Part shown: piece after piece, positions 1-64,000 of the stretch
Layout: every line of letters begins with the position of its first letter
How positions within the stretch are numbered: position 1 is the first letter of the stretch
Assembly (NCBI RefSeq): GCF_041248615.1
Contig: NZ_CP158426.1
DNA from: Escherichia coli
Lineage (GTDB): Bacteria > Pseudomonadota > Gammaproteobacteria > Enterobacterales > Enterobacteriaceae
Length of the DNA stretch: 64,000 nucleotides
Strand: one strand, 5' to 3'
Program-made: the position numbers and the translations under genes
The notes under the pieces: model-generated
The model's input: only the letters and a program-made list of their open reading frames with translations
The model's database searches: none
What the model was told of the DNA's origin: nothing

Positions 1-11441: not shown

Positions 11442-12029
11442 TTACTTTTGGAAGGCTTTTTTTAAGCTGATTTTGGAAATCAGCTCTGTCAGTGAAAGGA
11501 CCATTGTTGATCGCACAGCCTGTTGGTAACGCTGAATTTGCATTGCATACAAACTGGAGTCTGCAGGTTCAAACTGTGGCGGCGGTGGTAACGCCGCCAC
11601 GCAATGCAGTTCACCAAAGGGTCCAAGGATTTCGTCGTCGGTAAACGCGTACTCGTTGCCGTCGTGATTTAGCTCTTCACGCAATGCCATCAGCAGTTCC
11701 GCATCTTCGTATTCCTGGCGGTTAATGACACCCAACCCGTAAATGAGTTTTAAACGCACAGAAAGATCGCCCAGCGGACCGTCGCCGTCGAGTAACGGTT
11801 CTACAGCATACTTCACCGCGTAATCGTCTTTGCGGAATACCTGAAGCACCAGAAGATTTACCGCCTCGGTCAAAAGCTCGACGGCGGTGATCAGAAAGCT
11901 TCGCACGGTTTTGCCAGCATTCAGACGCTCAAGCACACGGTTTTCAAAGGCCTGGGTTTGTTCCATTGTTGCCTGCATATCTGACAATCTGTTATTCGGG
12001 CGCAGGGTATCCTGCGCCTGGTCCACCAT
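11442..12029 (-). CDS. mtlR: mannitol operon repressor
   Basis: 195-aa ORF directly downstream of mtlD; its start shares one base with the mtlD stop. Confidence 0.92.
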   Translation of the reverse strand: MVDQAQDTLRPNNRLSDMQATMEQTQAFENRVLERLNAGKTVRSFLITAVELLTEAVNLLVLQVFRKDDYAVKYAVEPLLDGDGPLGDLSVRLKLIYGLGVINRQEYEDAELLMALREELNHDGNEYAFTDDEILGPFGELHCVAALPPPPQFEPADSSLYAMQIQRYQQAVRSTMVLSLTELISKISLKKAFQK

Positions 12030-13177
12030 TATTGCATTGCTTTATAAGCGGTTACTGCCTCGGATACAACCTCGCTGTTGGCATCAAGACCGGAAATCTG
12101 TGCCAGCGCGGCTTGTGGGCCTTTGTCGGCAATCAGCGCTGCCAGTTCCTGAGCCTGCGGATCATCTTCACTGCGGAAGTGCATTGCAGCGGCAATACCT
12201 TCAATCAGGTTTTTATGTGGCAGACCATATTCCAGCGTTCCGAGCAGTGGCTTGATCAGACGGTCGCCAGCACTCAGTTTACGCAGCGGCTGACGGCCTA
12301 CGCGCTCTACATCATCTTTCAGATACGGGTTCTCGAAACGACCGAGGATTTTCTGGATGTACGCCGCATGTTTGTCCGCGTCAAAGCCGTAGCGCTTGAT
12401 CAGTACCGCACCGCTTTCTTCCATCGCACCTTTTACCACCGCGCGGATTTTCTCGTCGAGAATCGCATCACGAATGGTCTGATGACCGGCCAGTTTTCCG
12501 AGGTACGCGGTTATAGCATGACCCGTGTTCAGGGTGAAGAGTTTACGTTCGACAAATGCCATTAGGTTGTCGGTTAACTCCATGCCTGGGATGTTCGGCA
12601 GCGCGCCTTTGAACTGCGTTTTATCAACAATCCATTCGCTGAATGTTTCTACCGTCACTTCCAGCGGATCGTTGGTTGCAGAAGCCGAAGGCGGCACGAT
12701 GCGGTCAACGGCGGAATCGACAAAGCCAACGTGTTCTTCTACCCACGCTTTGGCATCTTCCGGCAGGGCGTTCATCACATGGCCTTTCAGCTGCGTGGTG
12801 CCGCGTACCATGTTTTCACAAGCGATGATGTTCAGCGGGGATTCATTACCTTGTTCTTTACGTTTCACCAGCCCTTTGGCGATAGCCGGAGCAATACGTT
12901 CCAGCACAACCGGGCCAACGGCGGTAGTGACTAAATCGACCTGAGCAATCAGATCAACGACATCATCACCAATGCTGCTGACAGCATTGACGCCGGAAAC
13001 GGTATCTACCTGCTCGGTTTCACCGACCACATGAACCTGATAGCTATGACGGGCATTCAGGGCATCAAGTACCACCTGATTGACATCGGCAAACGTCAGT
13101 TGGATACCCGCGTCTGCCAGCAGTTTACCGATAAAGCCACGACCGATATTACCTGCGCCAAAATGTAATGCTTTCAT
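12029..13177 (-). CDS. mtlD: mannitol-1-phosphate 5-dehydrogenase
   Basis: ORF 12029..13360; start placed at the ATG giving [17 protein letters not shown]... (382 aa, Rossmann GxGxxG). Confidence 0.95.
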
Positions 13178-13206
13178 AGTATTAACCTTCATCAATGTTT
13201 TTACCC

Positions 13207-13261
13207 GAGAGGGCTGGGGTGAGGCTTTTCCCTCACCCAAACCCTCTCCGTGAGGAGAGGG
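13207..13261. repeat. REP-like palindromic element in the mtlA-mtlD intergenic spacer
   Basis: Inverted repeat GAGAGGGCTGGGGTGAGG / CCTCACCCAAACCCTCTC plus a second short hairpin CCCTCTC..GAGAGGG read directly. Confidence 0.45.
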
Positions 13262-13271
13262 TAGGATTGGA

Positions 13272-15185
13272 TTACTTACGACCTGCCAGCAGTTCCAGCA
13301 CTTCATCCACGCTGGTGGTGTGTGCCAGACGTTCGATGACGGACTCATCATCCAGTGCATTGGTCAGGCTGGTGATAACCTGAATGTGCTCGTTGTTACG
13401 GGCAGCAATACCAATTACCAGACGGGCAATGTCATCTTCTTCTTCACCGAAGCGCACGCCTTCCGGGTACTGGCAGAACACCACGCCCGTTTTCAGTACG
13501 CGATCTTTCGCTTCAACCGTACCGTGCGGCACCGCGATAGACTCACCCAGATAAGTCGGGGTCAGTTTTTCACGATCCAGCATCGCCTGAACGTATTCTG
13601 GCTCAACGTAACCGCCTTTCACCAGCTGCTCGCCAGCAAAACGAATCGCTTCTTCTTTGGTGGCCGCTTTGCGACCGAGGAAGATGTTCTCCGCGCCTAG
13701 CTTGAACAGGTTAGCACTGGAATCGTCAAAGCTGTCTTTCAGACTGTCTTTCACTTTCACTTCGTTTTCAGTATGGCGCTGAGCAGCAACCAGACGTTCG
13801 GTCAGGCTGGTGTACAGGCCGCTGTCGAGGAAGTTGGTCAGCGAAATATGCTGTGCCTGCGGAACCTGGCGCATAGCGCGTTCGGTCAGGTCACGGTGAG
13901 TGATGACCAGGTCCACATCTGGCGGCAGGTTGTTGATCGCGCTGTTAGTAACAGAAATCTGCGACAGACCTGCATCCTGAATTTTCTTACGCAGCACACC
14001 TGCGCCCATCGCACTGGAACCCATACCGGCATCACAGGCAACGATGATTTTACGTACGTGGCTCAGGTCGTTAGTCACATCGCCTGCAGACAGCGGAGAC
14101 GCACCTTTAGACTCAGCTTTCATGTCCTGCATACGACGAGTTGCTGCTTCAATATCATCTTCTTCTTTCACTTTGCTGGTTTTCAGCAGAATGGCAGAGA
14201 CAACGAAGGAGACAGCCATCGCCGCACACACACCCGCGATGTTAGCGAAGTATGCACCTTTTGGTGTCATCGCCAGTACAGCAAGGATAGAGCCCGGAGA
14301 TGCCGGAGAAACCAGACCACCGCCCAGGATAGTCAGCGTGAACACGCCAGTCATACCACCGAGGATAACGGCCAGAATCAGACGCGGATTCATCAGCACA
14401 TACGGGAAGTAGATTTCGTGGATACCGCCCAGGAAGTGGATGATTGCCGCACCGCCCGCAGACTGTTTAGCGCTACCACGACCAAAGAACATGTACGCCA
14501 GCAGCACGCCCATACCCGGACCTGGGTTAGCTTCAATCAGGAAGAAGATGGATTTACCCAGTTCATGGGACTGCTGAATGCCCAGCGGCGAGAAGATACC
14601 GTGGTTAATGGCGTTGTTGAGGAACAGGATTTTCGCCGGTTCAACAAAGATAGACGCCAGCGGCAGCATGTCATGGACAACCATGAAGTTAACGCCCGCA
14701 GCCAGCATTTTGGACAGGGCTTCAACAATCGGGCCAATGCCGAGGAATGCCAGAATAGCGAGGATCATCCCGATGATGCCTGCGGAGAAGTTATTCACCA
14801 GCATCTCAAAACCGGATTTGATCTTACCGTCTACCCAGCGGTCGAAGTGCTTAATGCACCAGCCGCCCAGCGGACCTGCAATCATAGAACCGAGGAACAT
14901 CGGCATGTCTGCGCCGACGATAACGCCCATGGTGGTAATGGCACCGACTACGCCGCCACGTTCGCCGCCTACCAGCTTACCACCGGTATAACCGATCAGC
15001 AGCGGCAGGAGATAAGTGATCATCGGCCCGACCAGCTTCGCCAGCGTTTCGTTCGGTAACCACCCTGTTGGAATAAATAACGCGGTGATGATACCCCACG
15101 CGATAAACGCGCCGATATTTGGCATCACCATGTTGCTGAGGAAACGACCAAAGCTTTGCACTTTGATCTTAATATCGGATGACAT
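13272..15185 (-). CDS. mtlA: PTS mannitol-specific EIICBA component
   Basis: 637-aa [30 protein letters not shown]...; EIIC membrane domain with C-terminal EIIB/EIIA. Confidence 0.96.
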
Positions 15186-15328
15186 AAAAACACCCCTTCT
15201 TATGTTTGCTGTCGCGCAGGCTGGAAGCCCGAGGTTTTTTGTTAATGTGGCGGCAGAGGTAGCCGGACCTTGTAGATACTGCGAAATCTGGCACTGAATC
15301 GGTTAACTGTCCAGTCGACGGCCTTTTG

Positions 15329-15505
15329 TGTGATATCAGTCACATAAATATAGGGGGTAGAGAGGTAATTGACGTGATGCTCATCACAAAACTCTTGTGT
15401 AAAAAAGCAACAAGGCGGCGATTTTCGCTAAAAATGGCATTTAAATGTGAGTGATGTCACATTTTTGTTTTGATGGTTTGTTGAATTTTTGTGATCTGAA
15501 TCACA
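15329..15505. promoter_or_regulatory. mtl operon promoter region with an array of CRP-type sites (TGTGA-N6-TCACA)
   Basis: Three perfect sites: tgtgatatcagtcaca (15329-15344), tgtgagtgatgtcaca (15446-15461), tgtgatctgaatcaca (15490-15505); one near-perfect, cgtgatgctcatcaca (15373-15388). All upstream of mtlA on the minus strand. Confidence 0.6.
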
Positions 15506-15721
15506 AGATATTTTCTTACGGCGTTCACCTGATGTGATCTACAGCATGTTATGCCTTCGTCATGAAATCGTTATGTAACTAAGCAACTCATCACCTCTTA
15601 AAATTATTCTTTGGTGTTATGGCGAGAATCGCGAACCCGGATTATTGTCAAAATATCAGCCTGACTCCCTTCTGGCTGCCAGCCAAAAAACAACACCGAT
15701 AAACGTGAATCCGAGGCAGAT

Positions 15722-16084
15722 ATGTTTCTAAACTATTTCGCGTTGGGAGTGCTGATCTTCGTCTTTCTGGTGATTTTTTATGGAATCATCGCGATACATG
15801 ACATCCCTTATCTGATTGCCAAAAAGCGCAACCATCCCCATGCCGACGCTATTCATACGGCGGGCTGGGTGAGCCTGTTTACTCTACATGTTATCTGGCC
15901 GTTCCTGTGGATCTGGGCGACGCTCTATCAACCGGAGCGCGGCTGGGGCATGCAGTCACATGTTGCGTCGCAAGAGAAAGCGACTGACCCGGAAATCGCC
16001 GCACTTTCTGACCGAATTTCCCGGCTGGAGCATCAACTCGCCGCCGAGAAAAAGACTGACTATTCCACGTTCCCGGAGATCTAA
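15722..16084 (+). CDS. yibI: small inner-membrane protein YibI
   Basis: 120-aa ORF with N-terminal TM segment; 2 bp before yibH. Confidence 0.82.
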
Positions 16085-16086
16085 AT

Positions 16087-17223
16087 ATGGATCTATTGAT
16101 TGTTTTAACTTACGTGGCGCTGGCGTGGGCGGTCTTTAAAATCTTCCGCATTCCGGTGAATCAGTGGACGCTGGCGACGGCGGCGCTGGGAGGCGTGTTT
16201 CTGGTGAGTGGTTTGATTTTGTTGATGAACTACAACCACCCTTACACTTTTACCGCGCAAAAGGCAGTGATAGCGATCCCCATCACGCCACAGGTGACGG
16301 GAATTGTTACTGAAGTCACTGACAAGAATAATCAGCTTATTCAAAAGGGCGAGGTGCTTTTTAAACTCGACCCGGTTCGTTACCAGGCGCGAGTTGACAG
16401 ACTTCAGGCTGACCTGATGACGGCGACGCATAATATAAAGACGCTGCGCGCGCAGCTCTCTGAAGCGCAGGCCAACACCACCCAGGTTTCAGCGGAGCGC
16501 GACCGTCTGTTTAAAAATTATCAACGTTATCTGAAAGGCAGCCAGGCGGCGGTGAATCCGTTCTCGGAACGTGACATCGACGATGCGCGGCAAAACTTCC
16601 TCGCGCAGGACGCGCTGGTGAAAGGCTCGGTGGCGGAGCAGGCGCAGATCCAGAGCCAGCTCGACAGTATGGTTAACGGCGAGCAATCGCAGATTGTGAG
16701 CTTAAGAGCGCAACTTACTGAAGCAAAATATAACCTTGAGCAGACTGTCATTCGCGCGCCGAGCAATGGCTACGTTACTCAGGTACTGATCCGCCCAGGT
16801 ACATACGCAGCTGCCTTGCCGTTGCGTCCGGTGATGGTTTTCATCCCCGAGCAAAAACGGCAAATTGTCGCCCAATTTCGGCAAAACTCGCTGTTACGTC
16901 TGAAACCCGGCGATGATGCGGAAGTGGTGTTTAACGCGCTACCTGGGCAGGTGTTCCACGGCAAACTGACTAGCATTTTACCTGTCGTGCCAGGCGGTTC
17001 TTATCAGGCGCAGGGGGTATTGCAATCATTAACGGTCGTGCCCGGCACGGACGGTGTGCTGGGAACCATTGAACTGGACCCTAACGATGATATCGATGCC
17101 TTACCCGACGGCATCTACGCCCAGGTGGCGGTTTACTCCGACCATTTCAGCCATGTTTCGGTGATGCGGAAAGTGCTGCTAAGAATGACCAGCTGGATGC
17201 ATTATCTTTATTTGGATCATTGA
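16087..17223 (+). CDS. yibH: HlyD-family membrane fusion-like protein YibH
   Basis: 378-aa ORF with N-terminal TM segment, long coiled-coil and beta-barrel region typical of HlyD/EmrA-like proteins. Confidence 0.88.
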
Positions 17224-17680
17224 GGGGGGCGGGGGAGATTATGGAACTTTGCTCCCTGCAAGGACTAATTATTTTTGCATATTATTTCATCGGCTGTGAT
17301 GATTTTTCGTTAATATCCATTATGTTAAGAAGTTCGGGATGAGTGTGAACTCATTGGATTTTTTATCCGTCTTGATCTGCCGAAGGATCAGACTATACAT
17401 TGTCGAGATCGCAATGATGATATGAGTTGTTCCTCTGCCACGGCTCTAATCAAAAAAGAGCAGGAGTGCTTTTCCATCTATTGCGATGATGGCTTTATTA
17501 TCTGAAGGATGACAGTCACATTTAAAAATATTTAATTTATAGATCACAATGTAGGTTCATGTAATATATGTATACAACTATTTTTCTCTTCACTTTTAAT
17601 TATCGTATTCATTATAACACTAAGTTAAAAAAACTCCTGGAGAGTGAGTTATTAATATGTTTTTAAATATAATTAAGTTA

Positions 17681-18202
17681 TTATTCATCGATGCATTTTA
17701 TAGAATCATCAATGGCTACAATAGTACTATTAACTCTCCAATTTATATTTTTATTATCATTGCAAATATTAACTGAATCTATATCAATGATTTTTTTATT
17801 TTTATCTTTTATTTTGTTTACAGTTTCAATGCAATCAGCGACAAGTTGGTGTGGATTTAGATTCTTCAGATATGGTCTTATGATCTTTCCCTTGCTTAAT
17901 AAATAGCATGTATAGGATTCGGAAAGTCCAGCATCTATTTTGTACATCATTATTCTAGATAAGGATGTGAGAAATGCCTTGTTATCATTAGCAGCCATAT
18001 ATGCCAGTCCGAGTTCAGCCTCTGCGGCTTTACATGAAAAATAGCTAAGTGAACACGCTTTTCGTCCCTCTTGGGTACTGGCTGATATTAGTGCCCATAA
18101 TATTGCCTTGTCTGCCAAATCCAACTCTCTCTGAAATTGGTTTACAGTAACTGCATTCGCAGAAATAGAGAAGAAAAGCACAATTGTTAATAACCTTGTC
18201 AT
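17681..18202 (-). CDS. secreted hypothetical protein (Sec signal peptide); candidate periplasmic immunity protein of an orphan toxin module
   Basis: 173-aa ORF MTRLLTIVLFFSISANA|VTV...; AT-rich coding sequence; sits 4 bp downstream of the LDT-like ORF on the same strand. Confidence 0.45.
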   Translation of the reverse strand: MTRLLTIVLFFSISANAVTVNQFQRELDLADKAILWALISASTQEGRKACSLSYFSCKAAEAELGLAYMAANDNKAFLTSLSRIMMYKIDAGLSESYTCYLLSKGKIIRPYLKNLNPHQLVADCIETVNKIKDKNKKIIDIDSVNICNDNKNINWRVNSTIVAIDDSIKCIDE

Positions 18203-18206
18203 ATTT

Positions 18207-18482
18207 CTAGTCCGTCACTGTTAATGTGCTATCTGGCTCTGAAAATATTAGCTCATTTAATTTTTGCATGTCATTAGATGAACCAGTTATACAACCCTCG
18301 GAACAGAATCGAGGTCCTAAAGATGGACCAAAAGCGTTTAAACAACTATGTGTTAAAAATCCATCACGATTATACGTTTCTGTATTTGCTGACGGTACTA
18401 AACGTATACCATTAGGTTTTCTATTGGTTGCTCCAGGACTGTTAAGCAAGCCTCGTCCGGTTTGCTTCATTGAGTTCTCCAC
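18207..18482 (-). CDS. short ORF with L,D-transpeptidase-like catalytic motif (H-x16-S-x-G-C); candidate orphan toxin fragment
   Basis: 91-aa ORF with GTG start; ...LTHSCLNAFGPSLGPRFCSEGCITG... fits the YkuD H...[S/T]-x-G-C spacing. An overlapping 108-aa plus-strand ORF (18226..18552) cannot be excluded. Confidence 0.3.
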   Translation of the reverse strand: MENSMKQTGRGLLNSPGATNRKPNGIRLVPSANTETYNRDGFLTHSCLNAFGPSLGPRFCSEGCITGSSNDMQKLNELIFSEPDSTLTVTD

Positions 18483-18570
18483 TTTAGACTATTGGACTAT
18501 CTTTCAACATGGCATCGCCTTAGTATACCGCTGGTTTTCCGCTCATTGTTAATTTTCTCTTTCGTTCATT

Positions 18571-18981
18571 TCACTTAATTTTCAGTTTTTTCCAAAAGTC
18601 AATATTCCCTTCTAATAAAATTTTTTCTATGGAATCTTCATTAATTTTATTATTAGAGCATATGACATTATCTTGAACGCCATATGACACCACCCCGTTT
18701 TTATCAATATAATATCTGTCTTTACCATCAATAATATAAATCCTAACATTTTTATCATCAAAATGGTAACACTCATTACTAGACCTGTTCAGTAACATTA
18801 ATAACTTCTCACGATTTATCTGTAATAATTTTTGTGCACCATCTTTTATTGCAAAATTTTCAATTTTACTTTTAGTGACAGGGGAATATGTTTGGATGCG
18901 AAAAGGCATCCTATAATGGAAAACATCAGCTATACAGCAAGATGAAAAAAATACGGAAATAAAATACAGACATACTTTCAT
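18571..18981 (-). CDS. hypothetical protein immediately downstream of the rhs toxin tip; candidate cognate immunity protein
   Basis: 136-aa AT-rich ORF MKVCLYFISVFFSSCCIADV... with hydrophobic N-terminus; 57 bp after the rhs stop, the canonical immunity position. Confidence 0.5.
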   Translation of the reverse strand: MKVCLYFISVFFSSCCIADVFHYRMPFRIQTYSPVTKSKIENFAIKDGAQKLLQINREKLLMLLNRSSNECYHFDDKNVRIYIIDGKDRYYIDKNGVVSYGVQDNVICSNNKINEDSIEKILLEGNIDFWKKLKIK

Positions 18982-19038
18982 ACCATCTCCTAAACTGGTG
19001 ATATATTAAAAACATACCCAAAAGCAATATAAAAATGT

Positions 19039-21140
19039 TTAATATTTCATTCTTGCTGGCAAGCCCAACTCTTTACGAAATGGGTTTTCATATTTATCAA
19101 CATTAGCCATCGAGTCAGTTCCATCGTCTTTCATTCCCTTTGCATGCCCCATTTCATGCGCAAGAACCACACTCAACAGAGTGGGTTTCATGGCACATGC
19201 TTTGTTTTTTCCTTGATATACACATGAGCTATGGTCGTTATCAATATCAATGTAAAAACTATATTCAGTATCATCGTAGCATGTTTGGTTTATGCCTTTT
19301 CTTAATCCTCTAAATATATATTCATGCTCTGATGACTCTAATTCTTCTGTTATTTTATGTCCAAACTTTGTTTCTGCTACAGCTTTATATGCTTCTTTTA
19401 AAGTTTTTTGTGTACTTTCATCTCCCTGAAAAGACACTTTTAACCCTAATGGATCGAAACCAGATACCGGATTCAACGGATACTGATAAAAATTCCATCC
19501 CCCCTTAAGCCCAATCGGATCCTGAGTGATATACCGCCCCTGCAGCGGGTCATAATAGCGGTGGCGGTTGTAATAGAGGCCGGACTCCTCATCATACTGC
19601 TGACCCGGCAGGCGGATGAGCTGCTGCAGCTGGTGCGGGTTCTCTTCATTCAGCAGGTTGCCCCATTCATCGTATTCTGCGCACCATTCTGTTGCCCCTT
19701 CCGTGCTGACAAGCGCCAGCGGCAGGCCGCGATGGTCGCAGTGGTACAGGTGGATTTTTCGCGCCGGCGTGTACACCGGGTCCATCTGGTTTTGTATCTG
19801 CTCCACCGTCAGGCCGCACGATGCCAGCCAGCGGCGGCTTTCCTCACTCACCCGGTCAGCCAGGATTTCACTTTCCAGCCGGTCGAGCATCTGCACCAGC
19901 ACCGGCGGGAACACCACACTGCCACCGTCTTCACCGCCGGACTGCTGAAGCGCATCCGCCAGGCTGCGGCGCTGCGTTTTCGCCAGCTCACCGGTGGCAG
20001 TTTCAACTCTGATGAGTGGCGTGAAGCTCCCCGGCTGATAAACCGTCTGGATGCGGGTTCTGTCGTTCTGTATTGTGGTCAGCCGGTCGCCGTCCCAGCC
20101 GTACCAGGTCACTTCCGGTTTCCGTGACAGCGACATCCAGCCCGTCAGGTCCCGTTCACGCCGCCACACCCGTTTTGCCACCCTGCGGCCCAGCGGGTCG
20201 TAAAGATAGCGACTTTCGACCAGCGGCTCTGCATATTGTGTCCGCGTGTAGTGCACCAGCCGGTGCCGGCTGTCGTAATGGTACCGGTGAGTCCGCTCAT
20301 CATCCGTGCGGATAACCCCTTCCGGGATGAGGTCGGTTTTCTCCGTCAGCCTGCCGTGACGGTCATACCGGTAAAGATAGTGCGCGTCACGGGCGATACG
20401 GTTATCCGGCCACATGCTGAGGGTGCTGTCCGGGTGCAGCTCCGGGTCGGGCAGGCGGTTACCTGCCGGGTCCGTGGCATACGGGATGCGGATATCCAGA
20501 TTCGCTGCGGTGGTGTGGACGCCGGTCAGCCTGCCGGTGTCGCTGTAGCTGTAACTCCGGGTCTGGCGCGGGCTGCTGATGCGGATGAGTTCGCCGTTGT
20601 CGTTCCAGGTGTAATCGCGGTCATACTGCAGGCTGTTCAGGTGCTGGCTCTGTAACTGCCCGGCAGAGGTGTAAGCGGTGGTGAGTTCATAACGGCCGAA
20701 GCTGCGCAGCGTTTCCCGGTGCAGGCGGTCGCGGGTGTACTCCACCAGCGGTGTGTCGCCGAGTTTCATGCCTGACAGCCAGCCGCTGCCGTAGGTCAGC
20801 CATTCCACGGCGGGCAGGCTGTCCGGTATACAGCGGTTCGCCAGTCCCTGCGCGTTGTACGCATGTCTGGTTTCATGCTGCCAGAGCAGTGCTTCCGTCT
20901 GCGGGTGATGCACCGTCTGGCGCTCACCGGTCAGGCGGCCTTTCTCATCATACCCGTAATGCACCGTCACCCGGTGGCCTTCGCTGAGATGGCTGATTTG
21001 TGTCAGCCAGCCGCGTTCGTCGTACCGCCACTGTTCTGCGGTTTCACCATTCACCGTTCGCTGTGTGATGCGGTCTGCTTCGTCATAGTGCCAGTGGGTG
21101 ACCAGCCCCTCATCCTCGCTGCGGTGCGTATTACCGTGAA
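19039..21140 (-). pseudogene. rhs C-terminal segment: YD-repeat core end (…DPIGL…DPLGL) plus HExxH metallopeptidase-like toxin tip; separated from the rest of rhs by an IS21-family insertion
   Basis: ORF 19039..21159; Rhs YD repeats; core-end motif [39 protein letters not shown], then ~130-aa AT-rich tail containing [12 protein letters not shown]. Confidence 0.8.
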
Positions 21141-21209
21141 GGAGATCGGTGAGTAACATCGATGGAGATCGGTTCGTGTCACTTTCACAGAACCGTTTTT
21201 AAATTACCT

Positions 21210-21959
21210 TCACTGATCTCCTTCGGTCAACGGAGATTGTATTTTCCGCATTGATTCTCCTTTAAGTTCGATCTTGATACTGCCATGAACCAGTCGATCT
21301 AGGATGGCATCCGCATGTGTGGAGTCTCCGATCATTTTGTACCAGTTTTCCACCGGCAACTGGCTCACTACGATGATTGAGCCTCGTTGGTACATCAGAT
21401 CCACTATTTCCAGCAGGTCGCTACGCTGTTCTGATGAGAGAGGTTCCAGCCCCCAGTCATCCAGAAGCAGCAGATCGCTATTATTCAGCCTGGTCAAAAG
21501 TTTGCTGTATCTTCCATCAGCATGCCCCTGATAGCACTGTTCCATCAGCGCTTTAAGGCGATAATAGTAGACCTTGTATCCCTGTCGGCAGGCATTATGA
21601 CCAAGTGCACATGCCAGGAACGTTTTACCGCTGCCGGTGGCCCCGGTCAGTAAAATATTTTGTTTCAGGGTTAACCAGTTTCCCTGACTGAGTGAACGGA
21701 TGAGGGCCCTGTCCAGCCCTCTATTGTTACGATAATCCAGCTTTGATAACTCAGCATTAAGTCTGAACCGTGCATGTTTGATCAGACGCTCTGCCTTCCT
21801 GTTTTCACGGCAGGTTAGTTCTTCTGCTGTCAGTAATGACAGGCGTTCTTCGAAGCCCAGCTCCTGGTATGTGCCCGGCTGAGCAAGTTGCTTTTTAAGC
21901 GCATCACGGAAGCCGGTGAGTTTAAGTGCGGTCAGTTGTTCGTAAAGATGATTCATCAT
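21210..21959 (-). CDS. istB: IS21-family helper ATPase IstB
   Basis: 249-aa ORF with Walker A GATGSGKT and DnaC-like AAA+ fold signature. Confidence 0.9.
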   Translation of the reverse strand: MMNHLYEQLTALKLTGFRDALKKQLAQPGTYQELGFEERLSLLTAEELTCRENRKAERLIKHARFRLNAELSKLDYRNNRGLDRALIRSLSQGNWLTLKQNILLTGATGSGKTFLACALGHNACRQGYKVYYYRLKALMEQCYQGHADGRYSKLLTRLNNSDLLLLDDWGLEPLSSEQRSDLLEIVDLMYQRGSIIVVSQLPVENWYKMIGDSTHADAILDRLVHGSIKIELKGESMRKIQSPLTEGDQ

Positions 21960-21970
21960 TGGATCCCGTA

Positions 21971-23512
21971 TCAGTGGTAATACTCACTGCCGCGTACGTT
22001 TTCGTGTTCCATCGTGGATAACAGATCTGGTTTTGGATCCTGAACAGGTTGTTTATCCAGACCTTTTTCCAGGATCGATTTAATACCTGACAGACGCCAT
22101 ACCTTTGTTTTCAGAGCTCTTGCACATGCTGCATTAAGTCTGGCTTTACTGTATTTTTTATGAAGGTTCAGGAGTCCAAGGCAGAAGCGATAGCTTTGTT
22201 CCGGATGTGGACGAGAGTTCAGTATATGAAGCACATAACTATGAGTTTCACTGCCTATGTGCCCCGCCCATTCCAGAAGACGCTCTGGCGTCCAGGTGGC
22301 ATGCTGTCGATGAGCTTCAGGCATGTGCTCGTTGCGGGTACTGTAGCCATAAGTACGCTTGCGCGGGTGCACAGCAACCTCCTGCCCCTGATTGAAGAGT
22401 CTTACCAGTTCTCCGGAGATCCATGCTTCCAGTTGCTGGCCTAACAGCGAACATGGAACCGAGTAGTAATGTTTGTCGATTTCCACGTGGTAATCGGCAT
22501 GAACTCTGACTTTCTTCACCAGGGTGTAACTGTAACTGGCTTCAGGAAGAGGCTTCAGTGCGGGTTTATCAAGCTGGATGAAGAGTTCTGCACGTGAATA
22601 ACCCAACTTCTGCATTATTTTGTTATTCAGTCTTTCCAGCAACTCCCGAATGCGCTGATTAAGCGATGCAAGGCTGTAGAAGATCTCATGCCTGATTCGG
22701 GCCATGATCCAGCGTTCAACAACCTGAACGCCAACTTCAGCTTTGGCTTTATCTTTCGGTTTACGTGGCCGCGCAGGCAAAACTGCGACATTATAATGCT
22801 CAAGCATCTGCTGGTAGGTAGGGTTAACGTCAGGATCATACTTACATGCCCTGGATGTGGCGCTTTTCAGATTGTCCGGAACAACAAGTTCAGGAACGCC
22901 ACCCAACCACTGGAAGCAGCGAACATGACTCATCACCCAGTCTTCAAGCTGCTGAGACCAGGTGGCCTCTGCCCATGTGTAACTTGATGCCCCGAGAACA
23001 GCTACGATGACCTGAGCAGTTCTTATTTCTCCGGTCTCAGGGTCGGTAACGCCAACGGTAGGTCCACAGTAATCAACGAAAAGTTTTTCGCCAGCTTTAT
23101 GTACCTGACGCATTGATGGTGAAGTGGTTTTGAGCCATTCACGGTACATCCGGCAGTAATGGTTATAGCTGTAAAAACCGCCTGGATTACGCTCACAGTA
23201 TTCTTCCCAGAGTAGCTGCAGCGTCACGCATTTATTACGCAGTTCCCGGTGTACTGTAGCCCAGTCAGGCAGAGAGTGCTTCTTCATCTTAACCTGGGTC
23301 TGAAGGAACGCATGTTTTAGTTTTGTATCATCCCATCCTGTAGGTAAGGGCCACTGCTTTATGCCAAGTTGAGCCGCCCGATTAGCATATCTGGATACAA
23401 CGGAAGGGGAGATTGCAAGACTACGACCAATTTGTCGATGGCTGAGTCCAACACCGTATTTAAGCCTAAGAATTTCTTTAAGTTTTCTCATAGAAATTGG
23501 AACTGTTGGCAT
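21971..23512 (-). CDS. istA: IS21-family transposase IstA
   Basis: 513-aa ORF with N-terminal HTH and integrase-type DDE core; immediately upstream of istB. Confidence 0.9.
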   Translation of the reverse strand: MPTVPISMRKLKEILRLKYGVGLSHRQIGRSLAISPSVVSRYANRAAQLGIKQWPLPTGWDDTKLKHAFLQTQVKMKKHSLPDWATVHRELRNKCVTLQLLWEEYCERNPGGFYSYNHYCRMYREWLKTTSPSMRQVHKAGEKLFVDYCGPTVGVTDPETGEIRTAQVIVAVLGASSYTWAEATWSQQLEDWVMSHVRCFQWLGGVPELVVPDNLKSATSRACKYDPDVNPTYQQMLEHYNVAVLPARPRKPKDKAKAEVGVQVVERWIMARIRHEIFYSLASLNQRIRELLERLNNKIMQKLGYSRAELFIQLDKPALKPLPEASYSYTLVKKVRVHADYHVEIDKHYYSVPCSLLGQQLEAWISGELVRLFNQGQEVAVHPRKRTYGYSTRNEHMPEAHRQHATWTPERLLEWAGHIGSETHSYVLHILNSRPHPEQSYRFCLGLLNLHKKYSKARLNAACARALKTKVWRLSGIKSILEKGLDKQPVQDPKPDLLSTMEHENVRGSEYYH

Positions 23513-23693
23513 AGGTATCCTTTACCGGAATGGCAAAAGATACAGATCAACACACCTGTGAAGTTCCAATAACATTGATGGAGATCACTGAATAACAAAA
23601 TGAGTCAAAAGTGATCTCCATCGATGTTATTCAGCGATCTGTTCAAATGTTATTACCCGATCTCGATGGAAGTTATTGAGTGATCTCCTTTCA

Positions 23694-24723
23694 TGAAAAT
23701 ACGCACTGCGGATAAGTTTACCGGTCAGGTCGTGGTGATAACGCTGTGTGCGGCCGTCAAAGCCGGTTTCCTGTATCAGCCGGTCGAGTACATCGTAACG
23801 GAAGGTGGTGTGGCTGCCGTTTTCACTGGTCAGGCGGATGACCCGTCCGGCAGCATCGTATTCCATACTGCGCGTCAGACCGCCCTGTGTGGTACGGATG
23901 GCCTTTCCCCACGCATCGTACTGTGTCCCGTTTCTGCTGCCGTCCGGGGCAATGACGGCGGTCAGGTCACCGGCGGCGTTGTATTCATACCGCGTTTCAT
24001 GGCCCTGCGTGTCTTTCACCGCAATTAACTGTCCACGGCTGTCGTATGCGCGGTACTGACTCAGCCCTTCCTCGCGGTGCACCGCCGTCACCTGACCAAA
24101 ACGGTCATGGTCATAACGGGTTACATAACCGGAACAGTCAGTGACGGTCAGCAACTGACCGTAACGGCTCCATGTCATGGTTTTCCGGCTGCCGGTGGCA
24201 TCTTCCGTTGCGCAGGGTAAGTCACTGTGTGGATTATCATAACGGTAGCGGGTGATATCGCCGTTGTGTGCGGTTTCCTGAATCAGACGGCCGGATTCAT
24301 CATATTCCCGGCGCAATTCCAGCCCGTCAGGCCCGGTGGCTGACGTTAACTGGCTGTGGTGGTTATAGTAAAATGCCGATGCCCTGCCATCCGGTGTGGT
24401 GATGCGCGTGATGAGTCCCGTCACCACATCCGGGCTGTACTCAGTCGTCCGGCCTGCGGCATCCGTCTGTGCCTTAAGCCTGCCCACCGCGTCAAACTGA
24501 CTCTGCGTGACGCTGCCGTCCGCGTGTTCCTTTTTCACCACCCGCTTCAGCCCGCCTTCGCCCTGCGTGTGCAGCACTTCACGGCGGTCCAGGCTGTCGG
24601 TGATGGTGATGTGGTCTTTCTCATACTGATACGTGTAGCTTAAGCCTGCCGGGTTTAGCTGTTCTGTCACCCGCCCGTCACTGTCGTAACGGTAACGGAT
24701 TTCCGGCCGGCCCGTGTGACGGT
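23694..24723 (-). pseudogene. rhs middle segment (YD-repeat region) lying between the two IS insertions
   Basis: ORF 23627..24670 with repeated YD/RYxYD motifs (…RYRYDNPH…YVTRYDHDRFGQ…YEYNAAGDL…); frame continues upstream to the IS3-family boundary. Confidence 0.8.
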
Positions 24724-25478
<755 letters not shown>

Positions 25479-25582
25479 ATCAGCATACTTGTCCTTAGCC
25501 TTCTGCAGTGACAGCTGGTAGTACAGCGTGCTTCTGGCCAGCCCTGCAGCCTTTAACAGGTCAGACTGGCAGTGTCCGCACC

Positions 25583-26113
25583 TCAGGCTCCGGATGACTT
25601 TCGTTTTTTCTCCAGCTCCTGGCGCTTTTTTTCCAGGAGATGCTCCTGCATGGCTTTCAGATATGCATTTTCTGCGCGAAGATAACGCAGCTCATTCTTC
25701 ATCTCTTCCGGCGTCATGTTTGCCTCGTTTTCATGGGTATCATCAGAACGGGTCATGCTTTTCTCCTTCCTGCGCCTGATAAAGGCCTCATTACCAGATT
25801 TGCGGTAGCCTTTTATCCAGTTTTTAACCGTGTTGTGGCTGGGAATGTTAAACCGGGCAGCTACCCGGGGTAGAGACTCAGAATGCCCGAGAGCATAAAG
25901 AACCACGCAAAGTTTATCTTCAGGAGAATAGCTACGCTTGTGTCTGCAATCCAGTGCCCGAGGACCGTGAAGAAGAAAAAGATTAATCCAGTGTGAGAGG
26001 CTGGTGTGAGAAAGTTGAAAGAGTTTTGCCGTAGAAATGATGCCTGTATGACCAGCCAGGTAATGATTTACAGCGGCAAGTTTTACTTCAAATGAATGTT
26101 TCATAAACTGCAC
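25583..26113 (-). CDS. IS3-family transposase OrfA (HTH)
   Basis: 176-aa ORF with HTH region and leucine-zipper-like C-terminus; contains A-AAA-AAG slippery heptamer near its 3' end. Confidence 0.85.
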   Translation of the reverse strand: MQFMKHSFEVKLAAVNHYLAGHTGIISTAKLFQLSHTSLSHWINLFLLHGPRALDCRHKRSYSPEDKLCVVLYALGHSESLPRVAARFNIPSHNTVKNWIKGYRKSGNEAFIRRRKEKSMTRSDDTHENEANMTPEEMKNELRYLRAENAYLKAMQEHLLEKKRQELEKKRKSSGA

Positions 26114-26155
26114 CTTCAGATGTCAGATTATGTCCAACATTTGGGGTGCAGTTCA

Positions 26156-27203
26156 GGTGCGCCACCATCCGGCCCCGGTATTTATCATCGTAAGTAAAGC
26201 TGCGCACCTGTGTATTGCTGCGGTCATACACCGCCGCCAGTTCGCCGCGTGGCGTCCAGCCATAGCGCACCAGCGGCGCGGCAGGTAAATTCTCCGGGTA
26301 TTCCGGGTCGTGCGTCAGCCACACGGCAGACAGACGGATGCCGTTGTCCCGGCCATATTCGGTGTAACCCGGCAGGGTATCAGGAAAAACGGACGGTTCC
26401 ATCCCGCCGGAAATGGCCTGCTGCCGGGCTTCTTCTGCCCGCTGCGCCTGCGTGGTCAGTACCAGCCGGAAGTGACGCCCGGCACCATCCGTCACGCCGG
26501 TGATTTCGCCGCTGAATTCGCCGCCAGCCTCACGGTGGAACGTCTGTGTGCGCCCGAAGCGGTCCACCAGCCCGGTCAGTACCCGGTACGGCGGCAGCGG
26601 CGCAGGCAGCACCTCATCCGCCTCCGGCACCCGCTCACACCAGCCGAGTACCCACCACGGCCCCTGCGGACTGTTCGTCGCCAGATAACGATGCGGACTC
26701 AGGCGAAGCTCTTCCGGCAGCGCCTGCCAGAGTGCGGCCAGCCGGTGACCTTCATCCAGTTTCGCCACGCCGCCGCGCACCAGCCAGAGTGACTCGCTGC
26801 GGCTGTAACCGTCCTCACCGGGAAACAGGTGCTCAAAATACAGGCTTCTGCCGCCGTTATCACTGAGTATCAGTGTGTTATCGCGCAGCTGTAAGCGGAT
26901 ATCCGCAGGCATTTTCCAGCCGGGGCCGAGGCTCCCCACCGGCGCGGGCGTTTTTGTCCGGTAACTGCTGTAGGTGCGGGAGAGGATGAACGGCAGCGGG
27001 CCGGGCAGGGCAAGGTCGGTTTCGCCGGGAAGGACCTTCGCGCCGAGCAGCGGATTGACCGGATGGCCGGACGTCACCCCGCCGGGGCACACCGAACAGG
27101 CCACGCCGGTGGGGGCACCGATGCGCACCCCGGCTGAACCCTGGACAATGCTACCGCCATACTGCGTCATGTCGCCCTGACGCGCCGCCGGTTTTCCGCT
27201 CAT
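26156..27203 (-). pseudogene. rhsA: rhs N-terminal segment (PAAR-like N-terminus), truncated by the IS3-family insertion
   Basis: Starts MSGKPAARQGDMTQYGGSIVQGSAGVRIGAPTGVACSVCPGG..., the conserved Rhs N-terminus; divergent from yibF as recalled for rhsA; reading frame runs into the IS. Confidence 0.82.
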
Positions 27204-27431
27204 CTGCTCATCCTTGTTTTATCGGGTTATTTGTCTGCTGACAGGCGAAACCCTACAGATTTATAAGAAAGCCTTAAGTGAGATATCTGTCAAATAAGAA
27301 CAATTAGGAAAATATTTATATCACCATGATAAATATGTGATTTATTGGGAAGTAACAAACCATCAACATTTTCTGCCCTTTTTCCCATCACCAGGCCATA
27401 CTGATATTTTTCCTCGCACAAAGGACTCGGC

Positions 27432-28040
27432 ATGAAACTCGTCGGTAGCTACACCAGCCCGTTTGTACGCAAACTTTCTATTCTGTTGTTAGAAAAGGGC
27501 ATAACTTTCGAATTTATTAATGAACTGCCCTATAACGCGGACAACGGCGTGGCGCAATTTAACCCGTTAGGAAAAGTGCCGGTGCTGGTGACCGAAGAGG
27601 GCGAATGCTGGTTTGATTCGCCGATCATCGCTGAATATATTGAATTAATGAATGTCGCTCCGGCGATGTTGCCGGGCGATCCGCTGGAGTCGTTGCGGGT
27701 GCGCAAAATTGAGGCACTGGCGGATGGCATTATGGATGCCGGGCTGGTATCGGTGCGTGAACAGGCGCGTCCAGCGGCGCAGCAGTCTGAAGATGAATTG
27801 TTACGCCAGCGGGAGAAAATCAACCGCAGTCTGGATGTGCTGGAAGGATATCTGGTCGATGGCACACTCAAAACCGATACGGTCAATCTGGCGACTATCG
27901 CTATTGCCTGTGCCGTCGGATATCTCAATTTCCGCCGCGTTGCGCCAGGTTGGTGTGTCGACCGCCCACACTTAGTCAAACTGGTCGAAAACCTGTTTAG
28001 CCGCGAAAGTTTTGCTCGCACCGAACCGCCAAAGGCTTGA
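27432..28040 (+). CDS. yibF: glutathione S-transferase family protein
   Basis: 202-aa ORF with N-terminal thioredoxin-like GST fold; synteny upstream of selA. Confidence 0.9.
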
Positions 28041-28137
28041 TGCGCGATATGTCCTCCTGACCCATCTCACGTTACAATCCGTGGTTATGTTAAACGCCCT
28101 TCTCCGTGTGAGAGGGCCTTGATCAGCCAGGTTTCCT

Positions 28138-29529
28138 ATGACAACCGAAACGCGTTCCCTCTATAGTCAACTTCCGGCTATTGATCGCTTATTGCGCGAT
28201 AGCTCCTTCCTTTCTTTGCGTGATACTTATGGTCACACCCGCGTGGTGGAATTGTTGCGTCAGATGCTCGACGAAGCGCGAGAAGTGATTCGTGATAGCC
28301 AGACGCTGCCCGCATGGTGTGAAAACTGGGCGCAAGAAGTCGATGCCCGACTGACGAAGGAGGCGCAGAGCGCGCTGCGTCCGGTGATCAACCTGACGGG
28401 AACCGTGCTGCATACCAATCTTGGGCGAGCTTTACAGGCAGAAGCCGCAGTGGAAGCCGTTGCGCAGGCTATGCGTTCGCCAGTGACCCTCGAGTACGAT
28501 CTGGACGACGCCGGACGCGGACATCGCGATCGTGCGCTGGCGCAGTTGCTGTGCCGTATTACGGGGGCGGAAGATGCCTGTATCGTTAATAACAATGCGG
28601 CGGCAGTGTTATTGATGTTGGCGGCCACTGCTAGCGGGAAAGAGGTGGTGGTATCTCGCGGCGAACTGGTGGAGATTGGCGGCGCGTTTCGTATTCCTGA
28701 TGTCATGCGTCAGGCAGGCTGCACCCTACACGAAGTGGGGACCACCAACCGCACGCACGCTAATGATTATCGCCAGGCGGTGAATGAAAATACCGCGCTG
28801 TTGATGAAAGTACATACCAGTAACTACAGCATTCAGGGATTCACCAAAGCGATAGATGAAGCGGAACTGGTGGCGCTCGGCAAAGAGCTGGATGTCCCCG
28901 TAGTGACTGATTTAGGCAGTGGTTCGCTGGTCGATCTTAGCCAGTTCGGTTTGCCGAAAGAGCCAATGCCGCAGGAGTTGATTGCGGCGGGTGTCAGTCT
29001 GGTGAGCTTCTCCGGCGACAAGTTGTTAGGCGGGCCGCAGGCAGGAATTATTGTTGGTAAAAAAGAGATGATCGCCCGCCTGCAAAGCCACCCGCTGAAG
29101 CGTGCATTACGCGCGGATAAAATGACCCTCGCGGCGCTGGAAGCCACGTTGCGTCTTTATTTACACCCTGAAGCTCTGAGTGAAAAATTACCGACCCTGC
29201 GCCTGCTTACCCGCAGCGCAGAGGTCATTCAAATCCAGGCACAACGTTTACAGGCTCCCCTTGCCGCACATTACGGCGCGGAGTTTGCGGTACAGGTTAT
29301 GCCATGTCTTTCGCAGATTGGCAGTGGTTCGCTGCCGGTTGATCGCCTGCCGAGCGCGGCATTAACGTTTACACCCCATGATGGACGCGGTAGCCACCTT
29401 GAGTCATTAGCCGCCCGCTGGCGTGAATTGCCAGTGCCGGTGATTGGTCGTATTTATGACGGACGATTGTGGCTGGATTTACGCTGCCTTGAAGATGAGC
29501 AACGGTTTTTGGAGATGTTGTTGAAATGA
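28138..29529 (+). CDS. selA: L-seryl-tRNA(Sec) selenium transferase (selenocysteine synthase)
   Basis: 463-aa ORF; PLP-dependent fold with ...[19 protein letters not shown]...; 4-nt overlap with selB. Confidence 0.96.
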
Positions 29530-31370
29530 TTATTGCGACTGCCGGACACGTTGACCACGGCAAAACAACCTTATTGCAGGCGATTACTGGCGTAAATGCC
29601 GATCGTCTGCCGGAAGAAAAAAAGCGCGGCATGACTATCGATCTCGGTTATGCCTACTGGCCGCAGCCGGATGGCCGCGTGCCTGGTTTTATCGACGTAC
29701 CCGGTCATGAAAAGTTTCTTTCCAACATGCTGGCTGGCGTTGGTGGTATCGATCACGCGCTGTTGGTGGTGGCGTGCGATGACGGCGTGATGGCACAGAC
29801 CCGTGAGCATCTGGCGATTTTGCAGCTGACCGGTAACCCGATGCTGACAGTGGCGCTGACCAAAGCCGATCGCGTGGACGAAGCGCGTGTTAATGAGGTT
29901 GAACGCCAGGTAAAGGAGGTGCTGCGGGAATACGGTTTTGCTGAGGCAAAACTGTTTATCACCGCAGCAACCGAAGGTCGGGGAATTGATGCCCTGCGCG
30001 AGCATCTGCTTCAGTTACCAGAACGCGAACACGCCAGCCAACATAGTTTCCGCCTCGCGATCGACCGTGCATTTACCGTAAAAGGTGCCGGGCTGGTCGT
30101 CACCGGTACGGCGTTAAGCGGGGAAGTGAAGGTAGGCGATTCACTCTGGCTGACTGGTGTAAATAAACCGATGCGCGTGCGTGCGCTGCATGCACAAAAC
30201 CAGCCAACAGAAACCGCCCATGCCGGGCAGCGTATCGCGCTTAACATCGCGGGTGATGCGGAAAAAGAGCAGATTAACCGTGGCGACTGGCTGCTTGCCG
30301 ATGTGCCGCCAGAGCCGTTCACGCGGGTGATTGTCGAGCTTCAAACCCATACGCCGCTGACCCAGTGGCAGCCGCTGCATATTCACCACGCCGCCAGCCA
30401 CGTTACGGGACGCGTTTCGCTGCTGGAAGATAGCCTTGCCGAGCTGGTGTTCGACACGCCGCTGTGGCTGGCGGATAACGATCGCTTAGTGTTGCGCGAT
30501 ATCTCGGCCCGCAACACGCTGGCGGGGGCGCGTGTGGTAATGCTTAACCCGCCGCGTCGCGGTAAGCGTAAGCCGGAATATCTGCAATGGCTGGCGTCTC
30601 TTGCACGAGCGCAGAGCGATGCCGATGCGTTATCTGTTCATCTGGAACGCGGCGCGGTTAACCTTGCCGATTTCGCCTGGGCACGGCAGCTCAACGGCGA
30701 AGGGATGCGCGAACTATTGCAACAGCCTGGCTATATTCAGGCTGGTTATAGCTTGTTGAATGCGCCGGTTGCCGCCCGCTGGCAGCGGAAAATTCTCGAC
30801 ACATTAGCGACTTATCATGAGCAACATCGCGATGAACCTGGTCCTGGGCGCGAACGTCTGCGACGTATGGCGTTGCCAATGGAAGATGAAGCGCTGGTAC
30901 TGTTGCTGATTGAAAAGATGCGCGAAAGCGGCGACATCCTCAGTCATCACGGCTGGCTGCATCTGCCGGATCACAAAGCAGGCTTCAGCGAAGAGCAGCA
31001 GGCCATCTGGCAAAAAGCAGAGCCGCTGTTTGGTGACGAACCGTGGTGGGTGCGAGACCTGGCAAAAGAGACGGGAACCGACGAGCAGGCAATGCGTCTG
31101 ACGCTACGTCAGGCGGCGCAGCAGGGGATAATTACCGCGATCGTTAAAGATCGTTATTACCGTAACGATCGGATTGTCGAGTTTGCCAATATGATCCGCG
31201 ATCTCGATCAGGAATGTGGTTCAACCTGCGCGGCGGATTTCCGCGATCGCTTAGGCGTAGGCCGAAAACTGGCAATTCAAATTCTGGAATATTTTGACCG
31301 CATTGGTTTTACGCGTCGTCGGGGAAATGATCATTTACTGCGCGACGCATTATTATTTCCGGAAAAATAA
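29526..31370 (+). CDS. selB: selenocysteine-specific translation elongation factor
   Basis: 614-aa ORF; GTPase G1 motif [12 protein letters not shown]-terminal winged-helix extension. Confidence 0.96.
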
Positions 31371-31560
31371 GGAAATGATTAATTCATAATAAATATGAAT
31401 TAATACAAAATTTCTTATTAATGTTAAGAAGGCACGTTATTTGATGAATGTAACGTGCTTTTTATTAAAAATATTTTAATAAACGGTAATGTTGATCATA
31501 TTTTCAAATGAAAATCCTCAGTAAGCTGCCCGCCCTTTTTTACACTTTCAGGAGTGTGTT

Positions 31561-32712
31561 ATGGCAGCTTCAACCTTTTTTATTCCTTCCGTGAATGTTA
31601 TTGGTGCTGATTCATTGAATGATGCAATGAATATGATGGCAGATTATGGATTTACCCGTACCTTAATTGTCACTGACAATATGTTAACGAAATTAGGTAT
31701 GGCGGGTGATGTGCAAAAAGCACTGGAAGAACGCAATATTTTTAGCGTTATTTATGATGGCACCCAACCTAACCCCACCACGGAAAACGTCGCTGCAGGT
31801 TTGAAATTACTTAAAGAAAATAATTGCGATAGCGTGATTTCCTTAGGCGGTGGTTCTCCACACGACTGCGCAAAAGGTATTGCGCTGGTGGCAGCCAATG
31901 GTGGCGATATTCGCGATTACGAAGGCGTTGACCGCTCTGCAAAACCGCAGCTGCCGATGATCGCCATCAATACCACGGCGGGTACGGCCTCTGAAATGAC
32001 CCGTTTCTGCATCATCACTGACGAAGCGCGTCATATCAAAATGGCGATTGTTGATAAACATGTAACTCCGTTGCTTTCTGTCAATGACTCCTCGCTGATG
32101 ATCGGTATGCCGAAGTCACTGACCGCCGCAACGGGTATGGATGCCTTAACACACGCTATCGAAGCGTATGTTTCTATCGCTGCAACGCCGATCACTGACG
32201 CTTGCGCACTGAAAGCGGTGACCATGATTGCCGAAAACCTGCCGTTAGCCGTTGAAGATGGCAGCAATGCTAAAGCGCGTGAAGCAATGGCTTATGCCCA
32301 GTTCCTCGCCGGTATGGCGTTCAATAATGCTTCTCTGGGTTATGTTCATGCGATGGCGCACCAGCTGGGCGGTTTCTACAACCTGCCACACGGTGTATGT
32401 AATGCCGTTCTGCTGCCACACGTTCAGGTGTTCAACAGCAAAGTCGCTGCTGCGCGTCTGCGTGACTGTGCTGCTGCCATGGGCGTTAACGTGACAGGCA
32501 AAAATGACGCGGAAGGCGCAGAAGCGTGCATCAATGCCATCCGTGAACTGGCGAAGAAAGTGAATATCCCGGCAGGCCTGCGTGACCTGAACGTGAAAGA
32601 AGAAGATATTCCAGTGCTGGCAACCAATGCCCTGAAAGATGCCTGCGGCTTTACTAACCCGATCCAGGCAACTCACGAAGAAATTATGGCGATTTATCGC
32701 GCGGCGATGTAA
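31561..32712 (+). CDS. yiaY: iron-containing (group III) alcohol dehydrogenase
   Basis: 383-aa ORF with Fe-ADH motifs (GGGSPHD…, …HAMAHQLGG…). Confidence 0.93.
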
Positions 32713-32913
32713 TCATCATTCCCCCAATGGCTGGCTAATTGTCAGCCATTTTTTTCAACTATCTCAAAATTTGCGATTTTTGAGAGAGTTTTAGTTATCT
32801 CTGTAATCCTTGCCCGTAAATTCGTGATAGCCGTCGTAAAGCTGTTACCGACTGGCGAAGATTTCGCCAGTCACGTCTACCCTTGTTATACCTCACACCG
32901 CAAGGAGACGATC

Positions 32914-34452
32914 ATGACCAATAATCCCCCTTCAGCACAGATTAAGCCCGGCGAGTATGGTTTCCCCCTCAAGTTAAAAGCCCGCTACGACAACTTTATC
33001 GGCGGCGAGTGGGTAGCCCCTGCCGATGGTGAGTATTACCAGAACCTGACGCCGGTGACCGGGCAGCTGCTGTGCGAAGTGGCGTCTTCGGGCAAACGAG
33101 ACATCGATCTGGCGCTGGATGCTGCGCACAAAGTGAAAGATAAATGGGCGCATACTTCGGTGCAGGATCGCGCGGCGATTCTGTTTAAGATCGCCGATCG
33201 GATGGAGCAGAACCTCGAACTGTTAGCGACCGCTGAAACCTGGGATAACGGCAAACCCATTCGCGAAACCAGTGCTGCCGATGTGCCGCTGGCGATTGAC
33301 CATTTCCGCTATTTCGCCTCGTGTATTCGGGCGCAGGAAGGCGGTATTAGTGAAGTGGATAGCGAAACCGTGGCTTATCACTTCCACGAACCGTTAGGCG
33401 TGGTGGGGCAGATTATTCCGTGGAACTTCCCGCTGCTGATGGCGAGCTGGAAAATGGCCCCCGCGCTGGCGGCGGGCAACTGTGTGGTGCTGAAACCCGC
33501 ACGTCTTACCCCGCTTTCTGTACTGCTGCTAATGGAAATCGTCGGTGATTTACTGCCGCCAGGCGTGGTGAACGTGGTCAACGGTGCAGGTGGGGAAATT
33601 GGCGAATATCTGGCGACCTCGAAACGCATCGCTAAAGTGGCGTTTACCGGCTCAACGGAAGTGGGCCAACAAATTATGCAATACGCCACGCAAAATATTA
33701 TTCCGGTAACCCTGGAGCTGGGCGGCAAATCGCCAAATATCTTCTTTGCTGATGTGATGGATGAAGAAGATGCCTTTTTCGATAAAGCGCTGGAAGGCTT
33801 TGCACTGTTTGCCTTTAACCAGGGCGAAGTTTGCACCTGTCCAAGCCGTGCTTTAGTGCAGGAGTCTATCTACGAACGCTTCATGGAACGCGCCATCCGC
33901 CGTGTTGAAAGTATTCGTAGCGGTAACCCGCTCGACAGCGTGACGCAAATGGGCGCGCAGGTTTCTCACGGGCAACTGGAAACCATCCTCAACTACATTG
34001 ATATTGGTAAAAAAGAGGGCGCAGACGTGCTCACCGGCGGGCGGCGCAAGCTGCTGGAAGGAGAACTGAAAGACGGCTACTACCTCGAACCGACGATTCT
34101 GTTTGGTCAGAATAATATGCGCGTGTTCCAGGAGGAGATTTTTGGCCCGGTGCTGGCGGTGACCACCTTCAAAACGATGGAAGAAGCGCTGGAGCTGGCG
34201 AACGACACGCAATATGGCCTGGGCGCGGGTGTCTGGAGCCGCAACGGTAATCTGGCCTATAAGATGGGGCGCGGCATTCAGGCCGGGCGCGTGTGGACCA
34301 ACTGTTATCACGCTTACCCGGCACATGCGGCGTTTGGCGGCTACAAACAATCAGGTATCGGCCGTGAAACTCACAAGATGATGCTGGAGCATTACCAGCA
34401 AACCAAGTGCCTGCTGGTGAGCTACTCGGATAAACCGTTGGGGCTGTTCTGA
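32914..34452 (+). CDS. aldB: aldehyde dehydrogenase B
   Basis: ORF 32824..34452; start at ATG 32914 ([17 protein letters not shown]…, 512 aa) preceded by AAGGAG; ALDH motifs ELGGKSP and catalytic Cys region EVCTCPSR. Confidence 0.95.
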
Positions 34453-34729
34453 TATAAGAAGCTGGTCGCATTGGGTATTCATTGCCTGATGCGACGTTTG
34501 CGCGTTTTACCAATTCAAATGTCTACGTCTTGAATGACTGAATATTGATTGAACTTAATTACGAGCATCCTCGCATCTTTTCAACAAGTTACTGCACACC
34601 GTTATTCTCCTTCCGAGCGGCATTCCTGAGTCAACTTTATCCCCCTGACGGCCCATATAAATCGCGCTATCGTGATTGTTATCGCTAATTGTGTGTGTAT
34701 CGTGTGTATAATCATGGAAGGGCAGGGAT

Positions 34730-34915
34730 GTGAAAAGTGCAGACGTGATCGCCATCCTGAAGCAGCATGGCTGGGAACATATTCGAACCCGTGGCAGTCA
34801 TCATCAGTTCCGCCACCCTGTTCATCCGGGTCTGGTGACGGTTCCGCACCCTAAAAAAGATATTAAGCCCGGTACGCTGGCGCAAATTGGGCGTCAGGCT
34901 GGTTTAACATTTTAA
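34730..34915 (+). CDS. hicA: HicA-family mRNA interferase toxin
   Basis: 61-aa ORF (GTG start) MKSADVIAILKQHGWEHIRTRGSHHQFRHP...; HicA/YcfA-like GSHH motif; followed 16 bp later by a HicB-like gene. Confidence 0.7.
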   Translation: MKSADVIAILKQHGWEHIRTRGSHHQFRHPVHPGLVTVPHPKKDIKPGTLAQIGRQAGLTF

Positions 34916-34931
34916 AATTTCAGGAGGCAAT

Positions 34932-35342
34932 ATGTTTTATCCCGCCTATATCCACAGTGATCCTGACGGCAGTGCCAGCGGTTTTTTCCCTGATGTTCCA
35001 GGCTGTTATTTTGCTGGTGATACGCTGGACTACGCTTTCCAGGATGCGCGAAGTGCACTGGTCGCGCACTTCGAAACCTTATGCGAGATGAATGAAGAGT
35101 TGCCGCTTCCAGGCTCTGTGGAAACACATCTGGTCCAGCGTGCGCAGGACTTTATTGGCGGGCAATGGTTGCTGGTGGATATCAATATGAATCAGTTCGA
35201 AGGTCGGGCTGAACGTATCAATATTACGATGCCAAAAAGATTACTGAACAAGATTGATACCTACGTGCGCAATAACCCAGACTATGCCAACAGAAGTGCG
35301 TTTCTGGCGGAAGCTGCCCGGCGTGTATTGCCGGGCGTTTAA
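34932..35342 (+). CDS. hicB: HicB-family antitoxin with C-terminal ribbon-helix-helix DNA-binding domain
   Basis: 136-aa ORF with strong RBS AGGAGG; N-terminal HicB signature …GFFPDVPGCYFAGDT…; C-terminal RHH-like …NITMPKRLLNKID…. Confidence 0.75.
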   Translation: MFYPAYIHSDPDGSASGFFPDVPGCYFAGDTLDYAFQDARSALVAHFETLCEMNEELPLPGSVETHLVQRAQDFIGGQWLLVDINMNQFEGRAERINITMPKRLLNKIDTYVRNNPDYANRSAFLAEAARRVLPGV

Positions 35343-35413
35343 TCTCGCGTTTCGATGGTTGGCGGGCAACCGCACCGATATGTTGATACTGATAAGACGC
35401 GTTAAGCGTCGCA

Positions 35414-37378
35414 TCATGCGCTGGTTTCCTCATTCACCCAGATCCGCATTTCGCCTTCACCCCGGTTGGCCCAGCTAAACCACGGGATAAAGGTCAGGGT
35501 TTGCGGCTGGCGTTTGGCTGGCGCGCTGTCGTAATGCCACAGCGGTTGCTGCTCTGGATTACTTTGTTCATACCGGTAACCCGGTGCCTGGATTAAGATC
35601 TTATGGCTGAACAATCCCTTGCCTTCAAAGGTCGTAAATGGCGCATCGGCGGGCAGCCACAGGTTATGTAGTGACTCGCCGTTGTCGGCCTGTTCCAGGC
35701 AATACACCAGCGGGCCGCGCTGAATCGCCACTTTTCCGGCGACGTGACGCACCAGCGGGTTACCGTAAACGCGGCGTACCGGCATCGGCAAAGTCAGATT
35801 CAGCGTATCGCCCTCCTGCCATTCGCGGGTAATGTGCAAATACCCTTTACGAATATCCTGCCCGACCTCTTCCCCATTCAATATGATCTGCGGCTGTGTG
35901 CACCAGTCCGGCAGACGTAAAGCCAGCGTATGACGCACCGGCTGGGGCGATTCAACCGCAATCGTCACCTGCTCCTGCCACGGATAGTTTCCGCTAACCC
36001 GCAGACGCAGCATGCCATTTTCTACCGGCACTTCCATGCTGTTTCCTGCGTAGATGTTGATATACAACGCATCTTCACGCGGCGTGTAGAGATAATGACC
36101 AATCGAGGTTAGCACGCGGGCGATATTTGGCGGACAACAAGCGCAACCAAACCAACGCTGGCGGATCGGCTTAACGTGATCGTAGATATGGTTGAATTTT
36201 AACGTTTTTGGATGCACTTCCAGCGGATTAACGTAGAAGAAATGTTTGCCATCCAGCGCCATGCCGCCGAGCACGGTGTTGTACAGTGCGCGCTCCATCA
36301 CATCGGCATATTGACTGTCGCCTTCCATTTCCAGCATTCGCCGGGCGAACATCATCAGGCCGATGGAAGCACAGCTTTCGGCGTATACCGTGTCATTCGG
36401 CAGATCGTAATCGCTGCTGAACGCTTCGCCGCTGCTTTGTGAGCCAATGCCGCCGGTAATATATAACTGACGCTGGGCCATATTGTTCCACAGCCGCAGG
36501 CAGTCCTGACGCTTGCTTTCATCGTGACTTAAACGCGCGAGATGCGCGACGGCGGTCATCAGGTAGACAAAACGTACCGCGTGACCAATGGCGGTTTGCT
36601 GCTGTGCGATGGGCAAATGCGCCTGGCTGTAGGCTTTGTCTTTCACCATCCACGCCGGGCCGTAGGTGTGCCAGTGCGAGGTCTGCCCGCGCTTTTCATA
36701 TTCCTGGTCGTAATAGTGCGGTTGCGCACCACGCTGTTCGACAAAATAGTTCGTCAGCGCCAGGTAGCGCGGCTCTTCGGTCACTTCATACAGGCGCATT
36801 AGTGCCAGTTCAATTTCCGGGTGACCAGGATAACCGTGTAACTTACTTTCACCTGGACCAAATACGCTGTCGATATGATCGGCCAGACGGCAAACCACTT
36901 CCAGCAAGCGCCGTTTTCCCGTGGCCTGGAAGAAGGCGACTCCGGCTTCAATCAGATGACCGGCGCAGTAAAGTTCATGACACTCCGCCAGATTGCTCCA
37001 GCGTTCTTCGGGCGCTTTTACCGTAAAGTAAGTATTGAGATAGCCGTCTTCGCACTGGGCGGAAGCGACCAGTTCGATTACCTCGTCGGCGGTTTTTTCC
37101 AGTTCGGCGTCCGGCTTCTGGCACAGCGACCAGGCTACCGCTTCCAGCCATTTGGCGACGTCGCTGTCCTGAAACACCATCCCGTAAAATTCACCCTCCT
37201 GAAGTCCGGCGGCAATGCGAAAGTTTTCAATCGCATGGCTGGGTTCCGCTTCTGGGATACGATCGTTCAAGGCATCCCACTGATAAGGAATCACCACGTC
37301 GCGGACCAGTTGTTGGTACTGACCGAGGAACGGATCGCTGACCGTCAGTTTATGCAGATCGACTTCCGAAATGTTCAT
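35414..37378 (-). CDS. glycoside hydrolase family 127 protein (DUF1680; beta-L-arabinofuranosidase-like)
   Basis: ORF 35414..37426; start placed at the ATG preceded by AAGGAG (MNISEVDLHKL…, 654 aa); contains WFGCACCPPN and YAESCASIG, matching the Cys-rich zinc/catalytic site I recall for HypBA1-type GH127. Confidence 0.8.
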   Translation of the reverse strand: MNISEVDLHKLTVSDPFLGQYQQLVRDVVIPYQWDALNDRIPEAEPSHAIENFRIAAGLQEGEFYGMVFQDSDVAKWLEAVAWSLCQKPDAELEKTADEVIELVASAQCEDGYLNTYFTVKAPEERWSNLAECHELYCAGHLIEAGVAFFQATGKRRLLEVVCRLADHIDSVFGPGESKLHGYPGHPEIELALMRLYEVTEEPRYLALTNYFVEQRGAQPHYYDQEYEKRGQTSHWHTYGPAWMVKDKAYSQAHLPIAQQQTAIGHAVRFVYLMTAVAHLARLSHDESKRQDCLRLWNNMAQRQLYITGGIGSQSSGEAFSSDYDLPNDTVYAESCASIGLMMFARRMLEMEGDSQYADVMERALYNTVLGGMALDGKHFFYVNPLEVHPKTLKFNHIYDHVKPIRQRWFGCACCPPNIARVLTSIGHYLYTPREDALYINIYAGNSMEVPVENGMLRLRVSGNYPWQEQVTIAVESPQPVRHTLALRLPDWCTQPQIILNGEEVGQDIRKGYLHITREWQEGDTLNLTLPMPVRRVYGNPLVRHVAGKVAIQRGPLVYCLEQADNGESLHNLWLPADAPFTTFEGKGLFSHKILIQAPGYRYEQSNPEQQPLWHYDSAPAKRQPQTLTFIPWFSWANRGEGEMRIWVNEETSA

Positions 37379-37388
37379 CTTGTGCTCC

Positions 37389-38789
37389 TTAAGGCTGTAC
37401 ATGACGCTGACGCAGGTCGCTAGCAATGCGTGACATCATAGGGTTATTGAGTTTGCAAAAGCGGATCGCCCCTGCCAGCAGCAGGTGGAATAGCGCAGGC
37501 AGTAATGTTTCCATCGCCGCGATGCCGCCAAGCGAACTGGCGGTCTGGTTTTCCACGCCAGGCTGGTAGGCGACAAAAATAAACAGCAGGCTGATGATCC
37601 CGGCGCTGGAGGCCCAGGCCAGTTTGATGAAAAACAGATTGAAGGCGAAGTTCATGCCGGAAGAACGTACGCGGGTTTTCCACTCGCCGTAGTCATCGGC
37701 AAAGGCCATCAATGAGAAGTGCAATGGCAATGTGAAGCCAAGAATCACGCCATTACCGAGGATCACCGCCAGCCACAGCGTTTGATAAGCCGGGCCAGAA
37801 GGCAGGAACCACATCAACACCGCCAGCGCAGCGAGGAGCAGATTGGTGTAGTAGTAAATTTTGACGGTATCGAAACGCCGCGTTAATGGGCTGACAATCA
37901 CCGAGCCGATAATGGAGGCGAAGGTGACCATGGTGAAGAACAGCGACGTGTAGCCCGTACTGCCTTGTAAGACGTAGGTAATGAAGTACATATACCCACC
38001 GCCGCGAATATTAAAGACGTTAATCAGCAGGAAAGACATGACCAGCATCAGCAGCAGTTGGTCGTTGTTTCGCAGCCCGGCAAGATGTTCGCGCAGGGTA
38101 AATTTCCCCATTGTGGAGAGTGGCACCCGTTCACGAACCCAGAAGAAACAGCACAGGAACATCACCACGGCAATGGCGCACAATACGCCGACGCCCAGTT
38201 GATAGCCGCGCGCGGCATTACCCTGACCGAAGAGATCTACCATCCACGGTAAGCCTACCGAAACCAGAAATCCCGCTACGCCGCAGAGAACGAATCGCCA
38301 GGACTGGCAGGAGATCACTTCATTGTGGCGGGTGGTCATGGTGTTGATCAGCGCGCAGTACGGCACGTTGATGGCGGTATAACCGACTGAAAGGAGCAGG
38401 TAAGTGCCGAACGCCCAGGCGATTTTTACTCCCATGCTGGCATCTGGCACGGTGAACGTCAGGATGCCGATAATGCCGATGGGAATGGCAATCCACAACT
38501 GCCACGGACGAAAGCGCCCCCAGCGACTTTGCGTCCGGTCGGCAATGACGCCCATCACCGGGTCGGAGATGGCATCAAACACGCGCAGTGCAATAAACAG
38601 CGTGCCGACCAGCGCCGGAGTTAAGCCAAAAACGTCGGTGTAGAAAAAGGTGAGAAAGTTCATGATCAGGCAAGTTATTACGGTGCCGCCTGCGTCACCC
38701 AGGCCGTAGCCTATTTTTTCCCGTACAGATAACGCATCGTCAATTTTACCTTTAGCGATATCAGCGGTAGTAATCGGTGTAGAGGTCAT
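37389..38789 (-). CDS. glycoside-pentoside-hexuronide (GPH) family sugar:cation symporter
   Basis: 466-aa 12-TM ORF with GPH signature …[25 protein letters not shown]…; directly upstream of the GH127 gene on the same strand. Confidence 0.8.
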
Positions 38790-39014
38790 AGATGTTCCTC
38801 GTGAATAGGGTGCAATTTTTAGTTTTATTGCAATGACATGATTAATTCTGCCGTGAACGGGAATATCAACAAGGCGAGAAAAGAGTAAAAAAAGGTGACG
38901 ATTCCGACCTGAATTTAAAAGTGTGAATTGGATCAGGTGAAATTAATGTTTTTGATTAATAATCAAAAGGTAATGTGTTTAATCATTAATGAATAAGCGG
39001 GAAATTACATATTA

Positions 39015-39830
39015 ATGCTCGAATTATCCATGACGTTACCGATTAAAGTGCAAAATGGTGGATTATTTATTTCCCGTGGCGTAGGGAGGCATCCGGCAAG
39101 GCGGCTGGAGTCATGGGAAATTATCTTTGTCGAAAAAGGTCGATTAGCGATTCAGGAAGAAGAGCGGATATTTCTGGTCGATGCGGGAGAGAGTTTATTA
39201 CTCTGGCCGAACCGACAGCATGTTGGGGTAGAGGATTTTCCCGCCGATCTCAAATTTTACTGGCTGCATTTTGAGGTTAAAGCGCCGGATAGCGACCCGC
39301 GCTGGCTCACTCATCTTAGCGTGCCGCAACAAACGAAGGTTGCCGATCTGCAGGCGCTGGTGGCCCTGTTTCGCCAGTTCTTAAGCGAACAGGAAAAGCA
39401 TCAACGCACTCCGGCGCTGGAGTTTATTGTGCTGCTGATTTTGCAGCAACTCACCCGTGACGCGCGTCTTGATGAACAGGCCGATGCCGCAGGTACCACG
39501 CTTGCCTGGAAAGCGCAGAAACTGATCCGCACGCAATATCATCGCCCGCTTTCTACGGCGCTTTTAGCCCGCGAGCTGTACTGCAATGCCGATTATCTTG
39601 GGCGTGTCTATCGGCGGGTGTTTCATCTGACGTTAACAGAAGCAATTCATCGCCAGCGAGTGCGCGAAGCCGAAAAGCTGTTAATTAGCGAAGCGCGATC
39701 GCTCACTGAAGTGGCGGCGTTGTGCGGGTTTAATGACGTTGGCTATTTCCGGCAGATTTTTCGCAAACACACCGGTTTAACGCCAGCTGCGTGGAAGCGA
39801 CGTTACAGCAAGGAACATATCAATTCGTAG
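39015..39830 (+). CDS. AraC/XylS-family transcriptional regulator
   Basis: 271-aa ORF with N-terminal cupin-like sensing domain and C-terminal AraC-type HTH pair; divergent from the transporter-GH127 operon. Confidence 0.8.
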   Translation: MLELSMTLPIKVQNGGLFISRGVGRHPARRLESWEIIFVEKGRLAIQEEERIFLVDAGESLLLWPNRQHVGVEDFPADLKFYWLHFEVKAPDSDPRWLTHLSVPQQTKVADLQALVALFRQFLSEQEKHQRTPALEFIVLLILQQLTRDARLDEQADAAGTTLAWKAQKLIRTQYHRPLSTALLARELYCNADYLGRVYRRVFHLTLTEAIHRQRVREAEKLLISEARSLTEVAALCGFNDVGYFRQIFRKHTGLTPAAWKRRYSKEHINS

Positions 39831-39831
39831 T

Positions 39832-39853
39832 GCCGGGGCAATGAAGCCCCGGC
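39832..39853. terminator. bidirectional stem-loop between the convergent AraC-family gene and sgbE
   Basis: Perfect 8-bp GC-rich inverted repeat GCCGGGGC aatgaa GCCCCGGC read directly. Confidence 0.45.
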
Positions 39854-39861
39854 GTGAGGGA

Positions 39862-40557
39862 TTACTGCCCGTAATAGGCATTGGCCCCATGCTTACGCAG
39901 GTAGTGCTTATCCAACAGTTCGATTTGCATCGCAGGGAGCTGCGGCGCAAGCTGGCGCGAGAACAGGCCCATATAGGCGCATTCTTCCAGTACTACGGCG
40001 TTATGCACGGCATCGGCGGCGTTTTTACCCCATGCGAACGGGCCGTGAGAATGCACCAGCACCGCCGGGATTTGTGCCGGACTCCTGCCGCGTTCTTCGA
40101 AAGTTTCAATGATCACTTCGCCGGTCTGGTATTCATACTCGCCGTTAATCTCCTCTGCGGTCATCAGGCGCGTGCAGGGGATGGCACCGTAAAAATAATC
40201 GGCGTGGGTGGTGCCCCAGGCGGGGAGATCCAGCCCGGCCTGTGACCAGATGGTGGCGTGGCGCGAGTGGGTATGCACAATGCCACCGATTTCGGCATAG
40301 CGACGGTAAAGCGCCAGATGCGTTGGCGTATCGGACGAGGGCTTTTTGCTACCTTCCACCACCTTGCCGCTGGCTATCTCAACCACCACCATATCGTCGG
40401 CGGTCATCACGTCGTACTCGACGCCGGAAGGTTTGATTACCATCCATTGCCGCGTTTCGTCTACCGCGCTGACATTGCCCCAGGTGAACGTCACCAGATG
40501 GTGAGCGGGAAGTGCCAGATTTGCCGCCAGCACGTCGGCTTTCAGTTGCTCTAACAT
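39862..40557 (-). CDS. sgbE: L-ribulose-5-phosphate 4-epimerase
   Basis: 231-aa ORF of the class II aldolase/adducin family; last gene of the yiaK-sgbE operon. Confidence 0.93.
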
Positions 40558-41411
40558 ATAAATCCAGCCTCCTGCATACGCGCTTCAATCCAGCGCCGCG
40601 CCTGAATAATCTCCAGCACCGGCTCTTTGGCTTTTTCGGTCCACATCTCAATCAGGAAAGAACCGCGATAGTTCAGTTCATGCAGCGTTTTGAAGATGCC
40701 AACGAAATCGACGCAGCCTTCGCCAAACGGCACATCACGGAACTGTCCGGGACTTTGCCCGGTGACTGGCAGGGTGTCTTTCAGATGGATTGCGGCAATA
40801 CGGTCAATGCCCAGTTTCAGTTCGGCGGGAACATCATTGCCCCAGGCGCTGAGGTTGCCGACGTCCGGGTAGACGGTGAACCACGGCGAGGCGAGCATCT
40901 CGTCCCACTTTTTCCATTTGCTGATGGAGTTCATAAACGCGGTATCCATAATCTCCACCGCCAGCATTACTTGTGATGCCGCCGCCTGTTCGACCGCCCA
41001 CGCCAGCCCTTCAGCAAAACGTTGCTGGGTGCCTTCGTCGTGGTCTTCGTAATAGACGTCATAACCCGCCAGTTGAATGGTGCGAATGCCGAGATCGCGC
41101 GCCAGGCGAATCGCTTTACTCATGATTTCCCGCGCCCGTTCGCGCACCGCCTTGTCCCGGCTGCCAAAGGGAAAGCGACGATGTGCGGACAGGCACATTG
41201 ACGGAATGGCAACACCCGTTTCGATCATCGCGGCAACCAGCGAAGTCCTTTGTGTGGCGCTCCAGTCAAGGCGTGACAGACGCTCGTCAGTTTCATCCAC
41301 CGACATTTCGACAAAATCAAAGCCGCAGCTTTTTGCCAGCACCAGCCGCTCCGGCCAGGAGAGATCTTTCGCCAGCGCTTTTTCATAAATCCCTAACGGA
41401 TGATTACGCAC
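40551..41411 (-). CDS. sgbU: L-xylulose-5-phosphate 3-epimerase
   Basis: ORF 40551..41501; start placed at the in-frame GTG giving (M)[22 protein letters not shown]… (286 aa), overlapping sgbH by 8 nt; TIM-barrel sugar-phosphate isomerase family. Confidence 0.88.
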
Positions 41412-42066
41412 GCGCGCCTCCCCAGATAGCGTCGATTTGCGCATGGAAATCGCCTGCCACCTGTGCCGGATTTGCCGCGCCTGCCAGTGCTCGCCCGGCA
41501 ATAAACGCTTTCACGCGAATATCTTTAAACAGTGGCAGATCAGCAGGAGTAATACCGCCGGTAATGGAAAGCTCAAGGCCGATATCGGAAAGCGCCTTCA
41601 TGCGTGCCAGATCGGCTTCGCCCCACTGTTGCCCGCTGGCCTGTGCATCACGACCACGATGATAAATCGCCTGCCGCACGCCAATACGATGCCAGTCGCG
41701 GGCGTCGTCCAGCGTCCAGTTACCGAACAGCTCGATCTGGATTTCACCACCGCAGCGTTGCGCCATTGTGTGACCTTTTTCTACCGTCGCGAGCGGTGCG
41801 GCGCAGATGATGGTCATCCAGTTAGCGCCTGCGCCAAACGCCTGTTGCGCGAGCGTTTCACCGGCATCGGCGACCTTCCAGTCAGCGACGATGATTTTGT
41901 TCGGGCACTGTTCGCGCAAGGCTTTCACTGCGCCAAGCCCTTCGTTTAAACAGAGAATGGTGCCCGCTTCGACGATATCGACGCTGTCTTTTAACAGCAT
42001 CACGTCGCGCTGTGCGTCTTCAAGTGATGAGTGGTCGAGGGCCAGTTGCAGAAGTGGTCGGCTCAT
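41404..42066 (-). CDS. sgbH: 3-keto-L-gulonate-6-phosphate decarboxylase
   Basis: 220-aa [25 protein letters not shown]… of the OMP decarboxylase-like family; 4-nt overlap with lyxK. Confidence 0.93.
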
Positions 42067-43559
42067 AATGTGTGCTCCTTGATGCGGGCGTGAAAGCCCT
42101 GAAGTGCGGCAATGAGATGCTGATAGCGTTGGTATTTTTGTTGGTAAAGCTGATGGGCGGTCATATCCGGCAGCAGGGTGCGTACCGGGTGCTGTAAATC
42201 ACGTTGGGCTTCGCTGAAATCGCGATAAACTCCGGTGCCGACGCGGGCGGCAAGTGCCGCACCAAAGCAGCCGGTTTCTTCCACCTGCGGCAGTTCGATA
42301 CGCAGCCCGCTGACGTCCGCCAGCATTTGCATCCAGACATCGGAATGCGCCGGGCCGCCAGTGACGCGCAGGGTGTGCACATCAGTAAAACGTTCGCGCA
42401 TCCGGTTGAGATGGGTCATATGGCTGAACACCACGCCTTCATAAATGGCCTGCAACAGGTGTGCGCGGGTGTGAATGGCCTGCATCCCGTAGAAACCGCT
42501 GGTCATCTCGAGTCCGGCGTTGCTGCCGTACAGGAACGGCAGGAAAAAGAGATCGCCCCCGGCCTTTGGCAAGCTGGCAACGGCCTGGTTAATCTCATCA
42601 AACGAGATTTCTCCCCACTGTGCGGTAAACCATTCGAGGTTGCCGGAAGAGGTGGGGCTGGCTTCGTGAACGATAAATTGACCATCGTTAACGTAGCGAC
42701 CATAGACATACGGATGCGCTTCACCGTCACGTAAACCACGGGTTATTCCGCTGGTCACCGCCCAGGTGCCCATCACCGCATTAAGGGTAAATTCGTCTTC
42801 GATCCCGGCACAGAGTGCGGTGGAAACCACATCAAACAGGCCGCCGACAACGGGCGTACCCGCTTTCAGACCGGTCAGTGCGGCTGTCTGAGCGGTGATT
42901 TCCCCGCAGATTTCGGCAGATCCGACAACAGGCGGCAGGGCGTGGTTGATTTCAGCGATCCCCAGCCAGTCGGTGAGGCACGGGTCATATTCCCCAAGAC
43001 TCATGTTGTAGAGATTGGACTCAGAAATATTGCTCTCTTCGCAACCTTTGACGCCGGTTAAACACCAGCGCAGGTAGTCGTGCGTCATCATCACGCAGCC
43101 AATTTGCGCGTAGCGTTCCGGTTCGTGCTCTTTCAGCCAGCGTAACAGCGACACCGGATGCCCGGTCCACAAGGTTTGTCGCGTCAGCGGGTAGAGTTTT
43201 TCCGGGATGCCATCTTCCTGCCAGCGACGAACGATTTCCATCGCCCGGCGATCCGAGGACAAAATGGCGTTACCGAGCGGCTTGTCGTTTTTATCCAGCA
43301 AAAACAAGCCCTTTCCCTGTGCGGAGATGCCGATACCCACTATTTGTTCCCCGCTAACGCCAGTATGAGTAAGCAGGGCGCGAATGACAGCCATGCAGCA
43401 TTGCCACAGTTCTGCCATATCGCGCTCTGCCCAACCTGGCTGCGGGCTTAATGCGCACAGCGGCAGGCGCTGCACGCCTGCCTCCCGGCCTTCGCGGTCA
43501 TACAGCCCGGCTTTCAGCCAGCTACCGCCACAATCTAACCCCAGCCAGTATTGCGTCAT
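42063..43559 (-). CDS. lyxK: L-xylulose/3-keto-L-gulonate kinase (FGGY family)
   Basis: 498-aa ORF MTQYWLGLDCGGSWLKAGLYD… with FGGY carbohydrate-kinase signature. Confidence 0.93.
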   Translation of the reverse strand: MTQYWLGLDCGGSWLKAGLYDREGREAGVQRLPLCALSPQPGWAERDMAELWQCCMAVIRALLTHTGVSGEQIVGIGISAQGKGLFLLDKNDKPLGNAILSSDRRAMEIVRRWQEDGIPEKLYPLTRQTLWTGHPVSLLRWLKEHEPERYAQIGCVMMTHDYLRWCLTGVKGCEESNISESNLYNMSLGEYDPCLTDWLGIAEINHALPPVVGSAEICGEITAQTAALTGLKAGTPVVGGLFDVVSTALCAGIEDEFTLNAVMGTWAVTSGITRGLRDGEAHPYVYGRYVNDGQFIVHEASPTSSGNLEWFTAQWGEISFDEINQAVASLPKAGGDLFFLPFLYGSNAGLEMTSGFYGMQAIHTRAHLLQAIYEGVVFSHMTHLNRMRERFTDVHTLRVTGGPAHSDVWMQMLADVSGLRIELPQVEETGCFGAALAARVGTGVYRDFSEAQRDLQHPVRTLLPDMTAHQLYQQKYQRYQHLIAALQGFHARIKEHTL

Positions 43560-43562
43560 GGT

Positions 43563-44549
43563 TTATTGCACCTCATCCACGGCTTTCAGCAGGTCAGCGC
43601 CCTGCGGAACATCTTTTACAAACATGTCGCGGACCTGAGTACCCAGCGCGTCGCTAAAGGCTTTGCGGTCGAGATCGGTGATGACTTCCACGCCCGCTTC
43701 TTTCATGCCATCGATGATTTTTTGCTGATCTTCAGCAACCAGTTTGCGCTGGTAGTTACCCGCTTCCTGCGCAGATGAGATCAGCGCCTGCTGGAATTCC
43801 GGGCTTAAGCCATCAAACTTCGCTTTGTTGATCACCACCAGAAGTGGCGAATAGGCGTGGTGCGTCAGAGAAAGGTACTTCTGTACTTCGAAAAATTTTG
43901 CTGACCAGACGACGTTGATCGGGTGTTCCTGAGCGTCGATAGTGCGCGTTTCCAGCCCGGTATAGACTTCGGCAAACGGCATCGGGATCGGGTTAGCGCC
44001 AAAGACTTTGAATGCGGCGATATTCATCGGGCTATTGTTGGTGCGAATTTTCAGCCCTTTCAGGTCGGCGGGGGTTTTAACCGGTGCGCGCGAGTTGGTG
44101 ACATCGCGCCAGCCGTTTTCCCAGTAGGCCAGTACTTTCAGTCCCTTACCTTCAAGTGAGGCTTTCAGATCATCACCGACTTTGCCGTCGAGCGTTTTAT
44201 GCGCGTGAGCGGTATCGCGGAACAGGAAAGGGACGTCGAGCAGGTTGATGACGGGCGAGAGCCCCGTAAAGTTGTTAGAGCCAGACATCTCCATATCAAT
44301 AGTGCCGCCACGCACGCCGCTGATCATCGCCTGCGCATTACCGAGGGTGCTATCCGGAAACAATTTTAATTTCAGTTCGCCTTTGGTTTTTTCCTGTAAT
44401 AATTCATTGAATTTTTTCGCCGCAATATGTTGCGAGTCGGTTTGTGAGGTTTCATAACCGAAACGTAAAGATTGTGCCGCCAGAGAAGATGTGCTGAATG
44501 CAGTCAGGCCAGCAATGAATAATGCGTAGGTTACAGAGCGTAATTTCAT
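43563..44549 (-). CDS. yiaO: TRAP transporter periplasmic solute-binding protein (2,3-diketo-L-gulonate)
   Basis: 328-aa ORF with signal peptide and DctP-family fold. Confidence 0.93.
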   Translation of the reverse strand: MKLRSVTYALFIAGLTAFSTSSLAAQSLRFGYETSQTDSQHIAAKKFNELLQEKTKGELKLKLFPDSTLGNAQAMISGVRGGTIDMEMSGSNNFTGLSPVINLLDVPFLFRDTAHAHKTLDGKVGDDLKASLEGKGLKVLAYWENGWRDVTNSRAPVKTPADLKGLKIRTNNSPMNIAAFKVFGANPIPMPFAEVYTGLETRTIDAQEHPINVVWSAKFFEVQKYLSLTHHAYSPLLVVINKAKFDGLSPEFQQALISSAQEAGNYQRKLVAEDQQKIIDGMKEAGVEVITDLDRKAFSDALGTQVRDMFVKDVPQGADLLKAVDEVQ

Positions 44550-44561
44550 AATATTTTCCTT

Positions 44562-45839
44562 TTAATTAATCCATTTCAAAGGGAGGATGATGAGATCGGG
44601 AATAAAAACAAATACGACTAATAATGAATATAAAACCAGGACGTAAGGGAAAACGCCTCTGACTGCATCATCGAATTTGAGTTTTGCCACCCCTGAAATA
44701 ACGTTAAGCACATTACCGATAGGCGGTGTAATTAAGCCGATTGAGCAGTTAATGATAAACATGACACCGAAATAAATCGGATCGATTCCTGCCTCTTTAA
44801 CTAAAGGCATTAATACCGGGGTAAGAATTAATACCGTCGGCGTTAAATCCATGACCATGCCGACAATCAGGATAGCCACCATAATGACGATAAACAGCAG
44901 ACGCGGTGAATCGACCAGCGGTTGCAGTAAATCAGAAACCATCATCGGCAGTTCAGCAATGGTTATCAGCCAGGCGGAAACTTGTGCCGAGGCCACCAGA
45001 AACATCACCACTGAGGTCGTTTTCGCTGCGCCAATGAGCACATGCCAAAGTGTGGCGAAGGTCATTTCACGGTAAATAACTGTGGCGACAAACAGCGCAT
45101 AGAAAGCAGCAACGGCCCCGGCTTCGGTAGGGGTAAACAGACCGGAGCGAAACCCGCCAATAATGATGACTGGAAGAAACAGCGCCCAGATACCGGAGAC
45201 AAAAGAGTGCCAGATTTCCTGCATCGTTGCTTTTTGCTGGCGGGGTAAATTAAGGCGACTGGCCTGCCACCACCAGGTAAGCATCAGCGTTGCGCCCATC
45301 ATCATGCCAGGGGCAATGCCCGCCATAAACAGCTTACTGATGGATAATCCGCTGGAAACGCCGAAAATAATAAACGGAATGGAAGGGGGAATAATTGGCG
45401 CGATAATGCCGCCAGAGGCAATCAGCCCCGCCGCCCGGTTGACCGGGTAGTTGGCGCTGCGCATCATCGGCACCAGTAGAGCGGCAACGGCGGCGGTATC
45501 CGCAACGGCAGAACCAGAAAGGCTTGCCATAATCATAGCCGCCAGCACGCCGACGTAGCCCAGCCCGCCTGGTTTATGCCCCACCAGTTTCATCGGCAGG
45601 TCAACAATGCGTTTTGACAAGCCGCCCGCATTCATGATTTCACCCGCCAGCACAAAGAACGGAATCGCCAGCAGGGAGAAGCTGTCGGCTCCGTTCACCA
45701 GCGTTTGTGCCATGATCTGGACATCAAACATCTCCAGCCAGAACATTAACGCCGCCCCGCACAACAACAGTGCCCAGGCAATAGGCAAACCGATAGCAAT
45801 ACCACCCAACAGACAGCCCAGAAAAATCAGCACAGCCAT
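44562..45839 (-). CDS. yiaN: TRAP transporter large permease subunit (DctM family)
   Basis: 425-aa polytopic membrane ORF. Confidence 0.93.
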   Translation of the reverse strand: MAVLIFLGCLLGGIAIGLPIAWALLLCGAALMFWLEMFDVQIMAQTLVNGADSFSLLAIPFFVLAGEIMNAGGLSKRIVDLPMKLVGHKPGGLGYVGVLAAMIMASLSGSAVADTAAVAALLVPMMRSANYPVNRAAGLIASGGIIAPIIPPSIPFIIFGVSSGLSISKLFMAGIAPGMMMGATLMLTWWWQASRLNLPRQQKATMQEIWHSFVSGIWALFLPVIIIGGFRSGLFTPTEAGAVAAFYALFVATVIYREMTFATLWHVLIGAAKTTSVVMFLVASAQVSAWLITIAELPMMVSDLLQPLVDSPRLLFIVIMVAILIVGMVMDLTPTVLILTPVLMPLVKEAGIDPIYFGVMFIINCSIGLITPPIGNVLNVISGVAKLKFDDAVRGVFPYVLVLYSLLVVFVFIPDLIILPLKWIN

Positions 45840-45841
45840 GA

Positions 45842-46315
45842 TTAAGCTCCTTGCGGTGGCGACGTTAGAGAATTGCTACGCGTGATGAGTTGATATAAAT
45901 GACGCAGTTCAAAGAATGCGATAACGAGGCTGGTGGGCAGACAAGCGGCATACATCAGGCCGATGGGCAAACCGAGGATCGGTGAATAATCGCTCCAGTC
46001 CTGAATTGTTTTTAGCGTTGCGCCCCAGGCCAGTGCGCCACAAATAAATAAGATTAAGGAATGGGTAACCAGAGCGACTCGTCGCTGCCATGCGGGGGAG
46101 AGTTTCTCCACCAGAAAGGTGACCTGAACGTGGGCGTTATCCATAAAAGCCACAATTGCGCCAATAAATGTTAACCAGACAAATAAATAACGTGACAATT
46201 CATCTACAGATAAAATGCTTGTCTGAAAACCATATCTTAAAATAATGTTTATAAACACAATACAGGAAAGTACGGCGAGATTAATCGCCAGTATTGCTTC
46301 AAGTATTTTTTTCAT
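45842..46315 (-). CDS. yiaM: TRAP transporter small permease subunit (DctQ family)
   Basis: 157-aa 4-TM ORF 2 bp upstream of yiaN. Confidence 0.9.
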
Positions 46316-46432
46316 AGCTATTCCTTGAGGCTATGTCTGTCATAATTCAAGTTGCATGTGCAGCAACCTGAATTATTAATATAGTTAGAGCAATAACATT
46401 ACCCAGGCGTTCTGGCGTAGACGATTATTCGA

Positions 46433-46903
<471 letters not shown>

Positions 46904-46911
46904 TTATCTCC

Positions 46912-47910
46912 TCATAACGCCTGGATTTTGGCCCACACGCTGTCATCAACGGTGATGCCGTTACGGCGGTTTTCGGCCAGCAGGGTAGTAAATTCGTGGC
47001 CGGGTAAGCGGATGGCCTGGTTTTCGTCAGCGCGTTCAGCTGTAGTAACGTAATCCATGATGCGTTGCAGCTTGGCATCGCGGGTGGGGCCGTCGATCAA
47101 TTTATCCACTTCGATGGCGATAAAGATTTGCGAAACGCCGTATTCGTCGCTGTTGTCCTGGGTGACTTCGGCAACCGATGCGCCGTCGGAAAGGAGAGTG
47201 GCGATCATATCCAGCACAATCGACATGCCAGAACCTTTCCAGTAGCCCATCGGTAAAATGCGGCGATTCTTCTCGATAACGCCAGGTTCTTTGGTCAAAT
47301 TGCCCTCATCATCAAAGCCACCATCGACCGGGAGCTGACGGCCTGCCAGACGGTTAACTTCTAACATGCCGTAAGAGAACATCGACATCGACATATCGAC
47401 CATGGTGATTGGGGTAGAAGGAATGGCGACGATCAGCGGGTTGGTGCCGATGCGACACTCTTTTGCGCCCCACGGCGGCATTACGGCGATGGAGTTGGTC
47501 CAGCAAATGCCAATATAGCCTTTTTCCGCCGCCTGCCAGCCGTAGCTGCCGCCGCGCATCCAGTGGTTGGCATTACGTAGTGCCACCAGACCAATACCAT
47601 GATCGGCAGCCAGTTCGATGGCGCGATCCATCATCTTTTTCGCTGTCAGGTTACCGATCGAACGCTGGGCGTCCCACTGTTCAATTGCGCCGAGGCTGGT
47701 TATACGTTTGGGTTGGGCATCGGGAATGATATCGCCGTTTTCCAGTTGTTGAATGAAACGAGGGAAACGGTTGACGCCGTGAGAATAAACGCCGGATTCG
47801 GTGGTGCGGGCGAACATCTCGGCACAGGCATCAGCCGTTTCGCTGTCAACGCCGCGTGAAATTAAGACTCGATTAAAGGCTGCTTTTAACTGCTCAAATG
47901 TCACTTTCAT
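46912..47910 (-). CDS. yiaK: 2,3-diketo-L-gulonate reductase (Ldh2/Mdh family)
   Basis: 332-aa ORF; first gene of the operon, divergent from yiaJ. Confidence 0.93.
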
Positions 47911-48110
47911 CCCTGGCTTCCTTGTTTTTTTGATCGCTTTTTTGGCTTAAAATTTCAATATGCGAAATCTGATTTCAAATATATCGATCACTTTTTAACA
48001 AAGCAATCTGATTGATGAATTTCAAAAAACTTAAAAATCAAGTGGTTATAAATTATCTGTCGAGATCGTGAACTACGGCACACTTTGCGCTACCATCAGG
48101 ACGCGACAAA

Positions 48111-48959
48111 ATGGGGAAAGAAGTGATGGGAAAAAAAGAGAACGAGATGGCGCAGGAAAAAGAGCGTCCAGCCGGAAGCCAGAGTCTGTTTCGTGGGTTG
48201 ATGCTGATTGAGATTTTGAGCAACTATCCAAACGGTTGTCCGTTGGCGCATCTTTCGGAGCTGGCTGGTTTAAATAAGAGTACCGTCCATCGCTTATTGC
48301 AGGGATTACAATCCTGCGGCTATGTGACCACCGCGCCCGCCGCAGGGAGTTACCGCCTGACTACCAAATTTATTGCCGTCGGGCAGAAGGCGCTGTCTTC
48401 GCTGAATATCATTCATATCGCCGCTCCGCATCTTGAGGCACTGAACATCGCCACTGGTGAAACCATTAACTTCTCCAGCCGCGAAGACGATCACGCTATT
48501 TTGATTTATAAGCTGGAACCCACAACCGGGATGCTGCGAACCCGTGCCTATATAGGCCAGCATATGCCGCTCTACTGTTCCGCAATGGGCAAGATCTACA
48601 TGGCGTTTGGTCACCCGGACTACGTGAAGTCATACTGGAAAAGCCATCAGCATGAGATCCAGCCGTTAACCCGCAATACCATTACCGAGCTGCCCGCGAT
48701 GTTCGACGAACTGGCGCACATTCGTGAAAGCGGAGCGGCGATGGACAGAGAAGAAAACGAACTCGGCGTCTCCTGTATTGCTGTTCCGGTGTTTGATATT
48801 CATGGGCGGGTGCCGTACGCCGTGTCGATTTCTCTTTCGACATCACGTCTGAAACAGGTGGGGGAGAAAAATCTCCTGAAACCACTGCGTGAAACCGCGC
48901 AGGCTATTTCTAATGAACTGGGATTTACTGTCAGGGACGACCAGGGCGCGATCACATAA
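48111..48959 (+). CDS. yiaJ: IclR-family transcriptional repressor of the yiaK-sgbE operon
   Basis: 282-aa ORF with N-terminal HTH and IclR effector domain. Confidence 0.9.
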   Translation: MGKEVMGKKENEMAQEKERPAGSQSLFRGLMLIEILSNYPNGCPLAHLSELAGLNKSTVHRLLQGLQSCGYVTTAPAAGSYRLTTKFIAVGQKALSSLNIIHIAAPHLEALNIATGETINFSSREDDHAILIYKLEPTTGMLRTRAYIGQHMPLYCSAMGKIYMAFGHPDYVKSYWKSHQHEIQPLTRNTITELPAMFDELAHIRESGAAMDREENELGVSCIAVPVFDIHGRVPYAVSISLSTSRLKQVGEKNLLKPLRETAQAISNELGFTVRDDQGAIT

Positions 48960-49060
48960 CCCTTTGGACAAGTGCCAAAACTTTAACATTTCCTTCGTTG
49001 GATCAAAGCAGTAGAGACGCGCTCTCTGGCACTCTGCTGTTTTAGTGCAAAGGAGTGATC

Positions 49061-49534
49061 ATGAACCGGTTTATTATTGCGGATGCGACGAAATGTATCG
49101 GTTGCCGTACCTGTGAAGTGGCTTGCGCAGTGTCGCATCAGGAGAATCAGGATTGCGCTGCGTTGTCACCAGACGAGTTTATTTCCCGTATTCGTGTCAT
49201 TAAAGACCACACATGGACCACGGCTGTAGCCTGTCATCAGTGTGAAGATGCACCGTGCGCGAATGTCTGCCCTGTTGACGCGATAAGCCGCGAACATGGG
49301 CATATTTTCGTTGAACAATCACGTTGCATTGGCTGTAAAAGCTGTATGCTGGCTTGCCCGTTTGGTGCGATGGAGGTCGTTTCTTCGCGCAAAAAGGCGA
49401 GGGCGATTAAGTGCGATCTGTGCTGGCATCGGGCGACGGGACCGGCCTGTGTTGAAGCCTGCCCGACAAAGGCGTTGCAGTGCATGGATGTCGAGAAAGT
49501 GCAGCGGCATCGGCTACGGCAGCAGCCTGTTTGA
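49061..49534 (+). CDS. ysaA: 4Fe-4S ferredoxin-type protein
   Basis: ORF 49055..49534; start at MNRFIIADATKCIGCRTCEVACAV…; several CxxCxxCxxxCP clusters. Confidence 0.85.
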   Translation: MNRFIIADATKCIGCRTCEVACAVSHQENQDCAALSPDEFISRIRVIKDHTWTTAVACHQCEDAPCANVCPVDAISREHGHIFVEQSRCIGCKSCMLACPFGAMEVVSSRKKARAIKCDLCWHRATGPACVEACPTKALQCMDVEKVQRHRLRQQPV

Positions 49535-49572
49535 AACGTTTTTCCGGCGTTTCTCAACGCCGGAATAGAGTA

Positions 49573-50826
49573 TTAATGGCTTTCAGCCCAGGCTCTTTCT
49601 ATCTCTTCCGCCAGAATCTTCACACCCGCCTCAATTTTCTCCGGCTCTGGTACGTAGTTCATGCGCATACATTGATGCGTATGCGGCCACGGTTTATCCA
49701 GTCCCGGGAAGAAGTTGTGCCCCGGCACCATCAGCACGCCGCGTGCTTTCAGGCGCTGGTAGAGCTGCTCGGTCGTAATGGGCAAATCCTTAAACCATAG
49801 CCAGAGGAAAATGGCTCCTTCCGGTTTATGAATCAGGCAGCGATCTTCCGGTAAATAGCGGCGAATGATAGCGATAGTTTCCTGAACACGCTGGTAGTAA
49901 AACGGTTTGATGACTGTTTCAGACAGGCGCAGCAGATCGTTACGCTTAATCATTTCACACATCATCGCCGGACCAATACCGCCAGGTGCCAGGCTGATAA
50001 TGCCGTTCATATTGGTGATGGCGGTGATGATTTTTTCATTGGCGATGATAATGCCGCAGCGGGAGCCAGGTAGCCCCAGCTTGGAAAGACTCATGCACAG
50101 TACGATATTCGGATTCCACAGCGGGCGCGCTTCACTGAAGATGATACCCGGGAACGGGACGCCATAAGCGTTATCAATCACCAGCGGAATGCCGTGTTGA
50201 TTCGCCAGCGCGTCAAGCTTCAGCAACTCTTCGTCAGTAATCACATTGCCTGTTGGATTCGTCGGCCGGGAGACGCAAATCATCCCGGTTTCTTCGCCAA
50301 TATGCAGATGCTCAAAATCGACGTGGTATTTAAACTGGCCTTCCGGCAGCAGTTCAATATTCGGACGCGCAGAGACAAACAGATCTTCTTCCAGTCCGGC
50401 GTCAGCGTAGCCAATGTATTCCGGTGCCAGCGGAAACAGCACTTTTTTGACCCGACCATCGGCACGGCGTCCGGCGAAAAGATTAAATAAGTAGAAAAAC
50501 GCGCTCTGGCTGCCGTTTGTTAGTGCAATATTCTGTGGTTCGATATCCCAACCCAACTTCTCGCGCAGCATTCCGGCAAGCAGTGTGAGTAGCTCCGTTT
50601 TCCCCTGTGGACCGTCGTAATTGCACAGTGCATCAGTCGCTTTGCCACTTTCCAGCATGTCGGTCAGTAGCGTCTGGAAGTAGTCCTGCATTTCCGGGAT
50701 CTGCGCTGGATTACCGCCGCCGAGCATAATCGCGCCAGGCGTGCGTAAACCGTCGTTCAGATCTTCCATCAGCAGCGTAATGCCGGAGTGGCGGGTAAAT
50801 TTGTCACCAAAAAGGGAGAATGTCAT
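49573..50826 (-). CDS. avtA: valine-pyruvate aminotransferase
   Basis: ORF 49573..50931; start at internal ATG giving MTFSLFGDKFTRHSGITLLMEDL… (417 aa); PLP-dependent aminotransferase class I fold. Confidence 0.93.
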   Translation of the reverse strand: MTFSLFGDKFTRHSGITLLMEDLNDGLRTPGAIMLGGGNPAQIPEMQDYFQTLLTDMLESGKATDALCNYDGPQGKTELLTLLAGMLREKLGWDIEPQNIALTNGSQSAFFYLFNLFAGRRADGRVKKVLFPLAPEYIGYADAGLEEDLFVSARPNIELLPEGQFKYHVDFEHLHIGEETGMICVSRPTNPTGNVITDEELLKLDALANQHGIPLVIDNAYGVPFPGIIFSEARPLWNPNIVLCMSLSKLGLPGSRCGIIIANEKIITAITNMNGIISLAPGGIGPAMMCEMIKRNDLLRLSETVIKPFYYQRVQETIAIIRRYLPEDRCLIHKPEGAIFLWLWFKDLPITTEQLYQRLKARGVLMVPGHNFFPGLDKPWPHTHQCMRMNYVPEPEKIEAGVKILAEEIERAWAESH

Positions 50827-51003
50827 AGCGGGATATCTGTCGAACTCTGTAGCAAGGAAGGTAACAATAACGCTACATTTGCTGGGGTGCAAATCGCTCT
50901 GTTGAAGAGGGAGCGGTGCTTTATCCTGCAACGCTGATTAGAGCTGGCATTTTATCCTGGTTGGCGGCTTCCCGAGGTACTGACGAACGGGAAGCCGGAA
51001 AAG

Positions 51004-53034
51004 TCACTGTTGCCCAGCCCAGATGACCAGCACTTTATCGTCGCCATGCTCACGAACAAAGCCGTAGCCCTGCTTCATCGAAAGTGTCGTTTGTTTGCCC
51101 TCGCCAATTGCGGGATGGCGGGCGCGGAACTGGCTGATTTTCTGCCAGTGCGCGACGCTGGCGGCAGATTTACCGCTAACATCCTGCCAGTTCATATCCG
51201 AACGCGTACCTTGCAGCGGATCCGAACCGGTGGGGCCGAACGGACGCGAGGATTCATCACCATAAAAGATTTGTACCGCGCCTGGCGCTAATAATAATAA
51301 CTCTGCTGCTTTGTCGCCCCCTTCACGGAACAGGCGGGTATCATGCGACGAGAGGTAGCTCAACACGTTGAAATCCTGCAATTTCTCCGCCATTTGCTGC
51401 CAGGTCGTATCCATCTGCGCCAGACAATCGACTGCTTTAGCCGCCTGCTCCTGATAATCGAAATTGATCATCGCATCGAAGCCGTGGCGATAGTAGTCAC
51501 TTTGCATCACGCCGTGGCCCCAGGCTTCACCGGTCATCCAGAAAGGTTTGTCATCTAATGCTTTCTCGGGGTTAGCTTTTTTCCATTCGCGAAGTGCGGC
51601 GCTGGCCTGAGTTTTCAGTTGCTGCCAGGCGGGCAACTCAACATGTTTGGCGGTATCGACCCGAAAACCATCAATACCGTAGTCGCGGACCCATTGGCTT
51701 AACCAGTGGGTTAAGTAATCGCGCGGCGTATAGCCGTCAATGGCTTTGGCGTGGGTATCTGACTTGTTTTGATAGAATACAGGCAGGCCAGAGGCGGTGG
51801 TGGATTCTGTTTTGATATCCGGCAAAAAGGCCAGCGACATGGTGAGATCGTCGAATCCAGGATTGTCGTAATCGCCGATATCCGTTCTGATCCAGTTTTT
51901 CCCCCACCATTTATCCCAGCCTGTTTTGTCGCTGAAATTAATGTAATCGTTAAAGCTATGCCAGGTTTGCCCGGCGGCAGGTTTCCAGTCGCTCCAGCGT
52001 TCACCCAACGTTTTTTTCACTTCGTCACCAGAAAGATATAACGCGCCAAACTGAAACTCCTGCATATCCGCCAGCGTGGCATAGCCAGTGTGGTTCATCA
52101 CGACATCAAAGAGAATACGAATACCACGCTGATGTGCGTTATCAACCAGCGTCCGTAGATCGGCTTCGCTGCCCATATTGGCATCAAGATTCGTCCAGTC
52201 CTGTGTGTAATAACCGTGGTAGGCATAATGCGGGAAATCGCCTTTTGTACCGCCGCCGACCCAGCCGTGAATTTGCTCAAATGGGGCACTTATCCATAAA
52301 GCATTAACGCCCAACTGCTGGAGGTAATCCAGTTTGTTGGTCAGGCCGCGTAAATCGCCGCCGTGAAAAGTGCCAATTTCTGCCATACCGTCTTTATGAC
52401 GTCCGTAACTCTGGTCATTACTGGGATCGCCGTTTTCGAAACGATCTGTCAGCACAAAGTAAACTGTGGCGTTATGCCAGTCAAAAGGGGCAGGGGCGTC
52501 AGTTTCTGCCCGTTCCAGCAGGAGTAAACCGTTGCTGGTGGCAGCGGGTTGTAACGTTATTTGACCGTTCTTCACTATCGCAATTTGCTGGCTGTAATAA
52601 TCCCGTACGGCGGCTCCTTCCGGGAAAGTGGCGCTGACATCCAGTGTGAGCGGTAATCCATCCCATTTCGGGCATTCACGGACCAGGCTTGCTACCGGTT
52701 CGACGGCGTTCTGGATGGAAATCATCAATGTTGGTGTACCGGAGCGGGTGTCTAGTTGCAGCGTATATTCGCCGTCCCTGAACAATCGCCATTGAGGCGG
52801 CGTGTTGCTACAAGGTTGCAGGGAAAGCATCTGATTGAGTTTTATCGCATCCGCAGGCTGCCAGCACTGTTGGTCAAAATTTAGCGTTAGTGGACGCGTA
52901 CCTTTGGGCAACTGTGCGTGGCTGACAAATGTTCCCGTCCCCTGTTCGCTAAAGGCGGGAAACCCCGGAGAAGTCCAGCTGGCGGCAACGGCGAAGCCAG
53001 GAAGGAGCGTCAGAAAACAGGCGGCGAGTTTCAT
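51004..53034 (-). CDS. malS: periplasmic alpha-amylase
   Basis: 676-aa ORF with signal peptide and GH13 catalytic motifs (…GFRVDTAKH…, …FDVVMNH…). Confidence 0.95.
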   Translation of the reverse strand: MKLAACFLTLLPGFAVAASWTSPGFPAFSEQGTGTFVSHAQLPKGTRPLTLNFDQQCWQPADAIKLNQMLSLQPCSNTPPQWRLFRDGEYTLQLDTRSGTPTLMISIQNAVEPVASLVRECPKWDGLPLTLDVSATFPEGAAVRDYYSQQIAIVKNGQITLQPAATSNGLLLLERAETDAPAPFDWHNATVYFVLTDRFENGDPSNDQSYGRHKDGMAEIGTFHGGDLRGLTNKLDYLQQLGVNALWISAPFEQIHGWVGGGTKGDFPHYAYHGYYTQDWTNLDANMGSEADLRTLVDNAHQRGIRILFDVVMNHTGYATLADMQEFQFGALYLSGDEVKKTLGERWSDWKPAAGQTWHSFNDYINFSDKTGWDKWWGKNWIRTDIGDYDNPGFDDLTMSLAFLPDIKTESTTASGLPVFYQNKSDTHAKAIDGYTPRDYLTHWLSQWVRDYGIDGFRVDTAKHVELPAWQQLKTQASAALREWKKANPEKALDDKPFWMTGEAWGHGVMQSDYYRHGFDAMINFDYQEQAAKAVDCLAQMDTTWQQMAEKLQDFNVLSYLSSHDTRLFREGGDKAAELLLLAPGAVQIFYGDESSRPFGPTGSDPLQGTRSDMNWQDVSGKSAASVAHWQKISQFRARHPAIGEGKQTTLSMKQGYGFVREHGDDKVLVIWAGQQ

Positions 53035-53353
53035 GGTGAATGAGTCCTTATTGCTGCGATTTCAGACAGTTTGCCAGCGATAAGCCAGACAAAACTCATC
53101 CCTGAGCGGTAAGTCCACAGGATGAGAAGCAAGGGTGAGCGATCGCGCGCAAAAAACGGCTGAATTTTGCGATAAACCCCACATTTTCTGCGATTTAGCG
53201 CCAATCTGAATCGTTAACTCGTGACATAGTTTCAGATTTGGACTATTCCTTGGGGTGCTCTTGACAGCTATTTTTGATATGATTTGAGATTCAACTCTCA
53301 AATTTGTGAAAAATATAAGGTGTTGGAATGATTAAATCCGACCAGGAGACCTG

Positions 53354-54178
53354 ATGATTTTGACTCCCATACGACGATATGGGGCGATGATTCTTATGTT
53401 ACTCACTCTGGTGTTTTCGAGTGAGGTGTTAGCGAAGACGCACACAACAACAGCGAGTCAAAAGTCCCACTTAACTAAAGCTAGTAATAAACAGGTAAGC
53501 AGTAAACAAGAGTATTCTCGCAATAGTGCAAAGAGTAGTTCACTTCCTGATTTGCGAAAATACCCTTCCGGAACACCAAGGAAAAAGGCGTTTCTCCGGA
53601 CTGTGATGCCTTACATTACCAGCCAAAATGCGGCCATTACTGCGGAACGTAACTGGCTGATTTCAAAACAGTATCAGGGCCAATGGTCACCTGCTGAGCG
53701 TGCGCGTCTGAAAGACATCGCCAAACGCTACAAGGTGAAGTGGTCTGGTAATACGCGAAAAATCCCGTGGAATACCTTGCTTGAACGCGTAGACATTATC
53801 CCCACCAGTATGGTAGCGACGATGGCTGCAGCAGAAAGCGGTTGGGGAACGTCGAAGCTGGCGCGCAACAACAACAATCTGTTCGGCATGAAATGCATGA
53901 AAGGACGTTGTACTAATGCGCCGGGTAAAGTGAAGGGGTACTCACAGTTTAGTTCTGTCAAAGAATCGGTGAGCGCCTATGTTACTAACCTGAATACGCA
54001 TCCGGCTTACTCTTCGTTCCGTAAATCGCGTGCACAGCTGCGTAAAGCAGATCAGGAAGTGACTGCCACAGCGATGATTCACAAGCTGAAGGGCTACTCG
54101 ACCAAAGGGAAGAGTTATAACAACTACCTGTTCGCAATGTACCAGGATAACCAACGGTTAATCGCGGCACATATGTAA
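53354..54178 (+). CDS. bax: Bax protein (glucosaminidase-domain)
   Basis: 274-aa ORF with N-terminal signal/TM segment. Confidence 0.88.
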   Translation: MILTPIRRYGAMILMLLTLVFSSEVLAKTHTTTASQKSHLTKASNKQVSSKQEYSRNSAKSSSLPDLRKYPSGTPRKKAFLRTVMPYITSQNAAITAERNWLISKQYQGQWSPAERARLKDIAKRYKVKWSGNTRKIPWNTLLERVDIIPTSMVATMAAAESGWGTSKLARNNNNLFGMKCMKGRCTNAPGKVKGYSQFSSVKESVSAYVTNLNTHPAYSSFRKSRAQLRKADQEVTATAMIHKLKGYSTKGKSYNNYLFAMYQDNQRLIAAHM

Positions 54179-54192
54179 TTGCATTTCCTCGA

Positions 54193-54229
54193 GCCTTATC
54201 CGACTTGTCGGTCGGATAAGGCTTTTGCT
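54193..54229. terminator. rho-independent terminator between convergent bax and xylR
   Basis: 12-bp stem GCCTTATCCGAC…GTCGGATAAGGC followed by TTTTGCTC, 14 bp after the bax stop. Confidence 0.55.
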
Positions 54230-54285
54230 CCCATCAGGTGATTGTGCTGAGTTACCTGATGCGACGCCGACAATTCTCATCATCG

Positions 54286-55464
54286 CTACAACATGACCTC
54301 GCTATTTACATCGCGATACTCTTTTGGCGTCGTGTCATATGCTTTTTTAAAAACAGAGTAGAAATATTGCAGCGATGGATAACCGCACATTTGCGATATC
54401 TCATTGATCGACAAGGTGGTTGAAATCAGCAGACTGCGCGCTTTCTCCAGCTTCTCGGCATGAATCATGGCATGGATGGTTTCACCCACCTCTTCTTTAA
54501 AACGCTTCTCAAGATTGGAGCGTGATATGCCCACCGCATCCAGTACCTGATCCACTTTAATCCCTTTACAGGCGTGATTACGAATGTAATGCATGGCCTG
54601 AATAACGGCGGGATCGGTCAGCGAGCGGTAATCTGTTGAGCGCCGTTCAATGACGCGAACTGGCGGGACCAAAATCCGCTGTAGCGGCATTTCTTCTTTA
54701 TCTAATAATCGATGCAACAGTTTTGCCGCCTGATAGCCCATTTGCCGCGCGCCCTGAGCGACCGAAGAAAGGGCGACACGCGACAGATAGCGGGTCAGTT
54801 CTTCGTTATCGATGCCAATCACGCATAATTTTTCCGGTACGGGAATATGTAGATGTTCACATACTTGCAGAATATGCCGCGCCCGGGCGTCAGTAACGGC
54901 AATAATCCCGGTTTGCGGTGGCAGCGTTTGTAGCCAGTCTGCCAGCCGATTTTGCGCGTGTTGCCAGTTCTCTGGCGCGGTTTCTAACCCCTGATAAACC
55001 ACTCCGCGATACTTTTCTTCGGCGACAAGCTGACGAAATGCATATTCGCGTTCAGTGGCCCAACGTTTACCGCTTGATTCCGGAAGACCATAAAAAGCAA
55101 AGCGGTTAACGCCTTTCTCTTTTAAATGCAAAAATGCGCTTTCAACCAGCGCATAGTTATCGGTGGCAATGTAATGAACGGGTGGGTAACTTTCGGCAAG
55201 GTGATACGAGCCACCAACCCCAACAATGGGGACGTCGACATCAGCCAGCGCTTGCTCGATTTGTTTGTCGTCGAAGTCGGCAATGACGCCATCTCCTAAC
55301 CAGTCCTTGATTTTATCAATGCGGGCGCGGAAATCTTCTTCAATGAAAATATCCCATTCCGATTGTGACGCCTGTAAATATTCCCCTACGCCTTCTACTA
55401 CCTGCCGGTCATAGGCTTTATTGGCATTGAACAGTAATGTGATGCGGTGACGTTTAGTAAACAT
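54286..55464 (-). CDS. xylR: xylose operon transcriptional activator (periplasmic-binding-like sensor + AraC HTH)
   Basis: 392-aa ORF with sugar-binding-like N-terminal domain and C-terminal AraC-type HTH. Confidence 0.95.
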   Translation of the reverse strand: MFTKRHRITLLFNANKAYDRQVVEGVGEYLQASQSEWDIFIEEDFRARIDKIKDWLGDGVIADFDDKQIEQALADVDVPIVGVGGSYHLAESYPPVHYIATDNYALVESAFLHLKEKGVNRFAFYGLPESSGKRWATEREYAFRQLVAEEKYRGVVYQGLETAPENWQHAQNRLADWLQTLPPQTGIIAVTDARARHILQVCEHLHIPVPEKLCVIGIDNEELTRYLSRVALSSVAQGARQMGYQAAKLLHRLLDKEEMPLQRILVPPVRVIERRSTDYRSLTDPAVIQAMHYIRNHACKGIKVDQVLDAVGISRSNLEKRFKEEVGETIHAMIHAEKLEKARSLLISTTLSINEISQMCGYPSLQYFYSVFKKAYDTTPKEYRDVNSEVML

Positions 55465-55541
55465 GGTTCTTTTCCTGCTGAATCATGCAAAAACTCAAAA
55501 CCGGTAATACATTACCGGCTTTGAGAAAATTTTTATCAAAA

Positions 55542-56723
55542 TCAAGAACGGCGTTTGGTTGCGGAGTCCATCCATACTGCCAGCAACAGAATCGCACCTT
55601 TAACGATATACTGCCAGAAGGTCGGTACATCCATCATACTCATGCCGTTATCCAGTGAAGCCATGATGAATGCCCCCATTACCGCTCCGGCCACGCTCCC
55701 GACGCCGCCTGCCAGACTGGTGCCGCCAATCACACATGCGGCAATTGCGTCCAGCTCGGCGATATTCCCCGCAGAAGGTGAACCAGCGCCAAGTCGAGAA
55801 CTGAGGATTAATCCGGCGATGGCTACCATTAATCCGTTAATTGCGAACACGGCAAGTTTGGTGCGTTCAACGTTAATCCCGGAGAGCCGTGCTGCTTCCA
55901 GATTGCCGCCGATGGCATAAATGCGTCGTCCAAATGCCGTCCGCGTTGCCATAAACATTCCGCCGAGTAACAGCAACGTCAGCAGCAGAACAGGAGTGGG
56001 AACGCCACGGTAATCATTCAACAGCCAGATTGCGCCTAATACGATGATAGCGGTTAAAGCCTGGCGACCGACTACTGCGGTAGAGGCCGGAGACTGCAAA
56101 CCCAAAGCCTGACGGCGCATTCTTCCGCGCCATTGCCAGCCAACAAAAGCCATTAAGCCAAGCGCGCCAATGATGAAGCCGGTGCTGGCGGGTAGATAGC
56201 TTTGCCCAATTTGTGACATCGCGGCGCTGGTGGGGGATACAGTCGTGCCGTTGGTGATGCCAATGAGTATGCCGCGAAATGCCAACATGCCCGCGAGGGT
56301 GACAATAAATGAAGGGACTTTACGGTACGCGACCCACCATCCGTTCCAGGCACCGAGAAGCAGTCCCAGAACCAGCGTTACAATGATGGTCAGTGGCAAA
56401 GGCCAGCCTAACCAGACGTCACAAATCGCCGCGACGCCACCTAACAGCCCCATCATTGAGCCGACGGAAAGGTCGATTTCAGCAGAAATTATGACGAACA
56501 CCATTCCTACCGCGAGGATGCCGGTAATCGCGGTCTGGCGTAACAGGTTGGAGACGTTACGGGCGCTTAAGTAGGCACCATCGGTGGTCCAGGTAAAGAA
56601 CAGCATGATTGCGATGATAGCTGCAATCATCACGAAGACCTGCAAATTCAGTGACTTCAGCCCGGAAAAGCCACCGGATGTCGGTACGGCCAATTTCACT
56701 TCAGACGGATTGCTTTTCGACAT
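55542..56723 (-). CDS. xylH: D-xylose ABC transporter permease
   Basis: 393-aa polytopic ORF; overlaps the xylG 3' end by 23 nt. Confidence 0.95.
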
Positions 56724-58242
56724 GATGTTCGCTCCTCAATGCGGCTTCCATCACCTGCTCCTGAGTCAGGTTATGATTTATCAGGTTGGCTTTTAGTTTC
56801 CCTTCATGCATCACCAGTACACGATCGCTAAGGCCGAGCACTTCAGGTAATTCGGAAGAGATGACAATAACGGCAATACCCTGCTGGACGAGTTGGTTAA
56901 TTAATTTGTAGATCTCGTATTTCGCGCCAATATCGATACCCCTGGTAGGTTCATCAAGAATGAGAATGCGCGGGTTGAGTAACAGACAGCGAGCGAGGAT
57001 CGCTTTTTGCTGATTGCCGCCGCTCAAACGTCCAATAGCAAGGTCGGGGGACGACGTTTTAACTTTGAGTTGCTGGATTGATTCCAGAATACATTTTTGC
57101 TCTGCAGCGTCATCAAGCTGGCTAATGCCACCGGTAAATTTATTGAGTGCGGCGAGAGTAATATTTTTACCAACCGCCATTACCGGAACGATGCCGTCGC
57201 GCTTTCTGTCTTCGGGGACCATCGCAATCCCCTGGGCGATGGCTTGCTGACAGTTACGAATATCTACCTGTTTGCCATCAATATAAATTTTTCCTTCCCA
57301 TTGTCCGGGCCACACGCCAAACAGGCACTGAATGGTCTCGGTACGTCCGGCACCAACGAGTCCGGCAATACCCAGTATTTCGCCACGTTTCAGGGAAAAC
57401 GAGACATCATTAACTCGTTTAATATGACGATTAACCGGATGCCATGCCGTCAGATGTTCAATACGTAATATTTCATCTCCGGTGGTATGTGGTTCATTAG
57501 GGTAAAGCGCGGTTAACTCTCGCCCGACCATCATGGTGATAATATCGTCTTCACTCATTCCGGCAGCATCACGCGTACCAATGTGCTGACCGTCGCGAAT
57601 AACGCAAATCGTATCGGAAATCGCTTTGACTTCGTTGAGTTTGTGCGAAATATAAATACAGGCGATACCGTGCTGTTGCAGATCGCGAATAATATCCAGT
57701 AAAACCGACGTTTCCTGCTCAGTTAATGAGGCTGTCGGTTCATCGAGAATTAACAAACGCACCTGTTTATTAAGTGCCTTGGCAATTTCAACCAGTTGTT
57801 GTTGCCCAAGCCCTAAATCGCCAACGCGGGTATCGGGTGAAATGGATAAACTGACCTGTGCGAGCAGCTTCTGACAGCGTAGCGTCATCAGGTCATAATC
57901 CATAATGCCATTGTGGGTTATTTCGTTACCCAGGAAGATATTTTCCAGCACAGTCAATTCTTTCACCAGGGCCAATTCCTGGTGAATGATGGCGATACCT
58001 TTGCGTTCGGTATCGCGGATGTGACTCGCCTGAATCTCTTCTCCCGCAAAAATAATTTCGCCTTCGTAGGAGCCATGGGGATAAATACCACACAGCACTT
58101 TCATCAGCGTTGATTTACCAGACCCATTTTCCCCACAGAGTGAGACGATTTCGCCAGCATTCAACCGCAAGCTGACGTTATCAATCGCCTTCACACTGCC
58201 GAAGGTTTTGGTAATGTTCTTCATTTCAAGTAGATAAGGCAT
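56701..58242 (-). CDS. xylG: D-xylose ABC transporter ATP-binding protein (duplicated ABC domains)
   Basis: 513-aa ORF with two Walker A motifs ([18 protein letters not shown]) and two signature motifs. Confidence 0.96.
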
Positions 58243-58319
58243 AACGACTCCACCTAAGCCAATTCATTCACGCGGCATGGAGAGAAATCACGCCCCCGCT
58301 CCTCGCCGGGGCGTAACGC

Positions 58320-64000: not shown

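Follow-up and report, generated by a model that had tools for sequence, protein, structure and literature searches.

Genomic context of the mtlA-mtlD spacer

The window analysed here is a stretch of 64,000 nt (64 kb) from Escherichia coli (RefSeq assembly GCF_041248615.1, contig NZ_CP158426.1), in which mtlA, mtlD and mtlR are encoded on the minus strand and a 94-nt spacer separates mtlA from mtlD, with the coordinates and flanking genes that an earlier note on this DNA had given. Several pig ETEC and O139 E. coli strains match a 701-nt stretch around the spacer at 100% identity. The features of the locus are listed below, with pairing roles as predicted for two alternative folds of the transcript.

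15185..13272, minus strand: mtlA coding sequence
13274-13272, minus strand: mtlA stop codon, TAA
13271..13178, minus strand: mtlA-mtlD spacer, 94 nt
13263..13271, minus strand: linker UCCAAUCCU, 9 nt, from the mtlA stop to the element
13254..13262, minus strand: block C1, (A)CCCTCTCC, 5′ arm of hairpin A
13241..13249, minus strand: block G1, GGAGAGGG(T), partner of C1 (fold A) or of C3 (fold B)
13230..13238, minus strand: block G2, GGGTGAGGG, 5′ arm of the inner hairpin common to both folds
13217..13224, minus strand: block C2, CCTCACCC, 3′ arm of the inner hairpin
13207..13213, minus strand: block C3, CCCTCTC, 3′ arm of the long hairpin (fold B)
13204..13206, minus strand: conserved GGG, closing a mini-hairpin (fold A) or pairing with the CCC of C1 (fold B)
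13178..13203, minus strand: A/U-rich mtlD leader, conserved (~85% identity across Enterobacteriaceae) and at near-constant distance from C3
13190-13186, minus strand: Shine-Dalgarno sequence of mtlD, GAAGG
13177..12029, minus strand: mtlD coding sequence, with its start codon ATG at 13175..13177
12029..11442, minus strand: mtlR

Read along the minus strand, the element has the arrangement CCCTCTCC-tcac-GGAGAGGG-ttt-GGGTGAGGG-aaaag-CCTCACCC-cag-CCCTCTC-GGG, with a structured core spanning 13204-13262. The mtlD frame is stop-free across the whole spacer, so that mechanical calling returns a 443-aa ORF (12029-13360, minus strand) with an in-frame ATG at 13192-13190; an N-terminal extension of MtlD, starting from 13360 or from this ATG, was rejected because other genera have ATA or ATT at that position.

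Elsewhere in the window, a 1,439-aa YadA-type trimeric autotransporter adhesin with ESPR, head, stalk and anchor domains (4968-9287, minus strand) and a 227-aa ORF with no Pfam match (9331-10014, minus strand) sit between yibL and lldP, outside the K-12 gene order; the two presumably form an island of the UpaG/EhaG type.

Predicted structure of the spacer

The spacer had been described in the earlier note as carrying an 18-bp imperfect inverted repeat and a second short hairpin. The former is present as described, with arms at 13207-13224 and 13231-13248 that are complementary at 16 of 18 positions and separated by 6 nt. The latter corresponds to a 9-nt inverted repeat with perfect arms (13241-13249 and 13254-13262) and a 4-nt loop, but it is an alternative to the longer repeat rather than an independent hairpin, since the two share bases 13241-13248 and therefore cannot form simultaneously.

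Folded as sense (mtl mRNA) RNA, the spacer reaches a minimum free energy of −40.2 kcal/mol, against −25.5 ± 3.0 kcal/mol in dinucleotide shuffles (n = 200), giving a z-score of −4.84 with none of the 200 shuffles as good; the folding energy thus lies well beyond the shuffled controls with which the earlier note had proposed to compare it. The z-score is −3.41 for the antisense RNA and −4.82 for the spacer as single-stranded DNA.

Two mutually exclusive folds of about equal stability are predicted for the transcript. Fold A would consist of three tandem hairpins, C1:G1, G2:C2 and CCC:GGG, the last being a mini-hairpin formed by the CCC of C3 and the GGG that follows it, and fold B would be a single long hairpin, G1G2:C2C3, closed by CCC:GGG. 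Constrained folding of the window sequence gives −40.1 kcal/mol for fold A and −40.0 kcal/mol for fold B, with a mean energy difference between the folds of 1.4 ± 2.7 kcal/mol over 67 sequences, and an independent RNAalifold prediction yields fold A, including the CCC:GGG mini-hairpin. Bistability follows from the repeated-block design, because C1 and C3 have identical sequence. Sequestration of the Shine-Dalgarno sequence is seen in neither constrained fold, and its masking by the C-blocks, for which 3–4 pairs are possible at most, was rejected on this ground.

Assignment to the boxC/PIT/TMECO family

The spacer had been attributed to the REP-type elements, a class whose hallmark is a GTAG/CTAC-tagged imperfect palindrome of about 35 nt, present as a high copy number of near-identical units. 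When the comparison with the REP consensus was run, GCCKGATGCGRCG (the GCCKGATGCG type) had no match at up to two mismatches (≤2) within 13178-13271, against 12 matches elsewhere in the window; the best of these, with 0–1 mismatch, lie at 493-505, 34484-34496 and 54254-54266 and are candidate true REPs. The family of the spacer element is boxC/PIT/TMECO instead.

This repeat family has been reported as boxC (Bergler 1992; Bachellier 1999), as PIT (Hoyne and Maher 2000) and as TMECO (Holder et al. 2015, PMC4666352), with a TMECO consensus of CCCTCNCCC N3-6 GGGNGAGGG N3 GGGNGAGGG and 23 copies listed in MG1655 (PMC4666352), from which the K-12 mtl copy is absent. The first three blocks of the mtl element (C1, G1, G2) constitute the boxC/PIT/TMECO signature. 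In alignment with K-12 TMECO #9, located upstream of fabI, and #17 and #18, located between lldD and trmL, the stretch from GGAGAGGG to GGGTGAGGG (core GGAGAGGG-NNN-GGGTGAGGG) shows no variation, and the AAAAG tail is common to all. The first blocks of the E. coli mtl copy are 8 nt rather than 9 nt long, and the copy therefore departs from the strict consensus at two positions, the loop-closing C:G pair, while matching a relaxed pattern with a 7-nt core. The strict consensus is found in 24 of the 67 orthologous mtl elements, which argues that the mtl element is, judged by sequence, a degenerate five-block (C1-G1-G2-C2-C3) member of the family.

When the element was searched by blastn in 'distant' mode in 5,426 E. 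coli genomes, only the orthologous site was returned, boxC copies being missed where their longest exact match is shorter than 11 bases or their E-value lies outside the limit for a 28-Gb database, and the family was therefore set from the published list and the K-12 copies compared. The mtl element is the sole boxC-type copy found in the 64-kb window. A search of Rfam gave no gathering-level match in the whole window and, at E ≤ 10 over 12000-16500, only chance-level matches with E > 3. Rfam has no family for the element, which is a new and degenerate member, built of five blocks, of the known boxC/PIT/TMECO family.

For the intrastrand purine-motif triplex that boxC/PIT/TMECO repeats form as DNA, eight triads are, by inspection, still possible between G2 and the C1:G1 duplex of the window copy; the G-tracts of the window copy are GG, GGG, GGG and GGG, with no canonical G-quadruplex (G4) motif (four tracts of at least three G, loops of 1–7 nt), a motif that is kept in 38 of 67 orthologues.

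The position of the element, a highly stable GC-rich hairpin that immediately follows a gene, is also that of an intrinsic terminator or attenuator, which would lower read-through into mtlD-mtlR. The hairpin is followed by GGGUAAAAAC and no U-tract, a terminator scan of 12900-13600 finds none, and no sigma-70-like promoter from which mtlD could be transcribed was found in the spacer; the element is therefore neither an intrinsic terminator nor an internal promoter. As cited in PMC4666352, a study by Maher found generic PIT/boxC copies to have no promoter, terminator or polymerase-blocking activity in vivo. Termination or attenuation at this site is considered very improbable.

Length alleles of the spacer in E. 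coli

The K-12 spacer, at 229 nt, equals the window spacer plus a 135-nt insertion 5′ of the element, which adds a further CCCTCTCC-type hairpin and two genuine REPs flanking an A/T-rich segment. E. coli spacers of 94, 229, 319, 419 and 520 nt carry 0, 2, 4, 6 and 8 REPs, respectively. The insertion site is the linker at 13263..13271, where other E. coli alleles gain 135–426 nt (the extra hairpin and 2–8 REPs), and in the longest alleles the region from mtlA to the element is built of near-identical units of ~100 nt in tandem. The 3′ 84 nt of the spacer, CCCTCTCCTCACGGAGAGGGTTTGGGTGAGGGAAAAGCCTCACCCCAGCCCTCTCGGGTAAAAACATTGATGAAGGTTAATACT, are identical in all E. coli alleles compared. The edge of the element that faces mtlA, its 5′ border, is a hot spot of REP/BIME expansion.

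Of 5,426 complete E. coli genomes, 859, with O157:H7 among them, have the REP-free junction seen in the window, and about 4,069 carry at least 80% of the K-12 form. Since the long architecture is also found in E. albertii and in one divergent Escherichia representative, the 94-nt allele would most simply have arisen by deletion between two CCCTCTCC direct repeats. Copy number separates the two kinds of sequence: by blastn, the median number of sites in an E. coli genome is 1 for the 71-nt element and 18 for the REP-containing K-12 spacer.

An element of REP/BIME type acting like the intercistronic REPs of malE-malF could be suggested by a GC-rich imperfect palindrome within an operon, and genuine REPs do occur in the same spacer of K-12 and most E. 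coli; however, these belong to a separate insertion upstream of the element, the REP consensus is missing from the element itself, and the block sequences match boxC/TMECO. At the level of sequence this reading is refuted, and its probability is judged to be minimal. The mis-annotation so corrected illustrates that extragenic palindromes in E. coli are not always REPs.

Conservation at the mtl locus

A scan for MtlD, with one genome per species, returned 80 loci. The same five-block element, in the same orientation and just upstream of mtlD, is present in all 66 loci that are not of the Pantoea type, with carriers including Escherichia, Citrobacter, Salmonella, Klebsiella, Enterobacter, Kosakonia, Lelliottia, Leclercia, Cedecea, Buttiauxella, Siccibacter, Franconibacter, Mangrovibacter and others. 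With a covariance model built from 18 of these loci, all 66 score 69–117 bits; in the 64-kb window the model matches the sense strand only at the mtl element (92.7 bits, against 20.1 bits for the reverse strand of that element). Within E. coli, the element is present in 5,404 of 5,426 genomes (blastn, 71-nt query), the 5′ flank alone being variable.

Conservation is highest in the paired blocks, with a mean identity to the window of 0.90 for stem columns and 0.85 for the leader from GGG to the mtlD ATG, compared with 0.30 for loops and 0.55 for four-fold degenerate sites of mtlD. C3 lies 27–31 nt from the mtlD ATG in 66 of 67 sequences, with 40 at exactly 29 nt, and 35 nt from it in the remaining one, whereas the distance from the mtlA stop to C1 varies between 7 and 171 nt among species and is longer still in REP-rich E. 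coli alleles; the element is therefore anchored to mtlD and not to the end of mtlA. As part of the explanation favoured below, and with the same confidence, the element would already have occupied the mtl site in the common ancestor of the Enterobacteriaceae.

Ordinary boxC copies are polymorphic for presence or absence, as is evident in the window itself, where the lldD-trmL spacer is 47 nt long (1005-1051) and lacks the inverted boxC/TMECO pair #17/#18 that is present in the 197-nt K-12 spacer. Across 56 E. coli strains, only 38% of TMECO locus comparisons were unchanged (Holder et al., PMC4666352). Generic boxC-like matches lie downstream of mtlR in some Enterobacter only (L030:3507-3546, L031:3493-3541 and L033:3422-3514 and 3325-3402), and these matches 3′ of mtlR are lineage-specific copies.

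At Pantoea-type loci (Pantoea, Mixta and others), the same spacer holds a different, equally stable GC structure of four blocks (z = −4.65 in locus L074), built from two copies of a GGGGCGGG-loop-CCCGYCCC unit that can fold as a pair of hairpins or as a single long one. These loci are L072, L074, L075, L077, L078, L080-L084 and L086-L088 (upstream of position 1201 in each), among which two records labelled Enterobacter (L072 and L078) carry the Pantoea-type spacer.

Selection on pairing in the sense-strand mRNA

MAFFT alone mis-registers C1 in hairpin A because loop lengths differ, and a covariance-model (CM)-guided alignment was hence used for the assessment of pairing. On this alignment, which favours fold A somewhat, 95.5% of cells are paired for fold A (C1:G1 and G2:C2) and 91.9% for fold B (G1G2:C2C3 and CCC:GGG), the cells counted being sequences and not independent events; the fold B result is reproduced on the MAFFT-only alignment. 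Slid controls reach 33–67% paired, and none of 500 shuffles attains the observed values on most measures, including the percentage paired and the covariation score. In each fold, seven pairs show changes on both sides, mostly in G2:C2 and the bridge, and the compensatory changes include TTC/GAA, CCA/TGG, GGGTGAAAGG/CCTTTCACCC and a paired GA/TC insertion. Covariation is modest because the blocks are almost invariant.

Non-Watson-Crick stem cells, read on the mRNA strand, are G·U in 71 cases and A·C in 7, an asymmetry that fits the tolerance of RNA on the mtl mRNA strand and not that of double-stranded or antisense DNA. The limited retention among orthologues of the G4 motif (38/67) and of the strict triplex consensus (24/67) argues that selection maintains hairpins rather than G4 or triplex structures. 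Clear purifying selection thus acts on Watson-Crick and G·U pairing in the sense-strand mRNA.

These observations bear on whether the mtl copy is an ordinary boxC relic, selfish or neutral, that reflects a property of the DNA (triplex, G-quadruplex or cruciform) and has no role in mtl expression, being kept by family-level constraints or as a recombination hot spot. BoxC/TMECO sequences form triplexes in vitro and have been associated with genome variability in their vicinity (PMC4666352), the sequence bordering the mtl element on its 5′ side is hypervariable, with 0 to 8 REPs, and the element folds well as single-stranded DNA too. However, the window copy has neither the triplex consensus nor the G4 motif, pairing is kept overall in 92–98% of cells with G·U far exceeding A·C, and an element found in nearly all E. 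coli genomes and in 66 species is set apart from ordinary, strain-variable copies such as the lldD-trmL pair. A relic of this kind is regarded as rather unlikely, although block conservation could in part reflect family-level constraints rather than an mtl-specific role.

Proposed role in the mtl operon

The favoured explanation, to which a probability of roughly 0.55 is assigned, is that a boxC-type element kept by selection on RNA pairing provides a stable intercistronic structure in the mtlADR mRNA that sets the expression of MtlA against that of MtlD-MtlR. The identity of the element, its family, structure, conservation and strand are established by the observations above. Of the earlier reading, the structure itself is real, and its placement as an mRNA structure within the operon is compatible with the selection on pairing and with the sense-strand G·U pairs, but the REP family was wrong.

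We infer that the element affects mRNA decay or translation. The structure, tied to the translation-initiation region of mtlD, would act as a barrier to 3′-5′ exonucleases for the mtlA segment, in the manner of the malE-malF REPs, and/or would serve the mtlD-mtlR segment as a structural cap or insulator, by which the A/U-rich context of the mtlD leader would stay constant despite upstream inserts. Either action would yield a fixed ratio of MtlA to MtlD and MtlR. By analogy, the unrelated structure in the same spacer of Pantoea-type loci may lend support to a role as mRNA structure. The 3′-end tables of the Term-seq supplement of Adams (2021), in which the mtl operon is uninduced, hold no 3′ end in the spacer, and no published data on mtlA-mtlD processing, RNase E or Term-seq came up in a literature search.

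The balance of MtlA against MtlD and MtlR, on the setting of which the element would bear, matters because dephosphorylated EII-Mtl sequesters MtlR and so titrates it (PMC13421365). An operator for MtlR, as a DNA site in the spacer, was rejected because MtlR has no DNA-binding domain and acts through CRP at the promoter (PMC13421365).

A more elaborate possibility is a regulated RNA switch or protein site, at which a factor, MtlR or another RNA-binding protein, would select the fold and thereby control translation or cleavage of the mtlD-mtlR mRNA. The two conserved, exclusive folds are nearly isoenergetic, C1 and C3 are both conserved although either alone suffices for a hairpin, and the distance from the element to the mtlD start is fixed; in addition, MtlR, without a DNA-binding domain, was predicted by Anantharaman et al. 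to be an RNA-binding HEPN protein (PMC3710099), and the MtlR of the window (11442-12029, minus strand) keeps an R-x4-H motif of the HEPN type, REELNH. Against this, bistability is automatic from the repeated-block design, the Shine-Dalgarno sequence is free in both folds, and repression by MtlR is explained by its docking on CRP at the promoter (PMC13421365). Such a switch is deemed unlikely. Its strongest form, for which we would give quite low odds, is that a boxC repeat was domesticated in the ancestor of the Enterobacteriaceae as a bistable cis-regulatory RNA before mtlD, with its folds read by a trans factor that tunes MtlD and MtlR post-transcriptionally; the most provocative candidate for that factor is the HEPN-fold, Rx4H-bearing MtlR itself. 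If domestication as a switch were true, the mtl copy would be the first functional boxC element, and if MtlR were the trans factor, it would constitute a second, RNA-level arm of mtl autoregulation.

To our knowledge, no biological function has been found for the boxC/PIT/TMECO repeats, which have been known since 1992. Over time they have been described as palindromes, as triplexes (PMC4666352) and as G-quadruplex switches (PMC5100583), and the mtl copy adds a case in which what is selected is RNA pairing on the sense strand, not the triplex or G4 patterns. Single copy, a well-studied inducible operon and natural alleles with 0–8 REPs make boxC function directly testable at one locus.

Comparison with known systems

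The closest relatives of the mtl element are the boxC/PIT/TMECO repeats, with which it shares an intergenic location and the same blocks in the same order, CCCTCTCC, loop, GGAGAGGG, TTN and GGGTGAGGG, followed by AAAAG. It differs in having two additional C-blocks (C2 and C3), which make a long palindrome, and in lacking a sixth block; in this it resembles the 'tandem inverted' TMECO pairs and their collapsed 'palindrome effect' forms (PMC4666352). It is also fixed in E. coli and orthologous across a whole bacterial family, whereas ordinary copies vary among strains.

The G-quadruplex-hairpin-duplex switch described for HPG1 and HPG2 (Kaplan et al. 2016, PMC5100583) represents the same repeat family read as a G4 with a competing hairpin, and HPG1 has the TTA loop type that is found in most mtl orthologues. 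In the window, however, the first G-tract is GG, and mtl is unmentioned in PMC5100583. The Pantoea-type element occupies the same position, is of about the same size and similar stability, and has a comparable block design with alternative hairpins, although its sequence, composed of GGGGCGGG and CCCGYCCC blocks, is unrelated.

The intercistronic REPs of malE-malF (Newbury et al. 1987) reportedly act as a barrier to 3′-5′ exonucleases. With them the mtl element has in common that it is a stable, GC-rich extragenic palindrome in a sugar-transport operon, without a terminator tail and a candidate exonuclease barrier. It differs from REP/BIME elements in belonging to another sequence family, devoid of the REP consensus, in being single-copy at the sensitivity of BLAST, and in its orthologous position across genera, which REPs generally do not share.

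Follow-up and report, generated by a model that had tools for sequence, protein, structure and literature searches.

What is the purpose of the dense array of CRP-type palindromes that lies upstream of mtlA? In the window, by which we mean the whole 64 kb stretch of Escherichia coli DNA that was analysed, mtlA encodes the mannitol PTS enzyme IICBA on the minus strand (13272..15185) and is followed on that side by mtlD (12029-13177) and by mtlR (11442-12029, minus strand, 195 aa). The divergent yibI-yibH genes start at 15722 on the plus strand, and the array is located in the intergenic spacer between mtlA and yibI. A preliminary description had listed three perfect and one near-perfect TGTGA-N6-TCACA core within about 180 bp upstream of mtlA, each readable in the letters, and had taken them as part of a catabolite-controlled promoter. 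Sequence reading and a pattern search bore this out, since all four sites were found at definite coordinates, their span of 15329-15505 is the 177 bp claimed, and they lie upstream of mtlA because this gene is on the minus strand. The inventory of sites was nevertheless short by one, a weak fifth site at 15533-15548 having been overlooked. The catabolite control reading holds as far as it goes; it is incomplete in that, for the E. coli mtlADR operon as a whole, the array is almost certainly operator and promoter in one, combining activation by CRP with docking of the repressor MtlR.

The five sites, which we number CRP5 to CRP1 with increasing distance from mtlA, were observed directly in the sequence, and were scored with a symmetrised CRP matrix derived from 16 classical sites outside mtl; the matrix is approximate, and so are all values given here in bits. 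CRP5 (15329..15344; 22-mer 15326-15347) has the perfect core TGTGATATCAGTCACA and scores 15.7 bits, the second highest value in the window. Its centre at 15336.5 corresponds to -58.5 from the mtlA transcription start, which makes it the promoter-proximal site in a class-I-like position. CRP4 (15373..15388; 22-mer 15370-15391), with the core CGTGATGCTCATCACA, matches 9/10 positions (CGTGA...TCACA) and scores 12.8 bits (rank 8); it is centred at 15380.5 (-102.5), 44 bp from CRP5. CRP3 (15446..15461; 22-mer 15443-15464, AAATGTGA...TCACATTT) contains the perfect core TGTGAGTGATGTCACA and is the best match of all (19.9 bits, rank 1), its centre at 15453.5 (-175.5) being 73 bp from that of CRP4. A further 44 bp away, CRP2 (15490..15505; 22-mer 15487-15508) carries the perfect core TGTGATCTGAATCACA, is centred at 15497.5 (-219.5) and scores 13.3 bits (rank 6). 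The overlooked site, CRP1 (15533..15548; 22-mer 15530-15551), reads TGTGATCTACAGCATG on the plus strand, matches the core at 7/10 positions and is weak (10.4 bits, rank 20); its centre, 15540.5 (-262.5), is 43 bp from CRP2 and outside the span described earlier. The centre-to-centre series from CRP5 to CRP1 is therefore 44, 73, 44 and 43 bp, and the four sites listed at the outset are 144-320 bp 5' of the mtlA ATG.

All five have a TGTGA-N6-TCACA core (10/10 in three, then 9/10 and 7/10) with an above-background score, and the significance of the cluster was observed by several measures. Perfect cores occur three times in the 64 kb window, all of them in this cluster, against 0.10 expected by chance, and none of 100 dinucleotide shuffles reached three. 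With up to one mismatch allowed, the window contains five matches, of which four lie inside the 177 bp; a Poisson model gives a probability of 5e-11 for four or more matches in a stretch of that size, or ~2e-8 when corrected for 361 windows. The weight-matrix scan that the preliminary description had proposed as a check came out in its favour, the four listed sites scoring 12.8-19.9 bits with the approximate matrix and ranking 1, 2, 6 and 8 of 63,979 positions, with the fifth at rank 20. With the same approximate matrix, eight positions in the window score at least 12.8 bits against 1.45 expected, and in 100 first-order Markov replicates hits of that strength numbered at most two in any 230-bp stretch.

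Other strong matrix matches were seen at 59544-59565, 48064-48085, 53165-53186 and 53282-53303, positions that lie between xylF and xylA, between yiaK and yiaJ, or between malS and bax. The genes xylA/xylF, yiaK and malS are CRP-regulated, and it is probable that these matches correspond to CRP sites already known at those promoters. That the other top matches of the matrix fall in these three intergenic regions makes the matrix credible.

We then located the promoter on which these sites would act, using the published site positions together with cross-species conservation rather than a promoter scan. If CRP5 is centred at -58.5, as published for K-12 (PMC13421365), mtlA transcription starts at about 15278 on the minus strand (+/-2 nt), which implies a 5'UTR of ~93 nt. 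A -35 hexamer TGGACA, read from the sequence at 15308..15313 (minus strand), falls exactly at -35 to -30 of this start and is kept in 12/13 aligned sequences, the exception being Brenneria. It is separated by a 17-bp spacer from an extended -10 element, TG-C-CAGATT (15285..15293, minus strand), of which the hexamer CAGATT matches 3/6 bases. The promoter block GTGCCAGATT is conserved across genera, and since the -35 and -10 blocks are both among the best-conserved columns of the alignment, the promoter assignment is supported independently of the published positions. Five CRP sites above a weak sigma-70 promoter place the region among class III CRP-dependent promoters, which have at least two. 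A simple sigma-70 scan of 15100-15800 on the mtlA strand gave no other promoter-like site; in a simple promoter and terminator scan of the same interval, which missed the weak mtlA promoter, counts were not above those in shuffled sequence.

Two further features touch the promoter and its leader. Within the -35/-10 spacer, the plus-strand stretch 15293..15306 is a full match to the consensus for Cra (FruR), RSTGAAWCSNTHHW; matches to this consensus number four in the window against 0.45 expected. As a candidate Cra site, it would fit the repression of mtl by Cra that is cited in PMC13421365. The mtlA 5'UTR (15186-15278, minus strand) is highly conserved across genera, and a conserved ACCUC block in it could pair with the Shine-Dalgarno region, at its GGGGU. 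Consensus folding gave a weak structure (-8 kcal/mol, with a covariation term of -0.25 and one pair showing a compensatory change), so that the pairing is no more than a hint of translational control, and we do not claim the 5'UTR as an RNA element. Scans of the whole window against Rfam at gathering thresholds and for tRNAs gave no matches, and so no RNA element of these kinds accounts for the region.

To what extent does the array correspond to the operator known from E. coli K-12? The 536-bp intergenic region was aligned with that of K-12 MG1655 and differs from it by 12 substitutions and no indels. Five of these substitutions are within the 16-bp cores, all in the central N6 of CRP3, CRP4 and CRP5, leaving the pentamers untouched; a sixth is close to the CRP2 core but not in it, and the others are in spacers or on the yibI-proximal side. 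In K-12, CRP5 to CRP1 are positioned at -58.5, -102.5, -175.5, -219.5 and -262.5 (Lee et al. 2026, NAR 54:gkag751, PMC13421365), and the distances of 44, 73, 44 and 43 bp that we observed 5' of mtlA are equal to the published ones. Since the spacings agree, we identify the sites in the window with the known CRP sites of the mtl promoter. The K-12 mtlADR operator is thus the same locus with the same site positions and pentamers, and the 12 substitutions in the window do not predict a functional difference. The array itself is already known: five mtl CRP sites were reported earlier by Ramseier & Saier (1995, Microbiology 141:1901), as cited in PMC5320558, the mechanism was described in 2026, and the architecture here is as in K-12.

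What is said here of CRP binding, of docking by MtlR and of the need for individual sites comes from this literature on K-12, and its validity for the present strain is inferred from its near-identity to K-12. CRP is essential for mtl expression, and binding to the CRP sites was reported in EMSA on the K-12 sequence, which is identical to the window in pentamers and spacing (PMC13421365). Chromosomal replacement of CRP2, CRP4 or CRP5 led to no mtl expression and no growth on mannitol, while CRP3 was contributory and CRP1 both dispensable and poorly occupied (PMC13421365). MtlR is without a DNA-binding domain and supershifts CRP-DNA only if a distance of 43-46 bp, and best of all 44-45 bp, separates two bound CRP dimers; the 73-bp CRP3-CRP4 pair recruits MtlR only once the gap is cut to 44 bp, and changing the malK CRP spacing from 34 to 44 bp creates MtlR binding (PMC13421365). 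[quoted passage not shown] Dephosphorylated EII-Mtl keeps MtlR sequestered at the membrane, by which it causes induction, and dephospho-HPr competes for the same MtlR surface (PMC13421365). In an earlier study from the same laboratory, an MtlR-CRP interaction went undetected when DNA was not present (PMC5320558). The mechanism by which far-upstream sites activate remotely was left open (PMC13421365).

The spacing in the window agrees with these requirements, in that three adjacent pairs fall in the range of 43-46 bp (CRP4-CRP5 and CRP2-CRP3 at 44 bp, CRP1-CRP2 at 43 bp). The CRP4-CRP5 pair is one MtlR docking platform and CRP2-CRP3 is the second. The MtlR encoded in the window retains R167 and L178, the residues that contact CRP, and in this respect is the cognate repressor. 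As a protein without a DNA-binding domain, MtlR would therefore have to dock on the CRP-DNA complex. The following sequence of events can be proposed for this strain by analogy with K-12. At high cAMP, CRP dimers would fill CRP2 to CRP5 and turn transcription on from the weak extended -10 promoter TGGACA-17-CAGATT below the five sites, with CRP5 activating from its class-I-like position and the upstream sites playing an architectural part. The 44-bp pairs CRP4-CRP5 and CRP2-CRP3 would set the CRP dimers in a geometry that an MtlR dimer can bridge, and without mannitol, MtlR seated on the CRP-DNA complex would block contact between CRP and RNA polymerase. On addition of mannitol, dephosphorylated EII-Mtl would capture MtlR at the membrane and so bring about induction, and competition by dephospho-HPr for the MtlR surface would give glucose its priority over mannitol.

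In order to assess the conservation of this architecture, genomes were scanned for two perfect cores separated by 18-48 bp, i.e. with centres 34-64 bp apart. The scan yielded at least 120 loci, which are a sample selected for perfect cores and not a census. A 44-bp pair was present in 14 loci among the matches listed, and in 13 of these it lay directly 5' of an mtlA homologue, as identified by tblastn with the MtlA of the window; among the 106 listed loci with no 44-bp pair, none adjoined mtlA (Fisher p = 1.6e-16). The 13 mtlA loci among the matches listed comprise ten of Enterobacteriaceae type together with a Brenneria, an Orbaceae and an Actinobacillus, one of the ten being a MAG labelled only Proteobacteria whose MtlA is 94% identical. 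The fourteenth 44-bp locus among those listed belongs to a Bacteroidetes MAG and is presumably a chance match. Among the sampled genomes, a pair of perfect cores with a spacing of exactly 44 bp thus comes close to being a hallmark of mtlA.

The CRP matrix was then run over 480 bp upstream of each of these mtlA genes. The 44-73-44 series was kept in 10/10 other Enterobacteriaceae loci, with CRP1 at 43 bp in 6/10; spacings were 44-74-44 in Brenneria, 44 in the Orbaceae and 40-44 in Actinobacillus. Selection of the loci had relied on a single perfect pair, which makes the other 44-bp pair, the 73-bp gap and the 43-bp position of CRP1 independent evidence. Sites and spacing are thus conserved in orthologous mtlA upstream regions, and the cross-genus alignment shows constant pentamers and spacer lengths, with diverging N6 and spacer sequences. 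To what was described in 1995 and 2026, our analysis adds that the 44-bp spacing is mtlA-specific in the genome sample and that the 44-73-44 ruler is invariant across the sampled Enterobacteriaceae. For genome annotation, the value of this is small, as the regulatory region is of textbook level. The more general lesson is that the spacing of sites for a global regulator can be an address, read by a repressor that is unable to bind DNA.

Other spacings were also recovered by the scan. In Superficieibacter (L020, 3736-3808), two perfect CRP cores form a pair with a centre-to-centre distance of 57 bp between divergent genes for an MFS transporter and a KduD-like SDR dehydrogenase, and a spacing of 57-58 bp is common to five other Enterobacterales loci (L010, L029, L039, L090 and L102). 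The 46-bp class, found at three loci of a Tannerella MAG (L070, L071 and L072), consists of tandem arrays with a 23-bp period containing TGTGA...TCACA, and is a repeat family unrelated to CRP.

Could the array act, wholly or in part, on the divergent yibI-yibH genes, instead of mtlA or besides it? The position of the array in a divergent intergenic region lends itself to this reading, as does the distance of 181 bp between the centre of CRP1 and the yibI ATG at 15722. However, the array spacings are kept in Enterobacter, Klebsiella, Pluralibacter and Superficieibacter loci in which kilobases of upstream flank contain no yibI homologue, and among these loci yibI neighbours the array only in L037 and L099, from which we conclude that the array is linked to mtlA rather than to yibI. 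The sites are moreover placed relative to the conserved mtlA -35 and -10 elements with no indels, and mutation of the sites abolishes mtl expression (PMC13421365). Conservation in loci that have no yibI argues against a yibI-directed array, and we rejected this explanation as unlikely; a part in yibI-yibH control, for which there is no need, keeps a small probability for the distal sites.

Within E. coli, the array was found in 5404/5426 complete genomes, and its length was unchanged in a sample spread across the ranking. In strain GPEC1054 (L127, about 2753-2984), an IS21-family element (istA/istB) has inserted between CRP2 and CRP1, at ~15521 in terms of the window, and detaches CRP1 and yibI from the mtl promoter. 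This insertion fits the dispensability of CRP1.

A second alternative, which takes the reading of the preliminary description to be the whole story, is that the array is a device for catabolite activation alone, in which multiple sites produce strong cAMP dependence and there is no operator role. This would account for CRP being essential to mtl expression (PMC13421365) and for the strength of the sites as CRP matches, and tandem CRP sites are known at other class III promoters (PMC13421365). It does not account for the EMSA supershifts or for the spacing and MtlR interface mutants, which show docking on pairs 43-46 bp apart, nor for the loss of the MtlR-dependent effect in vitro when the spacing alone was changed and the sites were left intact (PMC13421365). 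Additive activation would also not require a 44-bp spacing that is kept across genera and is mtlA-specific in the sample. We consider a purely activating array quite improbable, somewhat more so than one directed at yibI.

The logic of the mtl operator has a counterpart in the CytR-CRP promoters deoP2, cdd, tsx and udp, where a repressor likewise cancels CRP activation through two CRP dimers on tandem sites. It may therefore be asked whether the array is a CytR-type anti-activation module, in which, as at deoP2, tandem CRP sites flank a DNA-binding repressor. The idea draws its appeal from this common logic of a repressor that contacts two DNA-bound CRP dimers, but CytR has its own DNA-binding domain and an operator between the CRP sites, whereas MtlR has neither. 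The CRP-site spacing at CytR-regulated promoters is ~52-53 bp and differs from the 43-46 bp geometry that alone is read by MtlR; in the present array, the value is 44 bp. From genus to genus, most of the sequence between the members of the 44-bp pairs differs, save for a short CCCCCTATATT block in the CRP4-CRP5 spacer, and since these sequences are mostly not conserved, there would be no operator for a DNA-binding protein between the paired sites. With neither a conserved operator nor a ~52-53 bp spacing in the array, we discarded the CytR-type module as highly improbable. The probability of a chance cluster, or of copies of a repeated or mobile element, is negligible: short palindromes do arise by chance, as the 44-bp pair of the Bacteroidetes MAG (L092) shows, and the 23-bp tandem repeats of the Tannerella MAG yield the bare pattern, but the copies here have the pentamers alone in common and not the flanks or N6, and both readings are excluded by the statistics (three perfect cores against 0.10 expected in 64 kb, cluster probability ~2e-8) and by conservation of the sites across genera at fixed positions.

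Comparison with two other systems helps to define what is particular to the mtlADR operator as a platform for both CRP and MtlR. The malEp-malKp region resembles it in that three or four CRP sites are arrayed between divergent genes and form a higher-order nucleoprotein complex. Its malK sites are 34 bp apart, however, and MtlR stays unbound unless they are stretched to 44 bp; this array works with MalT. In the Mlc/EIICB-Glc system, as in mtl, induction follows from capture of the repressor at the membrane by a PTS permease in its dephosphorylated form. The likeness to mtl is in the protein side of the circuit and not in the DNA array, and Mlc binds DNA directly.

Some conserved features go beyond what the docking of MtlR on a single pair needs. 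All the sampled Enterobacteriaceae have exactly 73 bp (~7 helical turns) from CRP3 to CRP4, and the position of CRP1 is retained in most genera though the site is dispensable in K-12. In the CRP3-CRP4 gap, ~10 bp distal to CRP4, we observed the minus-strand sequence TTTTTTACAC (T6-ACAC) at 15397-15406; this block is kept in 11/13 aligned sequences while the remainder of the gap diverges. For the T6-ACAC block, which is not accounted for by MtlR docking, an A-tract bend or a site of the Fis type comes into question. Since the 73-bp gap, the TTTTTTACAC block and the CRP1 position are all unneeded for single-pair docking, we tentatively raise the possibility, to which we give a minor share of our belief, that the array acts as one phased unit and not as two independent MtlR platforms. 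If this were true, the two CRP pairs would keep a fixed register, perhaps with help from a further factor such as Fis or from an intrinsic bend, and would so form the wrapped or looped nucleoprotein structure that remote activation needs. A separate conserved element, minus-strand CCCCCTATATT at 15347-15357 between CRP4 and CRP5, is kept in most Enterobacteriaceae and is surrounded by diverging spacer sequence.

Several observations were made elsewhere in the window. Over the stretches searched, it is 100% identical to positions 192001-256000 of NZ_LT599825.1 (E. coli isolate NRZ14408). By BLAST, the window is collinear with strain W13-16 to about 21 kb and not beyond. Between lldP and yibL, 4968-9287 on the minus strand is taken up by a large gene whose product is YadA-like (a trimeric autotransporter) and by a DUF3251 gene next to it; the W13-16 version is longer and aligns with a break, and the repeat content is therefore variable. 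Beside yibF, at 19039-27203, there is an Rhs element that two insertions, ISEc12 of the IS21 family (21210-23512) and IS1397 of the IS3 family (24756-26104), have split into three pseudogene pieces. The Imm57 immunity gene of this Rhs element (17681-18202) is intact. Further along, between aldB and the sgb/yia genes, a cluster at 34730-39830 contains the hicA/hicB toxin-antitoxin genes followed by genes for a GH127 glycoside hydrolase, an MFS transporter and an AraC regulator. At least 80% of the interval 31300-44900 is covered in only 1879/5426 complete E. coli genomes, and part of this interval is therefore accessory.

Follow-up and report, generated by a model that had tools for sequence, protein, structure and literature searches.

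Genes and remnants between yibH and the rhs core

The window analysed here, a stretch of 64,000 nt (64 kb) from Escherichia coli strain NRZ14408, contains next to yibH an AT-rich block forming the 3′ terminus of RhsA, an optional element of E. coli that lies between yibH and yibF; all of the genes, gene fragments and insertion sequences described below lie on the minus strand. The rhs gene is present in three pieces, a 5′ fragment with the DUF6531 N-terminal domain and the upstream region as far as the element's right end (26156..27391, the rhs ORF ending at 27203), a middle fragment identified by alignment and annotation (23706..24723), and a GC-rich (62%) 3′ core fragment (19525..21124) that matches Pfam RHS_repeat and RHS and aligns with the intact rhs of CFSAN061763. 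They are separated by IS1397 (IS3 family; 24724..26155), with a 3-bp target duplication, and by ISEc12 (IS21 family, istA/istB; 21125..23705), with a 6-bp target duplication. The PGAP annotation of the 3′ fragment is a pseudogene, its 5′ side being cut off by ISEc12, and the ISEc12–rhs junction is seen in only one of 5426 genomes (NZ_LT599825.1). Since rhs of NRZ14408 is split by both elements, nothing beyond the immunity genes can still be functional. No PAAR match was found in the full-length Rhs protein at E<=1e-3, and there is no vgrG gene adjacent to rhs. The end of the Rhs core (19441..19524), which contains the junctions seen in homology and in composition, encodes DPIGL (19521..19507) and a demarcating stretch of 10 residues (19470..19441); the PxxxxDPxGL motif of Rhs proteins has been described previously (PMC3150448).

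To judge by its sequence, the C-terminal toxin tip of Rhs (19039..19440; 133 aa) belongs to the zinc metallopeptidase family Peptidase_M91/Tox-HopH1, as a minimal protease with NleD and the botulinum light chain among its relatives. The tip scores 31.6 bits against Pfam M91 (cut-off 25), the whole 706-aa ORF scoring 21.0 bits, which is below that cut-off, and the assignment agrees with Tox-HopH1 in Zhang et al. (2012; PMC3482391). It contains HEMGH (H95, E96, H99), E118–N119 and R130..Y133, and HExxH and EN are retained without exception across 44 homologues. The M91 domain is always C-terminal, also in proteins of 1400–2500 aa. The AlphaFold2 model of the tip has a pLDDT of 96, and its fold matches botulinum neurotoxin, GtgA and NleC.

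The next gene, imm136 (18571..18981; 136 aa, WP_000861664.1, annotated as hypothetical), is the predicted cognate immunity gene. It has a strong Shine–Dalgarno sequence (AGGAG) 5 nt upstream of its ATG and an N-terminus that, by eye and by hydropathy, is signal-peptide-like; Pfam and NCBIfam gave no family match, and the AlphaFold2 model (pLDDT 51) is unusable. Its family comprises 34 clusters, found only in Enterobacterales, in which a hydrophobic N-terminus and, after it, a C-x-A motif are conserved. In a food metagenome (43% identity), Rahnella (30%), Hafniaceae and Salmonella, where the start overlaps the stop of the tip, a homologue directly follows a diverged M91 tip, and the identities of tip and putative immunity protein drop in step (59%/43% in one pair, 45%/30% in another). 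In E. albertii the gene is a lone orphan under purifying selection, with a dN/dS of 0.28 for the comparison with imm136 (0.27–0.28 is quoted for the tip/immunity pairing).

The 133 bp that follow (18438..18570) occur only in the 180 genomes that carry this tip; about 50 others contain a weakly matching stretch (75% identity) within RHS genes. They supply GGAG-N6-ATG (ATG at 18470) and a GTG at 18482, start codons that open an ORF of 87 or 91 aa (18482..18207). An earlier, sequence-only reading of this DNA had considered the small ORFs here more credible as acquired genes, but the larger form is no acquired gene: it is a chimera, in which 15 foreign codons precede the last 77 codons of a truncated Tlde1-like (Tox-LD-peptidase) Rhs tip (18207..18437). 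Homology of this remnant to K-12 and MMC-J-0085 begins at about 18437; it retains an H-x15-SEGC catalytic-type motif and is without the N-terminal part of the domain and without any Rhs sequence. It reaches 20.0 bits against Pfam Tlde1_dom (cut-off 30.1), over profile positions 66–107 only, against 34.2 bits over positions 10–106 for the 135-aa Tlde1-like allele of L003; the catalytic motif of Tlde1 itself has been described (PMC9638812). Next to the remnant is an intact orphan immunity gene of 173 aa (17681..18202; Pfam PF15596, 150.7 bits, E=1.4e-44), annotated by PGAP as 'Imm57 family immunity protein' (WP_000197506.1), the N-terminus of which, MTRLLTIVLFFSISANA, resembles a Sec signal peptide by eye and hydropathy. 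Pairing of Imm57 with Tox-LD-peptidase is given in PMC3482391. The dN/dS against the K-12-type allele is 0.29, and copies in K-12, O157 and other strains are frameshifted. That the small ORFs of 136 and 173 aa are real genes, as the sequence-only reading had supposed, is supported by conserved synteny, by pairwise dN/dS values of 0.28–0.29 and by the Imm57 match.

Between the Imm57 stop codon and yibH lie an extremely AT-rich spacer (17520..17680; 19.9% GC), a transposase fossil of the ISAs1 family (H-repeat, ISEc1-like; 17288..17519; 40.5% GC) and, right after the yibH stop codon, the left end of the Rhs element (17224..17287, plus strand; 43.8% GC), in which a consensus scan placed a terminator-like hairpin at 17247..17263. 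The spacer is conserved along with the orphan block; it has no match in Rfam and no more promoter-like or terminator-like sites than chance would give. The fossil is a pseudogene scrap with an in-frame stop, aligning by tblastn with residues 96–160 of the 378-aa ISEc1 transposase of L003 (60% identity, E=5e-23; 79.5% DNA identity across 234 bp) and weakly with Pfam DDE_Tnp_1 (E=0.037). The 457 bp after yibH had been described as non-coding, but about half of them are this transposase fragment.

Base composition of the block

The compositional break is real and sharp, as had been noticed by eye: the GC content of 17224..19431 (2208 bp) is 0.336, against 0.531 for yibH (16087..17223), 0.620 for the rhs core (19500..21100) and 0.511 for the window overall. 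Compared with all 2208-bp windows of the 64 kb (mean 0.512, SD 0.040) the interval is about 4.4 SD low; only 0.19% of such windows are equally low, all of them on this locus, and the minimum (0.332) starts at 17236. A three-segment maximum-likelihood fit (0.533/0.332/0.619) puts the breakpoints at 17265 and 19494, which are 41 and 63 bp from those called by eye, and each transition is completed within about 100 bp. Composition varies inside the block, the spacer standing at 19.9% GC and the transposase fossil at 40.5%. Codon usage follows suit, with a GC3 of 0.26–0.29 in the four ORFs inside the block versus 0.57–0.74 in flanking genes, and a CAI-like index, for which 12 housekeeping genes from the window formed the reference set, of 0.46–0.61 versus 0.66–0.78. 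About 73% of the interval is in ORFs, and in 2000 first-order Markov simulations of it an ORF of at least 173 aa arose with P=0.004 and a second of at least 136 aa never arose. Low GC is a property that these cassettes carry wherever they occur and is probably not a product of decay: related tips and immunity genes elsewhere have 28–39% GC, against 53–54% in the flanking host DNA. The block may be subject to silencing by H-NS.

Probable layered history of the RhsA element

The whole Rhs element is optional, its GC-rich core included. It is absent from 1522 of 5426 complete E. coli genomes, in which the yibH–yibF gap is about 70 bp, so the rhs core, which the sequence-only reading used as its contrast, does not belong to the core genome. 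The left end of the element is the yibH stop: homology to the empty site of EcN ceases at ...ATCATTGAG, 1–2 nt past the stop. Identity to K-12 falls exactly at the stop from 98–99% to 92–93.5%. At the right end, homology to the empty site takes in the last 40 nt or so before the yibF ATG. Comparison across genomes divides the block in two. The toxin tip, imm136 and the 133-bp 3′ flank (18438..19462) are all-or-none across the 5426 genomes and present in 180, all at least 99.8% identical (a count with 18440..19495 likewise gave 180), whereas the yibH-proximal part (17224..~18437) is present in 3726, K-12 among them; the expectation that the AT-rich interval is the variable part of the locus thus holds for the former and fails for the latter. 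The homology junctions of the cassette are at 18434–18439 and 19463–19466, homology resuming at 19466 to K-12 rhsA and at 19463 to MMC-J rhsB. No extended homology was found at the left junction (~18437), and a search for a plasmid or phage vector for the cassette found none.

We consider that the block is very probably a stack of toxin/immunity layers generated by C-terminal displacement at the 3′ end of the RhsA element. Its oldest layer would be the original rhs tip, a Tlde1-like LD-peptidase domain with its periplasmic Imm57 immunity gene, followed by the decayed H-repeat (ISAs1) element and the element edge at the yibH stop. In strain E105 a single rhs has the Tlde1-like domain as its tip with Imm57 directly after it, and in other strains different cassettes are stacked above the same terminal Tlde1/Imm57 module. 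The newer layer would be a foreign cassette of about 1.0 kb, acquired by a single lineage that makes up about 3% of complete genomes, which replaced the sequence from ~19463, at the PxxxxDPxGL codons, to ~18437, inside the old tip, and delivered the M91 tip together with the tip's own exported immunity protein.

The uniformly low GC of the 2.2-kb interval might instead suggest one recent and often-exchanged toxin/immunity cassette that is the sole variable part of the locus, and the drop in K-12 identity at the yibH stop means that the conserved half, too, has had a different history from the DNA flanking it. A single cassette is nevertheless very unlikely, since the first 1214 bp, though equally AT-rich, are so much more widespread than the remainder, the sharp homology junction at ~18437 falls inside an ORF, and the yibH-proximal half consists of remnants (truncated tip, transposase fossil). 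That the composition reflects sampling or the ordinary AT bias of intergenic DNA, which in E. coli is indeed AT-rich (39% GC in the mtlA–yibI spacer), is scarcely credible for an interval so far below the mean that is mostly ORF with such low GC3. Decay of non-functional DNA, with selection relaxed and mutation biased towards AT, could be invoked for the Tlde1 remnant, the H-repeat fossil, the spacer and the frameshifted Imm57 copies of other strains. We regard it as an improbable source of the AT-richness, however, as the lowest GC3 belongs to intact ORFs under purifying selection (dN/dS 0.27–0.29), intact homologous cassettes of Salmonella, Rahnella and Hafniaceae are equally AT-rich, two orphan-block alleles separated by a dS of about 0.2 have the same GC (34.3% and 33.8%), and the fossil is no more AT-rich than the intact ISEc1 transposase gene (41.8% GC).

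A different question is whether the M91 tip is directed at eukaryotes, in the manner of NleD, GtgA and HopH1, and is not an antibacterial toxin; the ORF downstream of it would then not encode an immunity protein. The named proteins nearest to the tip, by relationship and by fold, are host-directed proteases, and Tox-HopH1 is grouped with anti-eukaryotic effectors in a 2026 Salmonella survey (PMC12994826). We think this unlikely, though, given the tight coupling of a small, co-diverging signal-peptide ORF to the tip in five hosts, the lone E. albertii orphan, whose retention under purifying selection is the behaviour of an immunity gene, and the prokaryotic target predicted for the Salmonella homologue (PMC8867033). 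The signal-peptide-like N-terminus of the immunity family suggests that the M91 tip has an antibacterial role in the periplasm.

Homology suggests how toxicity and delivery would proceed in an intact relative such as CFSAN061763. The Rhs shell would enclose the tip, autoproteolysis after DPLGL would free it, and neighbouring bacteria would then receive it. Given the signal peptide predicted for the immunity protein, the protease would be expected to act on an envelope or periplasmic protein, with the immunity protein binding and blocking it there. The toxin of NRZ14408 is undeployable because rhs is broken by the two IS elements, and the two intact immunity genes may protect the strain against kin with M91 or Tlde1 tips.

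Comparison with known systems

Displacement of Rhs C-termini in E. coli, with its orphan modules, is reportedly also a subject of work by Jackson et al. in 2009. The architecture is ordinary and well known, the one modest point of note being an unnamed immunity family with a signal peptide; otherwise it is a classic case of the C-terminal displacement, orphan modules included, modelled by Poole et al. (2011; PMC3150448). As in other E. coli Rhs elements, a GC-rich YD-repeat core runs to PxxxxDPxGL, after which come a variable, AT-rich tip and a small ORF for immunity. The K-12 RhsA locus (rhsA–yibA, yibJ–yibG and the yibV/yibU region) occupies the same site between yibH and yibF, likewise has displaced older tip/immunity modules downstream and associated H-repeat (ISAs1) sequence, and shares the terminal Tlde1-remnant/Imm57 module at about 93% identity. 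It differs in that the current M91/imm136 pair is unrelated to rhsA-CT/yibA and yibJ/yibG, Imm57 is intact here and frameshifted in K-12, and rhs here is interrupted by ISEc12 and IS1397. Unlike in the K-12 RhsA model, the orphan is without any core homology and therefore cannot recombine back onto rhs.

The PAAR-RHS-Peptidase_M91 effector SED_RS06335 of Salmonella Dublin SPI-19, for which SED_RS06340 is the predicted putative immunity protein (PMC8867033), has the same tip family, with HExxH at the C-terminus of the Rhs protein and a small downstream ORF with an N-terminal hydrophobic segment. Salmonella imm136 homologues (P0119, 156 aa; P0133, 110 aa) directly follow M91 tips, although identity between the immunity proteins is only about 45–53%, and the E. 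coli Rhs, unlike SED_RS06335, shows no PAAR at E<=1e-3 and lies outside any T6SS cluster. For Tox-HopH1 no immunity family is given by Zhang et al. (2012; PMC3482391). The VgrG2b C-terminal metallopeptidase/PA0261 and Tpe1/Tpi1 pairs offer a functional analogue: these T6SS-delivered toxins are toxic only in the periplasm, and the immunity protein that neutralizes them is exposed to the periplasm and depends on its signal peptide (Wood et al., 2019; PMC6899460), and the same logic may apply to the M91 tip and imm136.

The orphan tip belongs with Tlde1/Tldi1, a Salmonella T6SS LD-transpeptidase-like effector and its partner (PMC9638812), through Pfam Tlde1_dom, and with the Tox-LD-peptidase/Imm57 pair (PMC3482391) through the Imm57 gene that follows it. 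The predicted signal peptide of Imm57 is consistent with a peptidoglycan-targeting toxin, as for Tlde1/Tldi1. Unlike Tlde1, the copy here is 5′-truncated and below the profile cut-off, its catalytic motif is H-x15-SEGC and not (S/T)HGC, and it derives from a fused Rhs tip, whereas Tlde1 is a stand-alone effector.

Composition and setting of the AT-rich interval

The rhs gene is on the minus strand with its 3′ end facing yibH, in a region that reads mtlA-yibI-yibH / rhs / yibF-selA; mtlA occupies 13272..15185 (minus strand) and yibH, beyond yibI, 16087..17223 (plus strand). The interval between the yibH stop and the rhs core, 17224..19431, has 33.6 % G+C, compared with 53.1 % for yibH, 62.0 % for the rhs core (19500..21100) and 51.1 % for the entire window. 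It is the 2.2 kb stretch of minimum G+C in the 64 kb, about 4.4 SD under the mean, and equally low windows amount to 0.19 %, every one of them on the rhs-tail locus. A three-segment likelihood fit puts the composition breaks at 17265 and 19494, so that the sharp break described in a sequence-only reading of this DNA is real and lies within about 40–60 bp of where that reading had drawn it. The sliding-window G+C and codon-adaptation calculation that it proposed also places the interval under its flanks by both measures: GC3 is 0.26–0.29 in the four ORFs of the block and 0.57–0.74 in neighbouring genes, and a CAI-like index is 0.46–0.61 against 0.66–0.78. When DNA of the block's composition was simulated 2000 times, the longest ORF reached 173 aa with a probability of 0.004, and in no run was there another of 136 aa or more (0/2000); the 173 aa and 136 aa ORFs present here are thus jointly not expected by chance.

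Elsewhere in the locus, the mtlA-yibI intergenic region (window 15300..15750) is also AT-rich, at ~39 % G+C, and is probably simply the mtlA regulatory region. Upstream of the mtl operon is a 1439 aa ORF (4968..9287, minus strand) with a second ORF at 9331..10014 (minus strand); the annotation of related strains makes the counterpart of the former a trimeric autotransporter (YadA-like / EhaG) and places a DUF3251 gene beside it, and in strain CFSAN061763 a copy of ISEc12 sits beside the region that matches 4968..10014.

Directly upstream of the C-terminal toxin tip, the 706 aa ORF at 19039..21159 encodes Rhs core, with Pfam matches to RHS_repeat (E=5.6e-17) and RHS (PF03527, E=9.4e-15); an intact 1380 aa homologue scores 222 bits with RHS_repeat. 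The core end contains DPIGL (19521..19507, minus strand), followed by the demarcation motif PxxxxDPxGL (PMC3150448), which was read from the sequence at 19470..19441 (minus strand), and homology to other rhs genes stops at 19463–19466. Pfam gave no PAAR match at E<=1e-3 in the full-length homologue, whose N-terminus is DUF6531, and vgrG was not found adjacent to rhs at this locus. Comparison with the intact 1380 aa gene of CFSAN061763 shows that two elements have inserted in rhs, ISEc12 (IS21 family, 21125..23705, 6 bp target duplication) and IS1397 (IS3 family, 24724..26155, 3 bp target duplication). The ISEc12 junction is found in just one of the 5426 complete E. coli genomes that served as our population sample, that of NRZ14408 (NZ_LT599825.1), the only isolate to which the window was matched, and in the closely related CFSAN061763 ISEc12 is near yibL, not in rhs. 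Since the two insertions split rhs, production of the toxin within an Rhs protein is no longer possible; the ORFs of both immunity genes discussed below, imm136 and Imm57, are intact in this strain.

The M91 toxin tip and its candidate immunity gene

The tip (133 aa, 19440..19039, minus strand) matches Pfam Peptidase_M91 (PF14891) with 31.6 bits when searched alone, against a cut-off of 25, and with just 21.0 bits when searched within the 706 aa ORF. A word-indexed search with the tip returned only the E. coli cluster, and an exhaustive search of representatives was required to recover its homologues, which fall into 104 clusters. In these the M91 domain invariably forms the very C-terminus, often right after DPxGL, of proteins of up to 2482 aa. 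H95, E96, H99, D105, N119 and R130 are invariant in 44 tip homologues, and E118, P120 and Y133 nearly so. The Tox-HopH1 family, which includes NleD, is characterized by HExxH and [DE]N motifs and has no assigned immunity protein (Zhang et al. 2012, PMC3482391); by its sequence the tip is a member of this family, and it qualifies as a zincin by fold. A search of solved structures with the tip sequence and profile gave only HExxH-motif-level matches to metzincins. The residues also fit the metzincin pattern HExxHxxGxxD, which would make D105 the third zinc ligand; we favour E118 of the ENP motif as the predicted ligand, given the fold match to botulinum light chain and GtgA and the [DE]N motif of Zhang et al. 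The tip is predicted to be a zinc-dependent endopeptidase; its dN/dS is 0.27.

Beginning 57 bp past the tip, with a good AGGAG Shine–Dalgarno sequence, is imm136 (136 aa, 18981..18571, minus strand), which belongs to no Pfam or NCBIfam family and is labelled hypothetical by PGAP. Its homologues follow directly on divergent M91 tips in a food metagenome (59 % identity for the tip and 43 % for the putative immunity protein), Rahnella (45 % and 30 %), Salmonella, where the start of the imm136 homologue overlaps the stop of the tip, and Hafniaceae, whose copies show partial decay. The 34 clusters of the family are without exception from Enterobacterales and labelled hypothetical. The dN/dS of imm136 is 0.28 against E. 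albertii, which carries a lone orphan homologue (67 % protein identity; reference loci L004/L005, 6001..6417 and 2261..2404). The conserved, co-diverging synteny and the purifying selection lend indirect support to the prediction that the tip would be toxic and would be neutralised specifically by the imm136 product. We note that the E. albertii orphan ends a different rhs array, adjoining yafV-like, ivy and fadE-like genes, and that upstream of it there is a second, weakly matching remnant of an M91-like tip (35 % identity, E=3e-4).

All members of the imm136 family have an N-terminal hydrophobic segment followed by C-x-A or V-L-A, resembling a Sec signal peptide. The conserved cysteine could suggest a lipoprotein; positions −3 to −1 do not match a lipobox, and the C-x-A is better read as a signal-peptidase I site. 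An AlphaFold2 model of imm136, made with six close homologues, has a pLDDT of 51, too poor for a fold search. On balance we lean slightly towards the view that imm136 founds an undescribed immunity family, confined to Enterobacterales, bearing a signal peptide and specific for Tox-HopH1/Peptidase_M91 Rhs tips. If the pairing is real, tips of this type, minimal zincins similar to NleD and botulinum light chain, would be antibacterial toxins that kill by cutting a specific periplasmic or envelope protein, a role different from the anti-eukaryotic one given to Tox-HopH1 in a recent Salmonella survey. Its confirmation would provide an experimental handle on the target of an NleD-like protease in bacterial competition, and would explain why imm136 is retained in ST38-like E. 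coli and in E. albertii.

The orphan layer and its distribution

The cassette ends with a 133 bp 3′ flank (18438..18570), in which a GGAG-N6-ATG opens a chimeric ORF of 91 aa (87/91 aa; 18482..18207, minus strand). The first 15 codons of this ORF are cassette flank, and from ~18437 onwards it consists of the 3′-terminal 77 codons of a Tlde1-like LD-peptidase tip, of which strain MMC-J-0085 has the complete 135 aa version. Part of the flank is 75 % identical to a stretch within RHS genes in some 50 further E. coli genomes, and the flank may be a scrap of the donor array. The Tlde1-like segment reaches 20.0 bits, where the cut-off is 30.1, and spans only profile positions 66–107 of 120, whereas the untruncated allele of MMC-J-0085 is over threshold at 34.2 bits (positions 10–106); being partial and below the Pfam threshold, the copy here is a remnant and not a family member. 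Tlde1-type enzymes target peptidoglycan and have the catalytic motif H-x14-17-(S/T)HGC (PMC9638812), which in the remnant reads H-x15-SEGC, with Glu in place of the second His. Four nucleotides past the stop of the chimeric ORF starts the intact 173 aa Imm57 gene (18202..17681, minus strand), with a signal-peptide-like N-terminus and a Pfam score of 150.7 bits against a cut-off of 25 (positions 2–100 of 100); Imm57 is the published partner of Tox-LD-peptidase (PMC3482391).

The 457 bp after yibH, which had been taken as non-coding, hold the fossil of an ISAs1/H-repeat (ISEc1-like) transposase (17288..17519, minus strand; residues 96–160 of 378, 60 % protein identity, E=5e-23). It has an in-frame stop, and some 3700 E. 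coli genomes, K-12 among them, retain it; neither an intact transposase gene nor terminal repeats were found, so that its membership of ISAs1/H-repeat is that of a fragment only. On one side of it is a terminator-like hairpin region downstream of yibH (17224..17287) and on the other a 161 bp spacer of 19.9 % G+C (17520..17680), conserved along with the orphan block, in which there is no ORF, RNA-family match or terminator and no promoter signal beyond chance. Rfam, searched with 15000..21500 at E<=1, yielded just two chance snoRNA-like matches inside rhs, and no RNA element therefore accounts for the block. Promoter-like sites (12, with 11.5 expected) and terminator-like sites (2, with 1.4 expected) occur at chance level and give no usable signal for independent promoters of the immunity genes.

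The two halves of the interval are distributed very differently among the 5426 genomes. Its first 1214 bp, comprising the spacers, the transposase fossil, Imm57 and the Tlde1 remnant, are present in 3726 of them, mostly at 92–93 % identity, whereas 18440..19495 is found in 180, with identities never below 99.8 % and no intermediate forms, and the 133 bp flank has this same distribution. The proposal that the interval is an exchanged toxin/immunity cassette, and the variable part of the locus, is therefore right for about 1.0 kb (180/5426); the other half is an old orphan layer with an IS fossil (3726/5426). Low G+C alone is no marker of the variable part of rhs, the conserved orphan layer being equally AT-rich. 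At precisely the yibH stop, identity to K-12 drops from 98–99 % in mtlA, yibI and yibH to 92–93.5 %. There are two diverged alleles of the orphan block (17224..18437 compared with 9001..10214 of the K-12 locus; dS 0.17–0.22, 92–93.5 % identity), while the adjacent yibH and yibI are 98.6–98.8 % identical, and this drop together with the dS indicates that the block has a separate history. The K-12-type Imm57 allele is frameshifted in K-12, O157:H7 and FDAARGOS_433; the allele in the window is intact.

The rhs core, which had served as the GC-rich contrast to the AT-rich DNA, is itself accessory. In 1522 of the 5426 genomes yibH and yibF are only ~70 bp apart, and this empty site implies that the whole Rhs element (~17225..27391), its 62 % G+C core included, is accessory. 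Relative to E. coli Nissle (locus L017, 601..670) the element begins 1–2 nt past the yibH stop and ends ~40 nt before the yibF start. With presence or absence at a precise empty site, and a tail of 33.6 % and a core of 62 % G+C against 51 %, it is an accessory island.

At this locus the core and the flanks are conserved while the tip and the small ORF after it differ between strains, with other tip/immunity pairs in K-12, O157, MMC-J-0085 and E105. K-12 has rhsA/yibA, then yibJ/yibG, then the fragment and a frameshifted Imm57; O157 has rhs/yibG, then the fragment and a frameshifted Imm57; and MMC-J-0085 has rhsB/yhhH, yibA, ISEc1, Tlde1 and Imm57. These three stack different cassettes on one terminal Tlde1/Imm57 module. 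E105 (L022, 5306..10010) has a single full-length rhs with its own Tlde1-like tip, followed directly by Imm57, both genes being pseudogenes, and this layout is presumed to be ancestral.

Origin of the block and comparison with known systems

We read the block as the 3′ tail of an Rhs element, in layers made by C-terminal displacement. A foreign tip/immunity cassette would have entered by recombination, on one side at the PxxxxDPxGL-coding end of the core and on the other at a random position within the earlier tip, and this recombination would have orphaned the older immunity gene and a toxin stub. A repeat search gave only short chance-level matches, and neither direct nor inverted repeats flank the cassette as they would a mobile one; the cassette had no phage match, and its matches in the plasmid collection were two small Salmonella records (72–73 % identity) in the tip region. 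Low G+C could also have arisen by decay, but it is strongest in the intact ORFs under purifying selection, which argues against this origin. Related cassettes have 28–39 % G+C beside DNA of 53–54 %, and low G+C is a trait carried by the cassettes in every host examined. The suggestion that the small ORFs are acquired genes stands for the 136 aa and 173 aa immunity genes and fails for the 91 aa ORF, a chimeric remnant; for annotation, the former two are genuine genes and the latter, with the transposase fossil, is debris.

The explanation is well-known Rhs architecture and the finding is ordinary, a textbook case of Rhs C-terminal displacement that adds little biologically; all that is mildly new is the pairing of M91/Tox-HopH1 tips with an immunity family that has no name and bears a signal peptide. 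Since both immunity proteins look exported, both toxins would act in the periplasm. We infer toxicity, immunity, the compartment of action, the delivery route and silencing by H-NS, which is expected for AT-rich acquired DNA. Metallopeptidase effectors such as VgrG2b/PA0261 and Tpe1/Tpi1 (PMC6899460) offer a precedent for the periplasmic action proposed for the tip, with no homology detected between them and the tip. Closer to the pair described here is the PAAR-RHS-M91 effector of Salmonella Dublin SPI-19 with its downstream ORF (PMC8867033), which are apparently members of the respective families of the tip and imm136.

Follow-up and report, generated by a model that had tools for sequence, protein, structure and literature searches.

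What does the AT-rich stretch of DNA between yibH and the rhs gene at the rhsA locus of Escherichia coli encode, and does any of it still serve the cell? The window analyzed here, a stretch of 64,000 nucleotides of the E. coli chromosome, carries this locus in the order mtlA-yibI-yibH, cassette, rhs. An initial annotation, made from the sequence alone, had described the cassette as an orphan toxin-immunity module downstream of rhs, composed of an N-terminally truncated, L,D-transpeptidase-like toxin gene and the gene of a periplasmic immunity partner. We put the probability that this is a decayed orphan toxin/immunity cassette, situated at the yibH-proximal end of the rhsA locus, at about 85%. 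Its identity and history, taken by themselves, we regard as firmer still; toward a current protective function of its immunity gene we lean only slightly.

Gene order and base composition at the rhsA locus

On one side, the cassette is preceded by the mtlA (13272-15185, minus strand), yibI (15722-16084), and yibH (16087-17223) open reading frames (ORFs). From the other side, the minus strand reads rhs (starting at 19039), a 136-amino-acid ORF (18571-18981), the toxin relic, and an Imm57 immunity gene. A 1.8-kb query spanning the cassette was 100% identical in many complete E. coli genomes. The RefSeq annotation of CFSAN061763 lists, in window order, yibH, Imm57 (WP_000197506.1), an unannotated gap, a 136-amino-acid hypothetical protein, a 1,380-amino-acid "RHS element core protein," and yibF. 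Gene order in the window and in RefSeq genomes thus bears out the proposed position downstream of rhs. The GC content is low between 17400 and 19499 (0.28 to 0.39, compared to 0.44 to 0.64 in the flanks), and this AT-richness as well as both minus-strand ORFs, the 4-bp spacer between them, and an overlapping plus-strand ORF were found as initially described.

The 3' part of the resident rhs gene (19039-21124, minus strand) encodes an Rhs core, matching NCBIfam RHS_core and Rhs_assc_core, and an HExxH C-terminal domain with a weak match to Peptidase_M91 (E = 0.0012). Two insertion sequence (IS) elements, of the IS21 and IS3 families, break this gene upstream of the cassette and separate its 5' part; collinearity with locus L001 ends at 21124. 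The 136-amino-acid ORF, likewise on the minus strand, lies directly after the resident rhs and, by its position, presumably encodes the immunity protein cognate to the toxin of that gene. It had no family match in NCBIfam or PADLOC. An Rfam search of positions 15000 to 27500 yielded no match, a scan for promoters and terminators gave no excess over shuffled sequences, PADLOC reported nothing relevant, and no type VI secretion system (T6SS) genes were adjacent in the window region examined.

Remnant of a Tlde1-type Rhs toxin domain

The 91-amino-acid ORF (18207-18482, minus strand) starts with GTG and ends with a TAG stop codon, which is separated from the ATG of the Imm57 gene by the four bases AAAT (18203-18206). 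A three-way DNA alignment of the window with the ECONIH1 and K-12 alleles placed the 5' breakpoint of homology between 18439 and 18445. Only residues 16 to 91 of the ORF are derived from a toxin gene, and the relic proper (18207-18445) comprises the last 76 codons (P16-D91) and the TAG. The preceding segment (18446-18482, minus strand, about codons 1 to 12) is junction DNA unrelated to the toxin, at which homology to all other alleles stops. Thus, the GTG-initiated ORF of the initial annotation exists, although its first 15 codons, the GTG included, are not toxin sequence. An ATG within the junction DNA (18470-18468), located 6 nucleotides after a GGAG (18480-18477), appears to be a more plausible start than the GTG. 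Initiation there would yield 87 amino acids, identical to database protein P0001, and this product is annotated in some GenBank records; in identical genomes the relic is left unannotated by PGAP.

Several lines of evidence identify the family to which the relic belonged. In ECONIH1, the same DNA (99% identical) lies within a longer minus-strand ORF, in which an Rhs core continues uninterrupted into a C-terminal domain of 145 residues. RefSeq names this product a "tlde1 domain-containing protein" and places Imm57 after it. Compared to this gene, the relic is 99.1% identical at the DNA level, with 0 nonsynonymous differences. The initial annotation had proposed a search with YkuD and Tlde1 profiles. 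The Pfam profile Tlde1_dom (PF10908) matched the 91-amino-acid ORF at a borderline level, covering model positions 66 to 107 of 120 only (E = 0.0013, 19.6 bits), and the full-length ECONIH1 sibling (135 amino acids) more convincingly (E = 2.2e-7, 31.7 bits, model positions 10 to 106 of 120). YkuD (PF03734) matched neither the relic nor the sibling, even at E ≤ 10, and NCBIfam held no family for the relic or for the full-length domain. Database relatives of the 91-amino-acid ORF were found at E values of 1e-51 to 1e-8, and together with the Imm57 match of its neighbor (E = 2e-44) they place the similarity far beyond chance. Among them is a 153-amino-acid partial "RHS element protein," which carries PF10908 and in which TDIDPLGL is directly followed by ATCLYSITL.

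A HMMER scan of 1.84 billion representative proteins (threshold E ≤ 0.001) returned 169 cluster representatives related to the toxin domain. In nearly all relatives inspected, the domain is located at the extreme C terminus, directly after a DPxGL-type Rhs/YD core motif, and several of these proteins are of Rhs size (1,378 to 1,616 amino acids). An alignment of 48 sequences revealed 22 invariant or near-invariant positions in the 145-residue domain. The AlphaFold2 model of this domain, computed from that alignment (pLDDT 93.9, pTM 0.89), consists of eight strands and one helix and shows the L,D-transpeptidase fold.

The relic retains the catalytic motif (18291-18350) as His45 (18350-18348), 15 intervening residues, and Ser61-Glu62-Gly63-Cys64 (18302-18291). 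The motif H45-x15-S61-E62-G63-C64-I65 corresponds to H99, S115, G117, and C118 of the 145-residue domain, positions that are invariant or at least 90% conserved among the 48 homologs, and to the motif HXX14-17-(S/T)HGCh reported for Tlde1 and L,D-transpeptidases (PMC9638812). Considering the conserved H99 and C118 in this motif and the confident fold model, the domain belongs, as predicted from the model, to the Tlde1-type proteins with the L,D-transpeptidase fold. The initially noted YkuD-like spacing of a His followed by S-x-G-C was correctly recognized, and the L,D-transpeptidase-like character of the toxin holds at the level of motif and fold. Its family, however, is Tlde1/DUF2778 (PF10908) and not YkuD, to which the relationship is discernible at the fold level only.

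The losses are extensive, and the proposed N-terminal truncation of the toxin can be specified as residues 1 to 69 of 145 plus the whole Rhs core. By the model of the parent domain, four of the eight strands (residues 2-6, 11-15, 27-34, and 61-65) are missing. The conserved positions L82, P84, R93, H99, C101, C114, S115, G117, C118, E136, and V143 are kept, and the other 11 of the 22 (C3, C14, S34, G35, N37, C43, N46, G56, P57, P59, and G61) are gone. The initial annotation had suggested looking upstream for remnants of the toxin N terminus; homology ends at 18439-18445, and the window has no Rhs core segment, which the ECONIH1 and K-12 alleles do possess. Exchange of a single conserved residue in the active-site region or the capping subdomain of Tlde1a abolishes toxicity (PMC9638812), which argues that half a domain would not be an enzyme. 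The relic is also devoid of a signal peptide, an Rhs shell, and Rhs core homology, so that it could be neither delivered nor recombined onto an rhs gene. We infer that it is a fragment of a Tlde1 family member which is neither a functional enzyme nor deliverable.

The characterized Tlde1 proteins (PF10908), represented by Salmonella Typhimurium Tlde1a (PDB 7UMA) with its immunity protein Tldi1a, exert periplasmic toxicity that depends on the catalytic His and Cys (bioRxiv 10.1101/2020.02.18.954545; PMC9638812). They are small stand-alone effectors, whereas the domain described here forms the C-terminal tip of an Rhs protein, of which the window copy is cut to the last 76 residues. Identity to Tlde1a amounts to only about 19%, and the relationship is discernible by fold only. 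His and Cys are 19 positions apart here (H99 to C118), compared to 10 in Tlde1a (H121/C131; 10.1101/2020.02.18.954545), and the immunity protein is the predicted all-alpha Imm57 instead of Tldi1/DUF2195. The published Rhs-DUF2778 fusions of the Tae7/Tlde1c family (10.1101/2020.02.18.954545; PMC9638812), such as Shigella sonnei WP_052983304.1, are described with the same architecture as our domain: Rhs core, DPxGL, LD-peptidase domain, and Imm57, the last as paired with Tox-LD-peptidase by Zhang et al. in 2012. We recovered this architecture from two metagenomic loci with full-length Rhs proteins as well as from the orphan of ECONIH1. The window copy differs from it as a 5'-deleted remnant without the Rhs core.

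Imm57 and its pairing with the toxin domain

The gene next to the relic (17681-18202, minus strand) is intact, encoding 173 amino acids plus the stop from an ATG, and its product is predicted to be periplasmic and all-alpha. Pfam Imm57 (PF15596) matched residues 30 to 127 over model positions 2 to 100 of 100 (E = 2e-44, 150 bits), and RefSeq names the protein from a 100% identical genome "Imm57 family immunity protein" (WP_000197506.1). NCBIfam contained no family for it, and a search of PDB chain sequences found no relative of Imm57 or of the toxin. The N terminus, MTRLLTIVLFFSISANA followed by V, has a basic n-region, a hydrophobic core, and A-x-A at -3/-1. Codons 1 to 17 (18152-18202, minus strand) thus encode a Sec-type signal peptide by sequence, with predicted cleavage after A-N-A. 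A hydrophobic, signal-like N-terminal segment was also present in all seven divergent Imm57 homologs inspected. The AlphaFold2 model, built from eight homologs, is all-helical (pLDDT 85.7); its first 20 residues have low pLDDT (53 to 62), as expected for a signal peptide.

Imm57 was defined by Zhang et al. in 2012 as "mostly alpha; D, SE, C," with Tox-LD-peptidase as the partner toxin; that survey paired Tox-LD-peptidase with Imm16/Imm57 (PMC3482391). The 173-amino-acid protein agrees with this definition in its predicted all-alpha fold and its conserved D, SE, and C. Homologs share a common core, D-A-G-x-S-E...C...G...L. D90 is invariant in the eight aligned sequences, most of which have the D-A-G-x-S-E...C motif (window residues 90 to 99), with substitutions in some. 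Searching genome contigs with the protein identified at least one close Escherichia locus; the Imm57 copy of this Escherichia sp. is 87% identical and also intact. The searchable literature contained no experimental work on any Imm57 protein or Rhs-Tlde1 fusion.

The initial proposal of the signal-peptide protein as immunity partner is strengthened by loci that are independent of the window. In two unrelated metagenomes, full-length Rhs proteins, P0074 (1,385 amino acids) and P0078 (1,570 amino acids), end in C-terminal domains that share 52% and 50% identity, respectively, with the toxin domain. They are followed after 1 and 18 nucleotides, respectively, by genes whose products each have a Pfam Imm57 match and a signal peptide. 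The occurrence of full-length Rhs with an immediately adjacent Imm57 in these two contigs confirms the pairing published in 2012. No T6SS genes were found next to these two loci. The Rhs fragment P0067 precedes a 132-amino-acid signal-peptide protein with an Imm57-like DAGGSEDLDC core. In a fourth, no more than suggestive case, a distant toxin homolog (L012) is followed by an ORF that had a BLASTP match to Imm57 (E = 5e-5) and no Pfam match. In addition, a toxin-less poly-immunity island contains Imm57 genes next to a Rap1a-type immunity gene and MafI2, which fits a putative stand-alone immunity use of Imm57.

We also considered whether Imm57 could confer immunity to the HExxH toxin of the resident rhs gene. 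This assignment was rejected, since the cognate position is taken by the 136-amino-acid ORF and, in independent loci, Imm57 goes together with C-terminal domains of the Tlde1 type.

The initial annotation had named beforehand three observations that would speak against its reading: lack of a profile match and of an L,D-transpeptidase fold for the toxin, homology of the 173-amino-acid protein to an unrelated characterized protein, and a real gene in the overlapping plus-strand frame. What we found instead were a Tlde1_dom match, borderline for the relic and stronger for its full-length sibling, the predicted fold, membership in Imm57, and a plus-strand frame that is stopped in the K-12-type allele.

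Allele history and present role of the cassette

The cassette was detected in 3,695 of 5,426 complete E. coli genomes, in several structurally different alleles. About 3,400 genomes, including K-12 MG1655, O157:H7 strain 8368, and HS30-1, carry an allele 92 to 93% identical to that of the window. This K-12-type allele has a disrupted toxin frame and an Imm57 gene with an annotated frameshift. The ECONIH1-type allele, in which toxin and Imm57 are both intact, was found in about 170 genomes. The window allele, with a truncated toxin and an intact Imm57, is present in 180 of the 5,426. The DNA between 18446 and 19040 together with the 136-amino-acid gene occurs in exactly 180 complete genomes, always in the same arrangement, and the 136-amino-acid ORF always co-occurs with the junction. 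This distribution suggests that the junction probably arose once. Judging from the frameshifted Imm57 of the commonest allele, this immunity gene is evidently often not under selection. Between the window and K-12 alleles, differences at codon positions 1, 2, and 3 of the minus-strand frames number 3, 6, and 9 in the toxin and 8, 10, and 19 in Imm57, an excess at third positions which may be read as a weak trace of past purifying selection. The Imm57 genes of the window and ECONIH1 differ by 3 nucleotides, too few for a selection test.

By comparison with these alleles, the ancestral gene encoded an Rhs protein leading through DPxGL into the 145-residue Tlde1-type domain with its His/Cys active site, and the Imm57 gene followed 4 nucleotides downstream. 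From what is established for characterized Tlde1/Rhs systems, the toxin might have been delivered to the periplasm of neighboring cells, most likely by a T6SS. There, like Tlde1 enzymes, it might have cut or exchanged the terminal D-Ala of peptidoglycan stem peptides; L,D-carboxypeptidase and D-amino-acid exchange activities are known only for Salmonella Tlde1a (10.1101/2020.02.18.954545; PMC9638812). Imm57, exported by its Sec signal peptide, would bind and block the toxin in the periplasm. Both the enzymatic activity and the neutralization are, like T6SS delivery, attributed here by analogy.

The same holds for the putative origin of the cassette, an orphan module that was displaced. Another rhs tip, comprising the HExxH toxin and the 136-amino-acid gene, now lies upstream in this lineage, and residues 1 to 69 of the Tlde1-type domain were lost together with the Rhs core fragment through a deletion or illegitimate join at 18439-18445. 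Orphan rhs-CT/rhsI and cdiA-CT/cdiI modules (Poole et al. 2011, PMC3150448; Koskiniemi et al. 2014, PMC3967940) are alike in their position after a resident rhs and its immunity gene, in AT-richness, and in toxin-then-immunity order, and other strains carry the same module as the window with a piece of the Rhs core. Typical orphan modules keep the DPxGL-encoding core, allowing recombination onto rhs, whereas the window module has lost the core and half of the toxin and thus would not be re-armable. Orphan or "acquired" immunity genes and poly-immunity islands, such as Rap1a/Tai in Salmonella SPI-6, resemble it in that a periplasmic immunity gene stays intact in the absence of a functional cognate toxin. 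These islands are assembled immunity arrays, whereas the window Imm57 is still attached to its own toxin stump.

Two alternatives concern which frame is meaningful. The 108-amino-acid plus-strand ORF (18226-18552) is uninterrupted in the window and might be taken for the real gene, with the minus-strand similarity being incidental. Against this, its frame is interrupted by an in-frame stop codon in the K-12, O157, and HS30-1 alleles and has a different end in ECONIH1. It crosses the recombination junction and joins two unrelated DNAs, the last third being encoded beyond the junction, and it was never annotated in the RefSeq genomes inspected. Moreover, the minus-strand frame has strong protein homology, and the allele differences favor its third codon positions. 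We consider it extremely improbable that this antisense "shadow" ORF is a gene and have rejected it. Less far-fetched, yet still unlikely, is that the 87- to 91-amino-acid ORF is functional, be it as a minimal toxin, an Imm57-binding decoy, or a leader whose translation passes ribosomes on to the immunity gene. Its open frame, the GGAG in front of the ATG at 18470, the end just before the Imm57 ATG, the retained His/SxGC motif, and the GenBank annotation of P0001 are compatible with such a role. Conversely, with four strands and half of the conserved positions missing, sensitivity of Tlde1a to single substitutions, and no signal peptide or Rhs shell by which it could reach the periplasm, a toxin activity is hard to reconcile. 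PGAP does not call the ORF in identical genomes, and its Shine-Dalgarno sequence and start codon belong to junction DNA that arose through the deletion, so that their presence is most simply accidental. We therefore favor a dead relic, which at most may help the expression of the abutting immunity gene.

The decayed-cassette reading leaves the question of whether Imm57 still protects. Both genes could be inert, with Imm57, not expressed or not protective, being intact simply because the allele is young. This possibility, which we judge doubtful though worth serious consideration, is in line with the frameshift in the majority E. coli allele, the many database entries that are fragmentary ORF calls, a promoter signal not above background, the disruption of the upstream rhs operon by the IS elements, and substitutions too few to show purifying selection. 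Against it, no fewer than two alleles of different structure (found in about 170 and 180 genomes) retain an intact 173-amino-acid protein, as does the 87% identical Escherichia sp. copy. In the analogous CDI system, orphan immunity genes are expressed and confer protection (PMC3150448), and the toxin-less island collects Imm57 genes. In our reading, the present role of Imm57 is most likely stand-alone ("orphan") immunity against Rhs-Tlde1-type toxins of other Enterobacteriaceae. It is tempting to go further and to speculate that Imm57 is actively maintained against Rhs-Tlde1 attack, that the three alleles record an arms race within the species, and that the Shine-Dalgarno sequence and ATG of the junction could drive Imm57 translation by carrying ribosomes across the toxin stump; this extended view appears less likely than not.

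The toxin family, the immunity family, their pairing, the Rhs fusion, and orphan modules are all published, and the sequence is in RefSeq with Imm57 named; the toxin stump is the sole unannotated element of the cassette. The value of our analysis for annotation is that it accounts for an AT-rich stretch at the rhsA locus and an unannotated ORF, with little significance beyond. In K-12, the region downstream of yibH carries this Tlde1-type/Imm57 cassette in a more advanced state of decay, and the natural series of intact, half-deleted, and fully decayed alleles could serve tests of Imm57 neutralization. If confirmed, the active maintenance of Imm57 would for the first time open the Imm57 family and the Rhs toxins that target peptidoglycan to experiment.

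Decayed and partial copies of the cassette

The Tlde1-type/Imm57 cassette also exists as a K-12-type allele, present in K-12 MG1655 (L003, 9082-10193), O157:H7 8368 (L005) and HS30-1 (L004) and 92.5% identical to the cassette of the window. In this allele the toxin frame is broken and Imm57 is frameshifted, with one frameshift falling within the signal peptide. The short ORFs that follow yibH in K-12 are thus pieces of a Tlde1-type/Imm57 orphan module.

E. coli strain 144 (L017, 4911252-4925550) carries the window's allele together with another rhs locus adjoining rpmE/priA. At this second locus the 5' half of the Tlde1-type toxin fragment is present in its K-12-type version, adjoined by a frameshifted ISAs1 transposase. 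Two Imm57-type genes were also found in a small-gene array lacking a toxin (L007, Logan SRR31736489 contig, 5268-13170), which is flanked by the housekeeping genes gapA/msrB on one side and pncA/ansA on the other. Its other members include a Rap1a-type gene, MafI2 and DUF7668, and the array looks like a poly-immunity island.

The resident Rhs protein and its surroundings

Two insertions interrupt the resident rhs gene of the window when it is compared with the intact 4143-bp gene of the genome CFSAN061763. The first (21125-23705) is an IS21-family element with istB (21210-21959) and istA (21971-23512), and the second (24724-26155) is a 1.4-kb IS3-family element whose transposase ORF spans 24756-25478. 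Division of the gene by these elements implies that, besides the Tlde1-type relic, the main Rhs toxin of the strain is inactivated as well.

The C-terminal domain of the resident Rhs (19042-19500, minus strand) contains an HEMGH zinc-peptidase motif and matched Peptidase_M91 (NleD-like) only weakly (E=0.0012). Located 3' of the gene, a 136-aa ORF (18571-18981, minus strand) has a hydrophobic, signal-like N-terminus (MKVCLYFISVFFSSCCIA), and no family in NCBIfam or PADLOC matched it. Taken together, the domain and the ORF have the appearance of an uncharacterised Rhs toxin/immunity pair of the metallopeptidase type, which is present in 180 of 5426 complete E. coli genomes.

Elsewhere in the window, a 1439-aa ORF (4968-9287, minus strand), with the lld genes to one side and the mtl operon to the other, gave several matches to trimeric autotransporter adhesin models of the Ata, EmaA and YadA types.

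Conserved cysteines of the toxin domain

In the 48-sequence alignment of Rhs-borne Tlde1-type domains (A2), C3, C14, C43, C101 and C114 are invariant or near-invariant, in addition to the catalytic cysteine. Conservation of these five residues suggests disulfide bonds in Rhs-borne Tlde1-type domains, and such putative bonds would be in keeping with folding and activity of the domain in the periplasm.

Follow-up and report, generated by a model that had tools for sequence, protein, structure and literature searches.

The window analysed in our study, a stretch of 64,000 nt that is 100% identical to NZ_LT599825.1:192001-256000 in the chromosome of Escherichia coli NRZ14408, carries at its yibF/yibH (rhsA) locus a minus-strand rhs gene in three collinear pieces, split by the insertion sequences IS1397 and ISEc12. 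We estimate with a probability of about 95% that an intact rhs gene of 1380 codons at this locus has been inactivated by two separate transpositions, which would make it a loss-of-function toxin allele. The disruption as such is already on record: in NZ_LT599825.1, PGAP annotates the rhs gene as a pseudogene in three pieces and marks both IS1397 and ISEc12, so that every part is labelled in RefSeq. Gene decay through insertion sequences is routine in rhs toxin genes, and the double disruption described here is an ordinary event of little import beyond the strain. Its full path, from the intact allele through a single insertion to the double one, is documented by natural isolates. The three segments described in the initial annotation are all present; the limits of the first (26156..27203) are unchanged, and the other two have been shortened from 23694..24723 to 23706..24723 and from 19039..21140 to 19039..21124. 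The features of the locus are:

26156..27203, minus strand: rhs piece 1, with the start codon and the N-terminal 349 codons (MSGKPAARQGDMTQYGG...), from NCBIfam RHS_core
24724..26155, minus strand: IS1397 (IS3 family), 1432 bp, ends TGAACTG...CAGTTCA, from ends shared with other copies
24756..26104, minus strand (rhs direction): IS1397 transposase orfAB with a programmed frameshift, from the sequence, PGAP and NCBIfam
24721..24723 and 26156..26158, no strand: target-site duplication GGT of IS1397, from the single GGT in intact alleles
26166..26173, plus strand: CATCCGGC, resembling the right arm of a PU/REP palindrome, from comparison with genuine PU insertions
23706..24723, minus strand: rhs piece 2, YD-repeat shell, 1018 nt, from the sequence and alignment to intact alleles
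21125..23705, minus strand: ISEc12 (IS21 family), 2581 bp, from six copies elsewhere and the empty site
21971..23512, minus strand (rhs direction): ISEc12 istA, from NCBIfam
21210..21956, minus strand (rhs direction): ISEc12 istB, from NCBIfam
21119..21124 and 23706..23711, no strand: target-site duplication CTGCGG of ISEc12, 6 bp, from empty sites
19039..21124, minus strand: rhs piece 3, which completes the YD shell and adds the Rhs-associated core (ending DPIGL...DPLGL), with the toxin tip at the C-terminus, from profile matches
19039..19440, minus strand: variable toxin tip, 133 aa, with the zinc-peptidase motif HEMGH read from the sequence
18571..18981, minus strand: candidate cognate immunity gene, 136 aa, intact, with a hydrophobic N-terminal segment, from its position
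17681..18482, minus strand: orphan module, in which an Imm57-family immunity gene (17681..18202) comes after the C-terminal fragment of a toxin (18207..18482), from Pfam and PGAP

Piece 1 covers positions 1-357 of the 1261 in NCBIfam RHS_core (E 2.7e-219) and is labelled by PGAP as a DUF6531 pseudogene without its C-terminus; as present in the window, it belongs to an open reading frame (26088..27203) that continues through 22 codons encoded by IS1397 and then stops. Piece 2 appears in PGAP as an 'RHS element protein' pseudogene with both termini missing. Piece 3, which is matched by TIGR03696 (Rhs_assc_core) and by the last part of RHS_core, is now read from an ATG located within the end of ISEc12 (open reading frame 19039..21159). 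Excision of both elements, each with one copy of its duplication, restores the single continuous frame that had been proposed, with no internal stop; its length is 4143 nt or 1380 codons, not the approximately 1390 first given. The restored frame scores 2638.4 bits against RHS_core (NF041261; cut-off 2000), and its residues 1-1247 cover model positions 1-1261, while the pieces scanned alone remain far below 2000 (731 bits for piece 1 and 67 bits for the C-terminal 173 residues). It also matches the YD repeats (TIGR01643, E 1.6e-38) and TIGR03696 (E 1.4e-22, ending at residue 1247), and the motifs DPIGL and DPLGL of the DPxGL core end can be read in it.

The uninterrupted allele, for which the initial annotation had pointed to related strains, was found by comparison, together with an intermediate that carries IS1397 only. 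The restored gene aligns end to end and gapless, at 99.3% identity, with intact 'RHS element core protein' genes of the yibF-rhs-yibH locus in other strains, an ST38 isolate among them; the best match to it is at least 99% in 109 records, and the restored protein differs from the product of the intact allele at 10 of its 1380 residues. Intact Rhs genes of the rhsA locus (NF041261), such as WP_106106671.1 of strain 21AH006, have yibF on one side and yibH/yibI/mtlA on the other, as in the window, and share with it the length of 4143 nt, the 99.3% nucleotide identity and the identical downstream proteins WP_000861664.1 and WP_000197506.1. They are uninterrupted, whereas the gene in the window is interrupted twice and the full protein cannot be encoded.

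The intermediate is the near-isogenic NZ_OW967178.1 (isolate 362), which has IS1397 at the same rhs site and an empty ISEc12 site, and which differs from the window outside rhs by one mismatch in the compared flanks; the two insertions are therefore separate events. Both occur together in only one of 5426 complete genomes, the source record itself. Since the transposase and helper proteins have the same accessions as those of copies elsewhere, IS1397 and ISEc12 appear to be recent and intact. The intact ends, a duplication for each element, the gapless restored frame and the IS1397-only isolate together support the original proposal of two independent, recent and simple insertions into an intact rhs gene, and we found no evidence that contradicts this anatomy.

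As for the order of events, IS1397 very probably inserted before ISEc12, judging from the one intermediate genome. It is unlikely that ISEc12 came first, or that both insertions are ancestral and ISEc12 was later lost precisely in isolate 362. Such a history could draw on the fact that only one IS1397-only genome was found, and that in this isolate sequence similar to the nikR-locus paralogue later replaced part of piece 2, a type of gene conversion that could in principle erase an insertion. However, the differences of the conversion tract, at 23720-24491, stop within piece 2; on the opposite side of the site differences resume at 20667-20740, and the empty ISEc12 site stands in otherwise complete identity. 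Precise loss from a double-insertion ancestor, although formally possible, would be unusual, and a simple acquisition of ISEc12 is more economical. Less probable still is an assembly artefact, in which rhs paralogues and multi-copy insertion sequences were misjoined while the strain in fact has an undamaged gene: rhs cores and insertion sequences are repeats that confuse assemblers, and the ISEc12 junctions are found in one record only, but a chimeric join would not yield exact target duplications at both elements and pieces perfectly collinear with the intact gene, and the IS1397 junctions recur in an assembly that is independent and comes from another country.

The separate insertion of IS1397 is well delimited. 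The IS3-family element had been placed at 24724..26155 with a GGT repeat, and this is exact: its ends are the same in 14 other copies sampled, and intact alleles carry GGT once, with a 3-bp overlap between the alignment blocks at the site. Recomputation gave the same 1435 bp for the element plus one GGT, that is, 1 mod 3. PGAP names the element 'IS3-like element IS1397 family transposase', and the transposase reaches 299.8 bits with NCBIfam transpos_IS3 (cut-off 160). Near-identity to named copies, TG...CA inverted repeats, a frameshifted orfAB and a duplication of the 3-4 bp class identify it as IS1397. It is like known copies in its 1432 bp, its ends, the 3-bp duplication and the frameshift-dependent transposase, with 97.3-99.4% identity to other copies and 100% to that of isolate 362. 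Full copies of IS1397 occur in 1707 genomes. A second copy of IS1397 or ISEc12 was not found within the 64-kb window.

The limits of the IS21-family element had to be corrected. The initial annotation placed it at about 21141..23693 between TGAA repeats; TGAA lies inside both inverted repeats, and the element occupies 21125..23705 with CTGCGG as its duplication. The terminal inverted repeats start TGCGTATT..., and six ISEc12 copies in unrelated contexts all start TGCGTATTACCGTGAAGGAGATC and end ...CTCCTTTCATGAAAATACGCA, diverging immediately beyond. NZ_OW967178.1 and NZ_AP043962.1 have CTGCGG only once, and there the two alignment blocks share exactly 6 bp. Alignment to reference copies had been named as the check on the ends of both elements; it left those of IS1397 in place and moved those of the IS21-family element, for which a target duplication nevertheless exists. 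The length of insert plus one repeat changes accordingly from 2557 to 2587 bp, and the remainder of 1 mod 3 is retained; the earlier frame arithmetic worked only because the error, 30 bp, is a multiple of three. That the narrower limits with a 4-bp TGAA duplication and an ancestral frame of about 1390 codons are correct is hardly tenable, for although TGAA is present at 21137-21140 and 23694-23697 and excision of 21141-23697 is likewise in frame and stop-free, this excision leaves 30 bp of ISEc12, with 10 codons (AYFHGNTHRS) standing where the native junction should be, while the six copies extend identically past these limits by 16 bp on the left and 12 bp on the right, and the extra 30 bp are absent from the empty sites and the intact alleles.

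With its limits at 21125..23705, the element is 99.6-99.9% identical to annotated ISEc12 copies. Its istA and istB are above the cut-offs of NCBIfam (transpos_IS21, 310.5 bits, cut-off 160; IS21_help_AAA, 270 bits, cut-off 200), and together with the shared ends and the target duplication they identify it as ISEc12. It resembles known ISEc12 in having both genes, TG...CA ends and several end repeats of the GGAGATC type; its duplication of 6 bp, compared with 5-8 bp at other copies, is nothing unusual. Elsewhere, too, rhs genes are interrupted by copies of ISEc12, at different positions.

Under the reading of two successive transpositions, the product of the ancestral gene would have consisted of an N-terminal domain and a YD-repeat shell, followed by the DPxGL core end and a toxin tip that resembles a metallopeptidase. 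Of the two elements, IS1397 would have inserted first, after codon 349, duplicating GGT, and ISEc12 later, around codon 688, duplicating CTGCGG. Each of the two moves the frame by +1 and introduces stop codons, so at most three products would be expected: the N-terminal 349 aa followed by 22 aa coded by the insertion sequence and, possibly, internal fragments and a C-terminal fragment of 706 aa starting inside the ISEc12 end. Because none of these would join the N-terminal delivery part to the toxin, toxin delivery would be lost, to judge from what is known of the family, and the allele would be one of lost toxin function.

The putative role of the 133-aa tip as a toxin likewise follows from what is known of the family. 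Its match to Pfam Peptidase_M91 is weak (i-E 0.0018), and a search of PDB sequences gave weak matches to snake-venom metalloproteinases around HEMGH (E 0.16). The 136-aa gene lies directly downstream of the tip, and its product, WP_000861664.1, is also encoded after the intact allele of other strains. The product has no match to a Pfam or NCBIfam family, and the position of the gene makes it a candidate immunity gene. In the orphan module, the toxin fragment has a weak match to Pfam Tlde1 (i-E 0.0013), limited to the C-terminal portion of that model, and PGAP names 17681..18202 'Imm57 family immunity protein'. If transcribed, the intact downstream and orphan immunity genes would be expected to protect the strain against relatives with a working allele. 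The initial annotation added that the toxin/immunity cassette may still be expressed from internal promoters; between 18400 and 21400, promoter-like sites are at chance level (5, compared with 3.6 +/- 1.7 in shuffled sequence), and the only terminator-like hairpin is a weak one on the minus strand (19183-19170).

Of mild interest is the unusual place where IS1397 landed, since it bears on target recognition by a 'REP-specific' transposase. In a passage of PMC1525189, which cites Clement 1999 and Wilde 2001 and 2003, IS1397 is stated to insert specifically into PU/REP sequences, and all 14 other copies sampled in our study are housed in the loops of PU/REP palindromes. The rhs site is not such a loop: the copy in the window lies in protein-coding, non-palindromic DNA that resembles a PU only partly. 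The identity of the element stands, because this mismatch is a property of the target and not of the element. We consider the chances evenly balanced that IS1397 can be captured by half a PU target, consisting of a right arm and a displaced GGCCGG, with no stable hairpin. If this resemblance guided the insertion, the natural event would help to narrow down what the transposase minimally needs for recognition, and repeats in conserved coding sequence, rhs cores for example, could be rare off-targets of IS1397. A cryptic PU hairpin was considered and rejected: as DNA, the restored target folds no better than shuffled sequences (z +0.52), whereas two genuine PU targets folded in the same way gave z -3.4 and -2.9. 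The half-site resemblance is retained; its only PU-like parts are the right arm CATCCGGC and, on the left, the displaced GGCCGG, and the distance from the IS1397 end to the start of CATCCGGC, 10 nt, is the commonest one in genuine PU insertions.

We found that the double interruption of the rhs gene is real. The main interpretation in the initial annotation, namely independent and recent simple insertions into a formerly intact rhs gene, proved right in light of isolate 362, the empty sites and the target duplications; the coordinates and the duplication of ISEc12 required correction. Window positions 12100-32730 are 100% identical, without gaps, to 204100-224730 of NZ_LT599825.1, the chromosome of E. 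coli NRZ14408, and placed from this alignment the whole window corresponds to 192001-256000 of that record. The gene order is mtlA, yibI, yibH, the rhs region (minus strand), yibF, selA and selB, and this site is the rhsA locus of E. coli. The components of the interrupted gene are the following.

Features of the interrupted rhs gene (window positions)
26088-27203, minus strand: N-terminal ORF of 371 codons, 349 from Rhs and 22 from the IS1397 end
26156-26158 and 24721-24723: GGT duplication of IS1397
24724-26155: IS1397, 1432 bp, running from TGAACTGAACCCC to GGGGTGCAGTTCA
23706-24723, minus strand: middle rhs piece, remaining between IS1397 and ISEc12
23706-23711 and 21119-21124: CTGCGG duplication of ISEc12
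21125-23705: ISEc12 (IS21 family), 2581 bp, from the six-copy end comparison
19039-21159, minus strand: C-terminal ORF of 706 codons, the first dozen from the ISEc12 end

At this locus, PGAP annotates an rhs pseudogene with its C-terminus missing, an 'IS3-like element IS1397 family transposase', an rhs pseudogene with both ends missing, istA/istB of ISEc12 and an rhs pseudogene with its N-terminus missing. Since the twice-interrupted structure is thus already in the RefSeq annotation, and rhs genes are commonly disrupted by IS, this is an ordinary result. The gene can be assigned to the E. coli Rhs core family, and IS1397 and ISEc12 are the elements that interrupt it; every testable defining feature was found, with the single exception of the IS1397 target, which is not a PU/REP sequence.

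The limits of the IS3-family element had been given exactly, with GGT repeats, in the initial annotation: its ends and length are common to 14 IS1397 copies fetched from other genomes (six that headed a flank-biased ranking and eight evenly spread from an IS-only search), two of which differ by small indels. Where NZ_AP043962.1, with its intact allele, lacks IS1397, the two flanking alignment blocks overlap by exactly 3 bp. The ends of ISEc12 were set from six copies in unrelated contexts (two plasmids, prophage tail/baseplate genes and another rhs gene); every copy begins with TGCGTATTACCGTGAAGGAGATC, finishes with CTCCTTTCATGAAAATACGCA and diverges directly outside, which places the element at 21125-23705. 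An IS21-family element at about 21141-23693 flanked by TGAA, as formerly proposed, is ruled out by these copies and the empty sites, TGAA lying inside both terminal inverted repeats. At the empty sites of NZ_OW967178.1 (isolate 362) and the intact NZ_AP043962.1 allele, left and right blocks overlap by exactly 6 bp and confirm the corrected limits. The duplications of seven ISEc12 copies (L003-L008, found elsewhere, and 21119-21124 in the window) measure 5-8 bp, often with CTG (CTGCGG, CTGGT, CTGGG, GCTGAGAG, TGAGA, ACGGT, ACTG-), which hints at a mild target preference. Copies elsewhere also break other rhs genes at different sites, two such being L008 and L010.

Removal of both elements, each with one duplication copy (1435 bp for IS1397 and 2587 bp for ISEc12, each 1 mod 3), yields one continuous rhs ORF, as had been predicted. 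The expected ORF of about 1390 codons (4173 nt) is in frame and free of internal stops, as is the corrected one of 4143 nt, since the difference between them is 30 bp; the true length, however, is 1380 codons. The longer version would retain ten ISEc12-derived codons at the junction, and only the corrected one fits the intact alleles. Bases 1-4143 of the latter align in one stretch, without gaps and at 99.3% identity, with intact genes of equal length at the same locus annotated as 'RHS element core protein', and with this query the best match was at least 99% identical in 109 records. Compared with WP_106106671.1, the restored protein has 10 differences in 1380 residues; it covers the whole NCBIfam RHS_core model with 2638 bits (cut-off 2000) and contains both YD repeats and the Rhs-associated core.

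Isolate 362, from Spain, carries IS1397 at the same position of the same locus, with 100% identity over a 1532-bp stretch that includes both junctions, and its ISEc12 site is empty; on this comparison the two insertions are separate events, and IS1397 very probably inserted first. Both isolates share the protein accessions of yibF, selA and selB, and their compared flanks show only one mismatch outside rhs sequence. Of 5426 complete genomes, only the source covers a query requiring both IS flanks; the junctions between IS1397 and rhs are present in 2 genomes. The two elements look recent and active, since their transposase/helper accessions match those of copies elsewhere, ISEc12 is 99.6-99.9% identical to other copies and both target duplications are perfect. 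Differences between NRZ14408 and isolate 362 cluster within rhs, at 23720-24491 (24 sites), 26538-26651 (5) and 20667-20740 (3). The middle piece of isolate 362 is 99.5% identical to the intact nikR-adjacent paralogue of NRZ14408 (NZ_LT599825.1:373525-374533), a pattern that suggests gene conversion among rhs paralogues later than the insertion of IS1397.

According to PMC1525189 and the papers cited there, PU/REP sequences are the specific insertion targets of IS1397. The 14 other sampled copies all interrupt a GCCGGAT...ATCCGGC palindrome at its loop and show duplications of 3-4 bp, whereas the window copy has coding sequence as its target (24700-24723, 26156-26180). Folding of the restored rhs target is no better than that of its shuffles, at z +0.52, against z -3.4 and -2.9 for two true PU targets. 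The right flank reads GGTGCGCCAC-CATCCGGCC and resembles half a PU, with the right-arm sequence CATCCGGC 10 nt right of the IS end, the commonest arm-to-IS spacing among sampled copies, and, on the left side, GGCCGG. It is plausible that this look-alike guided an off-target insertion, because the right arm stands at the usual spacing, YATCMGGC at offset 8-10 has a chance of about 5e-4 per random position and orientation (computed in the window) and only two motifs of this type occur in the 4143-nt gene. Many genomes that have no full IS1397 contain one unannotated site, at about 258 kb in K-12-like chromosomes for instance, that matches nucleotides 1-65 of the element (24724-24788) at 96.9%; this site may be a solo IS-end remnant.

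Each insertion brings stops into rhs. Encapsulation and delivery in the Rhs family require that N-terminal region, YD shell and C-terminal toxin be joined in one polypeptide; the interrupted allele is accordingly predicted to be a loss-of-function toxin gene. NRZ14408 retains an intact Rhs paralogue next to nikR. Downstream of DPLGL, the 133-aa tip (19039-19440, minus strand) carries HEMGH; its Pfam match to Peptidase_M91 is weak (i-E 0.0018), as are its PDB matches to zinc metalloproteinases around this motif. The adjacent candidate immunity protein (136 aa, 18571-18981, minus strand) had no family match. Its N-terminus is hydrophobic and signal-like, features compatible with an immunity protein that is transported out of the cytoplasm; position suggests the toxin and immunity roles of the two. 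Neither the 136-aa gene nor the Imm57 gene (17681-18202) is disrupted, and both are identical to their counterparts next to intact alleles. Promoter-like sites occur at chance frequency. Read-through transcription into the downstream genes is possible, because the genes of both IS elements are co-oriented with rhs and only one weak terminator-like hairpin lies on the rhs strand from ISEc12 to the immunity gene. Downstream of the main toxin/immunity pair lies an orphan module (17681-18482, minus strand), in which a 91-codon ORF weakly matching the C-terminal part of the Tlde1 domain is directly followed by the Imm57-family immunity gene.

Follow-up and report, generated by a model that had tools for sequence, protein, structure and literature searches.

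The two overlapping open reading frames on the minus strand at 24756-26104 of the window, the 64,000-nt stretch of Escherichia coli DNA analyzed here (NZ_CP158426.1), should be annotated as a single transposase gene with a frameshift, belonging to an IS1397 copy that looks intact, instead of as a pseudogene or a pair of genes. With a probability of roughly 0.9, two lysyl-tRNAs would slip in tandem by -1 on the slippery heptamer A_AAA_AAG at 25625-25631, giving the fusion protein OrfAB, and the ribosomes that do not slip would produce OrfA. This frameshift site is real, and it was already known and annotated. Indeed, the orfA of IS1397 was catalogued as cluster A_AAA_AAG_5 by Sharma, Prere, Canal, Firth, Atkins, Baranov and Fayet (NAR 2014, PMC4066793), for whom -1 frameshifting in this element "can be safely inferred", rather than demonstrated. 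The alignment divergence of that cluster is only 0.02 (Sharma et al. 2014, PMC4066793), which is too low to test conservation, and the diverged relatives collected in this study therefore fill this gap.

The element was identified by its nucleotide identity to RefSeq copies as a complete IS1397 of 1432 bp with TG...CA ends, located at 24724-26155 on the minus strand. A nucleotide search of RefSeq found copies identical over 1432/1432 bp (100%) in two E. coli chromosomes, NZ_OW967178 and NZ_LT599825, and many further copies that are 99.5-99.9% identical and annotated as 'IS3-like element IS1397 family transposase'. A preliminary description of this DNA had assigned the element to the IS3 family; this holds, and near-identity to the named copies narrows it to IS1397, of the IS150 group. 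For the identical copy of NZ_OW967178, RefSeq gives a two-piece coding sequence of 1349 nt, with the same ends as in the window and the note 'programmed frameshift'. The left terminal inverted repeat, TGAACTGCACCCCAAA, is found at 26140-26155 (minus strand) and the right one, TGAACTGAACCCCAAA, at 24724-24739 (plus strand), with one mismatch to the left repeat; the imperfect repeats of both ends are described by TGAACTG[C/A]ACCCCAAA. They were located by eye and by pattern search, as a repeat search using 9-nt seeds missed them because of the mismatches they carry, and the pattern has two matches in the whole window against 0.09 expected. The element is flanked by a 3-bp target-site duplication, ACC, at 26156-26158 (left copy) and 24721-24723 (right copy) on the minus strand (...GGCGCACC-IS-ACCGTCAC...). 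The open reading frames, inverted repeats, 3-bp duplication and DDE motifs (below) are together consistent with the copy of the window being functionally intact, as had been proposed.

Not all copies look like this one. Some E. coli copies of IS1397 are annotated as 'frameshifted' pseudogenes, such as the copy with a 5-nt deletion in L025. In others, an internal deletion (region ~25690-25790) fuses orfA, at a point upstream of the heptamer, directly to the -1 frame (...NEAFIRRSPGKKAPGAGEK...), and the product of these copies is constitutively fused and truncated.

The search for open reading frames and domains placed orfA at 25583-26104 on the minus strand, from the ATG at 26104 to the TGA at 25585-25583. 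It encodes a protein of 173 aa with HTH_28 and HTH_Tnp_1 domains, and this exact protein belongs to a cluster of 2287 E. coli sequences. The open -1 frame that constitutes orfB spans 311 codons at 24756-25691 (minus strand) and encodes HTH_21, rve and rve_2 domains, with the DDE motifs WVTDITEF, HSDQGWHY and NAVMENFFGHLK in its translation. The two genes overlap by 106 nt. Frame analysis agrees with the earlier statement that orfB lies in the -1 frame relative to orfA: the frame is open from 25691 to 24756, with no stop codon between the heptamer and 25478. It should be noted that position 25478, which had been described as the first Met of this frame, carries a GTG codon; it is the first in-frame start of the orfB frame.

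Near the 3' end of orfA, the minus-strand string in which the frameshift signal had been recognized, CTGGAAAAAAAGCGC, is present at 25637-25623. The heptamer within it, located by pattern search and from the orfA codons, occupies 25625-25631 on the minus strand, where the codons GAA AAA AAG (25633-25625) set the phase A_AAA_AAG (phase 2 from the orfA start) and the -1 frame is open, in line with the signal proposed. The heptamer A_AA.A_AA.G has been measured to be among the most efficient ones in E. coli, a property for which the shiftiness of tRNA-Lys(UUU) is held responsible (Sharma et al. 2014, PMC4066793).

Two lysine codons could nevertheless form such a motif by accident, with OrfB made separately or the copy being inactive. 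The sequence AAAAAAG is frequent in the 64-kb window, with 21 copies on both strands against 13.4 expected (~1.6e-4 per position), and OrfA proteins typically have Lys-rich tails. However, only ~0.006 in-phase copies are expected by chance among the ~35 in-phase positions of the overlap. The orfB frame of IS1397 also offers no start before the GTG at 25478, and a protein initiated there would lack ~50 N-terminal codons upstream of the HTH_21 match. Moreover, transposition in the IS3 family generally requires the fusion protein, as for IS150 and IS911.

Diverged relatives provide a further argument against such an accident. They were gathered from plasmids by tblastn and blastn, and were completed with OrfA homologs at 53-59% identity taken together with their DNA. 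The subclade of IS1397 (n=8) consists of IS1397 itself, the elements of Pantoea sp. SO10 and Erwinia sp. AnSW2-5, and five metagenome contigs. The 14-mer GGAAAAAAAGCGCC shows no substitution in any of the eight members (8/8), the seven relatives at 53-59% OrfA identity included, and each member has its heptamer in phase; the motif is thus conserved in diverged relatives beyond coding need. In L018 and L020, the opening of the -1 frame precedes the heptamer by just 3 nt; as no further A-run occurs in L020 ahead of the orfA stop, a slip in that element would have no slippery motif other than the heptamer to use. Within E. coli, 1720 of 5426 complete genomes contain the frameshift region, at a total of 5232 places, and copies that have diverged in this region (97-98.7% identity) keep both A-runs unaltered.

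The same relatives also bear on a separate synthesis of OrfB. Six of the seven (L017-L022) end orfA with TAGTG, in which a GTG of the orfB frame overlaps the stop codon, and gene callers begin orfB at this GTG. This arrangement suggests that OrfB may also be made independently in these elements by translational coupling, and it is a point in favor of the accidental reading of the heptamer. IS1397 carries GTC where these six elements have GTG, and therefore has no such overlapping start; its orfA is four codons longer. Given the invariance of the heptamer nucleotides over this divergence, we regard a mere Lys-Lys coding accident as extremely unlikely, and programmed slippage at the heptamer as the preferred explanation.

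Slippage at the heptamer would yield an OrfAB transframe transposase of 449 aa, encoded at 24756-26104 on the minus strand, with 26104-25625 read in frame 0 and 25625-24756 in frame -1. Reading frame 0 through AAG and reading the G again gives ...LLEKK/APGAGEKTKVIRS..., and the conceptual junction peptide predicted for a slip at the first heptamer is ...LLEKKAPGAGEK.... Pfam detects HTH_28, HTH_21, rve and rve_2 in the conceptual OrfAB, which matches the IS3 family transposase model of NCBIfam (NF033516) with 387.8 bits over model positions 1-369/369. Alignment with transposases of the IS150 group, the check suggested with the original proposal, showed that the fusion is colinear across the junction with IS150 and 19 relatives. 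An exact protein look-up of the two candidate fusions, for a slip at the first or at the second A-run, found neither sequence, with OrfA alone on record. We also considered a partial fused protein from NCBI (P0021) as evidence for the junction and rejected it, as it is a deletion derivative that is uninformative on this point.

The second A-run concerns an A-rich stretch downstream of the heptamer that the preliminary description had pointed out as well. This stretch, GAGAAAAAACGAAAG, is indeed present at 25612-25598 (minus strand), where it codes for the Lys-rich OrfA tail and corresponds to the loop of a predicted hairpin, but it does not qualify as a second signal, being out of phase and absent in L020. 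We nonetheless weighed the possibility that the frame changes at, or also at, this run (25612-25601), to give the fusion ...QELEKK/TKVIRS.... The -1 frame is open there too; an A-site AAA preceded by A forms a weak Z_ZZN-type motif, with GGAG immediately upstream; and the resulting fusion scores almost as well on the IS3 model (386.7 against 387.8 bits), so the NCBIfam scores have no power to separate the two candidate junctions. The frame 0 codons of the run, GAG AAA AAA CGA, however, contain no in-phase X_XXY_YYZ heptamer. The run also varies among relatives, reading GAGAAAAAG (GAG AAA AAG) in L003, L017 and L021 and GAGACAAAA (GAG ACA AAA CGA) in L020, while the first heptamer is invariant. 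In addition, tetramer motifs require a strong stimulator (Sharma et al. 2014, PMC4066793), and no structure follows the second run, because the run sits inside the hairpin loop. A frame change at the second run is thus hardly probable at all, and the invariance of the first heptamer, set against a second run that is variable and out of phase, designates the former as the site.

An OrfAB protein could also arise by standard translation if RNA polymerase stuttered on the A7 and added one A to the transcript. A run of seven A residues is indeed present (25632-25626), and Baranov et al. reportedly described transcriptional slippage in IS3-family members in 2005. Such slippage is also known for some IS3-family members from another source (PMC6211511). 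Several features argue against this explanation. The relatives conserve precisely A7 plus G, in the phase that allows tRNA re-pairing, and a Shine-Dalgarno-like element stands at a distance that is known to favor ribosomal -1 shifting. The productive slippage known from bacterial IS elements takes runs of ~9 or more A/T, and the A7 run is shorter. Transcriptional slippage is therefore very unlikely to be the source of OrfAB, and we retain ribosomal slippage on the heptamer.

Two candidate stimulators surround the heptamer. The first is a Shine-Dalgarno-like AGGAG at 25643-25647 (minus strand), separated from the first base of the heptamer by an 11-nt spacer (25642-25632), with a duplex energy of -6.6 kcal/mol with the 3' end of the 16S rRNA. 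The spacer fits the range of 6-17 nt of Shine-Dalgarno-like stimulators of -1 frameshifting (Sharma et al. 2014, PMC4066793). GGAG or GGGAG is found at the same spacing in seven of the eight subclade members, the exception being L019, which has CAGGCG instead, and L020 keeps the Shine-Dalgarno-like sequence despite altered encoded amino acids. Its conservation as a signal is only suggestive, since GAG makes up about half (~50%) of the Glu codons of the subclade elements and the sequences are related.

The second candidate, obtained by RNA folding, is an imperfect hairpin of 38 nt at 25584-25621 on the minus strand (CAGG..CUGGAGA...UC.UCCGG..CCUG). It begins 3 nt past the heptamer and extends into the orfA stop codon, of which it takes up the first two bases. 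Its folding energy is -12.4 kcal/mol (z = -3.43), with 2/200 shuffles being as stable. The 3-nt spacer is shorter than the usual heptamer-hairpin spacer of 5-9 nt. The anatomy of the hairpin and Shine-Dalgarno-like element matches the parameters published for the IS1397 cluster, namely presence in 100% of the members (score 1.00) for both elements and a hairpin of 38 nt with a 3-nt spacer and a first stem of 4 bp (Sharma et al. 2014, PMC4066793). The equivalent segment of the seven relatives folds weakly or differently (z from -0.01 to -1.5), and the consensus that RNAalifold derived from the eight subclade members is weak (-12.85 kcal/mol; covariation term, -0.22). Counts of base pairs on the same eight-sequence alignment showed no informative covariation for this hairpin, as 129/500 shuffles performed equally well, and Rfam gave no match across 24700-26200, even at E <= 1. 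We discarded another hairpin, CUCCUGG/CCAGGAG, whose loop would hold the heptamer, as a candidate signal: with a z-score of -0.59, the 141-nt fold does not stand out, and L018 and L020 no longer have the two arms.

These features suggest the following course of events. Ribosomes translating orfA would arrive at GAA-AAA-AAG (25633-25625), where a fraction of them would slip back by one base, as the tRNA-Lys in both the P site and the A site exchange AAA-AAG for AAA-AAA. The slipped ribosomes would go on in the orfB frame and produce the 449-aa OrfAB, which links the helix-turn-helix and coiled-coil part of OrfA to the HTH_21 and DDE catalytic part. Those that do not slip would stop 14 codons further on, at the TGA at 25585-25583, and release the 173-aa OrfA. 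The AGGAG located 11 nt upstream, which could pair with the 3' end of the 16S rRNA, probably raises the frequency of slipping, as does, again probably, the 38-nt hairpin located 3 nt downstream. We infer from the sequence features of IS1397 both that slippage occurs and that its frequency probably depends in part on these stimulators.

The insertion site of this copy differs from what has been described for the element. The insertion of IS1397 has been reported to be REP-specific (PMC1525189), and the copy of the window sits inside the core coding sequence of an Rhs gene, not in an intergenic REP/BIME. The identical copy of NZ_OW967178 is in the same Rhs gene, beside yibF-selA-selB. We compared the flanks of the window (24700-24723 and 26156-26180) with those of L002 (1483-1500 and 2933-2952). 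The target in the window is REP-like but not a REP (GCCGGATGGTGGCGCACC-IS-ACCGTCACACGGGCCGGCC); four other IS1397 copies are flanked by GCC[G/T]GATGCG[G/A]CG..., and the copy of E. coli 042, the sole one with both flanks available, reads GCCGGATGCGGCGTGAAC-IS-GAACGCCTTATCCGGCCTAC. The distance from GCCGGATG to the insertion is 18 nt both in the window copy and in that of E. coli 042; the two copies ending in GCGTGAAC (L002 and L025) show this spacing. The target duplication is of 3 bp (ACC) in the window versus 4 bp (GAAC) in E. coli 042. Compared with the catalogued IS1397, the element itself shows no differences, and its insertion site in an Rhs coding sequence is the sole unusual feature.

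A second insertion, of the IS21 family and annotated as ISEc12, splits this Rhs gene ~1.1 kb downstream of IS1397 (~21100-23650, minus strand; istB at 21210-21959 and istA at 21971-23512). NZ_LT599825.1 carries both insertions and is 100% identical to the window throughout them. In NZ_OW967178, the Rhs gene likewise contains IS1397, but it runs on for ~3.1 kb past the element.

The present analysis matters little beyond the correct annotation of this gene. The comparative data nevertheless add a divergence that has no counterpart in the published survey, and they identify the first heptamer as the slip site. They also bear on how recoding signals change within the IS150 group: we lean, at little better than even odds, towards a scenario in which the IS1397 lineage (IS1397 and at least seven relatives from Pantoea, Erwinia and metagenomes) moved its recoding site eight codons downstream, lost a long stem present in other members of the group, and came to rely on the Shine-Dalgarno-like sequence upstream, helped by a short hairpin at most. 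If true, a frameshift signal would have migrated and swapped its type of stimulator while the protein stayed colinear.

The putative signal of IS1397 resembles those of two known systems. In E. coli dnaX, A_AAA_AAG is combined with a Shine-Dalgarno-like stimulator ~10-11 nt upstream and a downstream hairpin. IS911 has the same heptamer, also with an upstream Shine-Dalgarno-like stimulator at ~10-11 nt and a downstream hairpin, as in IS1397 (see PMC4066793 for IS911 and the Shine-Dalgarno rule). dnaX and IS911 are genes unrelated to that of IS1397, and the roles of the Shine-Dalgarno-like sequence and hairpin, demonstrated in these two systems, are predicted ones in IS1397.

A closer comparison is provided by IS150 of E. 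coli K-12 (insJ/insK), for which frameshifting was reportedly shown experimentally by Vogele et al. in 1991. IS150 shares with IS1397 the A_AAA_AAG heptamer, the 0/-1 layout of the open reading frames and a colinear OrfAB of ~450 aa. IS150 and 13 other relatives carry their in-phase heptamer where YLKK(L) is encoded, as TTA/CTA AAA AAG. The IS1397 subclade, in contrast, has AYLKA(M) and no heptamer at this position, and its own heptamer is found eight codons (24 nt) downstream. Sequence comparison thus shows a relocation of the heptamer within the IS150 group. IS150 and most relatives also harbor a long stem, GCCUUAGUUCA.../...UGAAUUAAGGC (GCCUUAG.../...CUAAGGC), which starts ~6 nt past the heptamer and encloses the orfA stop, whereas IS1397 and its seven closest relatives are without a long stem of the IS150 type. 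Folding of the 13 relatives other than IS150 gave z-scores from -2 to -6 in 10 of them. We infer from these differences that the type of stimulator changed in the IS1397 lineage.

The long stem is common to IS150 (L026) and most of L004-L016, which come from Bacillus, Priestia, Pantoea, Acinetobacter, Pseudomonas, Rahnella and E. coli; it was not seen in the elements of Ralstonia and Cupriavidus (L014 and L015). By inspection, several of its positions look compensatory. The fusion proteins of the IS150 and IS1397 types are colinear, and the switch point in the linker alone differs between them. The position of this site in the linker of IS1397, compared with that of IS150, provides a small but clean example of recoding signals shifting within a transposase family.

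Follow-up and report, generated by a model that had tools for sequence, protein, structure and literature searches.

The hicAB pair that lies between aldB and a GH127 gene in this Escherichia coli is, very probably, a functional class 4 toxin–antitoxin operon with a putative proximal promoter (P2) that HicB would repress and possible distal control through CRP-S, and an ancestral, vertically inherited resident of its neighbourhood. The pair occupies positions 34730–35342 of the analysed stretch of DNA, 64,000 nucleotides of contig NZ_CP158426.1 (assembly GCF_041248615.1), hereafter called the window. As a toxin–antitoxin system it is canonical, a textbook class 4 HicAB that is annotated by RefSeq in hundreds of genomes and was already known. 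The pair itself thus adds nothing new, and the useful outcome of the analysis lies in the corrections that it brings to a reading of the locus as an acquired island.

The gene pair and its products

The toxin gene, hicA (34730–34915, + strand), has a GTG start and encodes a protein of 61 residues, beginning MKSADVIAILKQHGWEHIRTRGSHHQF and carrying the motif Gly22-Ser23-His24-His25, which by homology is a HicA mRNA-interferase toxin (RefSeq WP_000833473.1). It is followed on the same strand, after a spacer of 16 bp (34916–34931), by hicB (34932–35342, + strand), which has an ATG start and encodes 136 residues (WP_000499746.1) that contain FPDVPGCYFAGDT. HicB is, by homology, both antitoxin and repressor, with a partial RNase-H-like N-terminal domain and a C-terminal ribbon-helix-helix (RHH). 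Both reading frames are intact and the order is that of a toxin-first bicistronic operon with a short spacer. A preliminary description of this DNA had proposed just such a pair at these coordinates, namely a HicA-like frame with a GSHH motif followed 16 bp later by a HicB-like frame with a C-terminal RHH, and this is upheld by Pfam, by matches in the PDB and by predicted folds. It had also suggested profile-HMM searches against the HicA (PF07927) and HicB families, and both are matched over nearly the whole or the whole of the Pfam model: HicA_toxin (PF07927) with an E-value of 2.1e-23 over model positions 2–58 of 58, and HicB_lk_antitox (PF15919) with an E-value of 3.9e-35 over positions 1–123 of 123. 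Judged by these scores, the two matches are far above chance level. Identical proteins are named type II toxin-antitoxin system HicA family toxin and HicB family antitoxin by RefSeq/PGAP. No curated NCBIfam model matched HicA or HicB, and Rfam gave no match over 34300–35600 at E-values up to 1. In the literature searched, neither an experiment on an orthologue of the present hicAB nor a paper on an aldB-linked hicAB was found.

The nearest solved structure to HicA is that of Burkholderia pseudomallei HicA (4c26/6g26), with which it shares ~52–54% identity (PDB phmmer E-value 1e-16) in an alignment that spans 58–59 residues and pairs both Gly22 and His24, the latter with the residue mutated to alanine (H24A) in 4c26. 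Across an alignment of enteric, Pasteurellaceae, Massilia, plasmid and phage homologues Gly22 and Ser23 are invariant and His24 is at least 90% conserved. The AF2 model of HicA (pLDDT 94) has helices at residues 3–12 and 47–57 that enclose strands at 16–21, 24–28 and 35–39, giving an αβββα, dsRBD-like topology that superposes on the HicA of 6g26 with a TM-score of 0.89 and an rmsd of 1.0 Å. The catalytic histidine (His24 in B. pseudomallei HicA and His23 in the K-12 protein) and the preceding Gly-Ser are both present. The relatives of HicA are ribosome-independent, mRNA-cleaving RNases that use the His24 region, and by homology the same activity is predicted for the present protein.

HicB matches B. 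pseudomallei HicB (6g1n/6g26) over its full length, the RHH included, at ~35% identity (E-value 1e-24), and Yersinia pestis HicB3 (4p78), also over its full length, with an E-value of 5e-21. Since its closest solved relatives are thus B. pseudomallei HicAB and Y. pestis HicA3B3, it is placed with the RHH-type antitoxins. The match to K-12 HicB (6hpb) is restricted to the N-terminal 66 residues (E-value 2e-5), because the K-12 protein has an HTH in place of the RHH. In the AF2 model of HicB (pLDDT 88), whose top full-length Foldseek matches are again B. pseudomallei HicB and Y. pestis HicB3, the partial RNase-H-like N-terminal domain resembles that of 6g1c (TM-score 0.83–0.86, ~2 Å rmsd), and the topology is βββα(α)β. 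Residues 93–133, ERINITMPKRLLNKIDTYV...NRSAFLAEAARRVL, align with the RHH of both relatives, and C-terminal helices are modelled at 102–114 and 121–135. The ribbon is not formed in this monomer model, in which the pLDDT dips at residues 91–100. The ribbon strand, AERINIT, is invariant across enteric orthologues and distant homologues, which fits a DNA specificity shared among them. By homology to the solved complexes, the N-terminal domain would cover the active site of HicA and the C-terminal RHH would dimerise and bind DNA. In the Gerdes 2024 classification, class 4, or ‘classical’, hicAB comprises the pairs whose HicB has an RHH (PMC10865869), and the present pair belongs to this class.

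The end of hicB is overlapped by a GC-rich hairpin (35315–35337, + strand), picked up in a pattern scan, in which a 9-bp stem is followed by TTTAATCT; as about one such site is expected by chance, it is only a weak candidate for a terminator.

Conserved blocks and proposed control in the hicAB leader

The leaders of hicAB from 16 genera cannot be aligned except in four blocks, which lie at fixed distances from the GTG of hicA. The most distal, Box 1 (34560–34575), is a CRP-S-like palindrome, TACGAGCATCCTCGCA, that matches TGCGA-N6-TCGCA at 9 of 10 positions, has its centre at −162 relative to the hicA start and is a candidate Sxy/CRP site. TGCGA-N6-TCGCA is the CRP-S core, in which a C and a G make the distinction from canonical CRP sites (PMC1635313), and the two near-invariant columns of Box 1 are precisely the C and G that separate CRP-S from the canonical TGTGA/TCACA. 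Sites of at least 8/10 occur at −160 to −165 in two E. coli loci (L004 and L005) and in five other genera, and the site is perfect in L004 and in the Lelliottia and Pseudocitrobacter loci (L021 and L023). The background for matches of at least 9/10 is 0.015 per 245 nt, and of the five perfect CRP-S sites in 466 kb of loci four are Box 1 or Box 2 sites upstream of hicA. The window itself reads TACGA...TCGCA, with an A replacing an important G in the left half, and in four genera Box 1 is degenerate or absent.

Box 2 (34611–34628), found in the same 16-genus alignment, conserves the pattern TT.CG...C...TTCC.G, a CRP-S-like half element, and is a possible second CRP(-S) site; at its position the Serratia orthologue has a perfect CRP-S site, TGCGAGCCTCTTCGCA. 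Box 3 (34664–34676, + strand), conserved across genera as GCG.TA..GTGAT, admits two readings. It is a candidate −10 element (TATCGT, 34668–34673, of the TAnnGT type) of a distal promoter, P1, in which case Box 2 would be centred near −61. Alternatively, it may be a diverged distal HicB operator, its position matching that of the distal ATACACAC-NN-TACACA site of distant homologues.

Closest to the gene, Box 4 (34693–34712, + strand) consists of the tandem GTGTGTAT-CG-TGTGTATAAT laid over a perfect −10, TATAAT (34707–34712), and is a candidate for both the HicB operator and the proximal promoter P2. It is near-invariant in the 16 enteric orthologues. In more distant homologues its place is taken by GTGTGTATAATACACAC (Massilia and a Pseudomonas phage) or by GTGTGTAT-GG-TGTGTATATT (Yersinia and a Salmonella plasmid), and these homologues also carry an inverted copy, ATACACAC-NN-TACACA, on the upstream side of a good −35. 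The tandem GTGTGTAT repeat is a probable operator of HicB. Repeat finding at the locus returned short repeats at chance level and, beyond these, nothing but the TATCGTG pair from which Boxes 3 and 4 were recognised. A sigma-70 pattern scan detected no canonical promoter upstream of hicA, because a −35 element is absent, and folding of the putative leader RNA (34680–34775) gave no significant structure (z = +1.6).

The two genes also differ in their translation starts. The hicA initiation region (34716–34733, + strand) combines a weak Shine–Dalgarno sequence (SD), GGAAGGG, with a GTG placed inside ATGTGA, such that an ATG-TGA start-stop overlaps the GTG. An ATGTGA or GTGTGA start is found in 14 of the 16 enteric orthologues, in Avibacterium and in K-12 hicA. 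Sites of the AUGUGA type divert or re-route initiation, and K-12 hicA is among the atGTG genes listed (PMC9841429). By contrast, hicB is preceded by a strong SD, AGGAGG (34922–34927, + strand), conserved as caGGAG in orthologues. From the end of the −10 to the GTG of hicA the distance is 18 nt, against 19 nt for the TATACT at K-12 hicA.

Taken together, these elements suggest a mechanism in which HicB would repress P2 at the −10 (34707–34712) that lies inside the tandem repeat. Transcripts from P2 are predicted to start at ~34719, at or inside the weak SD of hicA, and would for that reason yield mainly HicB. The contrast between a GTG embedded in ATGTGA and the strong AGGAGG and ATG of hicB would bias output in the same direction, so that an excess of antitoxin would be favoured despite the toxin-first order. 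Through the distal CRP-S-like site of Box 1, possibly with Boxes 2 and 3, both genes may come under Sxy/CRP-dependent transcription, a proposal modelled on P1 of K-12 hicAB, whose two-promoter control the layout of the leader resembles. This regulatory anatomy of Boxes 1–4 is partly new, and its transcription starts, HicB binding and Sxy dependence are inferred. A wider reading, put forward tentatively and with less than even confidence, is that hicAB of this RHH-type lineage is conserved as part of the Sxy/CRP-S (competence/starvation) regulon across the Enterobacteriaceae, with two promoters on the pattern of K-12 hicAB and with translation of the toxin throttled by the start-stop over the GTG. 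Jointly with this, and no more firmly, it may be supposed that the distal CRP-S promoter gives toxin and antitoxin while the proximal, HicB-repressed promoter gives antitoxin only. If so, CRP-S control and attenuated toxin translation would be recurrent, selected features of HicAB and not a peculiarity of K-12.

Distribution and origin of the pair

Across 5426 complete E. coli genomes, over which all counts were taken, a full and intact hicAB is present in 505, in single copy and always on the chromosome, never on a plasmid; in 488 of these hicB directly adjoins GH127. GH127 is itself intact in 2314 genomes, so that ~1800 keep the glycoside module without hicAB. A further ~3800 genomes, K-12 included, have at this site nothing more of the pair than the 3′ stump of hicB; they match no more than query positions 530–578/613, the last 50–85 nt of the gene. 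In the K-12-type order, aldB leads into a BIME of two REPs and ~37 nt of filler. After these comes ...ACCTACGTGCGCAATAACCCAGACTACGCC..., the remaining 3′ end of hicB, which has itself lost a further internal segment and over which no feature is annotated in MG1655. The K-12 genes ysaD and ysaC are likewise stumps, the first of GH127 and the second of the gene for the AraC regulator (corresponding to window positions 35516–35705 and from 39727, respectively). These three remnants indicate that the module is ancestral and was deleted in K-12.

Other E. coli loci preserve different portions of the same arrangement. Isolate 362 is 100% identical to the window over 34453–35413 and 35750–37350 and has the order yiaY-aldB-hicA-hicB-GH127(−)-MFS(−)-AraC-sgbE. 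The fullest locus, that of AST85, reads aldB-hicAB-small membrane ORF-yiaWVUT-GH127-MFS-AraC, and Escherichia sp. E1V33 also has the full layout, with yiaWVUT between hicAB and GH127 and with hicA frameshifted. The allele that lacks hicA together with 5′ hicB is shared by E. coli, down to its breakpoint, with E. whittamii and Escherichia sp. MOD1-EC7003.

The edges of these deletions are marked by REP elements, of which the window holds four head matches against 0.35 expected. A degenerate REP (34484–34512, + strand), with an exact head, GCCKGATGCGRCGY, at 34484–34497 (0 mismatches), lies just after aldB, and K-12-type genomes are homologous to the window as far as 34512; in 3885 genomes the sequence shared past the aldB stop is limited to the first 57–60 nt. 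A second REP (35390–35419, − strand; head at 35406–35419, 1 mismatch) lies inverted just downstream of hicB, overlaps the GH127 stop and corresponds to the REP downstream of yiaT in AST85 (12738–12767 of locus L005). The window aligns with the AST85 locus up to position 8913 of the latter, after which 3.8 kb, comprising the small ORF and yiaWVUT, is absent from the window. The left edge of this deletion is the last ~25 nt of the small membrane-protein gene (35343–35367, − strand), which in fuller loci is convergent with hicB, and the junction adjoins the second REP, which forms the right edge. The preliminary description had noted a REP-like site in a 276-bp region upstream of hicA and had suspected a recombination scar there. 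The REP is confirmed, in a gap that measures 277 nt from the aldB stop at 34452. The REPs do sit at rearrangement breakpoints, but the scars are those of deletions, of hicA and 5′ hicB in K-12-like strains and of yiaWVUT in the present strain, and not of an insertion of hicAB. Insertion of the pair between two REPs was considered and rejected, since in other genera the segment between the REPs is ancestral and since a stump of hicB persists in K-12.

A scan of one genome per species recovered orthologues that are 74–86% (HicB) and 66–81% (HicA) identical, in genera that include Pseudocitrobacter, Enterobacter (several species), Yokenella, Citrobacter, Lelliottia, Trabulsiella, Pluralibacter and Phytobacter. 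In tblastn searches with the neighbouring proteins, the hicAB neighbourhood with GH127-MFS proved to be shared by at least ten other enterobacterial genera, and over more than ten genera the synteny partners of hicAB are aldB, yiaT/U, GH127, MFS and sgbE. The order is yiaY-aldB-yiaWVUT-hicAB-small ORF-GH127-MFS...sgbE in Pseudocitrobacter and aldB-yiaU-yiaT-hicAB-GH127-MFS-sgbE in Enterobacter, and in Yokenella, with yiaY-aldB-hicAB-GH127-MFS, it is identical to that of the window. The divergence of HicB tracks that of its neighbours, which are 80–86% (GH127) and 83–90% (MFS) identical, and the same synteny at neighbour-like identities indicates vertical inheritance. Between genera dS is saturated for both hicA and hicB, with dN ~0.15–0.2 and dN/dS ~0.05–0.15. 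Plasmids and phages yielded no homologue of at least 60% identity, only paralogues below 60%; two ‘100%’ plasmid matches are 4.9-Mb chromosomes mislabelled in PLSDB. The locus in the window has no integrase, tRNA or direct-repeat island borders and no mobile-element context. On this sequence comparison hicAB is an ancestral, vertically inherited part of the aldB-GH127 neighbourhood, of which different lineages lost different parts: K-12 lost hicA, most of hicB and GH127-MFS-AraC, and the present strain lost yiaWVUT. Within E. coli, ~9% of genomes keep this resident of the enterobacterial neighbourhood, and most of the rest have lost it by deletion. It would offer an unusually stable, vertically inherited chromosomal toxin–antitoxin pair for evolutionary study.

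Among other explanations, an anti-phage role by abortive infection, in which HicA would be released on infection and shut the cell down, fares best and is compatible with the reading preferred here, but is itself improbable. A part in defence has been proposed for HicA domains (PMC10865869), and P2-like and other phages carry paralogues. Strain PK12, moreover, has a type I restriction endonuclease gene inserted between aldB and hicAB and a Fic gene likewise inserted beside the pair, in the manner of a defence hot-spot. Against this, none of the defence-system protein models of PADLOC-DB 2.0 matched HicA or HicB, the window locus has metabolic neighbours only, and long-term fixed synteny with low turnover across genera is unlike typical defence islands.

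It is considerably less probable that the pair is a decaying, non-functional relic with an inactive toxin, en route to a K-12-type stump. The loss of the pair from most E. coli would agree with decay, as would a frameshift in hicA, a His24Pro substitution or the deletion of hicA with retention of hicB in other lineages, toxin losses that show the function to be dispensable. In the window, however, both frames are intact and all family-conserved residues are kept; the regulatory boxes are conserved, the dN/dS values are low, and three E. coli loci whose whole aligned regions, flanks included, differ by 2–3% in DNA encode one and the same HicA.

Least probable of all is the proposal of the preliminary description that the pair is an addiction module which came in with an acquired glycoside-utilisation island (GH127-MFS-AraC) or serves to stabilise it: the adjacency of hicB and GH127 in most hicAB-positive E. 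coli and in many genera, and the REPs that flank the pair, would suit it, but it founders on the ~1800 genomes in which the module is stable without the toxin–antitoxin pair, on the K-12 stumps, on the yiaWVUT genes that separate hicAB from GH127 in AST85 and E1V33, on synteny over many genera with parallel divergence of HicB and its neighbours, and on the missing island borders. Comparative genomics of the aldB-sgbE interval, which the same description had recommended, thus speaks against an acquired module: the interval is an ancestral enterobacterial neighbourhood under differential, lineage-specific loss and not the site of an inserted island.

Comparison with known systems

The comparisons of operators and CRP-S sites made here are drawn from a review (PMC11594946). 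The closest solved relatives of the present proteins, those of B. pseudomallei HicAB (4C26, 6G1N, 6G26), are encoded in the same toxin-first operon, in a host that differs at the level of phylum and in a different genomic context. According to the review, the operator of B. pseudomallei hicAB shares sequence with both the −10 and a predicted CRP-S motif (PMC11594946); there it is a single palindrome, whereas the candidate operator of the enteric orthologues is a tandem direct repeat.

In common with the present pair, HicA3-HicB3 of Y. pestis (4P78, 4P7D) has an HicB of the RHH type. Two operator sites flank the promoter of hicA3B3, the main one (BS2) lying over the −10 (PMC11594946), and the placing of Box 4 over the −10 appears analogous to BS2. 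Homologues of the present family on plasmids and phages show this two-operator layout, whose distal operator would in the window be replaced by, or have diverged into, Box 3. The spacer between the two genes is 174 bp in Y. pestis and 16 bp here.

HicAB of K-12 (yncN/ydcQ; 6HPB) belongs to the same family and shares the gene order and the GTG inside ATGTGA. Despite this, it is not orthologous, since its HicA is only 28% identical, its HicB has an HTH where the present HicB has an RHH, and it lies at a different locus, at 1.51 Mb. K-12 hicAB is transcribed from a CRP-S/Sxy-dependent P1, and a HicB-repressed P2 near the start codon yields only HicB (PMC11594946, PMC6957337). Were the boxes described here functional, Sxy-linked two-promoter control would extend to a second, non-orthologous HicAB lineage. 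A comparable scheme is known from toxTA of Haemophilus influenzae (HI0660/HI0659), a toxin-first operon with a CRP-S promoter and an internal promoter repressed by the antitoxin (PMC6957337); here the likeness is regulatory only, the protein families (RelE/ParE-like) being unrelated to HicAB.

Remnants and rearrangements around hicAB

An unannotated 3' stump of hicB is retained in K-12 and in ~3800 other complete E. coli genomes. In the K-12-type strain C600 it occupies positions 8151-8252 of the comparison locus, corresponding to 35259-35371 of the window, and in MG1655 it is positioned between yiaW and aldB. The left breakpoint of this stump is identical in E. whittamii and Escherichia sp. 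MOD1-EC7003; a single old deletion allele is therefore common to several species.

Convergent with hicB lies a gene for a small membrane protein of 108 aa (8885-9211, minus strand, in the AST85 locus), which is found in this arrangement in AST85, Pseudocitrobacter and Enterobacter sp. kpr-6. In the window, the last ~25 nt alone survive (35343-35367, minus strand), and the K-12 version is an internally deleted gene of 47 aa, annotated as hypothetical. The order of the surrounding genes also differs, being aldB-yiaWVUT-hicAB-small ORF-GH127 in Pseudocitrobacter and aldB-hicAB-small ORF-yiaWVUT-GH127 in Escherichia (AST85), and a block transposition has therefore taken place in one lineage.

In some strains the flanks of aldB are an insertion hot-spot. 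In strain PK12 a Fic-family gene has been inserted between yiaY and aldB (3638-4933 of its locus), and the interval from aldB to hicAB has received a gene for a type I restriction endonuclease (6620-7699). Elsewhere in the window (~21626-27203), according to the annotation of comparison locus L001, an RHS/DUF6531 toxin gene is interrupted by the IS3-family element IS1397, and the split gene is followed on its 3' side by an orphan Imm57 immunity gene and hypothetical genes.

Toxin-first decay, in which hicA is degraded ahead of hicB, was observed in other lineages. The toxin gene is frameshifted in Escherichia sp. E1V33 (169-350 of locus L007), and in Enterobacter chuandaensis the catalytic residue His24 is replaced by proline, giving GSPH (5801-5983 of locus L016). 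In two Enterobacter MAGs hicA is absent or partial and hicB is kept; in Lelliottia nimipressuralis hicA is lost and just fragments of hicB persist.

A 1.2-kb contig in a 'Collinsella sp.' MAG bin (JAIJJM010000854.1) encodes the end of aldB, hicAB and the end of GH127, with proteins 97-100% identical to those of the window (100% for HicB and the aldB and GH127 ends, 96.7% for HicA); it is almost certainly E. coli sequence contaminating the bin. The sole matches of at least 99% identity in a HicB search of PLSDB plasmids, NZ_CP134663.1 and NZ_CP141089.1, are 4.9-Mb E. coli records and evidently chromosomes.

The hicA leader and start site

Upstream of the candidate HicB operator, the leader contains three conserved boxes (34560-34676): a CRP-S-like palindrome (Box 1, 34560-34575), TT.CG...C...TTCC.G (Box 2, 34611-34628) and GCG.TA..GTGAT (Box 3, 34664-34676). 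Their centres are 52 nt apart and Box 2 lies ~61 nt from the transcription start implied by Box 3, a spacing that would fit a class-I-type activated promoter.

The GTG start codon of hicA lies within ATGTGA (34728-34733), an ATG-TGA start-stop and possibly a conserved means of braking or re-initiating toxin translation. Of the 16 enteric orthologues, 14 share this arrangement, as do Avibacterium and K-12 hicA, the latter not an orthologue (9285-9290 of locus L033; cf. PMC9841429).

Follow-up and report, generated by a model that had tools for sequence, protein, structure and literature searches.

The analysed stretch of Escherichia coli DNA (the window, 64,000 nucleotides of contig NZ_CP158426.1) carries a module of three genes between aldB, which ends at position 34452, and sgbE (39862-40557). 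A GPH-family glycoside:cation symporter gene (37389-38789, 466 aa) and a GH127 glycoside hydrolase gene encoding a putative beta-L-arabinofuranosidase (35414-37378, 654 aa from the ATG) lie on the minus strand, the symporter gene being the first in the operon. The third gene (39015-39830, plus strand, 271 aa) is divergently oriented and encodes an AraC/XylS-family regulator, in which a cupin domain for ligand binding at the N-terminus is followed by a double HTH at the C-terminus. All three open reading frames are intact and lie exactly where a first-pass annotation had placed them, and its family assignments (GH127, GPH, and AraC with a cupin sensor) were upheld by Pfam, TIGR00792 and PDB matches. 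It had also located the module correctly between aldB and sgbE, but had overlooked the hicA-hicB toxin-antitoxin pair in the same interval (34730-35342, plus strand; ORFs and PGAP annotation). This pair (hicA, 34730-34915; hicB, 34932-35342) is a neighbour outside the module, situated between aldB and the GH127 gene. The GH127 coding sequence is called identically by PGAP in a 100%-identical record (NZ_OW967178.1), and thousands of genomes already have the module in their annotation. The junction of the two minus-strand genes reads TAA-GGAG-N6-ATG; because the symporter stop and the GH127 start are 10 nt apart with GGAG between them, the two genes form one translationally coupled operon.

The GH127 protein matched PF07944 (residues 12-427, 3e-111), PF20736 (438-532) and PF20737 (534-649), and thus has the three-domain architecture of the family, i.e., an (alpha/alpha)6 catalytic domain followed by middle and C-terminal beta domains. 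Its N-terminus shows no signal-peptide-like stretch, in line with the cytoplasmic location first supposed for it. A PDB search aligned the protein over its full length to 4qjy and 3wkw. The best solved structure was 4qjy (E-value 3.5e-235), and HypBA1 matched at 3.9e-151; the protein shares 56% of its residues with Ara127N of Geobacillus and 43% (over about 624 residues) with HypBA1 of Bifidobacterium. In bit scores, Ara127N (786) and HypBA1 (508), both deposited as beta-L-arabinofuranosidases, ranked above 6ex6 (387), which we take to be a Zobellia 3,6-anhydro-D-galactosidase, and 5mqo (320), which we regard as a Bacteroides aceric-acid hydrolase although it was deposited as a beta-L-arabinofuranosidase. 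By this relative similarity, the E. coli enzyme is most likely a beta-L-arabinofuranosidase (EC 3.2.1.185), an assignment that we treat as putative.

The catalytic machinery is intact. In HypBA1, Cys417 serves as the nucleophile and Glu322 as the acid/base, together with a Cys3-Glu zinc site (PMC8106489). Alignment to HypBA1, a check that the first-pass annotation had proposed, showed that the window enzyme keeps the nucleophile, the acid/base and all residues of the zinc site, with HypBA1 E322, E338, C340, C417 and C418 corresponding to E318, E334, C336, C414 and C415. The WFGCACCPPN motif (36125-36154, minus strand), aligned to HypBA1 C415/C417/C418, contains C414 as the predicted nucleophile and C414 and C415 as predicted zinc ligands, while the segment EAFSSDYDLPNDTVYAESCASI (36362-36427, minus strand) contains the predicted acid/base E318 and the predicted zinc ligands E334 and C336.

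The transporter scored 332 bits against TIGR00792 (gph; cut-off 231) and matched MFS_2 (PF13347, 9e-73) over residues 27-448. It reached the equivalog cut-off of none of the named GPH members of E. coli, the nearest named models being a YagG-like one and then PRK11462, a second GPH-family model, both below their cut-offs. YagG and YicJ are partners of xylosidases, and a nearest model of the YagG-like type would put the transporter in the pentoside branch. Compared with MelB (30% identity), the equivalents of R52, D55, D59, T121 and K377 are kept and those of D19, N58 and D124 are changed. With regard to the MelB cation-site positions (we take the MelB-type list to be D55, N58, D59 and T121), D55, D59 and T121 are kept as D72, D76 and T138, N58 is replaced by Ser, and D124 by Asn.

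The regulator matched AraC_binding (4e-8, residues 26-131), HTH_18 (4e-19, residues 184-263) and HTH_AraC. Its top NCBIfam match was the model for AraC itself, but the score of 61 bits is far from the cut-off of 208, and it shares 23% identity with E. coli AraC. Taking T24, R38, Y82, H93 and W95 as the arabinose contacts of AraC, only two of the five (R38 and W95) are kept, and T24, Y82 and H93 are not. The regulator is thus not AraC proper, the L-arabinose sensor. In the divergent regulatory region (38790-39014), some 110 nt (38827-38935) form a core that is conserved across enterobacterial genera, with many columns at least 90% conserved in a MAFFT alignment of 69 intergenic regions. The core contains a CRP-like site, TGTGAattggaTCAgg (38922-38937), a TGTGA-N6-TCA element with a TGTGA half conserved across genera; judged against the textbook CRP consensus, it is a candidate CRP site. 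A simple consensus scan of the regulatory region detected no sigma-70 consensus promoter. Since activator-dependent promoters normally have no good -35 element, this absence is expected for a promoter of that type.

The history of the locus was read from comparisons with other strains. As the first-pass annotation had stated, MG1655 has yiaT, yiaU, yiaV and yiaW between sgbE and aldB. These four genes are absent from the window, where hicAB occupies the position of yiaWVUT in other strains. Its view that the module stands in place of yiaT-yiaW proved wrong, as strain M9 and O157:H7 strain Z866 carry both sets side by side, in the order aldB-yiaW-yiaV-yiaU-yiaT-GH127-GPH-AraC. It had also named the discovery of these genes at this position in K-12 as grounds for refutation, and this is half the case: they are present there, but only as stumps. 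The blastn comparison of the window with NC_000913.3, together with the junction sequence, showed that K-12 MG1655 has lost a stretch of 4,021 bp (35706-39726). The K-12 pseudogene ysaC (b4648) corresponds to the final 104 nt of the gene for the AraC-family regulator (window 39727-39830), and ysaD (b4649) is a 3' stump of the GH127 gene (window 35516-35705). These two 3' stumps occupy the same position beside sgbE as the intact window genes and meet at a single deletion junction, at which the sequence showed no convincing microhomology. This deletion explains the origin of ysaC and ysaD. In CFT073 the entire interval is lost, and at least one E. coli genome has a frameshifted GH127 gene; altogether, the aldB-sgbE interval occurs in at least five structural states in E. 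coli.

Among 5,426 complete E. coli genomes, the module was full length in 2,312 (about 43%), reduced to stumps in 2,473 and entirely missing from 641; yiaTUVW was found in 3,728-3,810 and the hicAB segment in 505. From the first and fourth of these counts, it follows that at least about 600-700 genomes must contain both the module and yiaTUVW. Beyond E. coli, the triad of an AraC-type gene divergent from GPH-GH127 occurs in about 70 enterobacterial species in syntenic arrangement, and it was also found away from sgbE. In Pantoea and Enterobacillus it lies among unrelated housekeeping genes with no other glycosidase nearby, which indicates that the unit consists of just the three genes.

These data bear on the idea, an extension of the reading in the first-pass annotation, that a horizontally acquired accessory island replaced yiaT-yiaW in the window lineage. 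K-12, which has yiaTUVW and no intact module genes, and the window, which lacks yiaTUVW, would both agree with such a replacement. Nevertheless, we regard it as refuted, because the module and yiaTUVW coexist in M9 and in O157:H7, and the counts require the same of at least about 600 genomes; because remnants of the module are still found at this position in K-12; and because the locus is syntenic across genera. Moreover, no IS elements, notable flanking direct or inverted repeats, tRNA, Rfam matches or plasmid copies of the module were found, and its GC content is similar to that of the flanks. The module, located between sgbE and yiaT/hicB/aldB, is ancestral in the Enterobacteriaceae. Within E. 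coli it has disappeared several times, and K-12 represents a derived state. The locus is a clean example of how a trait that is accessory relative to K-12 can be ancestral and lost in K-12.

The absence of the full-length module from more than half of the complete E. coli genomes, together with the frameshifted allele, shows that it is dispensable in many niches. One could go further and regard it in E. coli as a decaying or cryptic relic that persists through phylogenetic inertia although the species no longer expresses it or profits from it, a view that the predominance of stumps and empty loci, the multiple structural states of the interval and the missing sigma-70 consensus would fit. We find this improbable. 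The window has all three open reading frames intact, the regulatory core shows conservation, and activator-dependent promoters usually have no good -35 element. Furthermore, dN/dS values of all three genes were 0.03-0.15 in comparisons with seven species (0.03-0.065 against Escherichia whittamii) and likewise low across genera; the module genes are under purifying selection.

Overall, we propose, with a probability of roughly 0.6, that the module works on its own as an inducible unit for the catabolism of a small glycoside of plant origin, in all likelihood a beta-L-arabinofuranoside. In the proposed scheme, the GPH symporter would import the glycoside together with a cation (H+ or Na+), and the cytoplasmic GH127 enzyme would act as a retaining glycosidase, using the zinc-held cysteine nucleophile C414 and the acid/base E318, to free L-arabinose, which would enter the resident araBAD pathway. 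The glycoside or its product would act as the inducer, bound by the cupin domain of the AraC-family regulator, which may then switch on the divergent promoter, probably with CRP as a partner. Because the unit contains no secreted enzyme, its substrate would have to be set free by the plant itself or by other organisms of the gut or of plants. Candidates are beta-1,2-arabinobiose and the Araf-Hyp fragments of extensin-type hydroxyproline-rich glycoproteins.

The first-pass annotation had cautioned that the substrate cannot be read from the sequence, and this caution was sound, for GH127 is polyspecific and the pocket residues do not discriminate. The HypBA1 pocket residues H142, H194, H270 and Y386, as well as the catalytic set, are kept in the E. 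coli enzyme but equally in 6ex6; they therefore support an active enzyme rather than arabinofuranoside specificity, and we rejected them as proof of the latter. HypBA1 Q45 lies within a 12-residue insertion that is missing from both the E. coli enzyme and Ara127N. An assignment as aceric acid hydrolase (NCBIfam NF049879) was rejected, as the score of 451 bits lies well under the cut-off of 950 and the match is limited to residues 252-649. The same architecture and mechanism might serve another furanoside, an unusual sugar glycoside, similar to the aceric acid and 3,6-anhydro-D-galactose specificities known in the family, or a plant secondary-metabolite glycoside. This alternative gains from the missing Q45-bearing loop, from a regulator pocket unlike that of AraC, from a neighbourhood with no arabinose-specific genes except the sgbE paralogue, and from the occurrence of the triad away from sgbE. 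GH127 does include alpha-1,3-(3,6-anhydro)-D-galactosidases (PMC5698469). Still, a different substrate appears unlikely to us, since Ara127N and HypBA1, both deposited as beta-L-arabinofuranosidases, are by far the most similar structures, the score is well under the aceric-acid-hydrolase cut-off, and the large PULs or sulfatases that usually accompany carrageenan and RG-II sugars do not occur near the triad.

Returning to the beta-L-arabinofuranoside reading, we found no biochemical or genetic study of an enterobacterial GH127 enzyme or operon in the searchable literature. E. coli has been stated to be unable to reach L-Araf directly (PMC8489885), and GH127 has been reported to co-segregate with the invasiveness of AIEC (PMC11879602). 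We tentatively suggest, at somewhat less than even odds, that most Enterobacteriaceae and about 43% of the complete E. coli genomes possess a dedicated beta-L-arabinofuranoside route, with a GPH symporter where bifidobacteria use an ABC importer, that could scavenge beta-arabinobiose or Araf-Hyp fragments set free by other microbes from extensins in the diet or on plant surfaces. A bolder variant would see a new GH127 specificity in the enterobacterial clade. If the route exists, the published statement on L-Araf would be contradicted, and the presence/absence polymorphism between aldB and sgbE, including its AIEC link, would be a real niche determinant. The inferred function would also add a carbon-source capability that is invisible in the model strain K-12 because K-12 deleted the genes, and the module would offer a simple test case for cross-feeding of plant glycoprotein sugars from bifidobacteria or plant-degrading microbes to enterobacteria. 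It brings no new enzyme chemistry and no new system architecture.

The closest functional parallel is found in Bifidobacterium longum, where extracellular HypBA2 frees beta-Ara2, which is imported and cleaved by the intracellular HypBA1 (PMC8106489). The GH127 enzyme is intracellular in both systems and relies on a nucleophilic Cys, a Glu as acid/base and zinc held by Cys3-Glu (predicted in E. coli), and in both a small beta-arabinoside is imported before cytoplasmic cleavage (proposed for E. coli). In contrast, the E. coli importer is a single-component GPH symporter, where B. longum uses an ABC system whose binding protein takes up beta-Ara2; its unit contains neither GH121 (the family of HypBA2) nor any other secreted enzyme, its regulator is of the AraC type, and its enzyme lacks the HypBA1 insertion that contains Q45. 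With Ara127N of Geobacillus stearothermophilus T6 (4qjy/4qk0), the E. coli enzyme shares the length class, the 56% identity and the absence of this insertion. However, it is encoded in a compact three-gene unit, whereas araN closes a long operon for L-arabinan and arabinose, with ABC transporters for uptake; the activity assigned to Ara127N reportedly rests largely on homology and on the place of its gene in that operon. In layout, the module resembles melAB with MelR, uidAB, yicJI and yagGH, as the first-pass annotation had suggested in likening it to transporter-glycosidase pairs. Like these, it combines a GPH symporter and a cytoplasmic glycosidase in one operon and, like mel, it has a divergently transcribed AraC-family activator; unlike the other E. 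coli GPH pairs, its glycosidase belongs to GH127, a cysteine/zinc enzyme.

The DNA is E. coli chromosome, and from 34400 to 39900 it matches NZ_OW967178.1 at 100% identity. On the plus strand, selB, yiaY and aldB (ending at 34452) are followed by hicA (34730-34915) and hicB (34932-35342). The GH127 gene (35414-37378) and a GPH/MFS transporter gene (37389-38789, 466 aa) then lie on the minus strand, the AraC-family regulator gene (39015-39830, 271 aa) points away from them on the plus strand, and sgbE (39862-40557), followed by sgbU, sgbH, lyxK, yiaO and yiaN, is again on the minus strand. This confirms the three-gene module described in the first-pass annotation, whose coordinates, enzyme length (654 aa) and WFGCACCPPN motif (36125-36154) were all correct. 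The 136-aa hicB product, named HicB-family antitoxin by PGAP, had no NCBIfam match at E ≤ 1e-3, and this name is presumably based on some other model.

The enzyme has the full GH127 architecture (Pfam PF07944, PF20736 and PF20737) and aligns end to end with both Geobacillus Ara127N (4qjy; E 3.5e-235, 56% identity) and Bifidobacterium longum HypBA1 (3wkw; E 3.9e-151, 43% identity). In HypBA1, Glu322 is the acid/base, Cys417 is the nucleophile, and E338, C340, C417 and C418 form the Cys3-Glu zinc site (PMC8106489); alignment and translation showed that these residues correspond to E318 (acid/base), C414 (nucleophile) and E334, C336 and C415 (the other zinc ligands) in the enzyme. Because its N-terminus has no signal-peptide character, the enzyme is predicted to be cytoplasmic, a location shared with the intracellular HypBA1 (PMC8106489).

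The transporter scores 332 bits on the curated GPH model TIGR00792, above its cut-off of 231, but stays under the cut-off of every equivalog model. Of the named models, a YagG-like one is closest and a second GPH-family model, PRK11462, comes next. YagG and YicJ pair with xylosidases, and on these grounds the transporter would belong to a pentoside branch. It is 30% identical to MelB, whose charged network is partly kept and partly altered. The regulator combines an AraC-type cupin ligand domain with a double HTH. With 61 bits (cut-off 208) and 23% identity, it is no orthologue of AraC, and the comparison with AraC points to no particular inducer. Between the transporter stop codon and the enzyme ATG, which lies 10 nt downstream, stands a GGAG, making this a typical coupled operon junction. 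The divergent intergenic region is 225 nt long; about 110 nt of it (38827-38935) form a core that is strongly conserved in 69 enterobacterial loci and includes a candidate CRP-like site, TGTGA-N6-TCA. No Rfam family matched this region, and a simple scan detected no consensus sigma-70 promoter in it; the latter fits an activator-dependent promoter, though it proves nothing.

The first-pass annotation had placed the module in K-12's yiaT-yiaW position. Its account of K-12 was right, as MG1655 has yiaT-yiaU-yiaV-yiaW between sgbE and aldB. MG1655 also has two annotated pseudogenes directly adjoining sgbE: ysaC aligns with the final 104 nt of the AraC-family gene, and ysaD with the part of the GH127 gene at 35516-35705. 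Since the two stumps abut at one junction, K-12 lost 35706-39726 (4,021 bp) in one deletion event, whose junction shows no notable microhomology. Moreover, M9 and O157:H7 Z866 have the complete order aldB-yiaW-yiaV-yiaU-yiaT-GH127-GPH-AraC. Of 5,426 complete E. coli genomes, 2,312 have the module at ≥80% coverage, 2,473 have only fragments of it and 641 give no match; yiaTUVW was present in 3,728-3,810 and the window's hicAB segment in 505. The module and yiaTUVW counts imply that no fewer than about 600-700 genomes have both. The module and yiaTUVW are two separate, adjacent blocks, and the proposed replacement is wrong.

The origin of the module was examined across genera, using one genome per species and taking the best 80 of 280 relatives. 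Within this set, about 70 enterobacterial species have the AraC-GPH-GH127 triad, including Escherichia whittamii, Citrobacter, Salmonella diarizonae, Klebsiella, Raoultella, Enterobacter, Kluyvera, Leclercia, Lelliottia, Buttiauxella, Pantoea, Mixta and Hafnia. Most of them have sgbE on one flank of the triad, or hicB, yiaT-yiaU or aldB on the other flank, and frequently both. Unrelated housekeeping genes surround the triad in Pantoea and Enterobacillus, where no additional glycosidase was found nearby; the functional unit is the three genes. For all three, pairwise comparisons with seven species gave dN/dS of 0.03-0.15. The base composition of the module matches its flanks, and neither IS elements, nor notable repeats on its flanks, nor copies of it on plasmids were seen. 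Having the module is the ancestral state; K-12 has lost it by deletion and keeps the named stumps ysaC and ysaD. This refutes the idea of a novelty relative to K-12.

The E. coli aldB-sgbE interval (34453-39861) takes at least five structural forms: yiaWVUT plus the module; yiaWVUT plus the ysaD'/ysaC' stumps (K-12); hicAB plus the module (the window, which relative to M9 is without exactly the yiaWVUT block and keeps hicAB beside aldB); a frameshifted GH127 gene directly adjoining aldB (NZ_OZ040015.1); and complete loss, with only 46 nt between aldB and sgbE (CFT073). The differing losses in K-12, the window and CFT073 make this interval a hotspot of independent deletions. The hicB 3' end with the hairpin TGCCCGGCGTGTATTGCCGGGC (window 35259-35371; L002 10722-10823) is retained in K-12, M9 and O157, where it stands between aldB and yiaW and is about 82% identical, and the hairpin also lies within the 46-nt CFT073 spacer (L086 9259-9304), which suggests that hicAB formerly stood beside aldB in these lineages too. 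In Pseudocitrobacter, Lelliottia and Enterobacter (L025, L049, L057, L059), a hicB homologue separates the GH127 gene from yiaT instead of adjoining aldB as in the window; given these differing positions, the toxin-antitoxin pair is an old, positionally variable resident of the interval.

Further variation was seen around the interval. O157:H7 Z866 lacks the entire yiaK-sgbE operon by the AraC-family gene (L003 10408-10548), with only an IclR-family (yiaJ-like) gene fragment left before ysaA. Between yiaY and aldB, a gene for a Fic-family protein is present in O157:H7 (L003 1-363), NZ_OZ040015.1 (L004 2870-4165) and CFT073 (L086 10951-12246), but not in the window or K-12. CFT073 also has an additional DUF4862 gene between yiaL and yiaM (L086 1777-2697), which K-12 does not have.

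As for function, the module is very probably an inducible operon for glycoside import and hydrolysis. The best-supported model, to which we assign a probability of roughly 0.6, is more specific: a small beta-L-arabinofuranoside would be taken up upon induction and hydrolysed in the cytoplasm to L-arabinose, which would then enter araBAD. The functional reading of the first-pass annotation appears reasonable. The enzyme is far closer to Ara127N and HypBA1, both deposited as beta-L-arabinofuranosidases, than to 6ex6 (387 bits), which we take to be the 3,6-anhydro-D-galactosidase, or to 5mqo (320 bits), deposited as a beta-L-arabinofuranosidase and presumably the aceric-acid hydrolase; it also fails the aceric-acid-hydrolase equivalog model. 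The usual neighbour sgbE, an L-ribulose-5-P epimerase paralogue, is a weak contextual hint to an arabinofuranoside, and a transporter from a pentoside branch would also fit this substrate class. On the other hand, GH127 has several specificities (PMC5698469), the pocket residues kept in the enzyme are equally kept in 6ex6 and so give no support for specificity, and the Q45 loop of HypBA1 is missing from the enzyme.

Bradyrhizobium GH127 proteins (L077 3615-5711; also L079, L081 and L083) are 71-73% identical to the E. coli enzyme, an unusually high value between an alpha- and a gamma-proteobacterium. The GH127 genes of these loci are accompanied by neither a GPH nor an AraC-family gene. In four of eight Bradyrhizobium loci, an S9 prolyl-oligopeptidase-family gene stands immediately upstream of the GH127 gene; this arrangement, seen with a 72%-identical enzyme, is a weak hint compatible with Hyp-rich glycopeptides.

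In thousands of genomes, PGAP names the three products glycoside hydrolase family 127 protein, MFS transporter (or GPH:cation symporter) and AraC family transcriptional regulator, and the searchable literature yielded no biochemical or genetic characterisation of an enterobacterial GH127 system. A pangenome study reports that a GH127 gene co-segregates with the invasiveness of IBD isolates, citing HypBA1 for its function (PMC11879602; commentary PMC11954838). Another study, on how O157:H7 uses arabinose on plants, describes E. coli as unable to access L-Araf directly and is silent on the GH127 operon (PMC8489885), although one O157:H7 strain has it. A precedent for the arabinofuranoside model comes from B. 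longum, where beta-arabinobiose is released extracellularly, taken up and cut by an intracellular GH127 enzyme (PMC8106489). Judged by its sequence, the module would represent an uncharacterised GH127 system of the beta-L-arabinofuranosidase type, with an importer class different from that of the bifidobacterial paradigm.
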